Below, in pieces: positions 1-64,000 of a stretch of DNA of 64,000 nt. The DNA comes from Raillietiella orientalis. Taxonomy: Eukaryota. The notes below the pieces were generated by a model that was not told where the DNA came from, did no database searches, and saw nothing but the letters and a program-made list of their open reading frames with translations. The stretch lies in contig JAYWIR010000005.1 in NCBI GenBank assembly GCA_036172245.1, positions 1,116,001 through 1,180,000 on the forward strand, in the 5' to 3' direction. The translations under genes were made by a program, and so were the position numbers. The number at the start of each line of letters is the position of its first letter. The stretch's first letter is position 1.

Positions 1-94
1 TTTTCCTTCGGGTTGCCGATTCCAGGTCCACCCGCGTTCTGTCGGGACGTTCCTTCGCGAAAGGCAAACACTACGGTGGCAGGACCCTTGGCCC

Positions 95-610
95 TACTAC
101 GTGCTGACTGAGCTCTACATGTTCGACGGCCGCTGCAGGATATCGCGCTCACCTACGCACACTGCTTCGGGCATCGTTCACACCCCTTGCCCCAGTGCTG
201 CCCTTGAAAGACTCAAGGGACAGCGGCCTTCCAGCAAGGTAGGAGGTGTCTTGCTGCATTGCGGGAAGAAAGAAATCGCCAAGTGAGTGGACAACTCGGC
301 AGATCACGAGCGCAGCGACTCGAGTGTCCTCGACTGTCACTCTGAGGTGAGCTTGCTCTGATCCCTCTGGAGGAGATGAGGCAGCCTTCAGTGTTCTGGA
401 GCAGTGCTACCCTCCCCCTAGAGTGGCAGGAGTCGGCGATCCTTCTGTTGTATTGGGGTCTCCCATGCAACTCCCGCCGACGTCATTAGACACGAGTTGT
501 GTGTGGACCCAAACTGTACAAGGTGCAGGAGGGGAAATATCTCCCGCACTTCCTAGTGGGCTGTGACCCCTTTCCCCCGTGGGAACTCTCTCCCGTATCC
601 CTCCGGATCC
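95..610 (+). mobile_element. L1/Tx1-like LINE, decayed ORF2 C-terminal fragment
   Basis: Homologous by eye to 39860-40320 and 4441-4670 (TxQITDAAT, LPLxWQE and zinc-knuckle region). Confidence 0.75.
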
Positions 611-614
611 CCGA

Positions 615-1938
615 TTTTCACCCGGGTCGTAGGGGTGTTTATTTAAAACAAACTCTCAACACGCTCTGTGGCTGGACCTATCCAGGATCCAGCCACGCCC
701 GAAGAAACAACACAGAGCCTGCCGGGCCACCGGTTCGCAGACCGGTACGGTCCACCACGGCAGCAGGGGGGAAGGGGGAAAGATAAAAAACTAAACAAAA
801 AGAAAACAAAAAGTGGGAGGGTACGGGAAGGGATCACAGTAGCTGCTGGGGCCGCTGCATCCTTCGCAGGATGCCGGCAAGCTCTTCCTGAATGTTTGGA
901 TCCAGGTGGGGCCATCGCGTCGTCCACTCCAAAAATTCGTCGGTGCGCTGAATGGCACCCTTATCACGAGGACCTCCTCCCGCAGCCTTGCTCCAAGCGG
1001 CGACGATCCCGCGAAGGCAGCACAGGGCTGCTAACGAGGCCGCAGGCCGAAGGGCTTCGGCAACGAAGAGGGCTTTTATAGCGTCCCTGCGGTTGCCGCC
1101 GGGGATTCCGATGACCGCCGCAAAGCGTAGTCAAAGGGACCGAAGGGCAACACAATCCACAAGGAGGTGGGGGAGGGACTCCCGTTCCCCACACCTAACG
1201 CAATTTGGGTTCACCGCTCCCCAGGTCCAATGGTGTCGGCGGGCGTTGCACGGGAGTCCCCAGTGCTGCAACAGTAGAGCCGACTCCTGCCATTTTAAGG
1301 GGAGGGTGGAGGTGTTCATGAGCACCGGGGGCCACTTCAGACGTTCAATGGGAACATCGAGCAGCGCGCCCCAGCGCAGAAGTCCATGGGGAGGCGTACT
1401 CGGGGTCGCAGCGTCCGTTAGCTGGCCCGTCTTCCACTCTCCTATCTTCCTCTCCCTTCCGGAGATTGTAACTGTAACCTCCCACTTCACCGCAACATCG
1501 CTGTCCAGATCTTCCACTAGGGAGGCCAGCGCAGCAGCGAGGGGGATTCTTCCTGCCCACGCTCTCTTCTTTGGATCCTCCAGGATCTCTCGGAGCGTGC
1601 AACTTTTATAGCTCCCAAACAGGAACCGTCGTTCCTGTTGGGCGCGTGGCATGCCGCTCTGTGCCCACGTGCGAACGGTTTCCTGCAACCAGGCACTATC
1701 GTTCGCGGGGCGACAGGTGATCCATCCTTGATTTTCCCGAATCAAGGCTGCCACCCTCCGTAGCTGGAGCCCACATCGGTTGATGCGGGAGCGATGGAGT
1801 GAAAGAAAGGACGTGAGCCCCGTCTTGCCGGTGGCTTTCTTGACGAGGAGACGTTCAGGGACGCACCAGCAGGTGCTCCACAACTCCGGCACAAAGGCCA
1901 TCAAACGGAACCGAAATGAAATGAAAGGCCATCACGCC
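615..1938 (-). mobile_element. L1/Tx1-like LINE 3' fragment (ORF2 C-terminus with CCHC knuckle plus 3' UTR)
   Basis: ORF 1131..1904 contains CVRCGERESLPHLLVDC. The AATAAA plus terminal hairpin lies at 615-645. Bases 688-1903 are near-identical to 36301-37516. Confidence 0.9.
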
Positions 1939-2503
1939 TCCAAGCATTCGACTGCGTCGACCAGAATCTCCTGTTGGAGCTTCTAGAACGCTTGGGCTTC
2001 TTGGCCTCATTAGTGGCCTATCTGTACTCCAGTTGGCGCGACGCGATCATCAACCTTTCTTTGAGCAGGCACACTGCGCCCGCTTCGGCCAGCGGCCTCG
2101 TTAGAAGCCTTGTGCTGCCTTCGAGGGATCGCCGTCGCATGGAGCACGGCTAAAGGAGGACCACGCGACAAGGGTGCCATCCAGGGCGCCGCCCGATTCC
2201 TGAGGAGGGCGTCGAGATGGCCCCACCTAGATCCTCAAATGCAGCAAGAGCTTGCCGGCATCCTGCGAAGGATGCAGCAGCCCCAGCAGCAACTGTGATC
2301 CCTTCCCGTACCCTCTCACTTTTTCTTTTCTTTTTGTTTATTTTTTTTTTTTTCCCCCTTCCCCCTGCTGCCGTGGTGGACCGAACCGGTGACCAGGCAG
2401 GTTCTGTGTTTCTTCGTGCGTGGCTGGAGCATTGGTCCAGCCACTGCACGTCTTTGTAAAAGTTTATTTTTCAATAAACGCCCCGGCGAAATCCGGGTGA
2501 AAA
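1939..2503 (+). mobile_element. L1/Tx1-like LINE, internally deleted (RT KAFD segment joined to the 3' end)
   Basis: 1939-2072 encodes SK-AFDCVDQNLLLELLERLGF. 2073-2503 is the ORF2 end (LCCLRGI...ELAGILRRMQ, stop at 2298) and a 3' UTR with AATAAA at 2473. Confidence 0.85.
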
Positions 2504-3009
2504 TCGAATGCATTATGCGTTAGGCTCCCTCCCCCACCCGACCATCCGACCCTTTGCCGGCGCATGCACCGAAATTCCGGCTGCGCACCAAGCCCCTTTC
2601 TCGTTGGAGCTCTAGCCAGGTGGAAGAGTGGAACAGGTTCGCCTCCATGCTTCGCCCGGGAACAGCATATGTCTGTTCCGGGCTGATGAAGGCGTTTGCA
2701 ACCCGTTCCAGGCGCTCTGCCCAAACCTTAGCTACCAACTTGGCGTACGCATTCACTATTGTGATGGGACGCCAGTTGTTCATGCTCCTCAGATCTCCCG
2801 GAGAGAGGGGGGAGCTGCACCTTTGCCGAGAGAAACGAGGCGGGAACGTCGCCTGTTTCGCGGATCAGCAAAGTGAGCTGATGTACCAGGGGGTAAGGTC
2901 TGCCGCGAAAGCTTGATAAAACTTCGCGGGCAGGCCGTCCTACCCTGAAGCCTTGCGCCTCTTGAGCTTTCCGATGGCCGAGAGGATCGTGAAAGGCTCG
3001 TCGAGGCCG
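2504..3009 (-). mobile_element. L1/Tx1-like LINE, RT N-terminal fragment; appears to resume at about 3912-4090 beyond a nested insertion
   Basis: Reads LDEPFT..AIGKLKRRKASG*DGLPAKFYQ, then NNWRPITIVNAYAKLVAKVWAERL..ISPEQTYAVPGRS, and ends in SLTHNAFD, a degenerate SLDxxKAFD. Confidence 0.88.
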
Positions 3010-3911
3010 TCGCGTCTTATCTTCTGTGTTCCGGCCAGAAGATACGAAGATGCGGCCTGCTCCTTGGACACATGTCCACCTTGGCACCTTGGTCTGCAGC
3101 CTCGCCAACTCCTCTGCATGGCTGGAGGAGACCGCTGGCAAGTGGGCGAAGATAAATGAGAAGAACCACGAGACGTGGAACTGCCTGCGAGTCGGCTTCT
3201 ACTCCCGCCGCACTCTGCGTGAAATTCTTGAATTTCCCGCCAGTTGCACGTGGGCGGAAGGGACTCCCCTTGCTACGGCGATGCCCTTCCTTGCTACGGG
3301 ACGCGGGGAAGAGTAAACCCTGAGTGTGCCAGGTGTGGGGAGCGGCAATCCCTCCCCACCTCATAGTTGACTGCCCTGCCCACCGGAATCTGTGGGAACG
3401 TCTCGGAACGTCCCTTGGGATACCGGTTAGCGGCAATCCCAGAAGAGTTTACAGTCTTCTCTTCGTGCGGGAAGCCATGAGGCCAGCCGCAGCCCTGGCA
3501 CACTTTGCTGAATCCGTGGTATTGTGGCGGCTGGAGTGAAGCCGAAGATGAAGATTCCATCGTAACGGACGTCATCCCGTATGCTGTTCGCTTTCTGCAG
3601 AGAGCTACCGGATGGCGCCAGCTGGGTAGACTGAGGGAGAGGGAGGACCTCGAGGGCATCCTGCAAAGGATGGACCCTCCTCCCAGTGGGCAGTGATCCT
3701 TTCCCTTCCCTCCAAAATCTCTTTTTTCTTTCGGTTATTGTTTTATTTTTCTTTTTGTTTTTTCCCCCTTGCCCTTCCACTGCCGAGGAGAGTCACGCCG
3801 GTCTGCGTCCCGGCAGGTCCTGGGAAATGTTGGCCGTTAGTGGGGCCTTGTACCACGTAATGTATTGACGATTGAAAAGTTTTAATAAACGTCCCGGCGT
3901 ACCCGGGTGGC
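3010..3911 (+). mobile_element. 5'-truncated L1/Tx1-like LINE with a 13-bp target-site duplication
   Basis: CTCGTCGAGGCCG occurs at 2997-3009 and 3912-3924. The start is homologous to 38822 onward. It contains CQVWGAAIPPHLIVDC and has AATAAA at 3884 plus the terminal hairpin. Confidence 0.88.
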
Positions 3912-4169
3912 CTCGTCGAGGCCGGAAAAGGCGAAACGCCGAATCCGCGTCCGCGAGGAGAACACGCGCGCCCGCCTCGCGATCGAATGGGACGAACGCC
4001 GCCCGGGCGTGAGCCCGGGCGTGCGGACACCGTCCTGGAGGCGAAGGCTACCCGAAGACCCACTCCGCGCGGGGCTCCGTAACACCGCTGGGGGACGCGC
4101 GCGCGACGCGAATCGCGCACGCGCCCAGCGGTCACCTTCCCCGCAGCGGTGAACGGTCGAGTGCTTGTT

Positions 4170-4432
4170 CGCTCCGGATCCCCTAGGACGCCCTCCAGCA
4201 CGGCTCCAGTGCCCTCTTCTTCCTCCGGTGACCCCTTCCCGGACCTTTCAATTTCTTGCAGATACATTTTTTTGTTTCCCTCCCCCTTTGCTGCCGAGGC
4301 GAACCTCGCCGGCCTGTACGCCAGTTCTTATCAGGTTCCCATGGTCACATTTGTAACGTGGCGGGACCAAGAGTCCTGCCATTGAATTGTATGTTTATAT
4401 TATATAAATAAATGCCCTGGAGCAACCCGGTG
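4170..4432 (+). mobile_element. Short LINE 3' end
   Basis: GTGACCCCTT stop context, T-rich tract, both internal hairpins, AATAAA at 4407 and terminal hairpin. Confidence 0.75.
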
Positions 4433-4440
4433 TCAACCAG

Positions 4441-5388
4441 GCAAGGTGGAAGTGTCCTGCTGCATTGCAGGAAGAAAGAGGTCACCAAGTATGTGGACAA
4501 TTCGGCAGATCACGGACGCTGCGACCCCGAGTATGGGGTTTCGCCCCATGGACTTCTACGCTCGACATCCCTTTGGAGGAGGTGAAGTGGCTTCCAGAGT
4601 GCTGGAACAGTGGTGTCCTCCCCCTCAAGTGGCAGGAGTTGGCTTTGGAGGTGGTGCATGGGGGAATCCATGAACCACCGGTAAGGCTGCAAGGCCGACG
4701 CACTGCCTCCAGCCGCATCACTCGCAGGACTCCGCTGTCTTCTGCGTAATCGTGGCGGCCTGGAAAGCGGGAAGAGGAGGCCGGAATGGCAGGGACGCAA
4801 TCCACCGGGCGCGGATCTTCCCGAAGACCGCCTCGAGATGGCCCCACTTGGAAGAAGAAATAACAAAACTTGTCAGCATCCTGTACAGGATGCGGAAGAC
4901 GTCTCGCGGCGAGACGTGATCCATTACCTCAAAACTTTTCCTCCCCCTTTTTTTGTTTTTGTTTTGCGGTTTTCCCTCCCCCTTTGTGTCTGGAGCGGAC
5001 CCCGCCGGTCTCCCTACCGGTGACCGGCAAGTTGGACGCGGAAAAAGTCGGGACCGAAGAGGCCCGCGAGCAGGGAGACGCTCGCCATATTGTGAACCTG
5101 GTACTTGGAGACGCGGTTCAGGAACCCGAAGAAGTACTTCAGGGCGTTGTAGTTGATGACGGGCATGGAGCCCAGGAGGGCGCGCAGCCTCATGATGAAG
5201 AGCACGTGGTTGGCGCAGCAATCTGCAAAGGCGGAGGCGGCAGGTCAAGTCGACGGGAAGGGACGGTGCGTCCGAGGTACTTTTCTAAATGGCCACGAAG
5301 GTGGCGTTCAAGACGGGTGGGATGATCATTCGTATGTCCTTTTATTACTATTTTAATAATAAATACCCCAGCACAACCAGGCGAAAAA
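4441..5388 (+). mobile_element. LINE 3' fragment carrying the captured FAM13 piece in its 3' UTR
   Basis: ORF2 end at 4441-4919, hairpin 1 at 5004-5021, FAM13 insert at 5036-5325, AATAAA at 5358 and a degenerate terminal hairpin. Confidence 0.8.
5036..5325 (-). pseudogene. Duplicated exon-intron-exon fragment of the FAM13 RhoGAP domain, embedded in a LINE 3' UTR
   Basis: Colinear with 15288-15583. It keeps the intron (5223-5280, 58 nt versus 63 nt) with GT/AG ends and has a TGG>TAG stop at 5287-5285. Confidence 0.92.
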
Positions 5389-5394
5389 CCACGC

Positions 5395-6320
5395 CCTCAC
5401 TATGAAGGTTTGGCGGGAATACGGTGTGCAGATTGAGGAGGATCACCTCGACAGCAGAGGAGAGGGGAAGAAACAGAACAAAATATAAATGACTTGGGGT
5501 GCACGGGAAGCGATCGCAGCCTGCTGGGGTCTGCCCTCTGTATCCTCTCAAGGATACCGGCAAGTTCTTCCTGCATGGTCATCCGGTGGGACATCTCATT
5601 GCCCTCCGCAAGAATACGTAGGACGAAATGGGTGGAGTCCCTCGCGCGGCCGCCTTCTTTGGAGTCTCTCCAGGCCACCATGATCCCGCGCAGGCAACAA
5701 AGAGATGCTGAGGATGCGCCTGGAGATAGAGCGTCGAGCACGAAGAGGGGCTGCCACGCGTTCCTGGGGTTGTCGCGTGGGGTCCGGATGGTCGTCGCCG
5801 CGCAGCGGTCGCTGGGCAACGCAGTCGACGAGCAGATGCTGGAGGGATTACTGTTCTCGCTCCTGCTGAAGTTCAAGTCACCCTTCCCCTACTCCCCGTG
5901 TCCAGTTACGTCGGCGTACGTTGCATGGAAGGACCCAGTGCCACAACAGAAGCGCCGACTCCTGCCCCTTAAGAGGGAAGGAGCGGCTGTTCGGGAGCAC
6001 TGGGGCCCACTCGAGGTTTCAGGGGGATTTCCTAGCTCCTGGAGCACATCTCGCAGGAGACGTCCCATTCTGCCGGTGGGACATCACTGCCGATGTCCTC
6101 TCTCGGGGAGGATTTCCGCGGTCAGGGAGGCTCCTTCCGCTCACGCACGCTCGGTGGGACGCGCGACGATTCCTCTGGAGAGAGCAGTTGCTGCACGAGA
6201 GGCGCAGCAACAGCTGCCGTGACCTCGCGGCTCGGCTCATTAGCCTTCCTCCACCGTACGAACCGTTTTCAGCAGCCGGGCATCACCGTTCGCCGAGAGG
6301 CAGGATGTCCAGGCTCTCTC
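5395..6320 (-). mobile_element. Decayed LINE ORF2 C-terminal fragment
   Basis: ORF 5400..5876 contains ASLCCLRGIMVAW...EELAGILERIQ. The upstream part matches WxSCLxAN..LLKTVRT. Confidence 0.8.
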
Positions 6321-6336
6321 CCTGGTCAGTGTGTGA

Positions 6337-6379
6337 CCTCTTAGCGCGGCTGGGGTCCTACCCCAGCCGCGCTAAGAGG
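6337..6379. repeat. Perfect 20-bp inverted repeat with a 3-nt loop
   Basis: CCTCTTAGCGCGGCTGGGGT-CCT-ACCCCAGCCGCGCTAAGAGG. Confidence 0.95.
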
Positions 6380-6489
6380 GATGGATGGGACATGGACATT
6401 CAATGGGACACGCTGTGGCAGCTCCCGGTAAGAGAGTAAGGGGGTCCTTCTCACAAGGAGGCGTGCAGGTCCGCACCCGTGGGGTACTC

Positions 6490-7960
6490 CAGCGTGGGTC
6501 CGGAAGCGAAAAGGCGGAGTCGTCGTTGACGCGGCGTTGGCAGGGCAGTTGGACTGGATCCGCTTGGGGATCCCCACGGATGGTTGCTTGAAGCAACTCG
6601 GCGTTCCGTTGGGGGACTTCTACGCGGCGGAAGCACGCTGGTCCAGCCGTCTCCAGAAGGCAGAGACGGCTCCAAGAGGTCAAGTGTTACTAGCCGGAAC
6701 GGGTAGCGGCTCGGACCGCGTTCGCAGCTCCTCTCCCCCCCTGCTTTTTGCTTGTCTCCCACCCTTTGCCACCAAGAAGCAGACTGGGGACCTCCTGGGG
6801 CACAGGGAGGTCCGGAGTCCGGTTTAAAGATCTGTGTGCTCCGCGCAGGGATGGAAGAGGACTGGATCTCCTGAAGCAGGAGCGGATGGAGCGCCCGCTC
6901 CCATTTCGAAGACTCATACCCTTGCGGCGAAGCTGTGGACGACCGTCCCTTAGCGCGTGCCAGCACGCCTCCTCACCAAGCGAGGGGCAGAAGGACATAC
7001 ATCGGCTTTCGCCTCTAGTCAGCGAAGTGTGATGCAAAGTGGGTATCAACTTCGCCAAACGGTTGCCTTAGTGAGAGAACTCCTGGATCTCCCAGCATCC
7101 GCGCGAACTGCACTGGTTTGGTCCCAGGAGTCCGTTGGCGCGTGGGAGAAGACTCACGGCTCGAGTGAGGACGGACGCGCCTGTATGCAGAGAGACAGTA
7201 ACGCTCGGTAGTCGCTGCGGTATGTTCAGGGAAAATCCAAAAAGATCTTGTGGGCTTCATTCACCCCCCCCCCCTCCTTTGCCTCCGTGCCGGCCTCCTC
7301 AAGGGAAGCGAGAGACAGCGACCTTTCAGCAAAGTGGGAAGTATCCTGCTGCATCGCAGCTGAAAGGAAGTTTCCAGGTGCGCGGACAACTTGAGAACTG
7401 ACGGACGCCGCGGCGTCGAGCGTCGCGTCCGAAGCACTTCTCCGCTGGGGCAAGCTGTTGCTGGGGACTCCTCGTGAAGATCCGACGTGGTTCCTGGTGT
7501 TTGCGGACAGCGGCGCCCCCTCCTCCTGACGTGGCAGGGGGCGGCGATGCTGGTCGGGAAAATCGGGGAATCGGGAAATCCCTTGACGCAAAGCGCGCCT
7601 TCGCCATGGGACCCGGGGAGGGTGGGTGCGAAGAGGGAGATCCTCCCGCATCCGTTTCTTGCCTGTGCTACCCTCCGGCCCCTGTGAGGACGATTGCAGA
7701 CGGCCCGGGTGGTTCCTGTCGAGCAGTCCCAGGGGCACTACAAAGCGACCCTTCGTGAGCGATGCGCTGCCACCGGCTGCGTGCCCTTTGCTGCCTGCGA
7801 GGGATGGCAGCAGCCCGGAACGCTACAGGAAGAGGACGGAATGGAAGAGACGGCATCGAAAAATCCCCGCCACCTGGGCAACATCCGGAGCAACCTTGCG
7901 AGATCCTGGACAGGATGCAAAGGACGCAGGGCAGCGAGCTGGAAGCCCTTACTTGATCTA
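6490..7960 (+). mobile_element. Decayed LINE ORF2 fragment (RT C-terminal part to the ORF2 end)
   Basis: LDWIRLGIPTDGCLKQLGVPLGDFYAAEARWSSRLQKAE, RVRFKDLCAPRRDG and ALCCLRG...EILDRMQ. Confidence 0.82.
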
Positions 7961-7999
7961 TCCCGAAAAAACTCTTCCGGCGAGTTTACATGGAGCGGC

Positions 8000-8500
8000 G
8001 AGGCAATGAACCCCAAAACAACAGCAACAACAACGAAAAACAATAAAGACAAACAAACAAACAAAAGGGGCGTTTTTTTTTTCGGGGGAGATCGAGGACT
8101 GAGGTCACAGTTCGCTGCCCGGAGTCCTCTATATCCTGTCCAGGATGCTCGCAAGGTTGCTCCAGACGGTGCCCAGGGTAGCGCCATCTCGCGGCGATCC
8201 TCAGGAAGATTCCCGACCAGTGGATGGCGTCCCGTCTATCCTGGACTCTTCTTGTTACGTTACCGGCCAATGTCATCCCGCAAACGGTACAGCGGAGAGC
8301 TGCGAGGGACTCGGAGTGGCGTCACGCGCGAACAGACGTCTGAAAATATCCCTGGGACCGTCCGCCGGGATTCCAAGGGTCCTTGCTAGAAGATCCGAAA
8401 GAGGTTGGAGGACTGTACAATCTGGAAGCAGGTGTGTGAGGGTCCACCACTCCGCAGCCAGCTTCCGAGGGTCCAGTATTGAAGGGCAACTGGGCTGGTT
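8000..8500 (-). mobile_element. Decayed LINE 3' fragment
   Basis: LTHLLPDC..LGIPADGPRDIF, then the ORF2 end and a T-rich 3' UTR start. Confidence 0.75.
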
Positions 8501-8539
8501 CCATTTTTTTTTTTTTTTTTTTTTTTTTTCAGGACGTAG

Positions 8540-9058
8540 TTTTTGCACCTGGTTTAGCCGGGGCACCCATTATTAAAATAAAAACAAAAGTCAAATAAAT
8601 TACAATAATGCGGTAGAACACTGTTCTGGGACGTGCTTGGAACTTGCCAAGACCGGTACGCAGGCTGGCGAGGTCCGTTTCCGCGGCGACTAGAGAGGGA
8701 AAACCGAAAGAAAATAAAAGGAAGCAAACAAAAAGCAAAAAAGGAAGTTTTCTGGGGAGGAGGAGGGATCGAGGAGGGAATCACCTTTCGCTGGAAGACG
8801 TCCTCCGCATTCTGTCCAGGATGCCTACAGTTCCGCTCTTATTTCACCCAGGTGTGTCATCCCGAGGCGGTCTTCAAGAAGATTGTCGCCCAGCGGATGG
8901 CGACCCACCTTCACGTGTCCCAGGCTGTCACGGTTCCCCGGAAATAGCAGAGAGCTGCGAGGGACGCGGCACAGCGGCACGCACAAAGAGGCGTCGTAAA
9001 ATGCCCCTGGGGCCACCCGCCGGGATTCCTAGGATCGCCGAGAAGCGATCCCAAAAAG
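8540..9058 (-). mobile_element. LINE 3' fragment with complete terminus
   Basis: ORF2 end, hairpin 1, and terminal TGCCCCGGCTAAACCAGGTGCAAAAA on the minus strand. Confidence 0.8.
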
Positions 9059-9059
9059 A

Positions 9060-9136
9060 CATGGTAGAAGCGAGAGCTCTACCAAAGTACACTTATTATC
9101 TGTATAATAAATGCCATGGCAAATCAGGGTGCAAAA
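9060..9136 (+). mobile_element. Minimal (about 75 nt) LINE 3' terminus
   Basis: Hairpin 2 (TGGTAGA..TCTACCA), AATAAA and a degenerate terminal hairpin TGCCATGGCAAATCAGGGTGCAAAA. Confidence 0.6.
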
Positions 9137-10390
9137 CGCTGCGGTTATGCAAGTGAGCTCCCATCACCAGATTTCCAGTTTCCCAGAGGGGCTGGTTCAG
9201 CACTCTGGTGCCACCAATTGAAACAGCTGATTCTTCTCACGAAACCTACCATTTCGGTACGAACCCAGGCGCCAGCAGCCACGGCATGCTCGGACCCTAC
9301 ACCGAACGCGCCAGTTTCCTCCATGTTGGTGGCGCATCGAACAAGGAGCTCTCGTGGGCGGTACACAAGTCGTAAAGAAAACGTCCCGACCGGACCGGTC
9401 TCTGGGCTTTCGTAATGGGCAACCCCGGCCGCACATTATAAAGTCGAATGACTCTCGGCCCAGTCTCGGGACAATCTCGTCGCAACCCCACCGACACCCC
9501 AGAATTTTCACTTTACACCACAGGTGCGCGTGGGGCCACAGATTTCCGTGAATCGAATCTCTGCCGGTAGCCCCGACTTGGATTTTCAACGATTTTCATA
9601 AGCTACACGTCACCGACGCTCGACACTGTTGGAATATTACATATTCATGAGGACTCCATGCATGCGTGGCGTTCATGCACTCAGCTGCAACTACCACCAA
9701 AGATGCAATTTTCAATATTGCCAGTCTCGCACGCCCACTTAGGTAATCATCATCCATCACCACATTGGTCTCGTGACACATCTGAAGAGCCAGTCGCGAT
9801 GTGGGGGAATTCTCCTGTGATTATTCTTGACCTGCAAATGAATCGAGGCGAAATGAGAGTTCAGTGGGGTGGGGAAGCGGCGATCCGTCAGCGGGAGGAA
9901 AGCAAACGGGAGCGGGGGTACTCCTGACTGCCGCAGGCGTCGCTGGGTTCGCCTCGAGCTCGCGGAGCGCCGCCATCTGCCGGGAGTGCTGCCAACTAAC
10001 TCGTCGTTGCGGCGAACCCTGGCCTCCGGCCCGCTCTCGCTTCTTCTGGAGACGGCGATCCTGTAGTGGAAGAGCCCGCGCAAGGCTGCAGGCGAGCGGG
10101 GACCCTCCTGAGATCGAGAGCATGCGGGCCAGGAGCCGGTGGCTTGCAATGCGTGCCACCGGCCCCTGCAGCAGCCGGTAACGACCTTTGACCGTCCATC
10201 TCCCTGGCGCCGTCGGCTGGACGCCCCGGCATCTTTCGACGGGCAACCCGGGACCCAAGGACCGCATCCCCGGGAGCAAGGAGGGACAGCAGCTTTCGCC
10301 AGTCATCTTTTATTTCAATCAGCTGGGTGCTGGAGGCCACGAAAGCGGAGCGCCATTCCGACTTCCCGCGTTGCGCTGCGGGCGTCGCCT

Positions 10391-13300
10391 TCAGGTGAAG
10401 GCCCTGGACGCACGCTCCTGCTTGCTGATCAAGGCTTCCAGAAGGCGTAAGCGGCTCTTGACCAGCCTGTACATGCTGTACATTTCCTCCAATCCGTCGC
10501 GATCTTCTTTTTGCGCCACCCTGCCGTGGATTTGATAGAAGGCGTCCTCGTACTCTCTGAGGATCCTCCGCAACCGTTTCTTCTCCTCCTTGGCGAGATA
10601 CTGCTCCGACAAGAGTTCGTCCCTGTAAAGACAACACACCCCGTGTCCATGTGCGGAGGATGGAGGCGGGAGGAGGAGCAATTGGCGCCGAGCAATTCAA
10701 GCTCGCGGAAGACAAGCGGACTGTCCGTCGCTTGGGACAGCCCCCCAGAGAGAGAGGAAGGGTGGGGGAAGGAGCAGAGGTGGGAAAAGGGCAAAGCATG
10801 AGAACCCAGCCGCCGGGACGCTCGTATGGTTGGCGGGTGAAGGCAGCGCCCCCGAGAGGTTCGCTGCTCAATGAAGAGGAAGCTGAGCTCAGGCAACCAC
10901 CGCCCCCGCAAGGCGTTTTTCTCTCGGACGACAAGTCGCCGCAACCTCCGACGCTTTGCTCGCGCAAGGACCGCGGGGTCGAGGTGCGCCGCCGGCTCGC
11001 GGGGGTGTGCGACAACAACCAACTCTTTTTCGTGTGTGCTTTCAGACCCTTTTTGCTTTCTTCCGAGGGCAGCAGCACCTCGCCAACTTTTCACGCTTCG
11101 ACTCACCATCGTGCTGGAGATGTGCGCCATCGCGTGCACTGCGAGCCGCGAGCGCAGTCCGCATTCGCTCAGCGCAGTAAGTGGCGGGGGTCGCCGCCTT
11201 TGCGCGTTGCTTTCCAGTGTCCCGCGGAAGATCGCAGTGGGGAGGGGTGATAGAGAAGGCACCTGCCCCGGGTGAGCTCAGAGGGCTGCTTCGGGCTGTC
11301 GGAGCTCCGCACCCGCTTCGGAGGGGGAGGGAGGGGAGGAGGATGGGGTGGAGCCGGGAGAGTCGTTTCCTCCTTCACGGGCGTCGGCAGGTCGGAGGAG
11401 GGAAAGACGAGGGCGCGTTCAAAGGTCGGGCTGGGAGTGCGGCCGAGGGCGGAAGCGTGGAATGAAACGAGAAGCCGGAAGGAGGTGGCTCGCCGAATGC
11501 AGCTCCCTCCGTGAGGGGGGAAGGCTGGGGGGGAAGGGGGGGCAGCGACAAGACAGCAGCCGTGGGAACGCGACGGAGGCGAACAATCGGGGGGAGGGGC
11601 GCGGCCGTTTGCTTTTCTTCGTTTCCCCAATCGCGCGGCAGCGGAAACGGGGAGCCGACTTCCGGAGACGGCGGAAACGCGGGAGGGGGAGGAACAAGAC
11701 CTGCCGGAAGGAAGGACGGTCGCGCGGAGGCCGGGAGAGGGACTGAAGCGGGAAATCCCCCTCGCCGGGAAGCGAAGGAAGCCGAGGGGGCCTCGAATGC
11801 CTGCTGACGGTAGCTCCCCCGGTCGTCCTCGACGAAAGGAGCAGGCAGGGGCCGGGATGAAGGGCGCCGCACTCACAGGGACAGAGAATGTATGTTCCTG
11901 GACCAGGTGGCCGAGGTCGCGGAGCGTTCGCTGGAAGGGGAGCGGGCGGCGCCGGCGCCGCGCCGCCTGGACCCGTGGCGCGGCGAGGCGAGGGTGAAAT
12001 CCATGGCCACGTTCTCCAGGATTGGCTCCAGCTCGTCCTGCGGGTGCCGGGAGGGCGGTGAGAGGGGAAGGGAAGAGGGGGAAGGCGCACCTACCGCAGC
12101 CTCCTCCGCAGCCGCAGCGGCGGCCGCCGTCCGCAGGAGGGCGCGCTTGATGCTGCGGAAGTGCTCGCAGGCCGAGCCGGAGAGGTGATCGCCGTCGTCT
12201 TCCGGGAGTCCCGCCGCGCGGCGACCCTTTTTCTCACGCTTCTGGAGCAGCCTCTGACGAGCAGCACGGCAACAACGAGACGAGGGAAGGGAGGAGAAGA
12301 AAAAAAAACACCCCAAAAAACAAAAAGGGAAGAGGGAATCAAAGATAGCGAAAGAACGACGACGGGTCGAACCTGCTCGATCCCGGCGACGATCTCACGG
12401 GCGACGCTAGGGCTCGCAGCCGCTGCCAGGCGCCCTCGCGGCCCCCCCCACTCCCTGCGGACGGGTCCCAGGACGCGCCGCGGGCGCAGCTCTTCCAGGC
12501 GGTCCAGCTTGGCCAGGCGGTATTCCGTCTGCAGGTCCAGGTCCTCCTCTTCCTCCGAGGGTCTGCGCTGCTGCAGGCGGCCGCTGGGGAGGGACGGAGG
12601 GGCTGAGAGGCGGGGCCGGAAAGGGGCTGCCTACCTGTGGGAGCGCTTCTTGCTCAGCTGCCGCTGCTCGCCGCAGCAGTCGACGACGCCCTTCTTGCGG
12701 AGGCCCCTAGAGGGGGCAGCGAAGGCCTTGGACGACAGCAGCTCCTCCCCGCCCTGAGAGGCAAAGGATACGGCCTTCGCTCCGGCGATCCCGCCGCCCA
12801 CCCGAGCACCTTACCTGCGCGTAGTTCTCGACATAGGACCTCAGTTTCCTGCTGACCACCGGCTCCTCATCGGACGAGAAGTCGAAGGGCCACGTGAGGG
12901 ACGAGGAGGACGAAGGGCCCCTAGCCCCGCCCTGCTCCCCACCGCCGCACGGCACCGGGAGAGCCTCGGCGAAGGCCGCCGCCTGCAGGTCCTGCTCCCG
13001 TTCGCCCGCCAAGCTATGCAGGTTACCTTGGGAACGGAAGAGCGCCGTCTCCTGCGGGGAAGGAGTCCGCGATGAGAGGCATTGGGGGATGGGATCGCAT
13101 CGGGGGCAGAACTCTCGAAGGAGGGGGGGGGGGGGAGAAAGACGTACCGGAAAGGCGGAGTCCCGTAGGAGGAAATGCCGGCTGCCCTTCGGGCTGCGCG
13201 GGAAGGACTCGAAGCGGCCCGAGTAACGCCAGCGCTCCGGGCAGTCTTCGTCATCCGCCCGCTGGCGGCACTCCTGCGCCTCCCTAGACAGGGAGGAAGG

Positions 13301-16104
13301 GCCGGGCGCGAGGCGCCCCCGGCTAGCCGCGCCGCCCCTGTCGTCACGGTGGACCTCCACACAGATGGGCAGCGAGCGGGGGTTATCCTGGGGCCTGCAA
13401 CAGAGCGGAAGGAACATTCACTGGCGATCTCTGCGCGCGCAAAGCAAGGGAAGGAGCCGGGCGACGAGGCGGCGCTGGGCGCGCTTCATCCTCTCCCCCC
13501 CTGGCGCAGAGGGTGAGCAGCGAATTTCGAGTCCCTCCTCACCGACGCCGCGAGCGGCCGGCTCTCCACCCAAGCGGGGTGTCCGCATCCGAGAGGGCGT
13601 TGCTCCCTGGAGAAAGAAAGTTCTTTGCCCTGGCCCCGGGCAAGGTTGTGCACGACAGCGAGGGCACAGAAAGAGTCCTCAAAACAGCAGGAAGTCGGCG
13701 CTGACACCCCGCCTCTGCTACTGCTGCGGCTAGGAGCGAAGAAGGGAGCGACCCTTCCTGGGGCATCCTCTCCTTCCGTCATCAACCAGCCCCGCACAGC
13801 AACGGACGGAAATGCCAGGAAGGGAGGCACAGCCTGCCGGATCGCTCGCAGCACCGCCTCGCGGCGTTGAAGAGAACTACTCGGACTCCCTCGACCACAG
13901 GCATCCCGGCGAACCGCGCGCGCGCGCGCGCTGACCCGGTACGCCGCCGCCGTGGGTTCGCTCGCCGTGGATGCAGAGCCTTTCCCACCCCCTTTTCTCC
14001 TTCCCGGGCACGGAAAGGTCAGCGGGTGACTTGGGGATCGGAGGGGAAGAAGTTCCTTTATCCTCCCAGAGAGTGAGCCACTGGAACGCCGGCGCGCGCG
14101 TTCCGGTGGCGCGCGCGCGTTCCTCGTGTGTCCTCCCTGCCATCCGAGTGGTGCCCGTGGTGGATCGGCGACACGTCGGTTGCCGCGCTCCGCCACCTCC
14201 GTGGGGGAGCTTCTGCCCCAGCAGTCACCGCCGCCGCAACGCAGCAACCAGTGGCACGCACTGGCAGCTTGCGGGACTCGCTGCGGCTCCTCCCCGGAGG
14301 AACCAGTAAACGGCGCAGCCCCGGACACGGTCGGGAAGAACCGTTCCGTCCTAGAGAACCACCGCTTTCTCCAGCCGCGCCTTCCCCACGGATCCAACTC
14401 CCAAGGTCTCCCGATACAGGGAAGGGTTGGCCACGTTCCGGCCCGATTCCTTGTTTCCGAGGAAACGTAGCGGCGGGGCTCTAGATGCGCCCCAGGACGC
14501 CGTTACAGAGGGATGGCATCGCCCCCCGGGACGCAGGACAATACTACCGCCACCAGGAGGCGCGCGCGCTCGAAAGTGGGTGGATCGGTGTGGCTGCTAC
14601 GGGTCGGAAGTGACTGCGCTGTGACGGGAATTGGCAAGGAACGACTGTGGGAGCCAGGGAGGTCCGAAGGTCCGTGGCGCAAGAGCCGTTGCGACGGGGC
14701 TGCATGCCCTCCCGTCTATGGATTGAAAGGAGGACTGTACCCACCCCCCTTCCGATAAACCGCCGACGGACAAGGCGAAAGCCGGCTAGCGGAAGCTTCT
14801 CGTCCTCGGACATTTCGGTTGATCCCCCGCGAGATGTCGCTCCTCTGGCCGGGCCGAGCACGAGTTCCGTCCGGCCCAGGAAGCATGGAGGCAAAACTCC
14901 TCCTACCGGAAACCGCCTGGAGGAGCGCGCCTCCCCGCGGAGGGAGGCGGCGGCCGGCGGCAGGACCGGAAACTCAGAGCAGAGATGAAGTCCAAACGGA
15001 GAGCGGACGACTGGGTAGGCCGTGCGTCCGGACGGCGCGCGGGCCAGCCGCGCCCTCCTTAGTGCGGCCGCATGACGGCGGTTCTCCTCCGCACCCCCTT
15101 TCCCCCTCTTCCTTTCGCACGCCCACCACGCGGAAACATCCGAGGCTCGAGGGGGGCCGTGGGACGGCACCGCTCTTCGCCAACGTGGGAGGGCGCCACT
15201 CACCCGCGTAGGAAGGTCTCCTCGTACGTGCTGATGAGGTGTACGAACACTCGATTCGTTGCCACCCGTTCGTGAGATCCTCCGCACACACGGAAGAAGT
15301 CGGGTCCGAAAAGGCCCGCGAGCAGGGAGGCGCTCGCCATATTGTGAACCTGATACTTGGAGACGCGGTTCAGAAACCCGCAGAAGTACTTCAGGGTGTT
15401 GTAGTTGATGACGGGCATGGAGCCCAGGAGGGCGCGTAGCCGCTTGATGAAGAGCACGTGGTTGGCGCAGCAATCTGCAAAGGTGGAGGCGACGGGTCAA
15501 GTCGACAGGGCGGGGCGGGGTGAGGCCCGCGCGGTACCTTTCCAAATGGCCACGAATGTGGCATTCAAGACGGGCGGGATGACGGGCTGCGGGAGCTCGT
15601 GTAAGAACAGTTTCAGTAGGGAAACAGCGGCGGGAACGTCGATTTCCTCGGTGAGGGTCACATCCGTGTGATCGTCGAAAGCCTGGCGCAGCTGCTGGAC
15701 CCGCTCGTAGCTGCCGGCGATCCGAAACAAGCCCTGGATCCGCAAACCTGCAGCAGCAAGGAAAACGGAAAAAGGGGGGGTAGAGGGCCGCTTTCCCTCG
15801 CCTCCCCTCCTCCCCTCCTAAGGGCGGCGGGCCCACCTTGCTCCTCGATGAAGGTGCACAGCCGCACCATGATGAAAGGCACTTGGGGGTCCCGCGGCGC
15901 GTCCGAGTGGGAAAGCAGGGAGTGCAGCTCGACCCCGAACACGGGGCGCTTCCTGGCGTCCGGGTGCTCGCGCGCGGGCCGCTGCCGCAGGCCGACTCCA
16001 TCATCTCCTTGCTCATTGTCGTCCAAACCAATGGGAACGGGGAAGCTGCTGCCTTCCCAGTCGTTCCTCCTCTTCTCGTCGACGCAGAGCGCCGGTCTTC
16101 GCAT
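10391..16104 (-). CDS. FAM13: FAM13-family Rho GTPase-activating protein (RhoGAP domain plus C-terminal FAM13 coiled coil), at least 10 exons, about 704 aa in the minimal model
   Basis: Phase-consistent GT-AG exons: 16104-15837, 15747-15538, 15474-15204, 13394-13148, 13051-12815, 12753-12635, 12583-12373, 12253-12095, 12037-11877, 10622-10391. RhoGAP motifs are FGVELHSL...GLFRIAG (Arg finger), SLLKLFLHELPQPVI and LAGLFGPDFF. The C-terminus NIHSLSLDELL...EEKKRLRRILREYEDAFYQIHGRVAQKEDR...YRLVKSRLRLLEALISK matches the FAM13A/B tail. The start codon and any extra exons in 13395-15203 are uncertain. Confidence 0.9.
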
Positions 16105-19100
16105 TCTTCGAAACACGTCCAACAAAAGCGGGCAGCACAACCACTTATCCAACGTAAAAGAAACGAAACGTCCGTGTCACAGAAACCACGCTTGGGAGAC
16201 CTCTTTGTTTCCGAAAGATTAGCGCCGAGTTCGTGCGTGCATCGCCAGGATCACAAGAACCTCAGGGCACTAGGATTCAGCGTTCCCAAACAGCACAGAC
16301 AAAAAACTTCCTTTTCGAGGAGGAGTTGGCTGCCGATGCTGGTCGTGCTGAGACGCTGCCGAAGACTTTTTTGAAAACGGCGCAGGAAATTTTCTCTTAT
16401 GGCTGCTTCAGGGACCGCGTGGACACCAAACGTAACGTCAGCATTTAGCTCAAGAAAGGGGTCGTGACATCAAGGCTTTCCTGGAAGACAAGACACAGGG
16501 GAATGCGTCGTCCACGCTTCGGCGACGCAGAGGTTTATCTGGGACGCGGCGCCAGGTCACACTTCCCGGCAAGGCTGGCGCGCGCCCTCAAGCCGCTGAA
16601 GAGTCCAAAGCTTTCGCGAGGACCTCCATAAAAACGGGATGAGCTGCGTGCAGCGGCAGCGGCAGCAAACACGCCGAGAACAGGCAGACTAGCTCACCAC
16701 GACCGCACTGGAAAGTAGGCGACCCGAGGCGGACGACCCCCTTGCTCCGTGCTAGAAGCGCGATGCTTGTCGGAGGCTCTTTGGCTGAGCAAAGGGCTGA
16801 CCCGTGCAGGTCCCCCTTTCGCTTGCGCGACGACCCTGTTCTAGGCACTCCCCAAGCTCTCAACCCATTGTTTCCTTTCGTGAGCAGGATGTGCGAGGAG
16901 CGAAACGAAACGAAAGGTCACACGCACACTGAGACTCGAAACGGACCCCCAATTCAACACGAGGAATCAGTCGTCTCTCCGGCCGCTCTGGCAGTCGCGG
17001 AGACCTTTGCCCATCGGCGTTCCTCTCTCCAGAGCCCAGCAGTAGGACGCCTGCGAACCTCTCCTCTCATCCCACACGAGAATGACGAACCATCCCCCCA
17101 CGGAAGGCGGGAATGCGTGGCGGCCCGCTAACAAAGAAGAGAACTAAGAAAGTGGGGCTGTCTGCGACTCCCAAAACAGTCGGCGGGAGCAGACGGTAGA
17201 AACGGAAGGAACGCTGCAGAGCGGAACGCAGCGAGGAGAAGGGGACATTCCGAAAAACCGCCGCTCGTCGATGACCAACCACACATTTCGGATTGCCGAA
17301 GCCCCTGGACTCGAATTCCGTAGCAGTACCAGGATGGTAACCACGCCCCGGAGTAGAGAGGAGTTCTCACGCAGCTCCCAAAGGACTGCAAAGGGCGCCT
17401 CGCATCGGCGTGTCCGATCCCGGATGGTGTCTCTCGGGGAGTTTCGCTCGTCCCTGCGCGACGGCGGCCCACGCACTGCCAACCTACGAAAACGCCCGCG
17501 CCGAAATTGAACTGCGGGCTCTGGTCGCGCAGGAACCGTGCAGCGATGTCGCATCAGACGGTCGAAGGAACGGAAGGGATGCCCAGCCCTGCGTGGCACG
17601 CTAACGAAATCCAGGACACACGCCACCATCATCGGAGAGAATGGATCAGAAGTAGGCCAAAGACGGAAGGACGCACAGGACGTTTCCCCCTCCCTACACC
17701 TGATATCAGTAGCGGAAAGGTCTCCGAAGACGGCGGCATCGCGGTGTGCGGCGAGGCGTGAGAAAAGTATCCACAGCGAAGGGAAGGGGGGGGGGGGGAT
17801 CGCAACAGAGATGCGCTCAACATGCCAACGCGACATTCCGTCGTGATCTTCGCGTTCCTCCGAAAACAAAACAGAAGCCCAGAACAAAAGACACCTGAAA
17901 AATCCTCACGCTGCTGCTTCGTTTGGCGAACTAACCCACGAATCAAAGCAGCAGCATCTTCGAAGATGGATCTGCATCCGGGAAGCTTTTCTGCATCGAG
18001 CAAATCTCTCGAGACTCCGCGAAAAAGACCAACTGCGCCTGGGCAGCGAGAAGGTGGGTAAGCAGGGGCAGCGAGTCGGAAACGGACCATTCTCCGGGAA
18101 GGAAGAGTTTCACAGCTTCCACGTCGATTACGGACGGACGAGACCGACCACGAGGACTGCCGGGCGTGGCCGCCGGATCGTTCCAAGGAGGGCCGCACCA
18201 AGGAGACGTCACCCGAAGAGCAGTTCAGAACCGTGCGCTGATTATTTCCGCGCGTCCAGCTGTCCCGGCAGCCACCTCGCGGTGACACAATTTGCAGCGA
18301 TGCAAAGAACAAGAACAAATAATCGATGCGCGTGTTCTCTCTTCCTTTCTGGATTCTTTTTTTTTTTTCCTTTCTTCTTTGTCTTTTCTTTCGACAGCTG
18401 CGTCGACTCACCATGTTGCACATCACGAGCAGGACGGGTGGGTCAGGGCTGCCCTCTTGCTTCACGCATGCACGGCATCCGCGCCTCGGCCGCTCTCTTG
18501 AGAGACGGACCGGAATCTCTTCGGAAAGACTACGAGACGGACCTACGAGAAGCTCCTCCCCTCCCCAGCCTCTTCGCTTGGAAGATTCGGAGGGGAACCT
18601 CTGCGAGAGCGCGGTCCTCTCTCGAATAGGTTCGTTGCTTCGCCGCTGCTGGAGACAAGCGTCCGGGGTTCACGAGTGCGCACGTCCGAGCACGCGTCCG
18701 CCGCAGGAGCAGTAAATCCGGCTGCATCGCAAATGCGTGGCCGGCGCTCCATCCGAGAGCGTGAAACCAGCGAACAACAGCTCGGGAGAGAGAGAGACAG
18801 AGAGGGGGGGCACCCAGGTCCTCAGGAGGGTGTTTCCTCCTTGCTTAACGGTCCCTACTGCATGAATAAAAATGATAACCTATGACGCGCCGGCAGGGTT
18901 ACCATCCGCTCGTTTCCGCAACTTTCGCGTTTCGCGGGCGGAAAGCCTGTGGACCGCGGCGGCGACCGACGGAAGAATTCCGGCACGTGGGAGCGGAGGA
19001 AACCCCCAAAGCACGAACGTCCAGCGAAACGCGAGGCATCCTGGAAGCGAAATCGGACAGAGGGAAAAACCGAACGGCTGCAGAGGACCGGACGAACCCC

Positions 19101-22100
19101 GGTCCGCACTGCTGCATTCCGGGATCACATTTTCCGGGAGGCGACCCGCGAGCTTCCCTTTGCGGAGACGGGAACAAACAGTAGCGTCCCCCCTCCTCTC
19201 TTCGCTCCTCACCTCGCTGCTTTCCCGGGGGAGCACTCCACCCTCCCTCCCGGGGAAGGTGGTCACCCGCGATGGACTACGCTTCGGGGATCTCCCGAAG
19301 GAATGGGTGCGAGAAGGAGAAAGGATGGATGTTCGCGCGAACCCCTCTCCCCTCCCTTCCGGGAAGATCCGTTTCCGAACCACGCCACTCGCGTACCCGT
19401 GGCAACGGGCACGTTTCCCTGTAGGAAATCTCCGAGGATCACTCAGGAAACGCAGCCATCCTCTCGTGGCCTTCTGAGTGTGCAGTCTTCCCGGACCCCA
19501 CCGGCGGTACCGCAGTCTCTGGTGACACCAATGCCCGATTGACTTCGGAAAACGCAAAGTGCACCCCCCACGGCACCTGTAATCCTCTGCGGGGATAAGA
19601 GATGCTGCCCGGCTCCCCCATACTAAAACCTTTCCTCACGTCTAATCACCAAACTCAGCCGGCTAAATCCACTGAGCCCTGTTAAAAAAAGAAAGAAAGC
19701 CGCTCCACCCGGCACGAAACGCAAGGGAAATCCATAAAGATGAAAGAAGACGTTCTGAAACGCGCGTAGCTGGTGGTGGTTCGCACAGAGGAACTGCCAG
19801 CGACGGCACGAATCCCTTTCGGAAAGAGTTGGCCCGCATGACCCAAACCGCACTTTTCCTCCTCCTAGGACAGGGCAACCTCCTCACGGGCCGGTTTGGC
19901 GCAAAAATGTCAAGAGGAAGAGCTCGAGTGGAAAGCTCCGCGTTCTCAGGAAAGAAATAAAAAAGGAATCGCGTCTCCTTCGGACCGGAGGTTTCTTTCT
20001 TTCTTTGCTTTTTTTTTTTTTTTTTGGCGGGAAATCGAACGTTCCAGAACGGCGGCGGCGGCGAGGATGCGGCTCGTGACCGGATCCGCACCTTCCGCCT
20101 GGAACCACAACGTCACGAAGCGGGAGCGCCCGCAAGAAGATTCCCGGCTGAGATGGACGTGCGCGCGCGCTCGACAGACGAGCAGCTGGCGAAACAAATC
20201 ACACCACCAAGGTGAGACGGCAAGGACCGGAAGACACCGAGGAACAAAACGGGACTTTTTCCTGTTACCTGACAGGACGCTCCACCGCAAGCACACGAGA
20301 TGTCAAACAGAAAGAAGGGACCACAGGCCGCGAATTTCTGCGCCCTCCCCGTGTGCACGGTGCGTTTCGTGGCGGCGGAGCTGGGAGACTCGGTCGGCCT
20401 ACGGCGAAACGAATGCGGAAGGGCGGGGGGGGGGACCACTTTCCCCTTCGTTCCCGACAGCAAGGTGAGCGGGCAGCACGTGCGCGACTTTTCGCATGTG
20501 CTTCGGAGGTGGAAAATCTTTGGGCACCACCGATGGATGACCCGTCACTCCAGGGACCGCGGCGCCGCACGACTTTGCTGCTCGAGCGGCATGGGGGGGG
20601 GGGGGAGACGAAACAAGCCGCGAGCGTCGGTAACCGTTGCCGGCCAACAGCGGGTGCGGTCGCGGTCGCGGACGGGGTTGCTGTGCGACAAGGGACGACG
20701 CGGTTGTCAACGCGCCGTCCCTTGGCGCCGCGTACACCGTCTCTGCGCGCTGCCGCGTGGAGCGAACGCGCGAAGGGGCAGACTCCTCTTCTGCAGACCC
20801 TTGGGGCCCGCGCAAGCTAAAAAAAATCCGACAGCAATCTGCGAGCCCTCTGAAAGGTTCTCGCGTGGCTTTCCGTCGGTGCTGCGCCACGGACGTTCGT
20901 AAGTACCAGAAATGCACGAGAGGGGGGGGGGGGAACACAAACGGTGGCTGCTGCAGCAGGTGCGATCCGCCGCGCGCAGTGAGAGGGCCCCGCCGCTGCA
21001 GCCACCGCGCAAGGCGCACCAGGAGGGCGAACGGCGGTTATGTCCTTGCAGGACGCACAGCTCCTTACCGGAGAAGTGAAGGACACCATGCCGGATAGCA
21101 CACCACTCGCTAAAGGTGTTTTGTTTTGTTTTTTACGACACCACCACTTTCGGTTAAGCGAAAACATTCCACGCGCGTGCCGTTTTTGCACAATTATTTT
21201 TTTCTGACAAGGATGTGCACTGAAGTTGATCACCTCTGAGGGCGGGGGGAGAAAAAAATAAAAGCTTAATTTTCAAGAGAATGCGGAAACGAAAACCGAG
21301 TCAACACCTTTCGGCCACTCCTGAGATAAGGATCTGCAGTGGATATCCTATTTAACGGAAGGCAGGAGATACTATCGGCAGAAGAGATCAGATGATGCTC
21401 TCGATGAATTCATTCGAGACATCCGACGTTCTCGAAGGCGGAAAAAAAAAAAAAAAAAAAAAACTCTCCGACGTCTCCAAATTGACCGGGGAGAGGCCAC
21501 CCCGCGTTTGTACGACTCGGTGGCGCGGCGCCCACGGGATCCATCGCTGGCGTCAAGATGGCACCCACACCCACCCCACCCGACGGCACGAGTCTGCACA
21601 CCACGGACGCACGAGGTACGTCATCTCGACATAACAGCAAGGAACACATACACACACACACATGGGAATAGGCGACCGATCGATCGCACATCTGACGTTT
21701 TCCATCTGGGCAAAGCAAGCACCAACGACGAAGCGGTGTGTGCGCGCGCGATGGTAATTCAGATGAAGACGTACGACGTTCGTGAAGGTCGTCATGGGAA
21801 CTCCTCCGACAAAATTACCCGACGATGCGCTGCTGCTCCTTTACGACCGAATTGATACAGAGGACGTGCTGCACAGCTCGCGAGCAGCAGCGACTTCACC
21901 GATACCATCACAGGAGCTGCTGTTGCTGTTTTTTTGTGGCGCGCGTCAAGGCGAGCAACAGAAAGAGGGGGAGGCGGAGAGGGGATCTTCAAAACTACCA
22001 GAATCAACAGCGAGTCTTTTTTTTTCCAACTCGACTCTGGGCGCGGGCGAAGGCGGCAATTCATGGAAATCGGCCCTACTGCCACTTGGTCGAAACCCAG

Positions 22101-22237
22101 CGACAGATGCTGAGGACGGCGAAGGAACGGGAACCCGGTCCCCGTAGCCCGCGCGGGCGGGCGGCGCCCGCTGCGCCATTCGAACTCGAGCCAAGTCGCA
22201 CCGAGTGAGGGAGGAAGGCTCGGAGAAACCCCGGGCT

Positions 22238-22268
<31 letters not shown>

Positions 22269-25200
22269 TGAGAGCGCCGGAGGAAGATCGAATAACACCC
22301 GAGGAAACCTTGCGGCCCGAGCGTGCAACCGAACCCCGGAGGGGAAAAATTCCTTTGAAAAAAAAAAAAAAAAAAAGTGACGTCGTACTCTGGTTTCGAA
22401 AATCCATACACTGAGGTAAACACAATGGAAATCCGGATTCCCCGACACGGAAGAGGGAAAGATATAAATACATCAACACGCAATACAGATTCCAGAGGGA
22501 AATTCTTTCCTCTCCTTTTTTTTCTTTTTTTTTTTTTTTTTTTGCGCGCGCGCGCGCGGGTGGGTGGGTGTTTTGTTTTAATACCAAGACTTGCGAAAGA
22601 CACCTTTTTTGTTGTCCGGGAATCCATCGCCCAAGGAACCAACGCGATAACAAATAAATTTCACGAAATCGCGGGCGAATCGATCAAAGACCGGGATGAT
22701 GCAACGCTGGAGCGATTAGCTCCAGCGGAGGATAAATGGGACACGATGGCTGGCGGCGGCAGCAGACGAAATTCCGCGATTCGAGAACGATGCCCACGGC
22801 TTCGTCAGGTTCTTCCATAAGTACCACCGAGTGGCCAGGCAATTAGCGCAGTGCTCGCTCGCGGGAGCCTCCACACACACACACACACACACACCACTTG
22901 CACACGGCAGCGGCGGCAGCAGCAGCAGCGGAATTCTGCTGCTGCCTCTCCTCCTCCTCCCCGGAGGCCGTGCGTGGAGGGAACTGCACACCAGAAAAGC
23001 GGGCCCTGAGGCCGACTTCCCCGTCCTCCCGGCGGCACGCACGCGAGAGGACAAAAGAACACTGGGGGGCACACGGAGGGAGAGGCCACGTGCAAAACGG
23101 CACGGCATGAACCCAGTCGGGGAGGAGGGGGGGGGAGCAGGTGGAACGGATGGGAGAAGCGACGGCCAGCACACACCTCCCTTCCTTTTTTTTGCCGAGA
23201 ACGCGAAAGCCGAGCAGGTGAAAAGAGGGAGACCCAAAGCCAAAGAAGAAGGCCTGCCAATCCGACAACCAGAATGAATCCACCCACCCGAGCGCAAGGA
23301 CAGCGGCAGGGCAGCCCCGAAAAGCCCCCTCTTCCTACCGCGAAGAGTTTACCACGACCTTGCAATGGGCTCGTGCACCGACGTGGAAGATCAGAAACCT
23401 TCCGGAGGACCTCTCTCTCGTGTTTTCCGATGTTTTCGCAGGTCTGCAATGACCAAAACACGCGCACGCGCGCGCACACATTTGGGCGGAAAGGCAGCCG
23501 GTCGAACGCATCACGGAGCGCATTATAGGGGTCGCCTGCCCCCCATCAGAGGCACAGGGAGAATCCTCGAAGGACCCAAACGAGTCGTGCTCCCGGCGGG
23601 ACGGGAAAAACTACCGAAAAAAATCATTTCAAAAAAAAAAAAAAAAAAGAAGTGCACGTCATAAGATATGCAGAGACCAAAAGCAAAAAAAAAAAAGCGC
23701 TGGCGTGTGATGATACAATGAGAGCCTTGGGATATTTTGTATCAAAGATGCACGAAAAGCGCCATCTTTTGCGGGCGATACCGAGGAGACGCGCCGGCCG
23801 AACCGCCGTTCGATGGGTGGGGCGCGAGGCCCACGCAGGACACACCCCGAAGGTGCACGGACACCCCGTCGCTGCTGCTCTCGGGCAACGGCGCTGCCTG
23901 AGAAGGTTCCCGAGGCAACGCGGACCGCATCCCCAAACCGACGCAGTGTTTGAGCGAAACACCGAAAAGCACATCAAACGAAAGGGAAGGGGAGGGGGGG
24001 TAGGAAGGAGGAAAATCACGAATACAAATGAGGGGGCAGCAGAGGGAAGCGGCATTCGATTAACCGGGGCAACTGACGCGCACGGCACAACGCGAGTGAG
24101 GCGCCAGCCGTTTCCACCGCAACGCAACAACCGGATCCCGTCCGGCCTGGGGAAGTTTCGCGCGCGGCTGCCGGGCTCTCCCTCCGGGGTGCACCGCGGA
24201 AATCGGCCTGCCGGCGGCTGCCCGTCACGCGGGAGCGGACACGAGCACACCGCAAGCAGCAGCAGCAACGTTCGTTCCCGCGTGAAAACGGCCCCGCGAG
24301 GGTGGACTTGGTGGCACCCCACCCCCCTCCGTCCCACAGCACCACCACCACCACCACCACGGCGCGCCGAAGCTTACTTACACGCTGCGCGTCCTCTGTC
24401 CCAAGCATGAAACCACCTTCCACGGAAACGGCACTCCACTGGAATGTTGTGCAGCGCAAGTATTTTTCTGTACGTACACCTACCTCCGTAAACTCCCACT
24501 CTTCCTCCCTCGCTCTCTCTCCCCTCTCCTCCCTCTCTCTCTCTAGCGCGCGCGTTCTCTATCTGAAGCTGCACGTCTCATCGATTGGAAGAGCGAAAGC
24601 AATGCGCACGCATGGGAAACCAATTGCACCAAACGCATCCGAATGCCGGTACGAGGTGAAGGTCAACAATGACTGGGTTGCTGGCGTGTTGCTGTGGTAA
24701 CGCAGAGTACATGCGGCTGCGAAGTAAATAAGGCAAGGACTGGCAGATTTATAACAGTCGGGGGGGGGAGGGGTATAGGCCGACCGCAGCCTGACGACGA
24801 AATGACGGGGAGGATGTAAATGCACCGGACGCTGGCCAGCCACGCACCAACTTGGTCGACGCGCAGCTGTGAAACAAGGGGAAAAATACCCCTGGCAAAG
24901 GGGGATCATCAGGAAACTACGGACGTGGCAACCAAGCGAGAACCAAAAAAAAAAAAAAAACTGTTTGCTTAGGCCGAAGGAAGGGCGGGAGGAAAAGTGC
25001 TCGGTGTGCTCCGAGTAAAGAAACAGAAAACCAGGGCTGCATCCCCCAACTGTCCAAAAGGTAAAAACAAAAAAATAAACAAACAAGCAAAGCACGGCAC
25101 GAGCGAAAACACTGGACCACAGTTCGTCAAGGATTCGGCTCAGAAGGACTCTAGCTGGAGTTGCACGCATAAAAAAGTTGCGGTTAAGAAAAATCACAGA

Positions 25201-26496
25201 TGGACCGCGCGCGCACGAAGACGTGCAGCCCCCCATCCAGAAAATCAAATCGTAACGGCACGGCTCTTCCTGGAGCAGCAGAGACGACGAATCGAAGGCT
25301 CAGCGAAACGCTTTCGCCGGAGAGAACGTGAAAATCCAAAGTACACCTCCCCCCCCCCTCCCCCTCTTCAAAGACGGCTTACGAGGACAAGGAAACGCTG
25401 GGACGTCGTCAACGGAGACGTCAAGGGCCTGCCGCAAGGAATGCAGGACAACCGTGGTCACTCCCTCTCATTCGCACATACAGCACACTCCACAAAAGTG
25501 GGGGGGGGAGGGGAAAACACACACACACACACAAACCTCCACGCTTGCAGAAAACAAACACAGCGAAACGTAGGCGGATTGGCAGCGCATACACAAAAAT
25601 AAAACGAACGCAAGGAAGGGGGCGCGAGGAAGCTGCACATGCGCGCGCGGACGCATAGGCATGCGCTCGCACGGAGCATCCGTTTCATTCATGGTATGCT
25701 AAAAATGGGTAGCGGAAAGCGGCGGAGCGCGCGAGCGCACTGGCAGCTATGTCAACGCGCGATTTGGTGTGTGGTTGCGCCGGTTTTGTCGTCGTCGTCG
25801 TCGTGGCTGCTTCCACCGTCGCTGGCGTTCGCGTGCAGCTGCGAGAGGGGACAACGCAGCACGGGGAAGGACGGGCGCGAGCGCCGCCCGTGGTACACAC
25901 CCCCACCCTCAAACACGAGGGTGGGTGGGGGTGGAGCACTTGGTTACGTGGGGCGACGACGGAGGTAGTGAGGAGGGGAAAATCGACACGGGAAGCGCAG
26001 AGCAGCCACGCGATTGCCACGGGTTCGCAGATCGTGCGCCCACGCGGGCGCCCTCCCCCGCCTGACGGGCGGAAAACGGCCGTCCGGCCGCAGCAGCGCC
26101 CGCTCGGATCGCGCGCGCGGGCTCTCCCGACGTGCGACGACGACCCGCGCGCGGCGGCGCTTTCGATCCGAGGCAACGCGGCGGCGGCGGCGGCGCAATT
26201 CTCTTCCGTCCCGAGAGGCGCAACACTTTCGGTGCTGCGAGCGGAGAGAGAATCCCCTCCCCCCCTCTCGCGCGCGCGTGCTCGCCCCGTGGAAGAAGCT
26301 TTCCTGCATACGGACAGCGGTGCCCGGCACGTGGAACGGATGCCAGGCTCGCAGGGAGCGGGGAAGATCGTACAGGGCGATGATGATGACTCTCAAGCCA
26401 CCTCCTGCTTCGACCTGTCGGCAGAAGCGTTGCCGAGTGCTTGCGAATGTTTCCAGCGGACTTTCTCCCCTCCTGCCCCTTCCCTCACTCTCCCTT

Positions 26497-26500
<4 letters not shown>

Positions 26501-26551
<51 letters not shown>
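26501..26551. repeat. Poly(T) homopolymer, about 51 nt
   Basis: Read directly from the sequence. Confidence 0.95.
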
Positions 26552-26553
<2 letters not shown>

Positions 26554-28479
26554 CCTTTCTCTGCTTCCCTTTTTTTCTACCCACTCTGCTTTGAGCGGTG
26601 GACGCGCGCTGCATTCCCGGAGTCCCTCCTCCTCCTCCTCTCCGGCAACGGTCTCTTCCTGATTCGCGCGCGTGCGTTGTGCCCTGCGGAGCGAGTGGGG
26701 GAAAAGAGGGAGAAGGCAGAGAGAGGGACACGACGGAGAGGACGCACGCCCTTTCTCACTCCACCCTCCCGGCCCCGCCCATCCGGACATTTTCGGGAGG
26801 ACCGCCAGCAGCAGCTTCCAAGCGAAGGGCGGGAGCGACGGAAGCTCCCGTTCTCCCTCCGTCATCGCCTCGCGCCCCGCCTCTTTCACTTGACCCCCAC
26901 CCACCTGCCTTGCGAACCCCCCGTCCGTGGGCGCGGAAAAGATGGCGAGTAGAAAGCGGCGGCGCGCGCTCCGCGAAGGAAAGCCTTTGAAGCTGCGGTC
27001 ACGTTGGCGCCTCCCAGCTCGCGTGCCACCCCCCCAGCACGACGCGTCTCCTCTTCGTCTTGCCGAGAAACCACGAGGCGGCGACCTCACGAAGCAGATC
27101 GGTTACTGCCAAAAGGCGGCCGGGATCCGCCTCTCCTGCCGGGGGCGCGTGCTCTTCCTCCAGGGACTTCTCTCTCTCTCCCCTCCTGGGGTTTTCCGGG
27201 GGACCTCGGTTGCCCCCGTCCGCAGTCGCCGGCAATCACGGAGGGCGGGTAGGTGAGCGACGGATCTCCTCCCCCGCTGGTGCGCGCCAGCCGCGATTTC
27301 CAGAGGGGAGGAGGAGGAAAGATAGAGAGTGGTTGAAGGCAGGAGTCCCGCCGCACTTGGCGCCCTTCCAGGGAATCGCAAGGCGGCGAGCGTGCTCGAG
27401 CCGGCTCGAAGGAGCGGGGAGGGAGGGAATGAGGAAAAAGGACAGCCGCTTCCTACTGCGCCCCCGCGTGACGACGCCTACGGAGCACACGCGTCCTTGT
27501 CGCCGCCCGTGGAGCAAAGCAAAGAGGGGGCAGTTGATCCTCCTCTGCTGAAGGACGCGCGCACTGCTTCCTCCGACCGGAGCAGTTTCCGCCCTCTTTC
27601 GGCCGGTGGGATCCTTCGCCAAGGCATGGATCGATGCTCCCCCCCGGCTCGCCGCATCGCCAGCGAGCCCCCTTCGTGCTAGCTGGCGGGCCGTGGTCTC
27701 TCACTGTCACCATTGCTTATCGCGGTCCCCCTCGGCACCAGCGGCATTGCCGCCGCTTCCGCTGCTGTCCTGCTCCCCTTCGCAGCGAGACGCGCTTTTT
27801 CGAAAGGGCCCCCTGCGCTCAGTCCGTCCCCGGGGAAAGCCCTGCGACGTCGTCGTTGCGAGGCGCATTCCCGCAAACCGCGAGCGACTAGCCGCGGACG
27901 GGCACCCCCAGGATCGGAAGGAAGGCTGGAGCGGCCGGTCCGAGGACCCCCGAGACGGCAACCGGAAACTGCGATCGGTTCCTGCTCCACCATCGGCGTT
28001 GCCCGGGAGACGGCAGAGCGCGAGTCCCACTTCCACTGGGGCTTCAGGGACGCAAGGCTCTCTCTGCTAACAGAGCTCAGTCTGGAGAAGGGGATGCAGC
28101 GACCTTTACGCGGGCAGGTTTCGACACGGGGCGCTTCGCGCTCGCGCGCGGGACGCAGGTTGCGCAACCTGCGCGGGAAGAGCGAGGAAGCCCGTCGCCG
28201 ACGTCACACCGTGGTCGCGATCGGGCGGGGACCGCGCGGCCTCACGGGACCTCCTCCTTGCATCCGGCGACGGGGAAAGGGGGTGGTGCCTCCTCCACGC
28301 CCCTTCACCCGGTCTCCCGGACGGTGCAGCTGCGTTTCGCGCGGGAAGGTCCGAAGAGTCGAAACTCCTTTCAGCCAGGCGCCAACGAAGCACACCGTTT
28401 GCGCTTTCGGAGGGACGTCCGACCTTCTTGGTCCATTCCAAGAATCAGGGACCCTTCGGCCCCTTCTTCCATCGCATAC

Positions 28480-28840
28480 CATGGAGCTGGACCCCTGAAG
28501 GGGTCGTCCCTCCAGAGTGTTAAGAAATGCGCAGCTCCCTTCGGGGAGGCGCCCTTCAGGGAAATTGGGAAGCGTCCCTTCGGGATTCTCTTCAGAGGAA
28601 GAAACGGGGAGCGAATCTTTTCCTCTGGAAAAATAAGGAAGAGGTTCCCTTCAAGGTTCCCCTCCCAAGCTTAAGAGGAAGTGGCTCCTTCCTTCTGTGG
28701 GGCCTTCCTGGATTCCACAGGGTGGTGCCCCCGGGATCATCTCCTAACTTGAAGAGTGACACGCACCCTCGCGTAGCGTTAAAAAGCTTTGTGAGCTTCC
28801 CCTAAGGAGGCGAACGGTTCTTCAGTACTTGGCGAACCCC
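28480..28840. repeat. Dispersed hairpin-rich repeat, copy 1
   Basis: Colinear with the reverse complement of 45355-45750. Shared blocks include AGTGTyAAGAA, GCTCCCTTCGGG, TCCCAAGCkTAAGAGGAA, CTTGAAGAGTGA and AGGCGAACGGTyCTTC. Confidence 0.75.
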
Positions 28841-31329
28841 AAAAAAAAGACCTCCCTCCCCCTCTCCCCCCCCCCCAAGAAAAAAAAACACGTACACGAC
28901 CGTGTAGGGAACACGGCCGGTTACGTCCGAGACGACCAGCTCCGAGTGTGCAAAACTCAGTTGCCGTGCGCGCACTTTGGTTGGCTGTCAGGCTGCAAAG
29001 AAACTGTGATTTACGGAATCCTGCTAGAGCATGTGCACTCCGTATTCCGAAACGTGTGTACGTTTCGTGCGCGCAGTACACGTGTGCTCATGAAAATTAT
29101 AAGGCAGACTGCAAAATGTCCTGAAGCCAAAAAAACAACAACAAAATGACTGCCGTGAATATACAAATCACGCTTACACGAGTTAAAAAAACCACACACA
29201 CACACACACACACATTTATCATTCTATATGTACCAATTTATGCTTATGTCCATGTACACGTACATGTGATCATAAAATTTCGTCGCACCGTGCGTACAAT
29301 CAAAGGAGCCACAACAGCAATACATCACAGATTGCACGTGCACGGGTATGCATGGACGATGACGACCTCTGACCGGGGGACAGGCGCATACATGATGATA
29401 GCATACGCACTCCAAACACAGCCAGGCATAACTGCTGTGTTACACGACACCCACCCACCCACGTACACACTTGCAAAACAGAATTTACAAGTTTTCAAAA
29501 GTTTGGAGTGAACGAAATCGCTTACTGCGGCTCCTGCGGAGAAAACTTTTGGCCCCCGGGCACGTACGAAGCAACAGATGAGAAATTTTGCGATAGAATC
29601 GTATCGGGCCGGTTGGTGCACAAGCAAAAAGCTCCTCGTGGCGGTAGCCACCGTGACGTTACACTCTTGGAGGGGCACTCCACCCTCGCCGGTGCATGCG
29701 CAGACCGATTCCTCCCGGGAATCTCGCTGACCTCTGGTATGCCAAATTAAAAGCTCCTCCCCCCTTGCTCACAAACTTTTTTTTTTTTGCCCTACTCCGA
29801 GCTCTCGTCCTCCCCCAGTCTCCTCCCCTACCAGTCGCACTCTTTGCGCTCTTGAGAAATACCTTCACCTCCCCTACGGGTTGTCTCTCTCATCCCGGGC
29901 TGCTCTTGTTTCACCCCGCCGATTCTCCTCGCGCCACCCTCTTTTTTTCTGACTTTTTTTTTTTTAAGCCTACTGAACCGAAAGCCGCGTGCTACCTGCG
30001 CCGGAAGCTGTGCTATTGGAACGTTCGAGAAGTTGACAAATTTTCTCCGTGGAAACCCCTGCTTTGGCCAATAAGCTTCGCGATTTCAGGAAAGCAAATC
30101 AAAATGGACGCGCCCTCCGAAGAGCGCACGCGGTTGCACTTGTTGAGTCTGCGGAAGCGAAAGTGGCGCGGCCGATGACTGTCGCGGCGGGATGGTGCCC
30201 CAAAGTGGAGCGACCAGGAGGAGCAAAGGAGGTGGTGGCGAATCCCGGCCGGGCTGCAGAAGGTCATCGTGCCGCGCCCTGCCATCGGGAAAGACATTAG
30301 CGAAACCGCGAACTCGAAGAGAGGGAGGATTTCGGGCGGACGAACGAAACATCCCTCTTCCCGACCGCATCAACGCGCAGGGACTCTTCCCGTCGCTCCC
30401 TTCTGCCCGCCACGACCGGCAGAGGTTAACCTCGGCGTTCACGTCACTCAGCCAGCGGGGGTATGGGAAGTTGCCTGCCGCTACACGACACCAGACCCTC
30501 CGCTCACCCCAATCTGGGAAGGCGATGGCTTCCCAAGCCCCGTTCTCCCAAGGAGTGGCACTGCCCCCTCTCTTCCCCCTCGTCATGCATGCGATGATAA
30601 GGATAACGGCGTACGGGCGAAGGGGGAACGCACGTTCCCAGGAGGACCACGCGATCTCCTCCCCGACGGAGGAGTCGTGAGCAACAGCAAGGGGGAGAGG
30701 CAGTGAAGAAGACATGGTCTTTCTTCCTGAGGCAGTGGGAGTTCCGGAGTAGGCCGAAAGGACTGCTTCTTACCCTCGATCCCTTCGAGAACACCAGCGT
30801 GCAGGTTCCCTGGTGAGGAAGAGGAGGAAATTTCCTCTGCGCCTGTGCCTCCTCCGGGCGAAAGCCGGGGAACGCCCGCTCTGGGGAGTGCGGCCACCGC
30901 AGAGGGTGCATCGCCCGTTCTCATCGCGGCCTTCGCTCGGGGGGCGCATCTTAGCGCCCTGGGGAACAAGGACTTCCATTTCCCGATTCGCTGGGTCCCG
31001 GGATTCACAAAGACGGCGAGAAAGCCGGCGGTCTGCCCCTCCCCATGTGGCGAAGAGCAACGCCGGAATGTCACGGATTTTCCACGAAGATTCTGAGACC
31101 GCCGATCTCGCTCGTTGCGATAGTGATGATAATCAGTGTGCGGTGATTGACTGACAGCAATGACGATTACTGTGGGCTACGCATCGAAATCGAAAATCCC
31201 CACGCTTGGACAGGTCACCACCCACTGGGGCGGTGACGTCACTACCGTGACCTTCATTCTTTCCGGTATTGCCACACTCTGAATCATCGCAGCCTGGGCG
31301 ATTTACATAAGGTGCTGAATTTATAGGTC

Positions 31330-32256
31330 CATCCCCCATCTCTCATCCTACTTCGCCCCCTTCCGTACCTCCCAGTGGCATCCCTTAGGGAACACATGGA
31401 CAGCAGCCTTATGAGTAGATGGGAGGTTACTATGGGAATCTCCGGAAGGAGGAAAGGGCTGGGCGAGTGGACGACGGACCAGCTTACGGACGCTGAGACC
31501 GCAATCGCTCGGCCTCGTGGACTTTTGCGCTGGAGCGTGCTACTGGGTATTCCGGAGGAAGGCCTGCAGTGGCCCCGCATCCGGACCCTCCCCTGAAAGT
31601 GGCAGGGACCGGAGTTGATGCTGCTGCACTGGGACCTCCAGTGCAACGCCCGCCGACATCATTGGACACGAGTGAGTGTGGACCCAAACTGTGCAAGGTG
31701 CAAGAGGGGAATCCCTCCCACACCTGCTCCTGGATTGTGTTGCCCGAACGCTTTGCCGCGTCCCTGCGGAACCTCGAGGGCAACCCCAGGAACGTTCTGA
31801 AGCGCGTCATCCTGCGCGGCGCCTTCACGCCGGCCACGTCCCTAGCATCACTTTGCTGCCTACGTGGCGGGACCGTGGCTTCATGGAGCAGCAACGCCAA
31901 AGGAGACCAGGACGACATGGACGCCATCTATTCTACTTCATGAGAACAGTATCAAGATGACGCAATCTGGGAGTCTTGAAACAGGAAATTGCCGGCATCC
32001 TTACAAGGATGCAGGGGACGCCTTCCAGCATCCAGTGATCCCTTCTCGAAGCCTCCCAATTTTCTGATTGTATGTTTTTTGTTTTATTTTTTTTGTCTCC
32101 CCTTCCCCTGTGCTGCCAAGGCGAACCCCACTGGCCTGCGTGCCAGTTCCCGGCAGGTTCCTCCTCGTAGTTATACGTAATGTGGGGCAGGATCAGATGT
32201 CCTGCCACAGATGCGTATGTTTATTTTATAAATAAACGCCCCGGCGTGACCGGGTG
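31330..32256 (+). mobile_element. L1/Tx1-like LINE 3' fragment
   Basis: RWEVTMGISGRRKGLGEWTTDQLTDA, DPNCARCKRG/ESLPHLLLDC, ASLCCLRGG, and a full structured 3' UTR with AATAAA at 32231. Confidence 0.88.
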
Positions 32257-35200
32257 TTAACCAGCGGCATCAGCGTATGATGCTTTAACCCTCGATGGTC
32301 CAAGTTCTTTTCTCTGTTCCGTCCACACCTTTCTTACGGCTTCTCCGAGGGCTGCCTCGCGCTCCCGCAGGGAATGCGGCATCTCGTGTGCTGACCCATG
32401 CTTCCGCCCCCTTCGCCTTACAGCCTCCCTTTCTCACAGTCCCCAACCTCCTCTGTGCCCCATATGCCCACCCTACACACTGGAGCCATTTTCGGACGTC
32501 TCGCGGCCACGGACTTCCTGTACTGGACTTCGCCTCGTGCGGAGGATCGCGTCATCTTGTCCTTCGATGCCTCCGGTGTTGTTACGGTTTCCGCCCGCCT
32601 AACGTGACTCCAGCAAGGTCCGTAGCACCGGCAAACTACGGTTCTTTGGGGGGAGGACTTTGACAGCAGTTCTTCTGAAGAAGAGCGGCTCACCACCCGG
32701 AAACGAACCACGATTGTCGGTGCTTTACGCCGTCGGTTCGGGAGCCCTTCGGAGCTCCGGAGGGGTTCCCTGGAGTCCACCCGAGAGCCCAGCCGTACTG
32801 CCGCAGCCACGGCATGGAGAAGCCATCGGGTGGTGATCTCCGAGTGCCCCTGATCTTGGAATCTTTGCTTCTCCTGGTGTCTCTTTCCAGGAACAGCTTC
32901 AGGGCACCACCCTCCCTTTTTCTCCAACAGACATTTACTGCTTCCCTTCATCCGACTGCAAAAAGGTTGTTCTGATATCTTCTCTCGGTGCTTTCGCTTC
33001 GGAGGGGAACCCACCCATGTACTTGGCTACATATTTTTTTTTTCCTTTCATATATGTACATATATATGCTTTTTAGGCCTTCTGTTTTTCTGCCGAGCAC
33101 GCTGGTCTCTCCGCTTTTGCCGTCACTTCCTTTTGAAGCGGTTTGCATTGCTTTGCACCGGGCAATCTTGAGATTTTCCTTCGCAAAAGAGTATGCCGTG
33201 TCTTGTTGCAGAGGAGCAATCTTTCTGTCAGCGTGCCGATTTCTCCATCTCCTTGTGAAGATTCCCGACTCTTTCTCATTCCTCCCGTCCCCCTTCACCT
33301 TACACGCACCACCTTTCCCTCGTTTCGAGTGATTATTTAACCTGGTCTTTCATTGCCCGCAGTTTCGGTTTACAACGCGCATTCCGTCCGAGGTAGTGGG
33401 CCATTACATCGGAAGGGTATTTATAACTTCAAAAAACTCTCGCCAGGGATCGCTGCTCAGCAATAACAGGACTGCCGTTAAATAAATGATTCACTGCGTG
33501 CTATTTTAGCTTGGTGGTTTTTTAGAATCATTGCGCTTTCATACACACTGTGTAGGGAACATAAATACATCCGCACGTCACGAAACCAACATAAACGTGA
33601 AATCGAAAAGCAGCAAACGAGGCAAAGCAGAGCGAATGAAAAGCCCCTCCTCAAAAAAAGAGGCAAGGAAAAAAATTCATCCCCCGAAAAGATGCGAGAA
33701 AGAGAATAGCTGCTGCTTCGGATGCACCAGCACAACGTGAGGACCGGAAGAGACCGCGGAGCGAGCGCGCACCATCGTTGTCCTTGCGGGCGGAGCGGGA
33801 GAGCGCGTGCCGCCATGTTGGAGTCGTTCAGCTTCCCGTCTGCATTTGCGAATCGACAGGAGGCGACGGGTAATAGCAACCCTCTGGAACGAGGACGCAG
33901 TGAAGAACCCGGAATGAAAACCGGATGAGGAAACCCCCCCGCAGCAGCAGCGGATCGCCTAACCACGCCTCGCCAGACACCTTGGGGATCACACGAATTC
34001 GACGGTTGTGTGCTTTTCTTGCCCTCCCCTCCCCGTGTGATCTCACCGGACCTTAGCGAAAACGAGGATGTGGCGACGGAAGACCACGGTCTGCCTTCCA
34101 GGCAGAGATAGCTAGCTCCTCCCCTGCGCAAAGAGGAGACCACTTGCCCGGTAACGATCCAGTAACATGCCGCGCGAGGTAAACACCCCCGGCGATTTTC
34201 GGTAATGACTGATGCTCCGCGCATCTCGAACGTAAACATCAGGGATGCCAGAGTACTTTCCTCGCGGGGCGAAGAAGGTTCGCTGGCTTGGCAGCAGAGC
34301 GCAAGTGCAAATTCGAACGGGTAGCGTCGCCTGAATGTTTAATACCTCGAAGATGGATGCCTAATCACTCCTGGGAGTTGCCTTTACACATTGCAGTTTT
34401 ATGGCCCTTTTATCGCCGTTTACGCCCGGGACATCCGCAACTTTCCCCACCGCCAGTCACATTCCCTGAACAGGGAACCAGAGTTCGCATGTGGCGCAGC
34501 GCGGGACGATGATGGACGAGGAAAGGGATCGGCACAGGGTGAATACCGAGAAGAGCTGACGACGTTTCCCGCTGGGGCTGGGTGGGGTGGGTGGGGGGGA
34601 AGCCCGCGACCTCCCAAAGCCGCCGTTCCCGCCGACCGTCGACTGCCTGACTGTGCATCCCGCATCGAAGCGCGCGGCGGCTTCGTCCGAGAACCGTTGA
34701 GGAACAGACGGCAGCAGTCGGGCTGCATATGAAATCAGAAGATCCTCGTTTCGACATGCAGACACACTGACTGGGCTGCCCTCCCCGTCCCCGGAAGTAG
34801 GCCATGTCCGTCCCTGTTGATTTCAAAAAGGACAGACATCAAAGCGGCTTCCGGTCCGGTGCGCGCCGCATCTCAATTGCGGACCGCTCGCTCTCCTGAT
34901 CTTGGCGATCTACTGCCGACACCTCCCTGTACTCCTCTGCCCCGCAGCTGTTGATGGGGCGGCTCGATGCACTTGCTCGCCCCGCGGCGCTCGTCTCGCA
35001 TACGTATGAGCTGGTAACCCGTCGTGACGTCACCGGTGCTTCCTGGCACTGCGGAAAAGGAGACAGACAAGGCAGAAACCGCTCGCGAGGTCGGGCGGCA
35101 CACGTGGGCGGGTCGCTCGGAGTCCGTGCGCGCAAGAGAGGTGCGCAGCGGCGTTGCGCGCACACGCCACCGTGCGTCGACCGGCGAAGGGGGGCGACGC

Positions 35201-36225
35201 GAGCGTTCCGCCGTCCGGCGATCGCACCGCTCGCTGACGGATCGAAACCGCCCATTCCGTTGGGGGCAACTCCACCACCTGGATAGGCGCTCTGCAAATG
35301 CTGAGGTTGAACGCCAACGTGCGCTTGGCAACGCGTTGCCGGGGTTTAGCGTGTTCTCAGACGGTGAACACCACGCGGCGTGCTTGCGCCATACGCGCCG
35401 CATACGCTTGAAGCATTACTCGTGGACGCGCCGCCGCGTCCCAGTAAGCGCTCCGGAAGCCATGCGACGGAAGAAGCGTTTTTGTTGTTGCCCCCCCCCC
35501 CTTCCTTCCTTCCGTCCCGACCCCACGGGCCGGAGGGATTCGTTGGGAACGTCGAAACTGAAAGTTTCGCTCCGCCGTCTGCGGAGGCGGTGGCGCAGCG
35601 TGAAAGCGAGCTCAGATAGTGGCGGCGGCAGTATGGGCGCGCGTTTTGTGCTCACGGATCACGGCGTGGTAGATAACCGCAGCCCCCGGCCTCCCCCAAT
35701 GACTTGACGTCACGAGCGCTGGAAACGGCCTCCTCGCAGCGCAAAAGTCGATCCCTATCGTACGCGGAGGCGGTTTCCGCCCTCCCCCCCCCCGCTGCTC
35801 TCCGAAACATCCCGTATCGGGCCCGGGTGGGAGACAGCATCGAGGGTGTGTTTGGGGAACGAAGGAAAGGAAAGATCCGAACGCAGCGCATCTCTGGCAC
35901 CCAAGCGCTGATCCCCTCGCGAGAAATTTCGCCCTTCTCGACGGGGCGGGCGTTCCGCGAAACAGCGGCGTGGACCTTCGACAAGCCGCCAGCACGGCGC
36001 GGAGTAGGGAGCGTGCACGCGCAAAGTCGAGAACCTCTCTTTCTCTTGCAGACGGGGGATTTCCCGCGCTCGCGAACGATTTTCCCTTCTGCTGTTTCTT
36101 GCCCTTCCCCCCTCCCCCATCCCCGCGGGTTGCCATGGCATCTGGCGCTGTAAACGATCGGAGCCTCGATCCACATCGATGGCGCACACGAAACGCGAGT
36201 CTCCTTCACCCGTCCAAGCATTCGA

Positions 36226-37914
36226 TTTTCACCCGGGTTTCGCCGGGGCGTTCATTAAAAAATAAACCTTGACAAAGACGTGCTGTGGCTGGACCAATGC
36301 TCCAGCCACGCCCGAAGAAACAACACAGAGCCTGCCGGGCCACCGGTTCGCAGACCGGTACGGTCCACCACGGCAGCAGGGGGGAAGGGGGAAAGATAAA
36401 AAACTAAACAAAAAGAAAACAAAAAGTGGGAGGGTACGGGAAGGGATCACAGTAGCTGCTGGGGCCGCTGCATCCTTCGCAGGATGCCGGCAAGCTCTTC
36501 CTGAATGTTTGGATCCAGGTGGGGCCATCGCGTCGTCCACTCCAAAAATTCGTCGGTGCGCTGAATGGCACCCTTATCACGAGGACCTCCTCCCGCAGCC
36601 TTGCTCCAAGCGGCGACGATCCCGCGAAGGCAGCACAGGGCTGCTAACGAGGCCGCAGGCCGAAGGGCTTCGGCAACGAAGAGGGCTTTTATAGCGTCCC
36701 TGCGGTTGCCGCCGGGGATTCCGATGACCGCCGCAAAGCGTAGTCAAAGGGACCGAAGGGCAACACAATCCACAAGGAGGTGGGGGAGGGACTCCCGTTC
36801 CCCACACCTAACGCAATTTGGGTTCACCGCTCCCCAGGTCCAATGGTGTCGGCGGGCGTTGCACGGGAGTCCCCAGTGCTGCAACAGTAGAGCCGACTCC
36901 TGCCATTTTAAGGGGAGGGTGGAGGTGTTCATGAGCACCGGGGGCCACTTCAGACGTTCAATGGGAACATCGAGCAGCGCGCCCCAGCGCAGAAGTCCAT
37001 GGGGAGGCGTACTCGGGGTCGCAGCGTCCGTTAGCTGGCCCGTCTTCCACTCTCCTATCTTCCTCTCCCTTCCGGAGATTGTAACTGTAACCTCCCACTT
37101 CACCGCAACATCGCTGTCCAGATCTTCCACTAGGGAGGCCAGCGCAGCAGCGAGGGGGATTCTTCCTGCCCACGCTCTCTTCTTTGGATCCTCCAGGATC
37201 TCTCGGAGCGTGCAACTTTTATAGCTCCCAAACAGGAACCGTCGTTCCTGTTGGGCGCGTGGCATGCCGCTCTGTGCCCACGTGCGAACGGTTTCCTGCA
37301 ACCAGGCACTATCGTTCGCGGGGCGACAGGTGATCCATCCTTGATTTTCCCGAATCAAGGCTGCCACCCTCCGTAGCTGGAGCCCACATCGGTTGATGCG
37401 GGAGCGATGGAGTGAAAGAAAGGACGTGAGCCCCGTCTTGCCGGTGGCTTTCTTGACGAGGAGACGTTCAGGGACGCACCAGCAGGTGCTCCACAACTCC
37501 AGCACAAAGGCCATCATCCTGAACTGGAGCTGAAGCTCCAGCCGCTCCAGTCAAGAGCACGAGACCGTCGTCCTGACGCGGAGCGCACAAGTCCTTTAAG
37601 CGGACTCGGGCCCTCCCGTTGCCCCAAAGGGCGATACGGAGGAGGTCCTTTGTCCGCTTTTTAATCCTCTCTGTGGGGGGGCAAACAAAAAGCAGGGGGC
37701 GGAGGAGAGGAGCCGCGAACGTGTTCCAAACCGCGGTCCGTTCCGGCAGGAAAAACCTGCCGCCTTGGAACGGGCCGATCGTCGTCTCTACTTTTTGGAG
37801 GCAGCGCGACCACTCTTCCACAGGGGAATAGTCCCCAACGGCACACCAAGGTACTTGAAGTACCTCACCGTGGGGATCCCCAAGCGGACCCAGTCCTGCT
37901 GCCCTGCCCACGCC
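36226..37914 (-). mobile_element. Least-decayed 5'-truncated L1/Tx1-like LINE with a 13-bp target-site duplication
   Basis: TCCAAGCATTCGA occurs at 36213-36225 and 37915-37927. ORFs 37468..37923 and 36744..37517 cover the RT C-terminus to the CCHC knuckle with few lesions. The 3' terminus is complete. Confidence 0.92.
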
Positions 37915-39180
37915 TCCAAGCATTCGACTGCGTCCACCAGGATCTTCTGGAACTCCTAGAACGCATGGACTTCCCGGCCGCCTTAGAGGCCTACCTGCGC
38001 GCCTGCTGGCGCAATGCGATAATCACCGTTTCTTTCAGAGGACAAAACGTGTTCGGCGTGAAGGTAAGGCGCGGCATCCGGTAGGGCGACAGTCTGAGTC
38101 CCCTGCTCTTTAGCACCTATTTCGAACTGGTGCTGAGAGCATACAGGGTGACATTGACTGCCCTGCCGAGCTCGTGCCCAGGTACGCCGGCCGTGTCGGC
38201 GTTTGTTGACGATCTTCTGCTCCTGCTTCTCATGTCCGCGCCGGCTTCGGCAGTCGAGCATTTCTTTGACTTGCTGAGCTGCGAGACAGGACTACGGGTG
38301 AACAGGACGAAGTCGTCGCTGGTAGCGGTTGGTGCAACGTGGTCAGGACGACCTGATTGGATCCGCCTGGGGATCCCCACGGATAGGTACTTGAAGTACC
38401 TCAGCGTTCCGTTGGGGGACTTCTGCCAGTCAGAAGCCTGGTCAGGTCGTCTCCAGAAAGTGGAGTCGGCGATCGCCCGTTCCTGGAAGGCAAGTTTCAC
38501 TTGCCGGAACGGGCCGTGGTGTGGAACGCGTTTGCGGCTTCCCTCCTTCGCCCCCTGCTTTTTGTTTGCCCCGTACCCCGTGAGATCAAAAAGAGAACGA
38601 AGAACCTCCTGCGCATCGCCCTGTGGGGCGGCGGGAGGCCTCGTGTGCCTCTGGAGGATTTGTGCGCTCCACGTCGGGACGGAGGTCTTAGCGTCCTGAC
38701 GCTGGAGCGCGTGGAAATACAGCTGCAGTGGCGTACCTTGGCCATCGCGGCGAAGATGTGGAGCACCCCTTGGTGCGTTCCGCCCGCCTCCTCGTCAGGT
38801 GTGTGTCCGGGACCGAAGGACTCGCATCTTTTCTTCTGTGCCCCGGCTGAAAAATAAGAAGATGAGGCCTTCTCCTGGGACGCATGACCACCCTGGCAAA
38901 GGGGAACAGGTGGATGGCCTGCAGCCCCGCCAACTCCAGCGCATGGCTGGAAGAAACAGTTGGCACGTGGGCGAAGTTAAACCAGCCTAGTGGAGAATCC
39001 TGCAACCGCCTGAGCACCGGCATCTACACCCGCTGCACGCTGCGGAACATGATCGAGTGTCCGCCAGAAGCACTTGGGCGGCGACGACCCCACTGGCCAC
39101 GGCGCTTCCCGGGTCCACCCCGGCGTCTGCACTCGAGGATTTCTTCGAGTTGCTACGCCGCGGGACGAGCCTGGAGCGAA
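37915..39180 (+). mobile_element. L1/Tx1-like LINE reverse transcriptase core, decayed
   Basis: SK-AFDCVHQ, VRRGIR*GDSLSPLLF, SAFVDD (the YADD position), GLRVNRTKS, YLKYLSVPLG, LEDLCAPRRDGGL. Confidence 0.92.
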
Positions 39181-39189
39181 GGAATGAAA

Positions 39190-40865
39190 CAGGGTGAACA
39201 GGGCGAAGTCGTCCATCGTTTATGTCGACTCGGCGTGGGCTGGACGGCCGGACTGGATCCGCTTCAAGCACCTTGGCGTTCCGTCGGAGGACTTCTGCGC
39301 CGCAGAAGTCTGGTCCGACCGTCTCCAGAAGGCAACGTTGGCGATCGGCCCGTTCCATGAAGGTAAGTTTTCCTTGGGCCCCCTTCCTTCTCCCCCTGCT
39401 TTTTGTTTGCCCCTCCCTTCCCATCGTTCCAAAGCGAGCAGCGGGTTTCCTGGGGACAGCCCTGTGGGGCAAAGGAAGGTCCCGCGTGCGGTTAAAAGAC
39501 TTTTACGCTCCAAGTAGGGACGGTGAACTGGGCCTCCTTACGTTGGAGCGCATGGAACTTCAGCTTAGCTTGCGGACTCTCACCCTTGCGGCCGAACTTT
39601 GGAATACGCCCTGGTGCGTCCCAGCACGCCTCTTAGCCCAACGAGCCTCAGGCTTCGGCGGACTCTCGTCGTTCCTTGTGACGCGCGACTGCAGGCTTAC
39701 GCACTGCAGGCCTCAGCTGCGTCTCATGGCCGTTGTGGTTTGGGAGAACGCCTGGATCTCCTGCCTCCCAGCCAACCGCTCCGCATGGCTGCGGGAGTCA
39801 GTTTCGACGTGGGAAAAGATCCAGTCCCGAGCGGTACAAAAAACACTTGCTTTCGAAGGCACGCTTGCTGGACGCTGCAGGAGATCGTGCAATTCCATGA
39901 CAAGCTGCTGTGGGCTTTGATTACCCCCTTGCCCCAGTGCTGTCCTCCCTGGTGAACTCTAGGGACAGCAACGTGGAAAGTGGAAAGTGTCCTGAGTATC
40001 ATTGACGGCAGGGCCCAACCGATCAAGGAGTCGGCATCTCGGCGGCTAGCGGACGCTGCGACCCCGAGTGTCCCGTCCAACGGACTTTTACGCTGGTGCG
40101 AGCTACACGCATTACCTCAGAGGAGAAGAAGTGGCCCCCAGCGTCTTGGAACAGTGGCTCCCTCCCCATGAAGTGGCAGGATGTGGCGTTGCTCGTCTTG
40201 CATTGAGGACTCCCGTGAAAAGCACACTTCACTCACTGGACATGTGGAAGTGTGGATGCCCTTTGTGACCGCTGCGGAGAGAAAGAGACTTTCCCGCACC
40301 TTCTCGTAGGCATTGCCCTCCGTCCCCGCTGGAATCGTCTTGAGACGGTCCTGAACATTGGTGGAGGCGACCACAGGGACATTTTCAGGCACCTCATCTC
40401 GCGTGCTGTCCTGCCTCCGGCCGAGTCTGTAGCAGTGCTGTGCTGCAATCGCGGAATCGTGGAGGCATGGAACGTGTCCAGAAGAGCACAGAATGGCAGG
40501 GATGCCATCCATTGAACTCTCATCTTCGTGCGAAATGTATCCAGGTGGCCCCACCTGGGCGCAAGCAGGACACAGCTTACTAGGATTCGGAACAGAATCT
40601 AAAGGACCGATTTGCGCGCAGTGTGATCCCTTCCCCTCCCTCCCCACCCCTAGACATTTGTCTACTCCCCACGTTTCACTTTTTGTTTCTTTTTGTTTAC
40701 TTTATTCCTACCCTCGCGCGTTGGATGGACCTCGCCGGTCTTTGCACCGGCAACCAGCAAGCTGTTGTGACGTGGTGAGCCCTTGGGTTCACCACGAGAA
40801 AATGTATTTTCTATGAATTAATAGTATTTTTATTTTCATAAATAAATGCCCCGGCATATCCGGTG
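39190..40865 (+). mobile_element. Second tandem L1/Tx1-like LINE, 5'-truncated, with complete 3' terminus
   Basis: Restarts at RVNRAKSS, then FKHLGVP and CDRCGEKETFPHLLVG. AATAAA at 40841 plus terminal hairpin. Confidence 0.9.
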
Positions 40866-41423
40866 ATAATCTAAGGCACTGAGCCGATGTAGCGGACGCG
40901 CCTTGTCTCAGCGTCTCCGGTTGCCGGTGAACAGGAGCACCTCGGGTGAAAGCACGATGGGAGGATGAAGAGGGAATGACCGGTGAAGGAAGACGAGAGC
41001 GCGACCAGATGGACTGGAACGCGGCGTGAGGGAGGGGAGACAGAGCGATAGAAGGCCGGGGTGGGATGGCAGACGCGGGATGAGGAGGAACATGCAGCCC
41101 GCTCGCAGCCGGGGACGGGAGAAAACGGCGGGAGAACAGAAAAGAAGGGCGGAAGTGGATGGGTGGGGCGTGTGATGACGCAAGAATGGAGAGATACCGC
41201 GGAATGGGAAGAGGGCGGCGACACTATGCTCCTTCTTCACCCCAAAGGCCCACGCCCTCCTTTGCACCAGAGCGGTCCACGGCAAAGAATGCTCGTGAGC
41301 GACGCTCCTCAGGTTCTCGCCCTTCCCCTGGGCGTGGCGAGCGAACAGGAGGAACATGCGTAACCAGGAAGATGAAAAGAGGGTTTTTGCCTCCAGAAAT
41401 GCTGGAGGCAAAAATCTGCGGAA

Positions 41424-41558
41424 TCTCCTCCTCCTCCCTCTTCTCCTTCCTCCCTCTCCCCTTCTCCTCCTCCTCTTTCTCCTCCCCTCTCCCCTTTTCC
41501 TCCCTCCCTTCCTCCTCCTCCCTTCTTCCTTCCTCCTCTTCCTTTCCTCCCTTCCTCC
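41424..41558. repeat. Pure pyrimidine (CT-rich) low-complexity tract, about 135 nt
   Basis: No purine on the + strand across the interval. Confidence 0.9.
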
Positions 41559-42094
41559 ATCCGCTCAAAGGGTCCCTCCCTCGACCACCGACCGCTTCGT
41601 CGTCCGGTAACGAAACTGCCGCGCTACACCGTCCTCTTCCTCCCTTCCTCCTGCACAAGGTGCCCCCGCCCGTTGCGCCCATTCCTTCTGATGCTCCTCA
41701 ACGCTCCCCGAGTCCGCTCCTAGTGACCCTCCTCCCGCGGGGTTCCTTTACCACTCTCATCCCCAAGGTCACGGAGGATGACCTCGCCGCTCCGATCGTG
41801 GTTTCGGTTTTCTTCCGGGAGCACCCGACCGACCAACTCCACTTCCTCGTTGCCGTGGAAACGGAGGAAAGGAGGGCGTGGATGGAGCTCATCCTTGGGC
41901 GTGCTCCTCCTTTGGTCGAAGGCTCATCCCACTTCCTGCGCTCTCCCTGTTCCTGGTGCAACCGAAGACCCCCAGCCTTCCTTCGAAGGGTGAAGGGTAG
42001 TAGAGGCGGTGGAGGAACCACCCCACCAGCAACCACCCCCTGGATTTTGTGACCTGTCGCGTGCCATCTTTCTTTCGTGCTTTCTTGCCGCCTC

Positions 42095-43383
42095 TCACGT
42101 CGTCTCCAAGGGAGGTGAAGGAGCGCGCCTGCCACTCTGCTTCTCGAAGAGGAGGACGCGCGCCAGGCGGCACCCTCCCCGGACGGTGACCCTGACCACG
42201 CGGGAGCACCTGACCGCGAAGGCCAGTCGGCAGTACTCGTCCACGTCCATCCACAGGGCGTTCCATCCGGGGCGCAGGCGTAGAGGGAAGCAGCACATCG
42301 CCCCGGAGACCGAGGCCTGTGACGCGAAGCTCCTGGCCCGCAGGACGCGCCTCCCGCCGCGACGGTCCACGACCACCGCCTCCACCTCCAGTCGGCCGCC
42401 GACGTCCTTCACGACCAGCAGGAAGACTGGGAAGCGCGACCCGAGCTCCTGCCTGAGGACATCCGGAGGGAGCGCCCGCGTTAACTGCGGGGCTGCTGCA
42501 GGGGGAGGGTCTCACCTCTCGGACCAGGGGCAAGAGACGCATGCGCGCCCACCGCCCCGCGTCGCCCCGCCCATCTGCAGCACCCGGCGCCCGAGCTCCT
42601 CGTCGTGGACCAGGCAGACGAGCCCCCGGTCCACGGCCATCCGCCACCGCGGGTGGCTCCTGGCTCCGGCGCCACAGTCTAAGAGCACGTGGTAGCGGGG
42701 ACCGGCAGTCGGGATCAGTCTGGGCAGGAGGTCTTCCTCGTCCGGGTCTGCGGAGGAGGAGCAAACAGGCGAGTAGGGGGCAAGGGATCGGGTAGGCGGC
42801 CCCCGGCGCGCTAGTAGGAACAGGGTCAGCCGGCAACCCGATGCCCTCACCGGAAGTTGCCAGTAGTGCGCCCACTGCCACCTCACGGCCCTGACAGGAT
42901 GACCGAAGGTGATCAGAGCAGGGCGGCGCGGGAACGCGCGACCTCTGTTCTCGGTTGCGGGATCGGGAGGGACTGGAGACATACATGGCGTTCGGGTGTC
43001 TCTATGAGGAAGCTCAATGGCGTTCGAGTGTTCTCGCAGGGGAGGAGGAGGAGATGTGCGTTCCGCGAAAGAGTTTTCTTCCCTTCCCCACGATCTGTCG
43101 GGACGCCCGAGCCAGGGATGCAGAACGGCAGATGGGTAGTCTGGGCAAGGTGACCCGCGCGGTGCTCTGCAGGAGGGGGCGTGGAAGCGTCCCTCGGGCT
43201 ACGATCCCGCTTGGACGGTCCCCTACGCTTGCACTTGTCGGGCACCTCGAGGGCGTCCCCGTGGTACCAGGCAGATCTGGCAGGGGCTGGGCAAGAAAGG
43301 GTACGGCCCGCGGAGGCTGAGGGCGAGAGACGCGCCCTGCGTAGACAGCAACAGCCTCCTCCCTCACGCCGCATCTTCTCCAT
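42095..43383 (-). CDS. CFAP20-like: Divergent CFAP20/BUG22 (DUF667) domain protein, 4-exon model, about 356 aa
   Basis: Exons 43383-42943, 42890-42851, 42747-42516 and 42452-42095 are all GT-AG and phase-consistent. The last two exons give WRMAVDRGLVCLVHDEELGRRVLQMGG...VSCPWSERQELGSRFPVFLLVVKDVG...EAVVVDRRGGRRVLRARSF...CCFPLRLRPGWNALWMDVDEYCRLAF...VRVTVRGGCRLARV. This is colinear with CFAP20 as I recall it (WDKKVRNGHIKRITDNDI...ITCP...LGIKLPFLVMIIKN...RRRFRASNY...CTMPMRLDDGWNQI...LRVQIHANCRIRRV). The first two exons are less certain. Confidence 0.8.
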
Positions 43384-44231
43384 CCCTGCATTTTTTTTTT
43401 TCTTCGCCTGGTTCCCGGGAATTTTTCCTGCGATCAAATTCCCAGCTGGCACCGGCAGGGAAGGCAGATAACCTCCACTACCTCCGGTGGCAGTGAGCGT
43501 GCCGGCCGCCACCATGGGAACCGCCTCCTCCCACCGATGGCACACAGGACGCGTGCGGCGCGTGATCTACTCCCTCACACACCTCATCTGCCTCACAGCG
43601 GTCCGTGAGCGCCGTTGTCCCCGTCTCCAACCCACTCTACTCCTTCCATGCCCCTATTCCGGACCCCCAAACTCCCGAGCGCAAGGTAACGACCGCCGCT
43701 GGCAGAGGACCGATGCCTCCCCTCGGGCAGAGCCGAGGTCACTCCATGCCCACAGGAAAAGGACTGATCCCGGGGAGAGCGGCCAACGCAGCAGACCCAG
43801 AGGTGAATCGCCTACTCTGAACGCGCGCGCACGCCGCCCGGAGGAAACCCGCGTTAGCCGATCGGGCCGCGGTCCTCAGTCGAGGCGAGGCATCGATTCC
43901 TACTCCCCCCCAGTAGGTAGTAAAACATCCAGAGAATAAGGAGGGGAGGTCGCCTCTTCGCGCTGCCGTCGCCGCGGATCCTCCTAGCGCTGGCACCCTG
44001 CGCCGAACGCAGCGCTTCCTCCGTGAGAGCAGGGAGCTGCCCTTCGCTGTTCGGCAAGCGCCTGCGGGCCGGAAGCTCGCCGGCTTCTCGGTACTCCCAG
44101 GGCCGAAGCACGTGGTTCACACAACGTTGGGGGCTCGAGGGCAGCAGGCGAGTTCGCCGCGACGGGCCTCTGGACGTTGCCGTAACCCTCGTGCTGTGGG
44201 CGCGAACGCTTCCGTTCCCGCCATTCCCATC

Positions 44232-44260
44232 AGCCAATCATAACGCGGGCTTACCAATCA
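44232..44260. promoter_or_regulatory. Pair of CCAAT boxes 20 bp apart, at the edge of an AT-rich block upstream of the CFAP20-like gene
   Basis: AGCCAATCA (44232) and TACCAATCA (44252). Function is inferred only. Confidence 0.25.
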
Positions 44261-45354
44261 CCGCCACCGCCATCTCTAGAACAACGTGCATACCCTCCGA
44301 GGAGTGAGCATGCTCCTTTTTTCGACCCCAACGGAGGCTTCCGATGCAGAATTTACCAATTTCAGGCAAGAATTTAGAATTGGGGCGCGTGAATAGAATG
44401 TACTAAATGTACTGTTTTCCGTTCGTGCCATGTGAGAATCCTTCCAAGCCTATGCACCTTAAGGCAGGCTATTTGCAGCCCGTAAAGCACAAGGTGCCCC
44501 AAAGATCTTTGCTACCATGGTGTTCTTTTGGACAAATTATACGTAAAAACGGAATCGAAGGGCCATTGTGAACATAATTTTTTTAATCCTCTCAAATGCA
44601 TCTCCATGTGTGAATTTAGATGCTTGCCCAAATGGGAACGTGTGGTAGGCGCTCGTGTTCCGCGTTATACGAGCCTTGTGGGTTATCCGTGAATAATAGC
44701 ATAGCACTTATGAAAGATACGAATGCATCTCAAACTGTAAGCTATTTAGTATTTCACTTTAAAAGCAAAAGTGAAAAAGATTAAGAGTGCTTATTTCATA
44801 TTGCAATTAATGTAAACGATTCAATCGTTTCAGCTCTATCGATCTCGTAGAAAAAAAATGCACCTCGCGGCATTTTATTTATGAAAATTTGAATTCAACC
44901 TGTTCAAATCACGCGTTCACGTGTTTTTTTTTTTTTTTAAAGATAAAACTTCACAGACACTTGACTACGAAATTCCAGTTTATCCAGAGTGTAGTAGTGG
45001 TGGTACAGCGCGTTATACCAGCGTGGTCGCCATTGCTTCGTCGCATCAGAGACTCCGCGTTATACGGGGGCCTGCTGTGCGTACACATTGGTGTGTGTGC
45101 GTGCGTCTTTTTCAGAGTGTTTTCCCTGGTCCTTACGTGGTGTTCCGACAAAGAGAGGTGTTGCTGTGTGTAGCGCGCGCGCGTCCCGCCTCGAAAAGGA
45201 TCAGCACAGTCCACAAATGCGTACCCTACTGACAAAAAGGAAGAACAAGGCTCGAGATTTGGGAATTCGTATCCCTGGAAAGAATAGGTTCGTGAAGATC
45301 AGGTTTATCCCGGGACTCCGTGCGCTCCATCCCGGCGGCGGGGTTTGCTTTTTC

Positions 45355-45790
45355 TCGGTTCGCGAAGCACTCGAAGGACCGTTCGCCTAGGAGCTCTTTC
45401 GAACTCCAGCCGAGCGGTATCACTCTTCAAGGATGGGGGTAACCCGGGAGGGGACCGAACCATGGATCCAGGGAGGACTCCGGAGGGAGGGAGTCCGTTC
45501 CTCTTACGCTTGGGACGGAAACCCCGAAGGGAACCTCCGCCGTGGTTGTCTCCGAAGGGACTCAGAAGGAAATCTCTTCCTCTTTCCCTCCGGGACGACC
45601 CCCGGAGGTGGCTCTTCCTTTCTTGTCCGAAGGGAACCCGGAAAGGATCCGCTCCTGGTTTCCTCCTCTGGGAAGGGAGCCCGAAGGGAGCAGCGCCGCT
45701 TCTTGACACTGCAGAGGTGACCCCCCGAGGGGGGTATCAACGGCTCCCTTTTCACAAACCCAGAGGGGAACCCTGAAGGTCCCCGTGATT
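45355..45790. repeat. Dispersed hairpin-rich repeat, copy 2 (inverted relative to copy 1)
   Basis: Same shared blocks as copy 1; many CCGAAGG units. Confidence 0.75.
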
Positions 45791-46508
45791 TGCAGAAGGA
45801 CACTGGAGGTGAACTCTCCCAATCCCGGCCAGTCAGAGGGGGCGTTTGGTTTCCGGCTGCTTCCAGCAATGCTGCACCCGAATAGGCCAACCAGCGCCGT
45901 CCTGCGGGGGGAGACTCGAAACCCACGGCGCACCCCCCCATTTCTCGGCGCCGATCGTTCCCTCTGGCGGGATTCGAACCCGCGACGCCCGGTACCGCCA
46001 ACGCGGGTGTGGCAGTCCCGGCGATGAGCAGCGCCTTCGTCGCAGGGAGCTGTAGGTTAGCGACTTGGGTCGGCGACCTGCACCTCGGGGCAGGAGGCAC
46101 GCCGTGCGAATGTCCCACGAGCATCCTGCAGCGTGAGAACTTCCCGGGCGCCGTTCCCGGCGAGACGGGCAGGGGAGTGCTGGTAGTCCTGTTCTTCGAA
46201 GAACAGCGTCTTCCGAAAGTGACTCTCTTCTTCCCGTCGATACTTCGCGTCTTCGGAAATCTTCCCAACTTTGTGGTTGCCTAGCTGCCACTCATCCCCC
46301 CCCCCCCTCTCCCAAAGCAAAAAAAACGCGCAATCCAAAGTGCTATCGACCAACGGCGGCACACGTGCAGACACCGTTGGTTCACATGCGTTAGACCCAA
46401 GCTGCGAGTCAAACGTCGAAGAAGCCTCCCACTGGAGTGGCAGATTTTTCTTGAGCTCGGTCCCAGTGACGTCGATGCACGGAAGTTCTCGAAACACAAA
46501 AAGGTGTT

Positions 46509-46509
<1 letters not shown>

Positions 46510-46549
<40 letters not shown>
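46510..46549. repeat. Compound (CT)n(GT)n microsatellite
   Basis: Read directly from the sequence. Confidence 0.9.
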
Positions 46550-49500
46550 TTTCCTTCCCCTTAAAGGAGCAGAATTTTTCCTTTCTTGAAAGATATCTGC
46601 AACCCTGTGGAGATCGAAAATTGCGATGGTCTTCGACAACAGGCGGAGAAAAATTTGGCAGCAATTTGCGGATGTCTTCTCTCCTTCTTCGCGACGGGCA
46701 TCCATCACTTTCACTTTCGGTACAGACGAACCATATGGCGTTCATCCGACGTGAAATACAGTAAATCTCATCCGTCATCGCACATTTCATCCGAGTTCCA
46801 TCAAACTCCAGTCGCTTAGTAATCAGCGCCTAAGCGATAGATCGAAAAGAAATAGACAAAATAAACGACAAACAAAAAGCAGCCTGCAGATGAGTTGCTT
46901 TTTGAGGGTCCTCTGTCGAAATATCAAGTGCATAGCCTGACCCTGCTTTTGTACCCCAGCTGTACACTCTCTTCTAGTAGTGCTGCTAGAACTCTGCTCT
47001 GCATCCATCCAAGGGAAAACCTCATATACCCGTTGCAGCGCCATTTCGTTGTCATCCTCTGCGAATAGTCGCCCATACCCTCCCTGACGAAATGGGGCTG
47101 TTTCGAATGGGGGGAGGGGGTTGCCGATCCGCACACCGGCGGAGGATGGTGCGGGAGCTTTCGAAAGGGGCTCGCAACCGAGAAGTTCTACCGCGTTCCA
47201 CGAATCCCAGCTCTCGGTGCGAATTTTAATCAGAACAAAACACGTGCTCCCCCTACCTTTCTGCTCACTGCGCCGCCTGGATCACGCTCGAACTTGGACG
47301 AGTGCACGCCCAAGTCCCTGCCTGATCGCAGGAGCAGTTAACCGGGTTGCCGAGCGACGTTGCTGCGCATTCCGACAGAGAACGCCGCCAACCATATTGG
47401 AATCAGCTGATGCTGCTGGTACGGATCGACATCCGAGCTGGCGCCTGCCACTCCGGGGTGGAACGGACGTTTGGCGTGCCTCGCTTTGCTGGCGCGGGGA
47501 CAGCGGCGCCCTGGCTCTCCCCGCGCGGGAAGCCGTCCCCTCCTTCCCTGCCTTCCATGCCATCCCCGAGTCTTTCTTTCTCCACGCTTACCCATTCCAG
47601 AAGCTGGCGGCGCCGCGTGACTTCCTGGTGCCGCGTGCATTCGTGCCTCGTCCCAACAGGGGGGGGGAGACTCCCTTACTCGGGGCGGCGGTCCGCTCGG
47701 CCTGCGCTCGTGGCAACAATGGGGGGTTACGACAGCAACGCGTGGGAGGAGCGGCCATTTTGCTTCTTTTCTTTTTCCTTTTTGCAAAAAAGAACCTGCG
47801 TTACCTCTGGATGCCCGTGACGAGCTGACAAGGAGGCTTTTCGGAATAAACACGTTTAGGAGAAAAAAAAACAAAAGACAAAAAACAAATTCCAGTTTCG
47901 GAAATGAGCATTTGTTGTTGTTGTTTTTGTGGTTGTTATATGAAAGAGGAAAAGTTGTTCGTTCCCGAGGAGTCGGTCGCTGAAAATGCTGGAGATTTCA
48001 GGCCGCTCTCCTCCTGGTTGAGTAAAATTCAGTGTATTTTCATCTCAGCTTTTAACCTACTTCCGTTCCCGTACGATTTCATGTCGTTTTTATTTTCGTC
48101 TCGGTTTCATGCTTTCCCGCATTTTTATGTGATTTTTTGTTTGTTTGTTATTTCCGCTGCATGCGAATTCCTTGTCGCTTAACAAATTTAAGGGATTCAC
48201 CGGTGGGAAGGAGGAGGGGGGATCACCTTAATCGCGCACACTCGAGTTCCCAAACAAACTCCAGGTTCCATTCAATTACAAACGAACGCAGGACTTTTTG
48301 GCTTCCCATTAATATATCTTATCCGTGTGTGATGCTTTCGTTTCAATTCATTGCATACCTCATTGCCTTCGTGCCAATTTTTCATTTCGGCTTTGCACCA
48401 ACTTTCTGTCCTCTTCGCTTCATGTCAACCCTTTATCTCGGTGTTATTTTCATATCAAATGCACGCTTTTTGTACCTCAGCTGCATGAATCTTGCAAGAG
48501 TTTCTCCTTGGGCCGTGCGTGCCAACTGGAGTGGGGCAGACACTGGGAAAAGTATCTTCCGATCCTCTTCCTGTTTTTGACATCGCCATCATCCCGGGTT
48601 CCCGAAACGCCCCTGTTCCAAGGACACGCTGCAGTTCGTTCGCGGTCGAGAAAGTCCGCAGTTGCTATTCTAGGTGAGAGGGGGGGGGGGCTTCGCATTT
48701 GCGTGGAAAAGCGGCTCCGTCAGTTGCGTCCTGGCAATCCTTTTTTTTTTCTTCTCCCTTCCCCCCCCCCCCTCTCTCTACCCTAAATGCGCAGCAGCTT
48801 CGGCATGGCGGTGCCTCCCGGCACGCAGATGCGCCGCGCGCACGGCAGCGAGGCGCCTGCGGTGGCTCAGTCCTGGGAGTGTCTTCTTTCGTCTTGGGAA
48901 GCATTCGGCTGCAGGTGCCGGTAGAGTTGGTCGTGGAGCGACTGACACTTCGTCTCCAGCTTGAGGAACCGCCGGGCTTCAGTTCCTCCCAGCTCGCTCG
49001 GAGGCCGAGATGCTCCTTGTTTCGGATGGACACTTGCGCGCGTCCAGGCACAAGGAGGAAAAGGGAGGGGGAGCGGCGGCGGCGGCGGTGGAGGCTCCCC
49101 ACGAAGGTCAGCAAAAGCAGGAAAAAAGGGCAGCCCGCACGCGGAGCCCTTTCCCACAGCGGCGGCTGCGGAGGCACCGATGGTCCGCCAGGCGTCCCTC
49201 CACTCCCAGCGTTCTTCCTCCTCTCGCTCTCACGCAACTCGTTTGCTCCGCGCGTTGCTTGATCCGTGGCGAAGGGGAAAGCGCACCAGTCGGCGAGCGA
49301 CGCTCTCTGCCAGTTGGAAAGAATGCGCATCTTCTTCTCCAAGAGGAGCAGCAGGTCGATTCTCAGGGAAGGAGCGGGCGGGAACGCGAAAGCTCTCCCG
49401 GTCCTGCGAGTCGCTTCAGTGCCGAAGCTTCTTCCCTGCAGTTCTCAGGTTCTTTCTGCTTCTTCGGCTTGCCGGACGCCGAGTTGGTCTCCACCAGGCG

Positions 49501-52500
49501 CTTAGGATTTTCCGCTTCCAGAAAACCTTTCGTGAGGGGGCGTTCCTTCCTCAAAGGATCTGCCCTCTCGATCAGACCTCTCCTACCGGACCGTAGCCGC
49601 CTATCCGCCTCCTGGTGCATGGAACTGCAACGGAGACTGAGGAGGCTGGGGCGTCCGAGCGGAAAAGCGGGGTCGAGGAGGTGGGTCGGGCAGCAATGGA
49701 TGGAGGATAGTGGATAGCGGCGAGCATTACCGGCGAGGGCTGAGACAGGAAAGCGGCGGCGGTCGCATAGGGGTGAAGTGGCGCTGGCCACCACCATTCC
49801 CTTCCCCGAGGTCACGGAGAAACCTGGAGCCTTCGACGCTCCCGGACCTTCTCGTTCTCCTCTCTTCACATAAAGCGGGGGCTTCCCATCGTCTCCTCTC
49901 GTCGTCCAAAGGGTCTGCGGGCTTCTTCCCCTCCCTTCGGGCTGCCCGGGCAGCGGTTGCGCATCATCCCGGCTTGTGTTATCCTGCCTCCAACGAAGGG
50001 CTGCGTTGAGAACATTGTCTCCTTCCCAGGCCCTGGTAGGGGGAAGGATCACGGCGAATCCACCCTGTTAACCGATCAGCGCCTACGCAGAGGCGTCTTT
50101 GCGCTCCCCTCCCTCTGTGTGCTCCTTCCCCACGCCTGCACCTCTGGGCCTCGCCCTTCTCAGCGAACCGCAAGTCATTCGCTCCCGTCCCAGCAGCAAG
50201 GCGTTGCTTTGGAAAGGGCTCGCGTAGGTTCATCCTCAAGACATCGCGCGGCTGTTTCACGAACAATCCCGTCATCAAAGGAGTAAAAACCGACTCTTGT
50301 CGGAAGTGCAGGAGTTCGTGCCCCTCCCGAAAGATGTCAGGGCGCGTATGGAAGTTGGCCGCGGCGCCGGCGCGCACGCAAATTCGCTCCAACGAGCTCG
50401 CCTCCCCGTTGTTGACCTCGGTGAGCTGCGGTGGCCGCACACGCGTGCCGGACAAACGGTCGGCGGATTGCTTATCGTGCCCTACTTTTTTTTTTGTTTT
50501 CTAACCCCCTTTCCTTAGCGGCAAAAATCCGATCTCGGAATTCGTGAAAGTGCCTCCTCGTGTGAGATGCTTGCCGCAGCCTCCGCAGGGTCTTTTCGCT
50601 CTTTTGCTTCCTCTGTTTCTTTGCGCGACACGTGTTCTCCATGGACCGGGCGCGGACGAACACTTGTTGTACTGAGGGCGCCGCAACCCTTTTCTCCGCA
50701 GCAGCGCCGAAAGTAAGCCCTTGCCCGCGCGGTGAGGTGTGTGCTGTCAAGGAAGTTACATATTGGTGTGCTCCCTCGACATTCCGTTTGTGGAGCAAAG
50801 ATTGGTTCGCCCCTGCGTGAGGCAACATTCAAGTGATCCATCTTTGTACGCATGCATTTGCGTTTGGTTTTGTACGTGCAGGCGTGTCCGCTTAATTTGT
50901 ACGCTGCAGATGTTCGCACCCATCCGCCAAGTCGGCAGTTCCTCGCGTTCGTTTCTCGAGCGGTATTTTTTTTTGATTTCCGACCCCTGGTAACCCTGGA
51001 GTGGAGGGAGGCACTAATCTGGGAATCAGCCGGGTCGGGCAACGTCCCGTCATTTGTTGGAAGAGCGTCGTTTTTTTTTTTTTTGCCGCCACGTGCCTGC
51101 GAAGGGCGACTTTCGCTGCTACTGTTGCCTACGCCTTGTTTTTTCCGGGAAAAGCGACTGGCCTTGGCGGCGGGCATCCCGAGTTACGTTTCTCTGCCCG
51201 CATGGGATCACATCGTCTCCACCGCTCGTCGGGGGGGGGGGGATACCGATTCACCTTGCAGGTCAACCCCGGAAACGCCAAAGCTGTGTGGCAGCAGCAC
51301 CACCAGTCCCTAGTAGTAGCCACAGTTCCGTGCAGAGAGATGCCGACGAGGCAGCAGCGTATCAGCGTGCCTTCCGCGGGTGGCTTCCCTCCCGAGGGAG
51401 GGAGCTTGGGAGAGGGGGGGATTGCCTCTTTGCCTCCGCGCGGATAGCCAGGAGTGGTCGGTAGGCTGCAAGCAAGCGGAGCTCACGCCAGAACCATCTG
51501 ACCTCGAGCGCAGTGTTTCCGGCACGTACGTACCAGTCATCCGACCCTCCTCCTCCTTTTGCCGTACCAGCGTGCGCCAGAGGGAAAAGTTCCGCCGAGA
51601 GGGGAGAGAGGAGCAGGCGGGAGTAGAATTGGATCTTCGACTGTCGTCTTTTGCAAGGGCCCGGCCTCCTCGTCTGTCTGGAGGGATCGCCCATTTCTCT
51701 GCTCCCACATTCCCTCCATCCTCTCCAAGATGGTAATCGTCAACAAGCATGGAGTTTCTTTCCGCGTCTCCCGGAGGTCACGAGCAACCTTCGGGCGGCT
51801 GCTCTCTCGAACACCCGATCCCTCGGTCGTTCCGGGCAGGGAGAGGAGAGGAGCGGATCTTTCACAAACAGCAGAGACCGCCGCCGCGTAGGCAGCGGTT
51901 CTGCTGCTTGTGAAGCAGCCTCGGCTTCACAAGCAGCCTCTCGGCTTAGGAGCCGGCAGTGACGGCTCCTAAGCCGTGAGGAAGGCCCAGCTGCTCGCTT
52001 GGCTAGGCGTTCCATCTGCTGGGAAACGCCACCGCCAGCGGGCAGTCGCCGTGTCACACCGTACTCGCCGCGGAAGAACCAGCACAGGTGGTCAAAGGGA
52101 GAGCGTTTGGGCGGGGCTGCTGGCAGGAGGGGGGGGGGACCGTCAGGCCGACCGCTAGGCGCGCGTGAAGACCGAGACTGCCAGCCGGAGAAGCCTCCTC
52201 CCCCCTCCTTCCCGAAGCCAGCAACGTACAGGGAACTCGCGCGACTGCGGTGCTGCAGCTACTGTTCGCGCATGCGCCTTGGCGTGCGTGGGGCACACTG
52301 GGCGTCCGCACCTTAAAACCACGCGATCGTTGCTTTCCCCATTGGTCGCTTCGAATCATAAATCAGAGAAAACTGCGTTCCATTTCTTCGTCTCGCTAGC
52401 TCCTAAGCGACTTCGCTCCTTTGTTCTCACCCACTTCCATCTAACCTTCCGATCTCTCTTTTACTTCTTCCGTTTTCTTTTTTTTCTTTTCCTTATTACC

Positions 52501-55500
52501 TTCAATTACACTTTGAAGACGTACGGCCAGGAGCGTCCAACGATGCGGCTGCTCTGATTAAAAATTGCCATTATTGACCAAATCATACTTGAGAAATGGC
52601 ATCAATTTGCATTACCTCAATTCGGGTAGGGGGGAGCGAGGGGAGGGGAGGAACTCCTTCCTTCCTCTCCTCTCCTATTCCTCCTATTCCTCCTCCAGCC
52701 ACGCGCAGTTTGGTCCACTTACATTGCTTTACGAGGGAGGAACCCGTTACCGTCGGAACAGCTTTCCCTTGTTTTGTCTTTCAAACCTATTTGCGTATGT
52801 AACTTGAGGATGTTTCGGTATTAGAATCTGCTGCCATGGTTATCGTTTTACTGAATCTGCAAGCGATACTCTCCCTTTCATCCACCCCCTCCCCCATCTC
52901 AAGGTCGTTCCCAGTACCGGCCGTCAGTCATCGATTGATGCGCGTCGTCGCACCCCACTGAGATATGGGTCCCGGAAACAATATCTCATCCCCGTTCCTG
53001 GCTTTGAGCGCAATGACGCGTTGCCGGGAGCAACAGTTTCTCCAGCCCAGGAGTTAGCTTTGCGGCAAGTTCTTGTCGCCATGCTTCCCCTCGAAGCTCT
53101 TCACTCCGTCAAGAATGGTGAGGAAAGCAATCACCAGCATCATTTCCGTTTTCAAGTTTCTTCGTTAACCGTTCGCAATCCTTATTTATTCCCGCTTGCC
53201 AACGCTCATGCACGTCATAGGATACGGTAATCATTCCATCTAATCAGTGGCGCCCTTTCCTATAGAATATGGCCAGCTTACCAATGGCTACCTACAGAAA
53301 TGCAGTGTTGTCCATTCCTCCTCCTCCATGCAATTAATTGGTAGTTTACCTTTACCTCTTGTGTTCCTTTGTTTCCATATGTTTGAAATATTTCAAGTGG
53401 GTGGACAACGAGTTTTTTTTTTTTTTTTTTTGCACATTGGAGTGTTCTTTTCCTTTCTGCGACCATTTTACTTCCATATCTAATCTCACTTCCTGCAGCT
53501 CTTATTTCACTTGAATCCATGTTTGGAATAGAGTCGAAAATGTTCACACACCAGAAATTATTTGTAGAATGAATGAATACAAGTGCAAAATTTTATAGCA
53601 TTATCTGGTTGCGTTAGGATACTTTCATTCGCGTTTGACTATCTTTCATAATCCAATTCGAAGGAACTGTTCACTCCCATAGCCTGCTTTAGGATCTTTG
53701 ATCTGTAAGTTCCCAACCTATTTCTTGGGTCCGTTCAGATCTGAGCTTCCTGAGACAGGGTACAGGTCCAAGTGGTCCAAGATTCCACAGTATTCACGGA
53801 AAGTTTCTCTTGTTTCCCGCACGTATTCAGTTGGTGCCGCTATTGCAGGCTGGGATCTCTTGTTTTGATATCTATTCGCTCATCATTTCCGAGTTCATTT
53901 TGGATATCCATTCTCCCTGCGCAGCCCGCCTAAGCCCCTATTTGAAGACTGCTCGCGGGTCGCAGTTGACACATGCCAAAACGACTTGGTCATTTTAGAG
54001 CATGAAGCCAAAGTTTGAAAAGTTTTCCGGGAAATAGACGCCCACTCAGCATGCCCAGCTCTTCCCTGTTGGTATCCGCTGATTTTCGAATCCATCGTGT
54101 GATGCCACGGACCAGAGTTTCTCACTAGCAACGCGTGTGCCTGGTTCCCGGTAATCCTGAATCATACTTCCCATGCGTGCAAACATCGCGATGCTTCATC
54201 TCTGCACAATGGTGTCCATTCACCGGAAAGGTGGCTCCATGCCCAACTTCTTTCCGGGATCTGCGTTTTTTCTTCTTTTCTCGACGGTTCTCTCCTTCAA
54301 ATTCGTCATTTTATCCTTTCGTGGGGTGTTTTATTTTGCTAAACCAAACGGGGAAGATGGAAAAACAAAACAAGCAAACAAATGTGGAAGCATGTTCGCG
54401 TTGCTATCTTAAAAAGCAAACTGATGGGGTTTGGGATACATTTTCGAGTATGTGTCACAAATATTCTACAAATACAGCAAAAGCCTTCGTAGTAGAGAAG
54501 ACGCACAAGGTCACTGATTTGTACTTTTCGCGCCCTTTATTTACATTATTGATATGGTAAGTTAACACAGTACCGACAAAGAATTTTTCTGTGTGTTGGC
54601 ACTACTTTAATGAAATCCATTTTCAATCGTTTCGACCTGAATTACACTTCATGCAGGTTTCATGTGCATTCGAAACGTCAACATCCGAGGCCACTGCAGC
54701 GAGCTTTTCAGATCGGGATTGAGGTGTTGAGAGGACGTCAGGTGTATATTCGTTCCCCGTCAATCCCCGAAAATTCTGCAGCACCTCTGAGGTTCTTCGT
54801 GTTTTCCATTCTTTCACTTTTTTTCAATGTTTTCAATGAGTCCAGCGGATCGACTCTTTCGCCAAACGAAAGCACAGCTGGGAGGGAGATCCGCTGTGCC
54901 CTTATTTCGTGAGATGAACCTGAGGAGCGCGAAACCATGACCTGAAGAGGCTGATGAAATTCGGCAAGAAAAGAAGCCACCATTCTATGTCCATCACTAT
55001 ACTCAGCAGCACTCGAAACCATGGCAGTTTTCGTTCCCCAGGTGACCTGCACTGCCATGCGTGGGAGCACAGCTGGACTCGAGCTTGCGCCTTGTTTTCT
55101 CTTAACCCACTGAGCTGCTCTTCTCCTAGAAACGAAAGGCATCCACAATTCACTTCCGTGTGGTTTCCCCCATGGTAATGGAGCTTTGCATGCCTGGAAA
55201 ACTTTCGTAAGAAAATACTGCCATAACGTCGAATCGGGAGGAATCGGTTTCGCGTTCCGCAAAGTCTCAAAGTTTAAAAGAGCTCTTGGCCGCTCGAAGA
55301 ACGGAAACCGCTCCTGGGACCATTTGATCCAACTTGAATTTTTTTTTTTTCTCACAGGAGAATCTGTACCACCCATCAATTAAAATGTGTATTCGAACTC
55401 CAGTCGATCTGCACAAGATTCCTTTGAATTAAATCCATCTTCCAAGTCGGTGAAGATTTTCGGATTTTTTCTAAAAAATTTGATGCATGCCTACTTTGAT

Positions 55501-56598
55501 AGATTGAAGAGGAAATTATTAGCACACTCACGAAAGGGAAGAGGGAGAGAGAGAGAGAGAGGGAGGGAGGGAGGGAGGGAGGGAGGAAAAGGCAAATGTT
55601 TTCGTAAGTAATTACGAATTTCCATGCCCTTCAGCGTAGGATTCAAGCAAATTCAAATATGTCTTCAGATATTCCTTCTGGTAACGATTTGCTTTCGTGA
55701 ATTAACTCCGTCGCGTAACGCGGATAAATGCAGGTCATGGATGCAATCCTTTTACTTTGCCTCCGGTGGTGGGATTCAGTGCCGAGGAGGGAGACGTCAT
55801 GTGCGTGGGGGGAGGCCGAGCAGGTCTTCGGAGGTCTGCACAGGGCGTCGGGATGATGTGACTCGGATGGGTGCCCACTCATCAAGAGCTGCCGGCCCGG
55901 AAACTTAAGAATTTGCTTAGCAGTTCTACCTCGTAGCGAAAAATGTGATCGGCCCCTTGGCAACTGAGACGGTTCCCCACGGTGTACATTTCTTTTCGTT
56001 TATGTGTATTTTGTTGTTTTTCGTTTGTTCTTTTTCTTCTTTCTTACGAGGAAGGTGGCTTGAAGGTAAGTAGGAAAGAAACTGTGAGTGTGTGAAATCC
56101 CGTCTACCAAAGGCTCTCAGACTTTGGTAGGCGAGCATACCTGAAATGTTCGTTTCTTCCAAGCAAGTGCATGCATTTTCCAAATGCCTCTCCTCCTCAA
56201 ATCTTCTAGGTAACAAGTTTGCTGTGCATTCTTTATTTTTCTCCCATTTTTTGCATGTGGTGGATTTTCGATTGTCAGGCTGAAAGTGATGAGAAAAGCA
56301 ACTTTCTTTCTGATAAAGTTGCTAAAATAAATGAAAAATGGAAACTGCAACTTGTAAACTGCACATGTTTGGTTTGCCACTGAATGTTGTTTTTTTCAGC
56401 AGTGACAGATTCATGGTAGGTCTACCCATACCTAGGGACGATGAAAGTAAGGTTCAGGAAATAGCCGTACATTGAATCGTTTATCGAGTAAAAGTTTTGA
56501 GAACTCAGGGGTTCTGAAGGGAGTTATGTGTCGGTCCCAAAGGCCAACATTTGATGTTGATTATCAAATTTAGAACTTTGACACTACAGTGGGGTGCC

Positions 56599-59500
56599 AT
56601 GGGAAATGTGAAAAGTGCAGCACTTGATGATGATTCCGTCGATAATTCTCTTCAGAAATCTCACTGGAATAATGGAGTGAATTCAACGATTCAAGAGAAC
56701 AGAGATGTGAAGATTTGTCAGGGTGTTTTCCCCATTAAAGAGAGAGAATCTGAAAATCCTGAAGTGAATAGATGTGAATCAAAAAAGGTTCAGTGGTCAC
56801 GGCCAACCATCAACACGAAAAGGAAATCAAAAACTGAGGATATACACGGTGCTTTCAATAAATTTCAATCACCCATGCCTAAAGCTGAGGAAATCGAAGA
56901 GAAGTTCGTAAAAATACTTGTAAGTATGTTTTCCTTCGTTGGATTTGTGAACTGTGGCCGGAAGTATTCAATGAATTACAAGTTAATGGTTTTTATTCCC
57001 AGTATTTGTGTTTTGCACATTGTATTTTATATTTGTATAACTTATCAACCTCATATCGAAACAAACACATGCGTGTGCATATGTTTGTTTATCCCAAGGT
57101 GTCTTTGAATTTTGAATGTAATGGGTAGTTCATAATGATGTTGAAGACAAAAGCACTTGCATCGTCATTCAATAATTTCTTGATGCACTTGATTTTTCCC
57201 TTGTTTCCATGTTTAAAGCATTTCAGAGTCTTATTTTGAAAAGTGAGAACCGTAAAGTTTAAGAATTAACTAGCTTGAGATGGTAAAACCAACACATCTG
57301 ATGCCTGTAAAAGCAATCACTTTTTAAATTTTAATGTGTCATGCTTTTACTGCACTTTGAGGAGCTTGATGGTTATGACTTCAGAATTTCAAGATTCTGA
57401 AAGCTTATGCGCAAGCCTGCAAATATTCAAAATTATATAAATTAATGTAGTCGAGAACTATGAGGTCACATGTAGGCTTCCTGTGTAGGGAATAATGTTA
57501 GTTCTGAAAATGCCACATTTGTTTTTGCCAAGTGGTGTCAGAAGCATTGTTGCAAAATATCCACAATTCCCATGATTCAAACCCCAACAAAATACAGTCA
57601 GATCATTGCTATGGATGATGCAATAAATGATTGTGTTGTTTAGGTAAAAACAGCAACAAACCAACAGCAGATGGAAGGATTTGAAAGAGTTACTTAAGAA
57701 ACACTGTGCATTTCAAGAATACATATACAATATGATGGCTCAGTACTTTGTTTTGCTTATGTGAGATACCATCCCATAGGAATGGTGTCTTGGACTGCCT
57801 TATTAATATCATGTGCAATCATAATGGTGTTTGACTTCCGTCCAAGAAGAATTTTTTTATTTAATTTTGTTGTTAATTATGCTGTTGTGTTACTTGAGAC
57901 TGGTTTTATATCTAATGCATTGCTGGTTTATGATACCACAGCTGGGATAAATTGCTGAATTTTTTTGTCTTTATGTCATTTTCAAACAAGAAGATTGATT
58001 TTAAGCTTAGTTTACCAAATATTGTTCTGACAATTCTACATGACAACTTGATCTTATGTTAACCTATCTTCCTTAGAATTCCTTGGACATACCTCCTGAG
58101 AAAGCCAGAATTCTGTGGCAGTATGACAATGAAAAAAAATGGGAGTTGATATGTGATCAGGTTTGATTTCGTTGAAATGGAATTCACCCTGACAATTCTG
58201 CATTCCTAGGAGAAAGCCCAACCAAAAGAACCCCCATCGTTTTATCTGAATAAGTTGAGAACATTTTTGGACCCGAAAGCCACAAAAAGTGCCAAGGTTT
58301 TGGAACATATGATTTATAAAGCAATGACTGTGATTGCTTTTTCAGAAAAGAAAATTATTACGAGATTCAACGTCAACACAAGTTCTCAGAAATCTGGAGA
58401 TATCACTAAGAACAAACAACATCGAGTAAGCATTTATTATCGTTTTTCCATATCTTTTTGATTCAATTTCGTGATTGAAGTTTGTTAAGCCTTTTTAATT
58501 GAAAGATGGGTTATCGTTTGGTGCCTGAACTTTCGGTTACAGTAGTTTGTAGTCGTTTGCATTGAAGTTGCCTGTGGTAAAATTATTCATTGATGTTTCT
58601 TAACTTCTTTTTCAAATTCATTTGTGAACATGCTTGAGTGTGATACCGATTTATTTTCAGTTTGTTTTTTCCCTTTAGCTTAACAGGGAGACAGTGAGTA
58701 AATCGTAAATGTCGTGTGAAATTTCGTGAAAGTAAAACAAAAAAAGATTGATGTCTTGTTATCCAATTAGATGGGTGCTGGAGTTCTTGAACGCCGACAA
58801 TAACGGGATTGATGTTCTCATTAACTATCTGGTATTTCGTCAGATCACGTTGAGGTAACTGTGATTTTTGGTTTTCCAATCCCCCATTCGTTCCTCCCGT
58901 TGTTCCCAAGCATTATTTGTGCCTGTTTTTCCTTTCTTTTTCTTTTCCTCTTCTTCCCCAGCAGTCGGTTCCCAATCCTGCTCAGGTAAAAGTTTATTGC
59001 CGTATTAGGAAACGTCTCCGGCGCTGGGCGACGTGAGAGTTCAGAAGGAGTGCCTTGTCTTGATTTTGTTTTCCGGGTTAGATGATTTCATTTTCTCCTG
59101 CTTCAAGATTTCCGATGTTTCATTTTTGTTTTTTTTGTCCTTAAAGGGTAGCAGACTGCATTCGGTTGCCTTGCAACGAGTCCGAACAGGACATGCTCCG
59201 TAGCTTTAGGTACTTTGGTGTACCGTAATAATTTAAGGACCGAGTGCCATATCTAGGAAGTGAGCACCGGTTATTGATTTTATGAAGAATGTGTGAGCAA
59301 ATTTGCATATCTGTCGATGCTCCAGTCAATGAACTCAATGAACCTCATTAGTCAGAATGATTAACTGAGTTCTTCTTGAGAGCGTATTCAAGTTCCGCAA
59401 GAAAAAAAAAAATACCGATAGAAATAAATAAATAAGAAAAACGAAGATAAAAATTTGTTGATTCGGGACTCTATGCGGTCCTGTTGGATGTGTAGAGTCG

Positions 59501-62500
59501 TGTCGAAATGTGCCCGAAAATGATTGGACTTTGCATGTGGCACGAGGAAAAATGCACATTTGGTAGACGATGTGGAGCTGAAATCAGTGTGTCCGTTTGA
59601 GTGGATGTGACATGGAATTGGATGAGATTTTGAGATGGCCTGGGAGTGCTTCATTCTTACCATGGATATCTTATAAATGCAGAATGCACCCGGACGTGCT
59701 TCCGAGTTAATCTATGCTCCGTACTTACAGAAAGTGACCTGCAACAAACGTGTGAGATCTCGTTGCTATATCTGGTCCACAGAACAATGATTTACATCTT
59801 CAGTGAAAAATTTATCTCGAGCTTATCAGCTAATTGATAGTAGCCAGAACTTATGGAAATCCAGCCAACATGTGATGGGTTTCACCTGTTCGCTCTAAAC
59901 GGAAACCCTGAGTGTGCTTTTGCTTGTTTCGCCAGTTCTGGGCTACTTATGCGTGACGTATTGATTTGTACGGTGCATTTAAGGAGAAACTCGACATCAG
60001 TCTCATGAGATGCAACATGATATGCATCTTGAAATGTAACCTGCTTTCGTTACCCATTCATTCTTTTAGCAACTTAGAACCCGAACTAAAGAATGCATCA
60101 TTTAGACTTCCTCGTTTCTCTTCCGAGAAGTTCCGGTCTTCTGCACTCTGTTCCTTCCCCTTGCGTTTTGTTGTTTTTGTTACTCTGGCACTCTGCAGAC
60201 TTCAAGTCTTGGATGCTTCCGAAAAAAAAGCTTTGGTAGTCATATTTAGCTCTTTATGTGTGACTTTTCGCGTCCCAGCTGTTGCCGCTATCCCTGTGTG
60301 TCGTCGTTCAGGCAAACATCTTGTTCCGGTTCCGGCGTTCAGGCATGAGAGGAAATGATTTGGGTGCTTCGTTTCATGTGATGCATGTGATTAATCGTGT
60401 TTAGCATTATGTCACGTGGCATTTATGTGCCTCTTCGCTCGACGGCCAGTATGCACTTTATTTTCAAATCGGTCAGCAGGAAAATTCGGAGAAGGCTGGC
60501 CGTATGGGTCGCAGCATTACGACGGCATCTGAACTACACATAAAGGGGAGGGCTCTCCACCAGCCTCAGCATCTCCGAATCTTCGTTTGCATCAGTTGCA
60601 TGAGGTGCACTTCCTAAGGACATTCTATCCTTATCGTTTCGGGTGACCTCATTTACTTCATAAGTACCTCACCATTCTCCTCCTGTGTAGAAAGTGGAAC
60701 ATCAACGTCTTATGGTGGATGCCCAAGTCGTTTTCCCTCTCTGGGAAAGCTGGCAGGCAGCGTCCTGATACTTCAGTTCTTTTTCACTCCTGGTGATGCT
60801 GCAGCCCCCCCGTCTCCCCTCTATTTTCGAAGAGACAAAATACATCCAGCGCCACCGCTCTTTTGCTCTTCTGCAGCACCAAGTCGAACCGCAAAAGGAG
60901 AATCCAGACCCGGGATTTTTCTATTTGCAGATGTCAGTCAGGGTGCATCCGGCTATTTCGACGGCGGTCGTAGTCAACCTTCCCACTGTCGCATCATGTG
61001 TACGAGCGAGAACGTCTCGTGCCAAGCATTGTAAACCGCAGCGACGGCATGAATGAAATCGTCGGCAAGGTTCGGAGAAGCTGGCCGAAGAGGTCGCAGT
61101 GTTATATGATGCCATCCGATGCTGCTTAGTTCTTTGCCAAATGGCCGGGAAACAGCGTTCGTGGTTTCGGCGCGTCTTCTGGCGATGGATTCCTATCGGC
61201 GGGGCTTCTGTTTTTTTCACGAGCTCGTTTCGTCGGATGATTCATTCGGTCCATTCCTTGGTGAACTCTCTTCTTTGACGAGAGTTTGCTTGCTCCTTCT
61301 CCGATTTGGGGGGGGTGGGGATAATAAACCGGGATGCGCTTGCGTGCGAAGTCAGCAAAAAACGAAAAACACACACAAGAAGGGAAAACTCGAATTCAAT
61401 TAAGGGTGTTGGCCAGTTTCCACGGAAGAGGGTATTTGTGTGTGTTGCGTGTACCAGTGCAGGTGCGGTACACGTTCGAGCACATTTGGAGCGGGCAGTT
61501 CTGGTCCCCGGACGGTGTTCTCTCTCCAGCATCTCATCCCTCGTACTACGGGTTCTCATTGGATTCTTCTTGCTTTTGCATGAAGTTGCTTGCAGTCTGC
61601 TTCGCCTTCATCCCCTTTCTTTTCTTTGGCAGCTACGAAGACATGTATGATGGTTCCTCGCCGTGCTCATCGAGGACTGCCAACGGAAGAGACACGGCCT
61701 CCAAGAGAAGCAAGCAGGACGCGAAGCTGAACCTGGGAGAAGCCGAAGATGACGTGCACATGTGCATCCGTTGCCTCCGCGCTATCATGAATAATAAGGT
61801 AACGTTGGTGCCTCCCGGCGCCGTCGGTGGTGGTCCCACTGTGTGCCGAGACCGCTTCCATTCCAGGAGGCCCTTAGCCGGGTGCTGAACCACAAAGAGG
61901 CGATCAACGCCATCACATTGAGTCTGTATCACAAAAATTACAAGTAAGTTTCATGTCATTGCCGCTCGTGGCCGCTGCATGGTGCTTGCCTTTCCTGTCC
62001 CTGTTGGGAATGGCGACGGCGGAAACCATGCGGCCTTTCTCTTCGTTTTTCGCGCTTTCGAAACCAGGAAACGCGAGTTTCGATTGCGGGGTGAGGGGAA
62101 GCAAGGGAGGCGCAGCTCTTGGATCAGATGCCGGAAGAGACCGCCGTTTGTTCGCACTGCGTTGCAAACCGGAGGAGGATGCCGAAGGTTCCTCGTATCT
62201 GGTCGCCACCCCGTTTGGGCAACAGCCAACGATGTGGCACGCCCTTGCTTCAGCAGCGATTCCCAGATCGTTACCTGAGGTGGAACACGAGTTCTGCATG
62301 CCCGCAACATGTTCTGCATGCTTGCATCGCAAATGCTAATCCCCCTCTTTGTCCCTACACCACTCTGTTAAAGTTGTCCGTGCCAGTGGCCTCCAGAGAA
62401 GAACCGTGCATAGGCGTCAGGCGAGTTTGTTTTGGTGCCCTATGGTGAACGCCAGAAGGTGGAGCACACGTGAGAAACGCGCCTGGCGCGAAAGCCGAAC

Positions 62501-63746
62501 GAGGGAACCTTACGCGAGGAACCTTCGGCATTGGACGCAAGCTGGCGGTGTCAGCAGTGGCGTTGGCTGTGGATCACTCACGCTGACCCCCGAACGGGCT
62601 CCGTGCTTTGGGCTTGGCCAGAGCCGAAAGTGCGCAACAAATTCCAAGGTTAGGCGCGGCCCTTCATCTTTGAATGAACTCAAGAGAACCCGTACGGGGG
62701 CTGGTTGCGTGCCAGGTTGGCGACTCATCACGATCCAACCTCAGGTCAGGTCAGACCGTTTGCCGCTGGGCTCTGCTCTTCAGGCGGCTTTCGGCTTCGT
62801 CCAGGGGCTCGTTCTCGAGTAGTGGAAGAGCCGCTGTTGAGGATCGCCTTCATAGCTTCAATCCCCTTACCCCCTGCCTCCTTCGGCTTAGGAAGAACTC
62901 GTCCGAACGCGTGCCTTTGAGGGCACCGATCGGTGCACATGTGCTTCCACTACTCGAGAGAGGGACGCGTGCACGCTTTGGTTCGCATGTGCACTCAGCA
63001 CACTTTTAGGAAAAGATCCGTTAGCGCGCGTTGGGGAGGTCCCGGAAGTCCGTTGCGAACGGGAGCGAACAGCTGCAAAAGCAAAAGAAGAGATTGCCAA
63101 GAAACTGTAGCGTGTTTTATGTGTAGGACCAAAGCTCTGGTGTTGGAGCTTCTTGCCGCCGTTTGTTTGGTCAAAGGAGGACACGAGCTTATTTTGAGAG
63201 CTTTCGATCACTTCAAGAGTGTCTGCCACGAGTCTCGACGGTTCGAAACGCTGATGGGATATTTCAAAAATCCCGACGCCATCTGCACGGAATTCATGGC
63301 AAGTCTTTGGAACTTTTCTGACGCGACCGTGCTTCCCGGCGTTGTCCGACGGCGCTCGCGTTCGGGTGACCGCTCCCGGTGGCGTGGCACTCCCTCTGTC
63401 CGTCTAACGCGTACTTTCTCCTGTTCAGGGAGCCTGCATGCAGTTCATCAATGTGGTCGTGCACTGCGTCGAGGACCCACACTTTAGGATTTACCTCCAG
63501 TACGAGTTCAACCAGCTGGGCTTGGACTGTTTCCTGGAGAACCTGCGGCTGGTGTCCAGCGAGGACATCGAGGTAAGGTGTCTGCGGCTCCCTTGCCGTT
63601 CCCGGGAACACCGTGCTCCAAAACCGTAGCTCCAGATCGACGCCTACCTGGACAACGTGTTTGATGTGAACGCCTTGCTGGAGGACAGCTGCACGAAGCA
63701 TGAAGCGCTCGAGCAGGTGCTCAGACTGGAAGACGAGCTCGAAATC
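56599..63746 (+). CDS. FMNL: FMNL/FRL-type formin, N-terminal GBD/FH3 region; the gene continues past the window end
   Basis: Exons 56599-56919, 58077-58160, 58210-58296, 58346-58425, 58771-58854, 61633-61798, 61867-61943, 63127-63298, 63429-63572, 63630-63746, plus possible small exons 58962-58985 and 59147-59209. Motifs: MGNxxS myristoylation start, [102 protein letters not shown]...[23 protein letters not shown]. Confidence 0.95.
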
Positions 63747-64000
63747 GTAAGGCTTCCGGACTTGATGTCCAGTTTTCTGCCCCCCCTTCTAACGCTGCCC
63801 ACGACGGTCTCGCCGTGCGCGCGCGCGTGTGCGCCCTTCCTTCCTTCCCATCCCCTTCTCGTGTCTTCCGGGACGACGAGAAGCAGCGCCTTCGTGTTGG
63901 ACGGAACAGCAACCTGCGCGTCTTGGTTCATCTCTGGAGGTCTGATGCCCATTCCTTTCCTACCTTGAAGACTGTTGCGCTTCGAGGGAAGGGTCAAGCA

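Follow-up and report, generated by a model that had tools for sequence, protein, structure and literature searches.

A piece of a neighbouring FAM13-like gene in the 3' UTR of a decayed LINE of Raillietiella orientalis, most likely a repair scar

Results

The window is the whole analysed stretch of Raillietiella orientalis DNA, 64,000 nt long. We found two features in it that share a piece of sequence, a gene on the minus strand and the decayed end of a LINE on the plus strand (Table 1). Two exons of the gene match Pfam RhoGAP (E 5e-15 and 7e-10), and its last exon (10394-10621) resembles the FAM13A-like domain PF26116 (Atlas score 0.90, 211/256 features). On the other hand, the local Pfam copy gave no FAM13 match for this gene, a protein search for homologues of the RhoGAP exon gave no significant match among 52 candidates, and a comparison of this exon with solved structures gave weak RhoGAP matches only. 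A preliminary description of this DNA had called the gene FAM13. The likeness of the last exon speaks for that name, but since neither Pfam nor the protein search confirmed it and the last exon alone resembles PF26116, 'FAM13-like' seems a fair name. An AATAAA of this gene lies at 10309-10314, which places the shared piece in the LINE about 5 kb beyond the 3' end of the gene. To the left, about 27 kb from that piece, is the end of a plus-strand CaMKII gene, which is convergent with the FAM13-like gene.

Table 1. Features of the LINE copy, the inserted piece (patch) and the FAM13-like locus, in window coordinates
Feature	Position	Strand	Evidence or remark
ORF2 end of an APE/RT/zf-RVT (L1/Tx1-type) LINE, 5'-truncated, decayed	4440..4919	+	tblastn with the L191 ORF2, three-frame translation
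Left portion of the LINE 3' UTR, with the pyrimidine tract and hairpin 1, as far as the left junction	4920..5038	+	family comparison
Left junction	5036..5038	+	microhomology 0-3 nt; ACG in LINE and patch, ACA in the present-day gene
Patch, copy of the downstream RhoGAP exon (source 15288-15474)	5036..5222	-	187 nt, 12/187 bases differ
Patch, intron copy	5223..5280	-	58 vs 63 nt, 10 mismatches, 2 gaps, GT..AG kept
Patch, copy of the 45 nt at the end of the upstream RhoGAP exon (source 15538-15582)	5281..5325	-	5/45 differ; Trp-to-stop at 5285-5287
Right junction	5323..5326	+	TGAC (ATGAC in some relatives) common to donor and LINE relatives; last base now T in the patch
Right portion of the LINE 3' UTR, with the AT-rich tract, AATAAA, a damaged terminal hairpin and the 3' end	5326..5390	+	family comparison, fold
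Final coding exon of the donor, with the FAM13A-like domain and the stop	10391..10621	-	Atlas likeness
Second two-copy stretch of the FAM13-like locus, apparently intronic	13705..14099		395 bp, 98.2% identical to C5:1114146-1114540 (L187), 15 kb away
Donor: RhoGAP exon-intron-exon of the FAM13-like gene	15288..15582	-	self-BLAST, genome DNA and protein searches, Pfam
Donor intron	15475-15537	-	63 nt

Measured against a reference frame of 1217 aa, the LINE copy keeps roughly residues 1000-1211; its reading frame changes, and about 54 codons are deleted near 4668. It has no 5' (promoter) end, and the LINE pieces around it face both directions. A related copy (L191) has a stop-free 1217-aa frame in which an APE endonuclease, an RT and a zf-RVT (the last below its curated cut-off) stand together in one ORF2, a combination typical of L1/Tx1 elements; the clade name is a tentative one, given by this domain architecture. 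The family is abundant, with 679 candidates for the 3' end and a best non-self match of 76% among the 40 that were scored.

Within the family 3' UTR, hairpin 2 folds most stably (mean z -2.1, with 33/37 copies below their own shuffles), compared with mean z values of -0.6 for hairpin 1 and -1.0 for the terminal hairpin. RNAalifold kept only four pairs across 28 decayed UTR copies, all of them within hairpin 2. In the copy studied here, the terminal hairpin does not form in the fold. In most copies of the family the end is a short terminal hairpin, and a long poly(A) is missing. Between subfamilies, hairpin 2 has lost single bases from both arms in a paired manner. This pattern suggests that an L1/Tx1-type element has a 3' end that is recognised by its structure. 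The family also nests in its own copies. In L004, L007, L012 and at window positions 4230-4445, a LINE 3' end is followed directly by another 5'-truncated copy in the same direction, and in the first three of these the second copy begins near the ORF2 end, where the sequence is similar to the 3' terminus of the element itself.

A self-BLAST of the window matched 5036-5325 to 15288-15582 on the same strand, with 89.2% identity over 295 columns and 2 gaps (E 1e-106). This 290-nt patch, whose donor lies 10 kb away, is antisense to its host LINE. On the minus strand, the donor runs from 45 nt of one exon through a GT..AG intron of 63 nt into 187 nt of the following exon, and the patch repeats this layout with an intron of 58 nt that has kept its GT..AG and with one Trp codon turned into a stop. 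The preliminary description had reported the 290-nt match, with an end at 15583 that is one further base of microhomology, and had described its content as parts of two RhoGAP exons and their intron in antisense to the LINE; both statements hold, the latter through the GT..AG intron and the Pfam RhoGAP matches. That description had also proposed a search for further chimeric copies. In the 210-Mb genome, a DNA search gave the patch and the donor as the sole matches (both of two candidates), and a protein search gave the same two among three candidates, each count being a lower bound. A single-copy patch therefore stands 10 kb from an intact parental locus, as judged from these at least two genome-wide matches.

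We then investigated the junctions. Seven close relatives have hairpin 1, then 29 nt of hairpin 2, and then a tail like that at 5326-5390. The host LINE lacks these 29 nt, which are exactly hairpin 2, and the patch stands in their place, confirming the position between hairpin 1 and the AATAAA/terminal hairpin given in the preliminary description. The right junction has a microhomology of 4-5 nt (the chance of at least 4 nt is about 1.6%), and that at the left junction amounts to 3 nt only if the donor once had a G there, and otherwise to 0 nt. Around the element ends no target-site duplication (TSD) of at least 7 nt was found, and there is no poly(A) at the patch. The first 24 nt past the right junction are best matched by L006, L128 and L005, which rank 1, 6 and 4 for the left flank among 102 UTRs, a sample enriched for relatives retrieved with these very flanks. 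The top-20 lists for the two flanks share nine UTRs (P 0.003), whereas over the full set the two rankings correlate weakly (rho 0.19, P 0.053). The overlap of these rankings and the register of the flanks, 29 nt apart, indicate that the patch is inside one LINE element, with sequence foreign to transposable elements between two parts of the same copy. An origin of 5326-5388 from an unrelated copy had been set beforehand as the observation that would speak against a captured fragment, and this objection falls with the three relatives that match both flanks. In one public DNA run (share of words 0.10), searched at 85% likeness over 4200-6200, 11 of 30 bins were covered at a depth below 10, and from 5004 on nothing aligned, contigs of the donor gene included.

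Patch and gene differ at 11 silent and 10 intron positions and by 6 amino-acid-changing differences, which gives divergences of 0.205 for silent sites, about 0.17 for the intron and 0.034 for replacement sites. In simulations under four mutation models, a neutral copy of today's gene is expected to carry more replacements than the patch does (P 0.02-0.085). For comparison, the ORF2 end of the LINE differs at 10/118 or 6/75 replacement sites in conserved codons (8-8.5%), against 6/174 (3.4%) in the patch (Fisher P 0.07 and 0.19), and at 2/76 (2.6%) of the most conserved nucleotide columns, where it does not depart from the patch (P 1.0).

The surroundings are rich in short duplications. We found 17 two-copy pairs in the 464 kb around the window, eight of them at least 85% identical. 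The members of all eight lie within 38.5 kb of each other, although such distances make up 16.5% of the pair space, whereas three of the nine older pairs are more than 100 kb apart. The patch with its donor is one of the eight, and another is the second piece of the FAM13-like locus; one of the seven control pairs was checked genome-wide, and one lies in LINE sequence. The stretch at 13705-14099 occurs twice in the genome and serves as a control for local copying. The beginning of this stretch has a diverged 67-bp echo at a distance of 1.2 kb from the left copy, and for this reason the left side may be the donor of the 395-bp stretch. The LINE pieces at 612-1911 and 36223-37524 are 35 kb apart, 97.8% identical and mutual nearest relatives in a genome search (the next is at 89%), and close local LINE twins are also seen on other contigs (L004/L005, L127/L128 and L109/L112). 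A 539-bp pair outside the host LINE family (C5:1338619-1339157 and C5:1353111-1353649) is 98.7% identical over a distance of 14 kb. Together, the eight short-range pairs, including the 13705-14099 stretch, and the twins at 612-1911 and 36223-37524 show that local copying happens often here and does not depend on a LINE where the copy lands, at a rate that describes one 464-kb region.

Among 66 distinct LINE 3' UTRs with room to look, a gene piece was recognised at hairpin 2 in one, the host copy. The other 65 comprise 52 with normal spacing, 3 shorter ones, 3 longer ones (a small duplication in L118, a palindrome in L027 and a tandem neighbour in L111) and 7 without a terminal match, four of which are decayed yet complete by eye while L114, L115 and L136 are cut by other sequence. 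The interrupting sequence in L115 contains a tRNA-like stretch. We therefore reject gene capture as a habit of the host LINE family for now. Deletions of at least 8 nt in hairpin 2 are present in 4 of 38 intact UTRs, a biased set that was picked for good hairpin-1 and terminal scores, and hairpin 2 as a deletion hot spot would be only a lead. Two other inserts were seen in UTRs of this kind. L022:1212-1420 holds about 200 nt of mitochondrion-like sequence in the pyrimidine tract, which is open under code 5, has 19 genome matches, gave no Pfam match and is presumably nad6-like. L027 has a 60-nt palindrome with inverted ends in the AT-rich tract (about 1900-1965), possibly a tiny DNA element.

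Discussion

We consider it likely that the patch is a one-off templated insertion, made when a DNA break or a fork was repaired in the germ line. The LINE copy would already have been in place, or would at least have acted solely as recipient. A break would have occurred in its 3' UTR at hairpin 2, hairpins being plausible fragile sites, and one broken end would have annealed over a few bases to the FAM13-like locus 10 kb away, from which about 284 nt of genomic sequence would then have been copied. Through the TGAC microhomology the new strand would have returned to the other end, at the cost of 29 nt of the LINE. A length of 284 nt fits synthesis-dependent gap filling or MMBIR-type switching better than a short polymerase-theta patch. 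We infer the enzymes, the order of events and the inert product. Gap repair is the best supported explanation because of the junction microhomology, the small host deletion, the single copy and the many local duplications. Of the proposals in the preliminary description, gap repair with DNA of the locus 10 kb away is thus favoured, a template switch fits less well, and a possible remobilisation finds no support.

The repair could have used another template than today's gene. If this was a diverged FAM13 allele on the other haplotype, or a lost tandem paralogue, that was formerly under selection at the protein level, the patch would preserve, as a fossil, another version of the gene. The high silent and intron divergence next to the low replacement divergence (neutral copy, P 0.02-0.085) would be explained in this way, but the significance is marginal, ancestral polymorphism or faster mutation of the gene body would yield the same pattern, and there is neither a second FAM13 RhoGAP exon in the assembly nor any other decayed FAM13 piece in the 464 kb; we hold such a template to be unlikely. 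It is more doubtful that the template was RNA, namely an unspliced FAM13 pre-mRNA that was reverse transcribed by a LINE enzyme and filled a break in a nearby dead LINE in random orientation. An intron of 58-63 nt is usually spliced fast, and an RNA origin does not predict the short-range clustering of the local pairs; nevertheless, the retained intron and the orientation are both compatible with it, the patch is situated within a transcribed unit, and the genome has LINEs with stop-free ORF2 frames of more than 1000 aa. Class 2 templated insertions (class 2 TSIPs), for which an RNA source has been proposed, likewise have a microdeletion and microhomology and lack a TSD and poly(A), but their donors as described in that account are distant and not nearby DNA (PMC5110952).

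Capture in the course of retrotransposition is the worst fit among the mechanisms, and we think it very improbable. It could have happened by a double switch from LINE to antisense FAM13 RNA and back to LINE, or by twin priming, where an inverted pre-mRNA piece ahead of a 63-nt LINE tip landed in an older copy. Tripartite chimeras exist (PMC2104539), antisense mRNA/LINE-1 chimeras have been ascribed to twin priming (bioRxiv 10.1101/2025.02.02.635956), the decay comparison leaves the ages of LINE and patch inseparable, and the host family nests in its own copies. However, the chimeras described in these two sources have the foreign piece at the 5' end and flanking direct repeats, and those made by template switching are co-oriented, whereas the patch is internal and antisense, with flanks of one subfamily 29 nt apart and no TSD of at least 7 nt. 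A switch to unspliced sense RNA would as a rule give the orientation of the LINE (PMC2104539), which is not that of the patch, and neither antisense RNA nor twin priming would explain LINE sequence in register on both sides. The pair of TSD and poly(A) that marks class 1 TSIPs and LINE-made retrocopies is also missing here, where a deletion replaces the duplication. Finally, the one public DNA run does not reach the junctions, and an assembly artefact might have fused a repeat and a piece of a gene. After a mis-join the piece would hardly differ from the gene, though, while this copy is 11% diverged, has a stop codon and indels of its own, and is flanked by one LINE that continues in register with microhomology; an artefact is thus very unlikely.

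Templated insertions at breaks are supported in general by PMC11724301. The closest parallel to a repair scar of this kind is found in the single-copy Pack-TIRs of animals, as described by Tan et al. (2021, PMC8277862): 56.9% lie within 15 kb of the parent, 67.6% have microhomology, the gaps have a median of 4.6% of the element, and they are formed without transposition. Our patch shares with them the single copy, a donor on the same chromosome at a distance below 15 kb, breakpoints with microhomology, a small internal gap, the capture of exon together with intron and the possibility of antisense transcription. In contrast to the TIR DNA transposons that host Pack-TIRs, the recipient here is an APE/RT/zf-RVT non-LTR retrotransposon without terminal inverted repeats, and that capture followed insertion is our reconstruction. 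Like the class 2 templated insertions described by Onozawa and Aplan (2016, PMC5110952), the patch falls within the experimental range of 73-414 bp and combines a microdeletion with microhomology in the absence of a TSD and poly(A); unlike those, for which distant donors and an RNA template are favoured, it has its donor 10 kb away. It resembles the U6/L1, tripartite and antisense mRNA/LINE-1 chimeras in that a LINE 3' end is joined to host sequence, but differs from the forms described (PMC2104539; bioRxiv 10.1101/2025.02.02.635956), with a 5'-terminal foreign part and direct repeats, in replacing 29 nt inside the element without a TSD. A literature search covering few subscription journals returned only PMC8277862 on host-gene fragments inside non-LTR elements. 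The patch is most likely a known kind of repair scar, with the LINE recipient as the sole twist.

The patch is most likely inert, judging by its sequence and that of its host. The preliminary description had raised the prospect that the fragment could be mobilised again. We found a single chimera copy, hairpin 2 gone and a terminal hairpin that does not form in the fold, and remobilisation appears unlikely because the host is 5'-truncated and frameshifted and has two 3' hairpins lost or damaged. Some LINEs recognise a 3' stem-loop, and hence the loss of hairpin 2 would probably hamper remobilisation.

We also considered a function in silencing, which the preliminary description had raised. Read-through on the plus strand of the LINE pile-up between the convergent genes could make the patch a working source of antisense small RNAs that tunes FAM13. 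A plus-strand transcript would pair with the FAM13 mRNA (31 of 167 21-mers perfectly, in the long exon, and 130 of 162 26-mers with at most 2 mismatches), the position of the CaMKII gene end makes read-through conceivable, and the genome has nine Piwi-domain matches, two of which look PIWI-clade by their motifs. L183 and L184 are partial or decayed extra copies of the L178 Argonaute gene, and L183 lies 37 kb from L178, beside a retrotransposon-like frame. On the other hand, the host copy lacks its promoter end, the LINE pieces of the pile-up face both ways, read-through from FAM13 would transcribe the patch in sense, and drift at the silent exon sites has gone as far as in the intron, without any hint that selection has maintained pairing with the mRNA. 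Such a role is thus hardly to be expected. Cross-talk from captured fragments has been documented in maize, where exon fragments carried by Pack-MULEs, Helitrons and LTR elements could guide small RNAs to their donor genes as this patch could (bioRxiv 10.1101/777037), and it has been suggested for Pack-TIRs (PMC8277862). The maize cases differ in that they involve plant RdDM and evidence from small RNAs. A literature search on piRNA trans-silencing by gene fragments in arthropods, again covering few subscription journals, found nothing on point. In a wider scheme, which we regard as quite improbable, hairpin 2 would be a fragile site that makes dead LINE copies traps for pieces of neighbouring genes, read-through of the LINE pile-up between the convergent CaMKII and FAM13 genes would yield antisense piRNAs or siRNAs in a feedback loop on FAM13, and the patch might record a lost allele or paralogue.

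The patch would matter more only if its small RNAs acted on FAM13. As a repair scar, it offers a clean, datable case in which gap-filling capture, known from DNA transposons, would also occur in LINE relics, that is, in any DNA that breaks. With about one short local duplication per 60 kb surveyed, antisense exon copies near genes in this genome should be taken as repair scars by default.

Follow-up and report, generated by a model that had tools for sequence, protein, structure and literature searches.

Two LINE copies joined antisense to the same motif-A base of related reverse-transcriptase fragments in Raillietiella orientalis

Tx1L of Xenopus, a Tx1-type LINE, sits in the DNA transposon Tx1D; its specific target is another mobile element. 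Targeting of own copies by LINEs is already known as well, from Zepp and CNL1. The nested-element clusters of Zepp and ZeppL, L1 LINEs of green algae, are GC-rich according to the description compared here (PMC3446292). In the outline available for CNL1 of Cryptococcus neoformans, this relative of R2 and MoTeR forms subtelomeric arrays and has an undefined sequence specificity. R1Bm, SART1Bm and R2 are characterized, in the accounts compared, by rDNA or telomeric-repeat targets that hold nearly all of their copies; for R1Bm and SART1Bm, the target-like 3' end of the RNA may anneal to the nicked strand, setting the start of reverse transcription (PMC7265360).

The window, by which we mean the whole stretch of 64,000 nucleotides analysed here, contains dense clusters of nested LINE copies, mostly 3' ends, in the manner described for Zepp. 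At least 14 fragments, mostly 3' ends, crowd 1-9.1 kb and 36.2-40.9 kb, and both stretches are almost wholly LINE (we label the fragments A, D, F/B, C, H, X, Q, M, K, N, O, R, S, P, P2 and G). Unlike those of the window, Zepp copies are described as tandem arrays, and the descriptions compared mention no motif-A site or antisense entry (PMC3446292). From CNL1, as outlined, the present family differs in being L1/Tx1-like and in entering antisense at a specific base of the reverse-transcriptase (RT) gene. With R1Bm, SART1Bm and R2, as described, it shares insertion at a single defined base of a target present in many copies; unlike them, the target is its own coding sequence, the pairing is one that we infer, and two of nine 3' termini in the window lie in the target, where target-specific LINEs have most of their copies. 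Tx1L resembles it in using a mobile element, but that target is of a different kind and not its own RT gene. What might be novel is where the element inserts, namely antisense into motif-A codons of its own family's RT.

The copies have a common 3' end, variable 5' truncation and, for A and C, 13-bp duplications, all hallmarks of LINEs. An RT domain is present: the plus-strand fragment P aligns to P0001, which carries PF00078 and is the only real relative among the two matches of a representative search over 1.84 billion proteins. Direct Pfam matches are weak: RVT_1 reaches E 0.0036 and 17.5 bits on window ORFs (cut-off 29.6), and PF13966 (zf-RVT) reaches E 9e-4 and 3e-4, with 20.4 and 21.9 bits, on the ORFs of A and D, respectively (cut-off 27.5). 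PF13966 is present in relatives with 26-30% identity. Among named relatives, the best belong to ticks, a frog and teleost fishes, and an atlas look-up returned a 'Transposon TX1' cluster with a score of 0.88; a placement in the Tx1 clade is only a lead. For the APE endonuclease, 38 distant LINE proteins, several of them with PF03372, gave no match outside the RT region (E<=0.01); as all copies in the window are 5'-truncated, this has no bearing on the complete element.

The cluster at 36.2 kb is composed as follows, with residues numbered as in P0001.

36213..36225, plus strand: left copy of TCCAAGCATTCGA, where the primer side of A would lie; no RT-like sequence lies farther left.
36226..37914, minus strand: copy A, a 5'-truncated LINE, from the P0001-equivalent residue 372 to the 3' end.
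36302..37516, minus strand: block within copy A, identical to D 688-1903 except for one mismatch.
37915..39063, plus strand: P, a decayed RT fragment, from the right 13-mer (QAFD, residue 231) to ~120 residues beyond the RT core.
39078..40865, plus strand: P2, the second of the plus-strand copies here; it begins at residue ~326, and its 3' end, ...ATCCGGTG, is followed by ATAATCTAAGGC.

Copy A had initially been annotated as a minus-strand insertion into the S-K-A-F-D codons of a plus-strand RT that resumes directly past it. The copy itself stands, as does a perfect 13-bp duplication, with TCCAAGCATTCGA at 36213-36225 and 37915-37927 immediately on either side. The true frame, TC-CAA-GCA-TTC-GA, reads (L)QAFD instead. 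What had been taken for a resumption is a beginning: RT starts at 37917 (residue 231), and none is left of 36213. P is 69% identical to P0001 residues 231-418 (E 6e-74), and it begins exactly where the duplication begins, a start that a simple insertion into ORF2 does not predict. Left of 36213, tblastn with P0001 (E<=10) found no match to residues 1-230, and 38 distant LINE proteins found none at E<=0.01. Nucleotide alignments of this flank, inspected for hidden LINE sequence, scored no better than shuffles, BLAST detected no second copy of it inside the 64-kb window, and homology between the left flanks of A and D was not above shuffles. A repeat of the left flank of A farther right, as expected of a composite retrotransposed unit, was rejected: only the 13-mer recurs (checked up to 43 kb). 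A ribozyme or RNA gene was also sought as the source of the TCCAAGC boundary, with no Rfam match at the gathering threshold and no tRNA. Copy A has a single frameshift near 37549 and a single in-frame stop at 36744-36746, and it terminates in ...CCCGGGTGAAAA.

The second junction lies near the left end of the window.

171..614, plus strand: F, the C-terminal part of copy FB, colinear with B; 45 nt of the element are missing between F and B.
2083..2503, plus strand: B, the 3' part of FB, ending ...TCCGGGTGAAAA.
2504..3009, minus strand: H, an RT fragment covering residues ~55 to 234, which ends ...AATGCATTCGA (NAFD) exactly at the FB 3' end.
3010..3911, plus strand: copy C, of another subfamily, antisense in H, with CTCGTCGAGGCCG at 2997-3009 and 3912-3924.

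Here, the 3' end of the annotated plus-strand copy is indeed ...TCCGGGTGAAAA, at 2503, and behind it lies TCGAATGC, which reads ...GGSLTHNAFD on the minus strand: the same base is used, again antisense. H aligns to P0001 residues 52-222 at 3017-2523, and its AFD is at most two residues from the place predicted by that alignment. Equally, copy C lies as described inside H, the minus-strand RT fragment that hosts FB, within an exact 13-bp duplication, equal in length to that of A and unrelated to it in sequence. Its 3' end is ...CCCGGGTG, without an A run. On the far side of C, no RT homology of H was detectable, and a plus-strand KAFD-like stretch at 113-150 was not above shuffles.

The initial annotation had asked that independent events differ in 5' truncation and in host. 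They do: A is truncated at residue 372 and FB at about C-terminal residue 128, and GCATTCGA is preceded by TCCAA in one host and by ATAAT in the other. H and P thus differ at four of the five bases before GCATTCGA and at none of the eight within it. The flanks of A and FB past the 8-mer are unrelated (3/14 matches by eye). Since the inserts are only 82-92% alike (84% over 440 nt, 92% over the last 90 nt) and the hosts differ just upstream, we count A and FB as two events, which share the base and the relative, antisense orientation and lie in different hosts (n=2). The suggestion that the family prefers its own ORF2 goes beyond the window, given that two of nine termini are at the site, that the D junction is a copy, that either KAFD junction has host RT on just one of its sides and that the shared flank may belong to the element's RNA. 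The evidence at present is two junctions in one window; the same-base pair hints at self-targeting, a family habit being more than a single 64-kb window can establish. The preference for motif A is partial, as other copies of the family lie elsewhere.

A third locus, within FB, had been listed as a further KAFD junction, possibly copied from A.

615..1903, minus strand: copy D, antisense in FB, without duplication.
1904..1938, no strand assigned: a spacer of 35 nt and uncertain origin, which holds a second copy of AAAGGCCATCA.
1939..2080, plus strand: X, an RT piece covering residues 231 to ~278, which begins with TCCAAGCATTCGA.

That D is not independent of A was borne out; its placement at KAFD was not, as its 3' flank TCGGGGATCC falls in the C-terminal part of a different plus-strand copy. 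Between D 688-1903 and A 36302-37516 there is one mismatch in about 1215 nt, which rules out D as an independent insertion; identity then falls to ~70% over the last 76 nt, and the last 73 nt (615-687) come from an older, diverged element ending GGGTGAAAATCG. Recent gene conversion, a duplication or an assembly effect accounts for the identical block. The copies at issue are therefore subject to exchange at the DNA level or to a fault of the assembly, and sequence-based tallies of independent events are shaky. X is ~78% identical to P overall, and 26 nt, made of CACGCC, the 13-mer and CTGCGTC, are fully identical. The D locus would be a secondary product, in which FB received a copy of a head-to-head unit made of a minus-strand copy and a QAFD piece on the plus strand, the body of D being later homogenised with A through gene conversion. 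The spacer may derive from the 5' end of D itself (p 0.06) or from FB (p 0.04-0.07), or be repair filler.

Further copies complete the set of 3' termini.

31418..32256, plus strand: copy G, with the 3' end ...ACCGGGTG, then TTAACCAG.
4204..4432, plus strand: copy Q, 3' UTR only, ending ...CCCGGTG, then TCAACCAG, then copy M.
4441-5041, plus strand: copy M, 5'-truncated, downstream of Q.
8546..9047, minus strand: copy O, with the 3' end ...ACCAGGTG, then 16 nt, A26 and copy R.
8443-8018, minus strand: copy R, after the A26 of O.

A profile of the 3' end gave 11 matches with E<1e-6 in the window. Nine termini are intact and all read ...CC(C/G)GGTG, while the 5' ends vary: two are at the KAFD site, two antisense elsewhere in LINEs, two before a copy of the same orientation, two without a recognisable LINE in the flank and one at the window edge. 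In the subfamily of A, B and D, two of three termini are at the motif-A site. All three end GGGTGAAAATCG and have AAAATCG in common, A and B additionally AAAATCGAATGC; G and Q share T(T/C)AACCAG, so that 3' signatures recur by subfamily. No LINE homology was found in the flank of G, and a search for target duplications of G and Q brought up no common word of at least 7 nt. The TCGAATGC common to both KAFD junctions is the exact reverse complement of GCA-TTC-GA. By our arithmetic, two random flanks match at 8/8 positions with a chance of 4^-8, or ~5e-4 over 36 pairs. The RT fragments that reach motif A are all broken exactly there (3/3), P and X beginning with TCCAAGCATTCGA and H ending with GCATTCGA. 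The latter also occurs without insertion at three non-LINE places (24052 and 54666 on the plus strand, 11800 on the minus strand). D shares only TCG with the target site despite belonging to the same subfamily. With four antisense and two same-orientation junctions among the six where a LINE adjoins a LINE, no antisense bias can be claimed.

We prefer, with roughly an even chance of being right, the reading that this is a nest of 5'-truncated, decayed copies from a single L1/Tx1-like LINE family, one subfamily of which was primed at least twice after GCATTCGA in the motif-A codons of a sibling. To this subfamily we assign A, B/FB and D, the last through its old 3' end. Target-primed reverse transcription would begin at a nick that immediately follows GCATTCGA in the sense strand of the sibling's A-F-D codons, and a nick on this strand forces an antisense insertion. 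The site may be chosen by an endonuclease preference for ...CGA^ or, as we deem likelier, by an RNA with a short 3' extension (UCGAAUGC) from read-through of an earlier nest; the extension would anneal to the nicked strand, a mechanism proposed for R1Bm and SART1Bm.

The shared TCGAATGC may belong to the RNA, since A, B and D all end in GGGTGAAAATCG, and by analogy with R1 and SART1 it may be the part that pairs with the nicked target. If so, transcripts would pass GGGUGAAAA and end ...GGGUGAAAAUCGAAUGC; ends at AAAA would correspond to the variant based on endonuclease specificity. The 16 nt and A26 past the terminus of O indicate that read-through beyond GGTG does occur. The tail idea draws on three to four termini, and the resemblance of P2 (9/12 positions) is that of a copy whose final 90 nt are just 43-46% similar to those of A and B. 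We hold as a doubtful, tentative extension that such read-through sequence, the reverse complement of the family's own motif-A codons, guides reverse transcription to the same base of siblings ('homing by read-through'); it would have been acquired when an ancestor landed at motif A. Such a process, if true, would be self-reinforcing: the family would be its own safe harbour and build sense/antisense nests, destroying the catalytic motif of its siblings.

Repeated priming has to be weighed against one old antisense insertion at motif A, later multiplied and reshuffled through segmental duplication, gene conversion, retrotransposition of composite transcripts and recombination among copies in inverted orientation; all KAFD junctions, FB/H included, would then descend from it without any preference. 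Homogenisation is directly visible in the block common to A and D, the A/P and D/X junctions combine 26 identical nt with ~78% in the adjoining RT, A is close to B over its last 90 nt (92%), and H and P look complementary, the former being only an upstream and the latter only a downstream half of RT. We still consider such an origin unlikely. The homology between the A and FB junctions ends sharply 8 nt beyond the element, where a DNA-level duplicate would bring the flank along, and H and P have 4/5 differences before GCATTCGA yet 0/8 inside it; the left flank of A is not RT; and the 3' end of D meets a new target 3 nt beyond AAAA, which argues for retrotransposition rather than segmental copying.

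Chance in a LINE graveyard is less probable still. By this account, TCGAATGC is a 3' extension that the element carries along, and only by coincidence does it adjoin AFD codons. Landings of LINEs in LINEs are expected where 1-9.1 kb and 36.2-40.9 kb are almost all LINE, seven of the nine termini are away from the site, and G and Q also have subfamily 3' signatures without any KAFD context. However, the frame of H enters ...NAFD no more than two residues from the motif predicted by P0001; eight nucleotides derived from the insert would require H to be broken at most 8 nt from its own motif, roughly 8 in several thousand positions; and the duplication of A includes TCCAA, which is host sequence and absent from FB.

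Twin priming, or 5' inversion, reportedly described for L1 by Ostertag and Kazazian in 2001, produces head-to-head arms that represent adjoining stretches of a single RNA, without overlap, within one duplication. Such single insertions, in place of nesting, might explain the three head-to-head minus/plus pairs of the window (A/P, D/X and K/N, the last near 6483-6511), and we accord them a chance as small as that of coincidence. D and X fit in part, with an inverted piece of residues 231-278 and a direct piece that runs from ~residue 490 as far as the end; apart from 45 missing nt, F and B are colinear, as after one insertion, and TTCGGC is common to the outer end of X and FB. The arms of A and P, in contrast, overlap by ~240 residues (372 to ~610) at only 74% nucleotide identity, so they cannot derive from one RNA, and the duplication flanks A alone; the D and X pieces are ~210 residues apart instead of contiguous. 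Least probable of all is an assembly artefact, a mis-join or collapse of repeats giving chimeric junctions and the identical block: the sharp-edged 1215 nt with one mismatch, inside copies otherwise 70-80% diverged, would suit it, but the clean 13-bp duplication exactly at the ends of A, another around C and the RT reading frame preserved across the FB/H junction are features that mis-joins do not yield.

If repeated priming at motif A were true genome-wide, the family would use its own coding sequence as a landing site, and a LINE would have gained sequence specificity merely by transducing a few bases at its RNA 3' end, with no need for a novel DNA-binding domain. It would explain the origin of Zepp-like nests and perhaps of LINE-built centromeres. 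The long sense/antisense inverted repeats would be a source of double-stranded RNA and of rearrangements, and each insertion, by removing motif A of an RT, would act as a brake on the family.

Scanning metagenomes with the ORF of A returned just three weak, unrelated loci (L001-L003), and a scan of viral contigs with an 18-nt word of the 3' UTR returned no match; with P0001, prokaryote genomes gave one distant RT, in a MAG (L004). No Pfam family was assigned to 26 long ORFs of the window. The longest ORF of the window resembles a GC-driven open frame.

The LINE copies of the window, all decayed, 5'-truncated and of one family, fill two stretches, 1-9.1 kb and 36.2-40.9 kb, with a single further copy at 31.4-32.3 kb. 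Pfam matches on open reading frames of the window are weak and under the curated cut-offs (RVT_1, E 0.0036; zf-RVT, E 3e-4 and 9e-4). When the 268-residue ORF of copy A was compared with 1.84 billion representative proteins, a single real relative came back: P0001, 619 residues long, whose RT is uninterrupted and which is encoded on a metagenome contig of 2870 bp. The relatives of P0001 itself, at most 30% identical, are L1/Tx1-like proteins, many of them carrying endonuclease (PF03372), RVT_1 and zf-RVT domains. P0001 served as the ruler for RT positions, KAFD of motif A (RT codons AFD) beginning at its residue 231. The main copies and RT fragments are:

37913 to 36226, minus: copy A, from residue 372 down to the terminus ...CCCGGGTGAAAA
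37915-39063, plus: P, RT fragment adjoining A
171-614 (F) and 2083-2503 (B), plus: colinear parts of one element, FB, the second taking up the element only 45 nt after the first leaves off
2504-3009, minus: H, RT fragment adjoining FB
3010-3911, plus: copy C
1939-2080, plus: X, RT fragment between F and B, beyond the minus-strand copy D

A is bounded exactly at its ends by the 13-bp duplication TCCAAGCATTCGA (36213-36225 and 37915-37927), as the initial annotation had it. The duplication does lie in the motif-A codons of a plus-strand RT, which read (L)QAFD in the frame TC CAA GCA TTC GA rather than the SKAFD first given. This RT had been thought to resume after A; instead, P has its start here, nt 37917 corresponding to residue 231. 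Left of A, tblastn found neither RT residues 1-230 with P0001 (E<=10) nor any RT with 38 distant LINE proteins (E<=0.01), nucleotide alignments of the flank with RT scored below shuffles, and BLAST gave no further copy of the flank in the window. The start of P coincides exactly with that of A's duplication, so the upstream half of the host is missing at this locus.

FB ends at 2503 and is followed by TCGAATGC, which on the minus strand encodes ...GGSLTHNAFD, the end of H. H aligns to P0001 residues 52-222 at 3017-2523, and its AFD falls within two residues of the predicted place. The junction lies, as proposed, at the same base as that of A and P, again antisense; here the downstream half of the host is missing or off the window. 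All three RT fragments reaching motif A are broken there. C is also antisense, inside H near residue 55, with the exact 13-bp duplication CTCGTCGAGGCCG already described.

The A and FB junctions are best counted as two events within one 64-kb window, because the inserts differ (84% alike over 440 nt), as do their 5' ends (residue 372 against about C-terminal residue 128) and their hosts (4 of the 5 bases before GCATTCGA). Moreover, similarity between the junctions ends exactly 8 nt past the element, and TCCAA, inside A's duplication, is absent at FB. If FB had merely carried these 8 nt along, the break in H would have to fall by chance no more than 8 nt from the AFD codons of H itself, which we take as unlikely; by our own arithmetic, an 8/8 match among 36 random flank pairs has a probability of about 5e-4. 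Against strict specificity, GCATTCGA occurs without an insert at three non-LINE places in the window, and D has only TCG in common with the site.

For the A locus, one candidate explanation is that a staggered break at this position was repaired into the present structure. Another is that the locus is itself a composite, retrotransposed along with 13 nt of read-through, but the flanking duplication was searched for and not found. P could also be a 5'-truncated copy ending there by chance, a coincidence of roughly 1 in 1000. Twin priming, a known LINE insertion process, does not fit A and P, since about 240 residues are present in both arms, at 74% identity, and only A is enclosed by the duplication.

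Copy D had been placed at a KAFD site as well. Its 3' flank, TCGGGGATCC, lies instead within the C-terminal part of a different copy, on the plus strand; what stands is the QAFD piece X, 35 nt beyond the block that D shares with A. Positions 688-1903 of D and 36302-37516 of A, both minus, differ by one mismatch in about 1215 nt; this block is sharp-edged and set in sequence that is otherwise 70-80% diverged. Over the last 76 nt identity falls suddenly to about 70%, and there A resembles B instead. Recent gene conversion, a duplication or collapse in the assembly accounts for the block. X and P begin with the same TCCAAGCATTCGA, and 26 nt (CACGCC, the 13-mer and CTGCGTC) are identical at both loci although X and P are only about 78% alike, so we regard the D/X junction as copied from one of the A/P type, as had been suspected. 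D is not an independent event; we treat its body as homogenised by gene conversion after the copying, unless assembly produced the identical block. The 1.47-kb block of D, 35 nt and X (residues 231 to ~278) interrupting F and B is the arrangement expected had a head-to-head unit inserted once. The C-terminal stretch GCCGAAGCCCTTCGGCCTGCGG of the element (36650-36675, minus) resembles the motif-A site GCCTCCAAGCATTCGACTGCG (37909-37934), and X is placed in FB at exactly this stretch. A third head-to-head pair occurs at 6443-6511, where K (minus, from residue ~501) meets N (plus, from residue ~354).

A 3'-end profile built from five termini gave 11 matches at E<1e-6, plus two of lower significance. 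The terminus is kept in nine copies, all ending ...CC(C/G)GGTG, and the sequence past GGTG depends on subfamily.

Sequence after the terminal GGTG in nine copies
A: AAAATCGAATGCTTGGA
B: AAAATCGAATGCATTAT
D: AAAATCGGGGATCC
P2: ATAATCTAAGGC
G: TTAACCAG
Q: TCAACCAG
C: GCCTCGTCGAGG
O: 16 nt, then A26
S: GACCTGGAATCGG

Over the last 90 nt, A, B and D are 78-92% alike, and they have four A's in common; as related copies carry the same four, the run is templated rather than a poly(A) tail. Beyond it probably lies the true end of the RNA, and TCG, perhaps also TCGAATGC, may be element sequence. In O, at 8500-8546 on the minus strand, the terminus ...ACCAGGTG gives way to the 16 nt CAAAAACTACGTCCTG and 26 A, as though a read-through transcript had received its poly(A) tail downstream of where the element usually ends; O shows that read-through past GGTG does occur. 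G and Q, 63% alike over the last 90 nt, have the common 3' flank T[T/C]AACCAG (32257-32264, 4433-4440), and GGAACCAG comes after the A run of O; this is a second subfamily-specific 3' signature or target. The nine termini are flanked by motif A (A, FB), by LINE sequence antisense elsewhere (D in FB, C in H), by a same-orientation copy (Q then M, O then R) or by no recognisable LINE (G, P2), two each; the ninth (S) meets the window edge.

The mechanism that we consider most likely, at about even odds, is that the A/B/D subfamily initiates reverse transcription where the sense strand of sibling RT genes is nicked after GCATTCGA, guided by RNA-tail pairing or endonuclease preference. In the former case, a read-through RNA tail UCGAAUGC would pair with the nicked strand; a precedent is offered by SART1Bm and R1Bm, whose RNAs end 3' in a short sequence resembling the target that sets initiation (PMC7265360). 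In the latter, the endonuclease would prefer ...CGA^, and three of four well-defined nick sites end in CGA.

Tx1L is found within Tx1D. LINEs targeting their own copies are already in print: Zepp copies are nested in clusters, of which each chromosome has one (PMC3446292), and CNL1 is said to insert preferentially into its own copies (PMC12810828). A non-exhaustive literature search, partly of excerpts, found no self-targeting LINE with a defined site in the RT motif-A codons, or with antisense entry.

The window has a G+C content of 57% and zero N, and no tRNA genes or Rfam matches were found in its 64 kb. Among 26 long open frames (233-568 residues; 7000-31000 and 41000-64000), none matched a Pfam family at E<=0.01 and no host gene was identified; the longest (14547-16250, minus) has a high content of Arg, Pro, Ala and Ser and appears to be a frame held open by GC content. 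An inverted pair of ~200 bp (28641-28846 and 45349-45537; 70% identity) lies outside the LINE family. A 290-bp repeat unrelated to the LINE occurs at 5036-5325 and 15288-15582 (89% identity), and one of its copies truncates M and K, two of the LINE copies, in their 3' UTRs.
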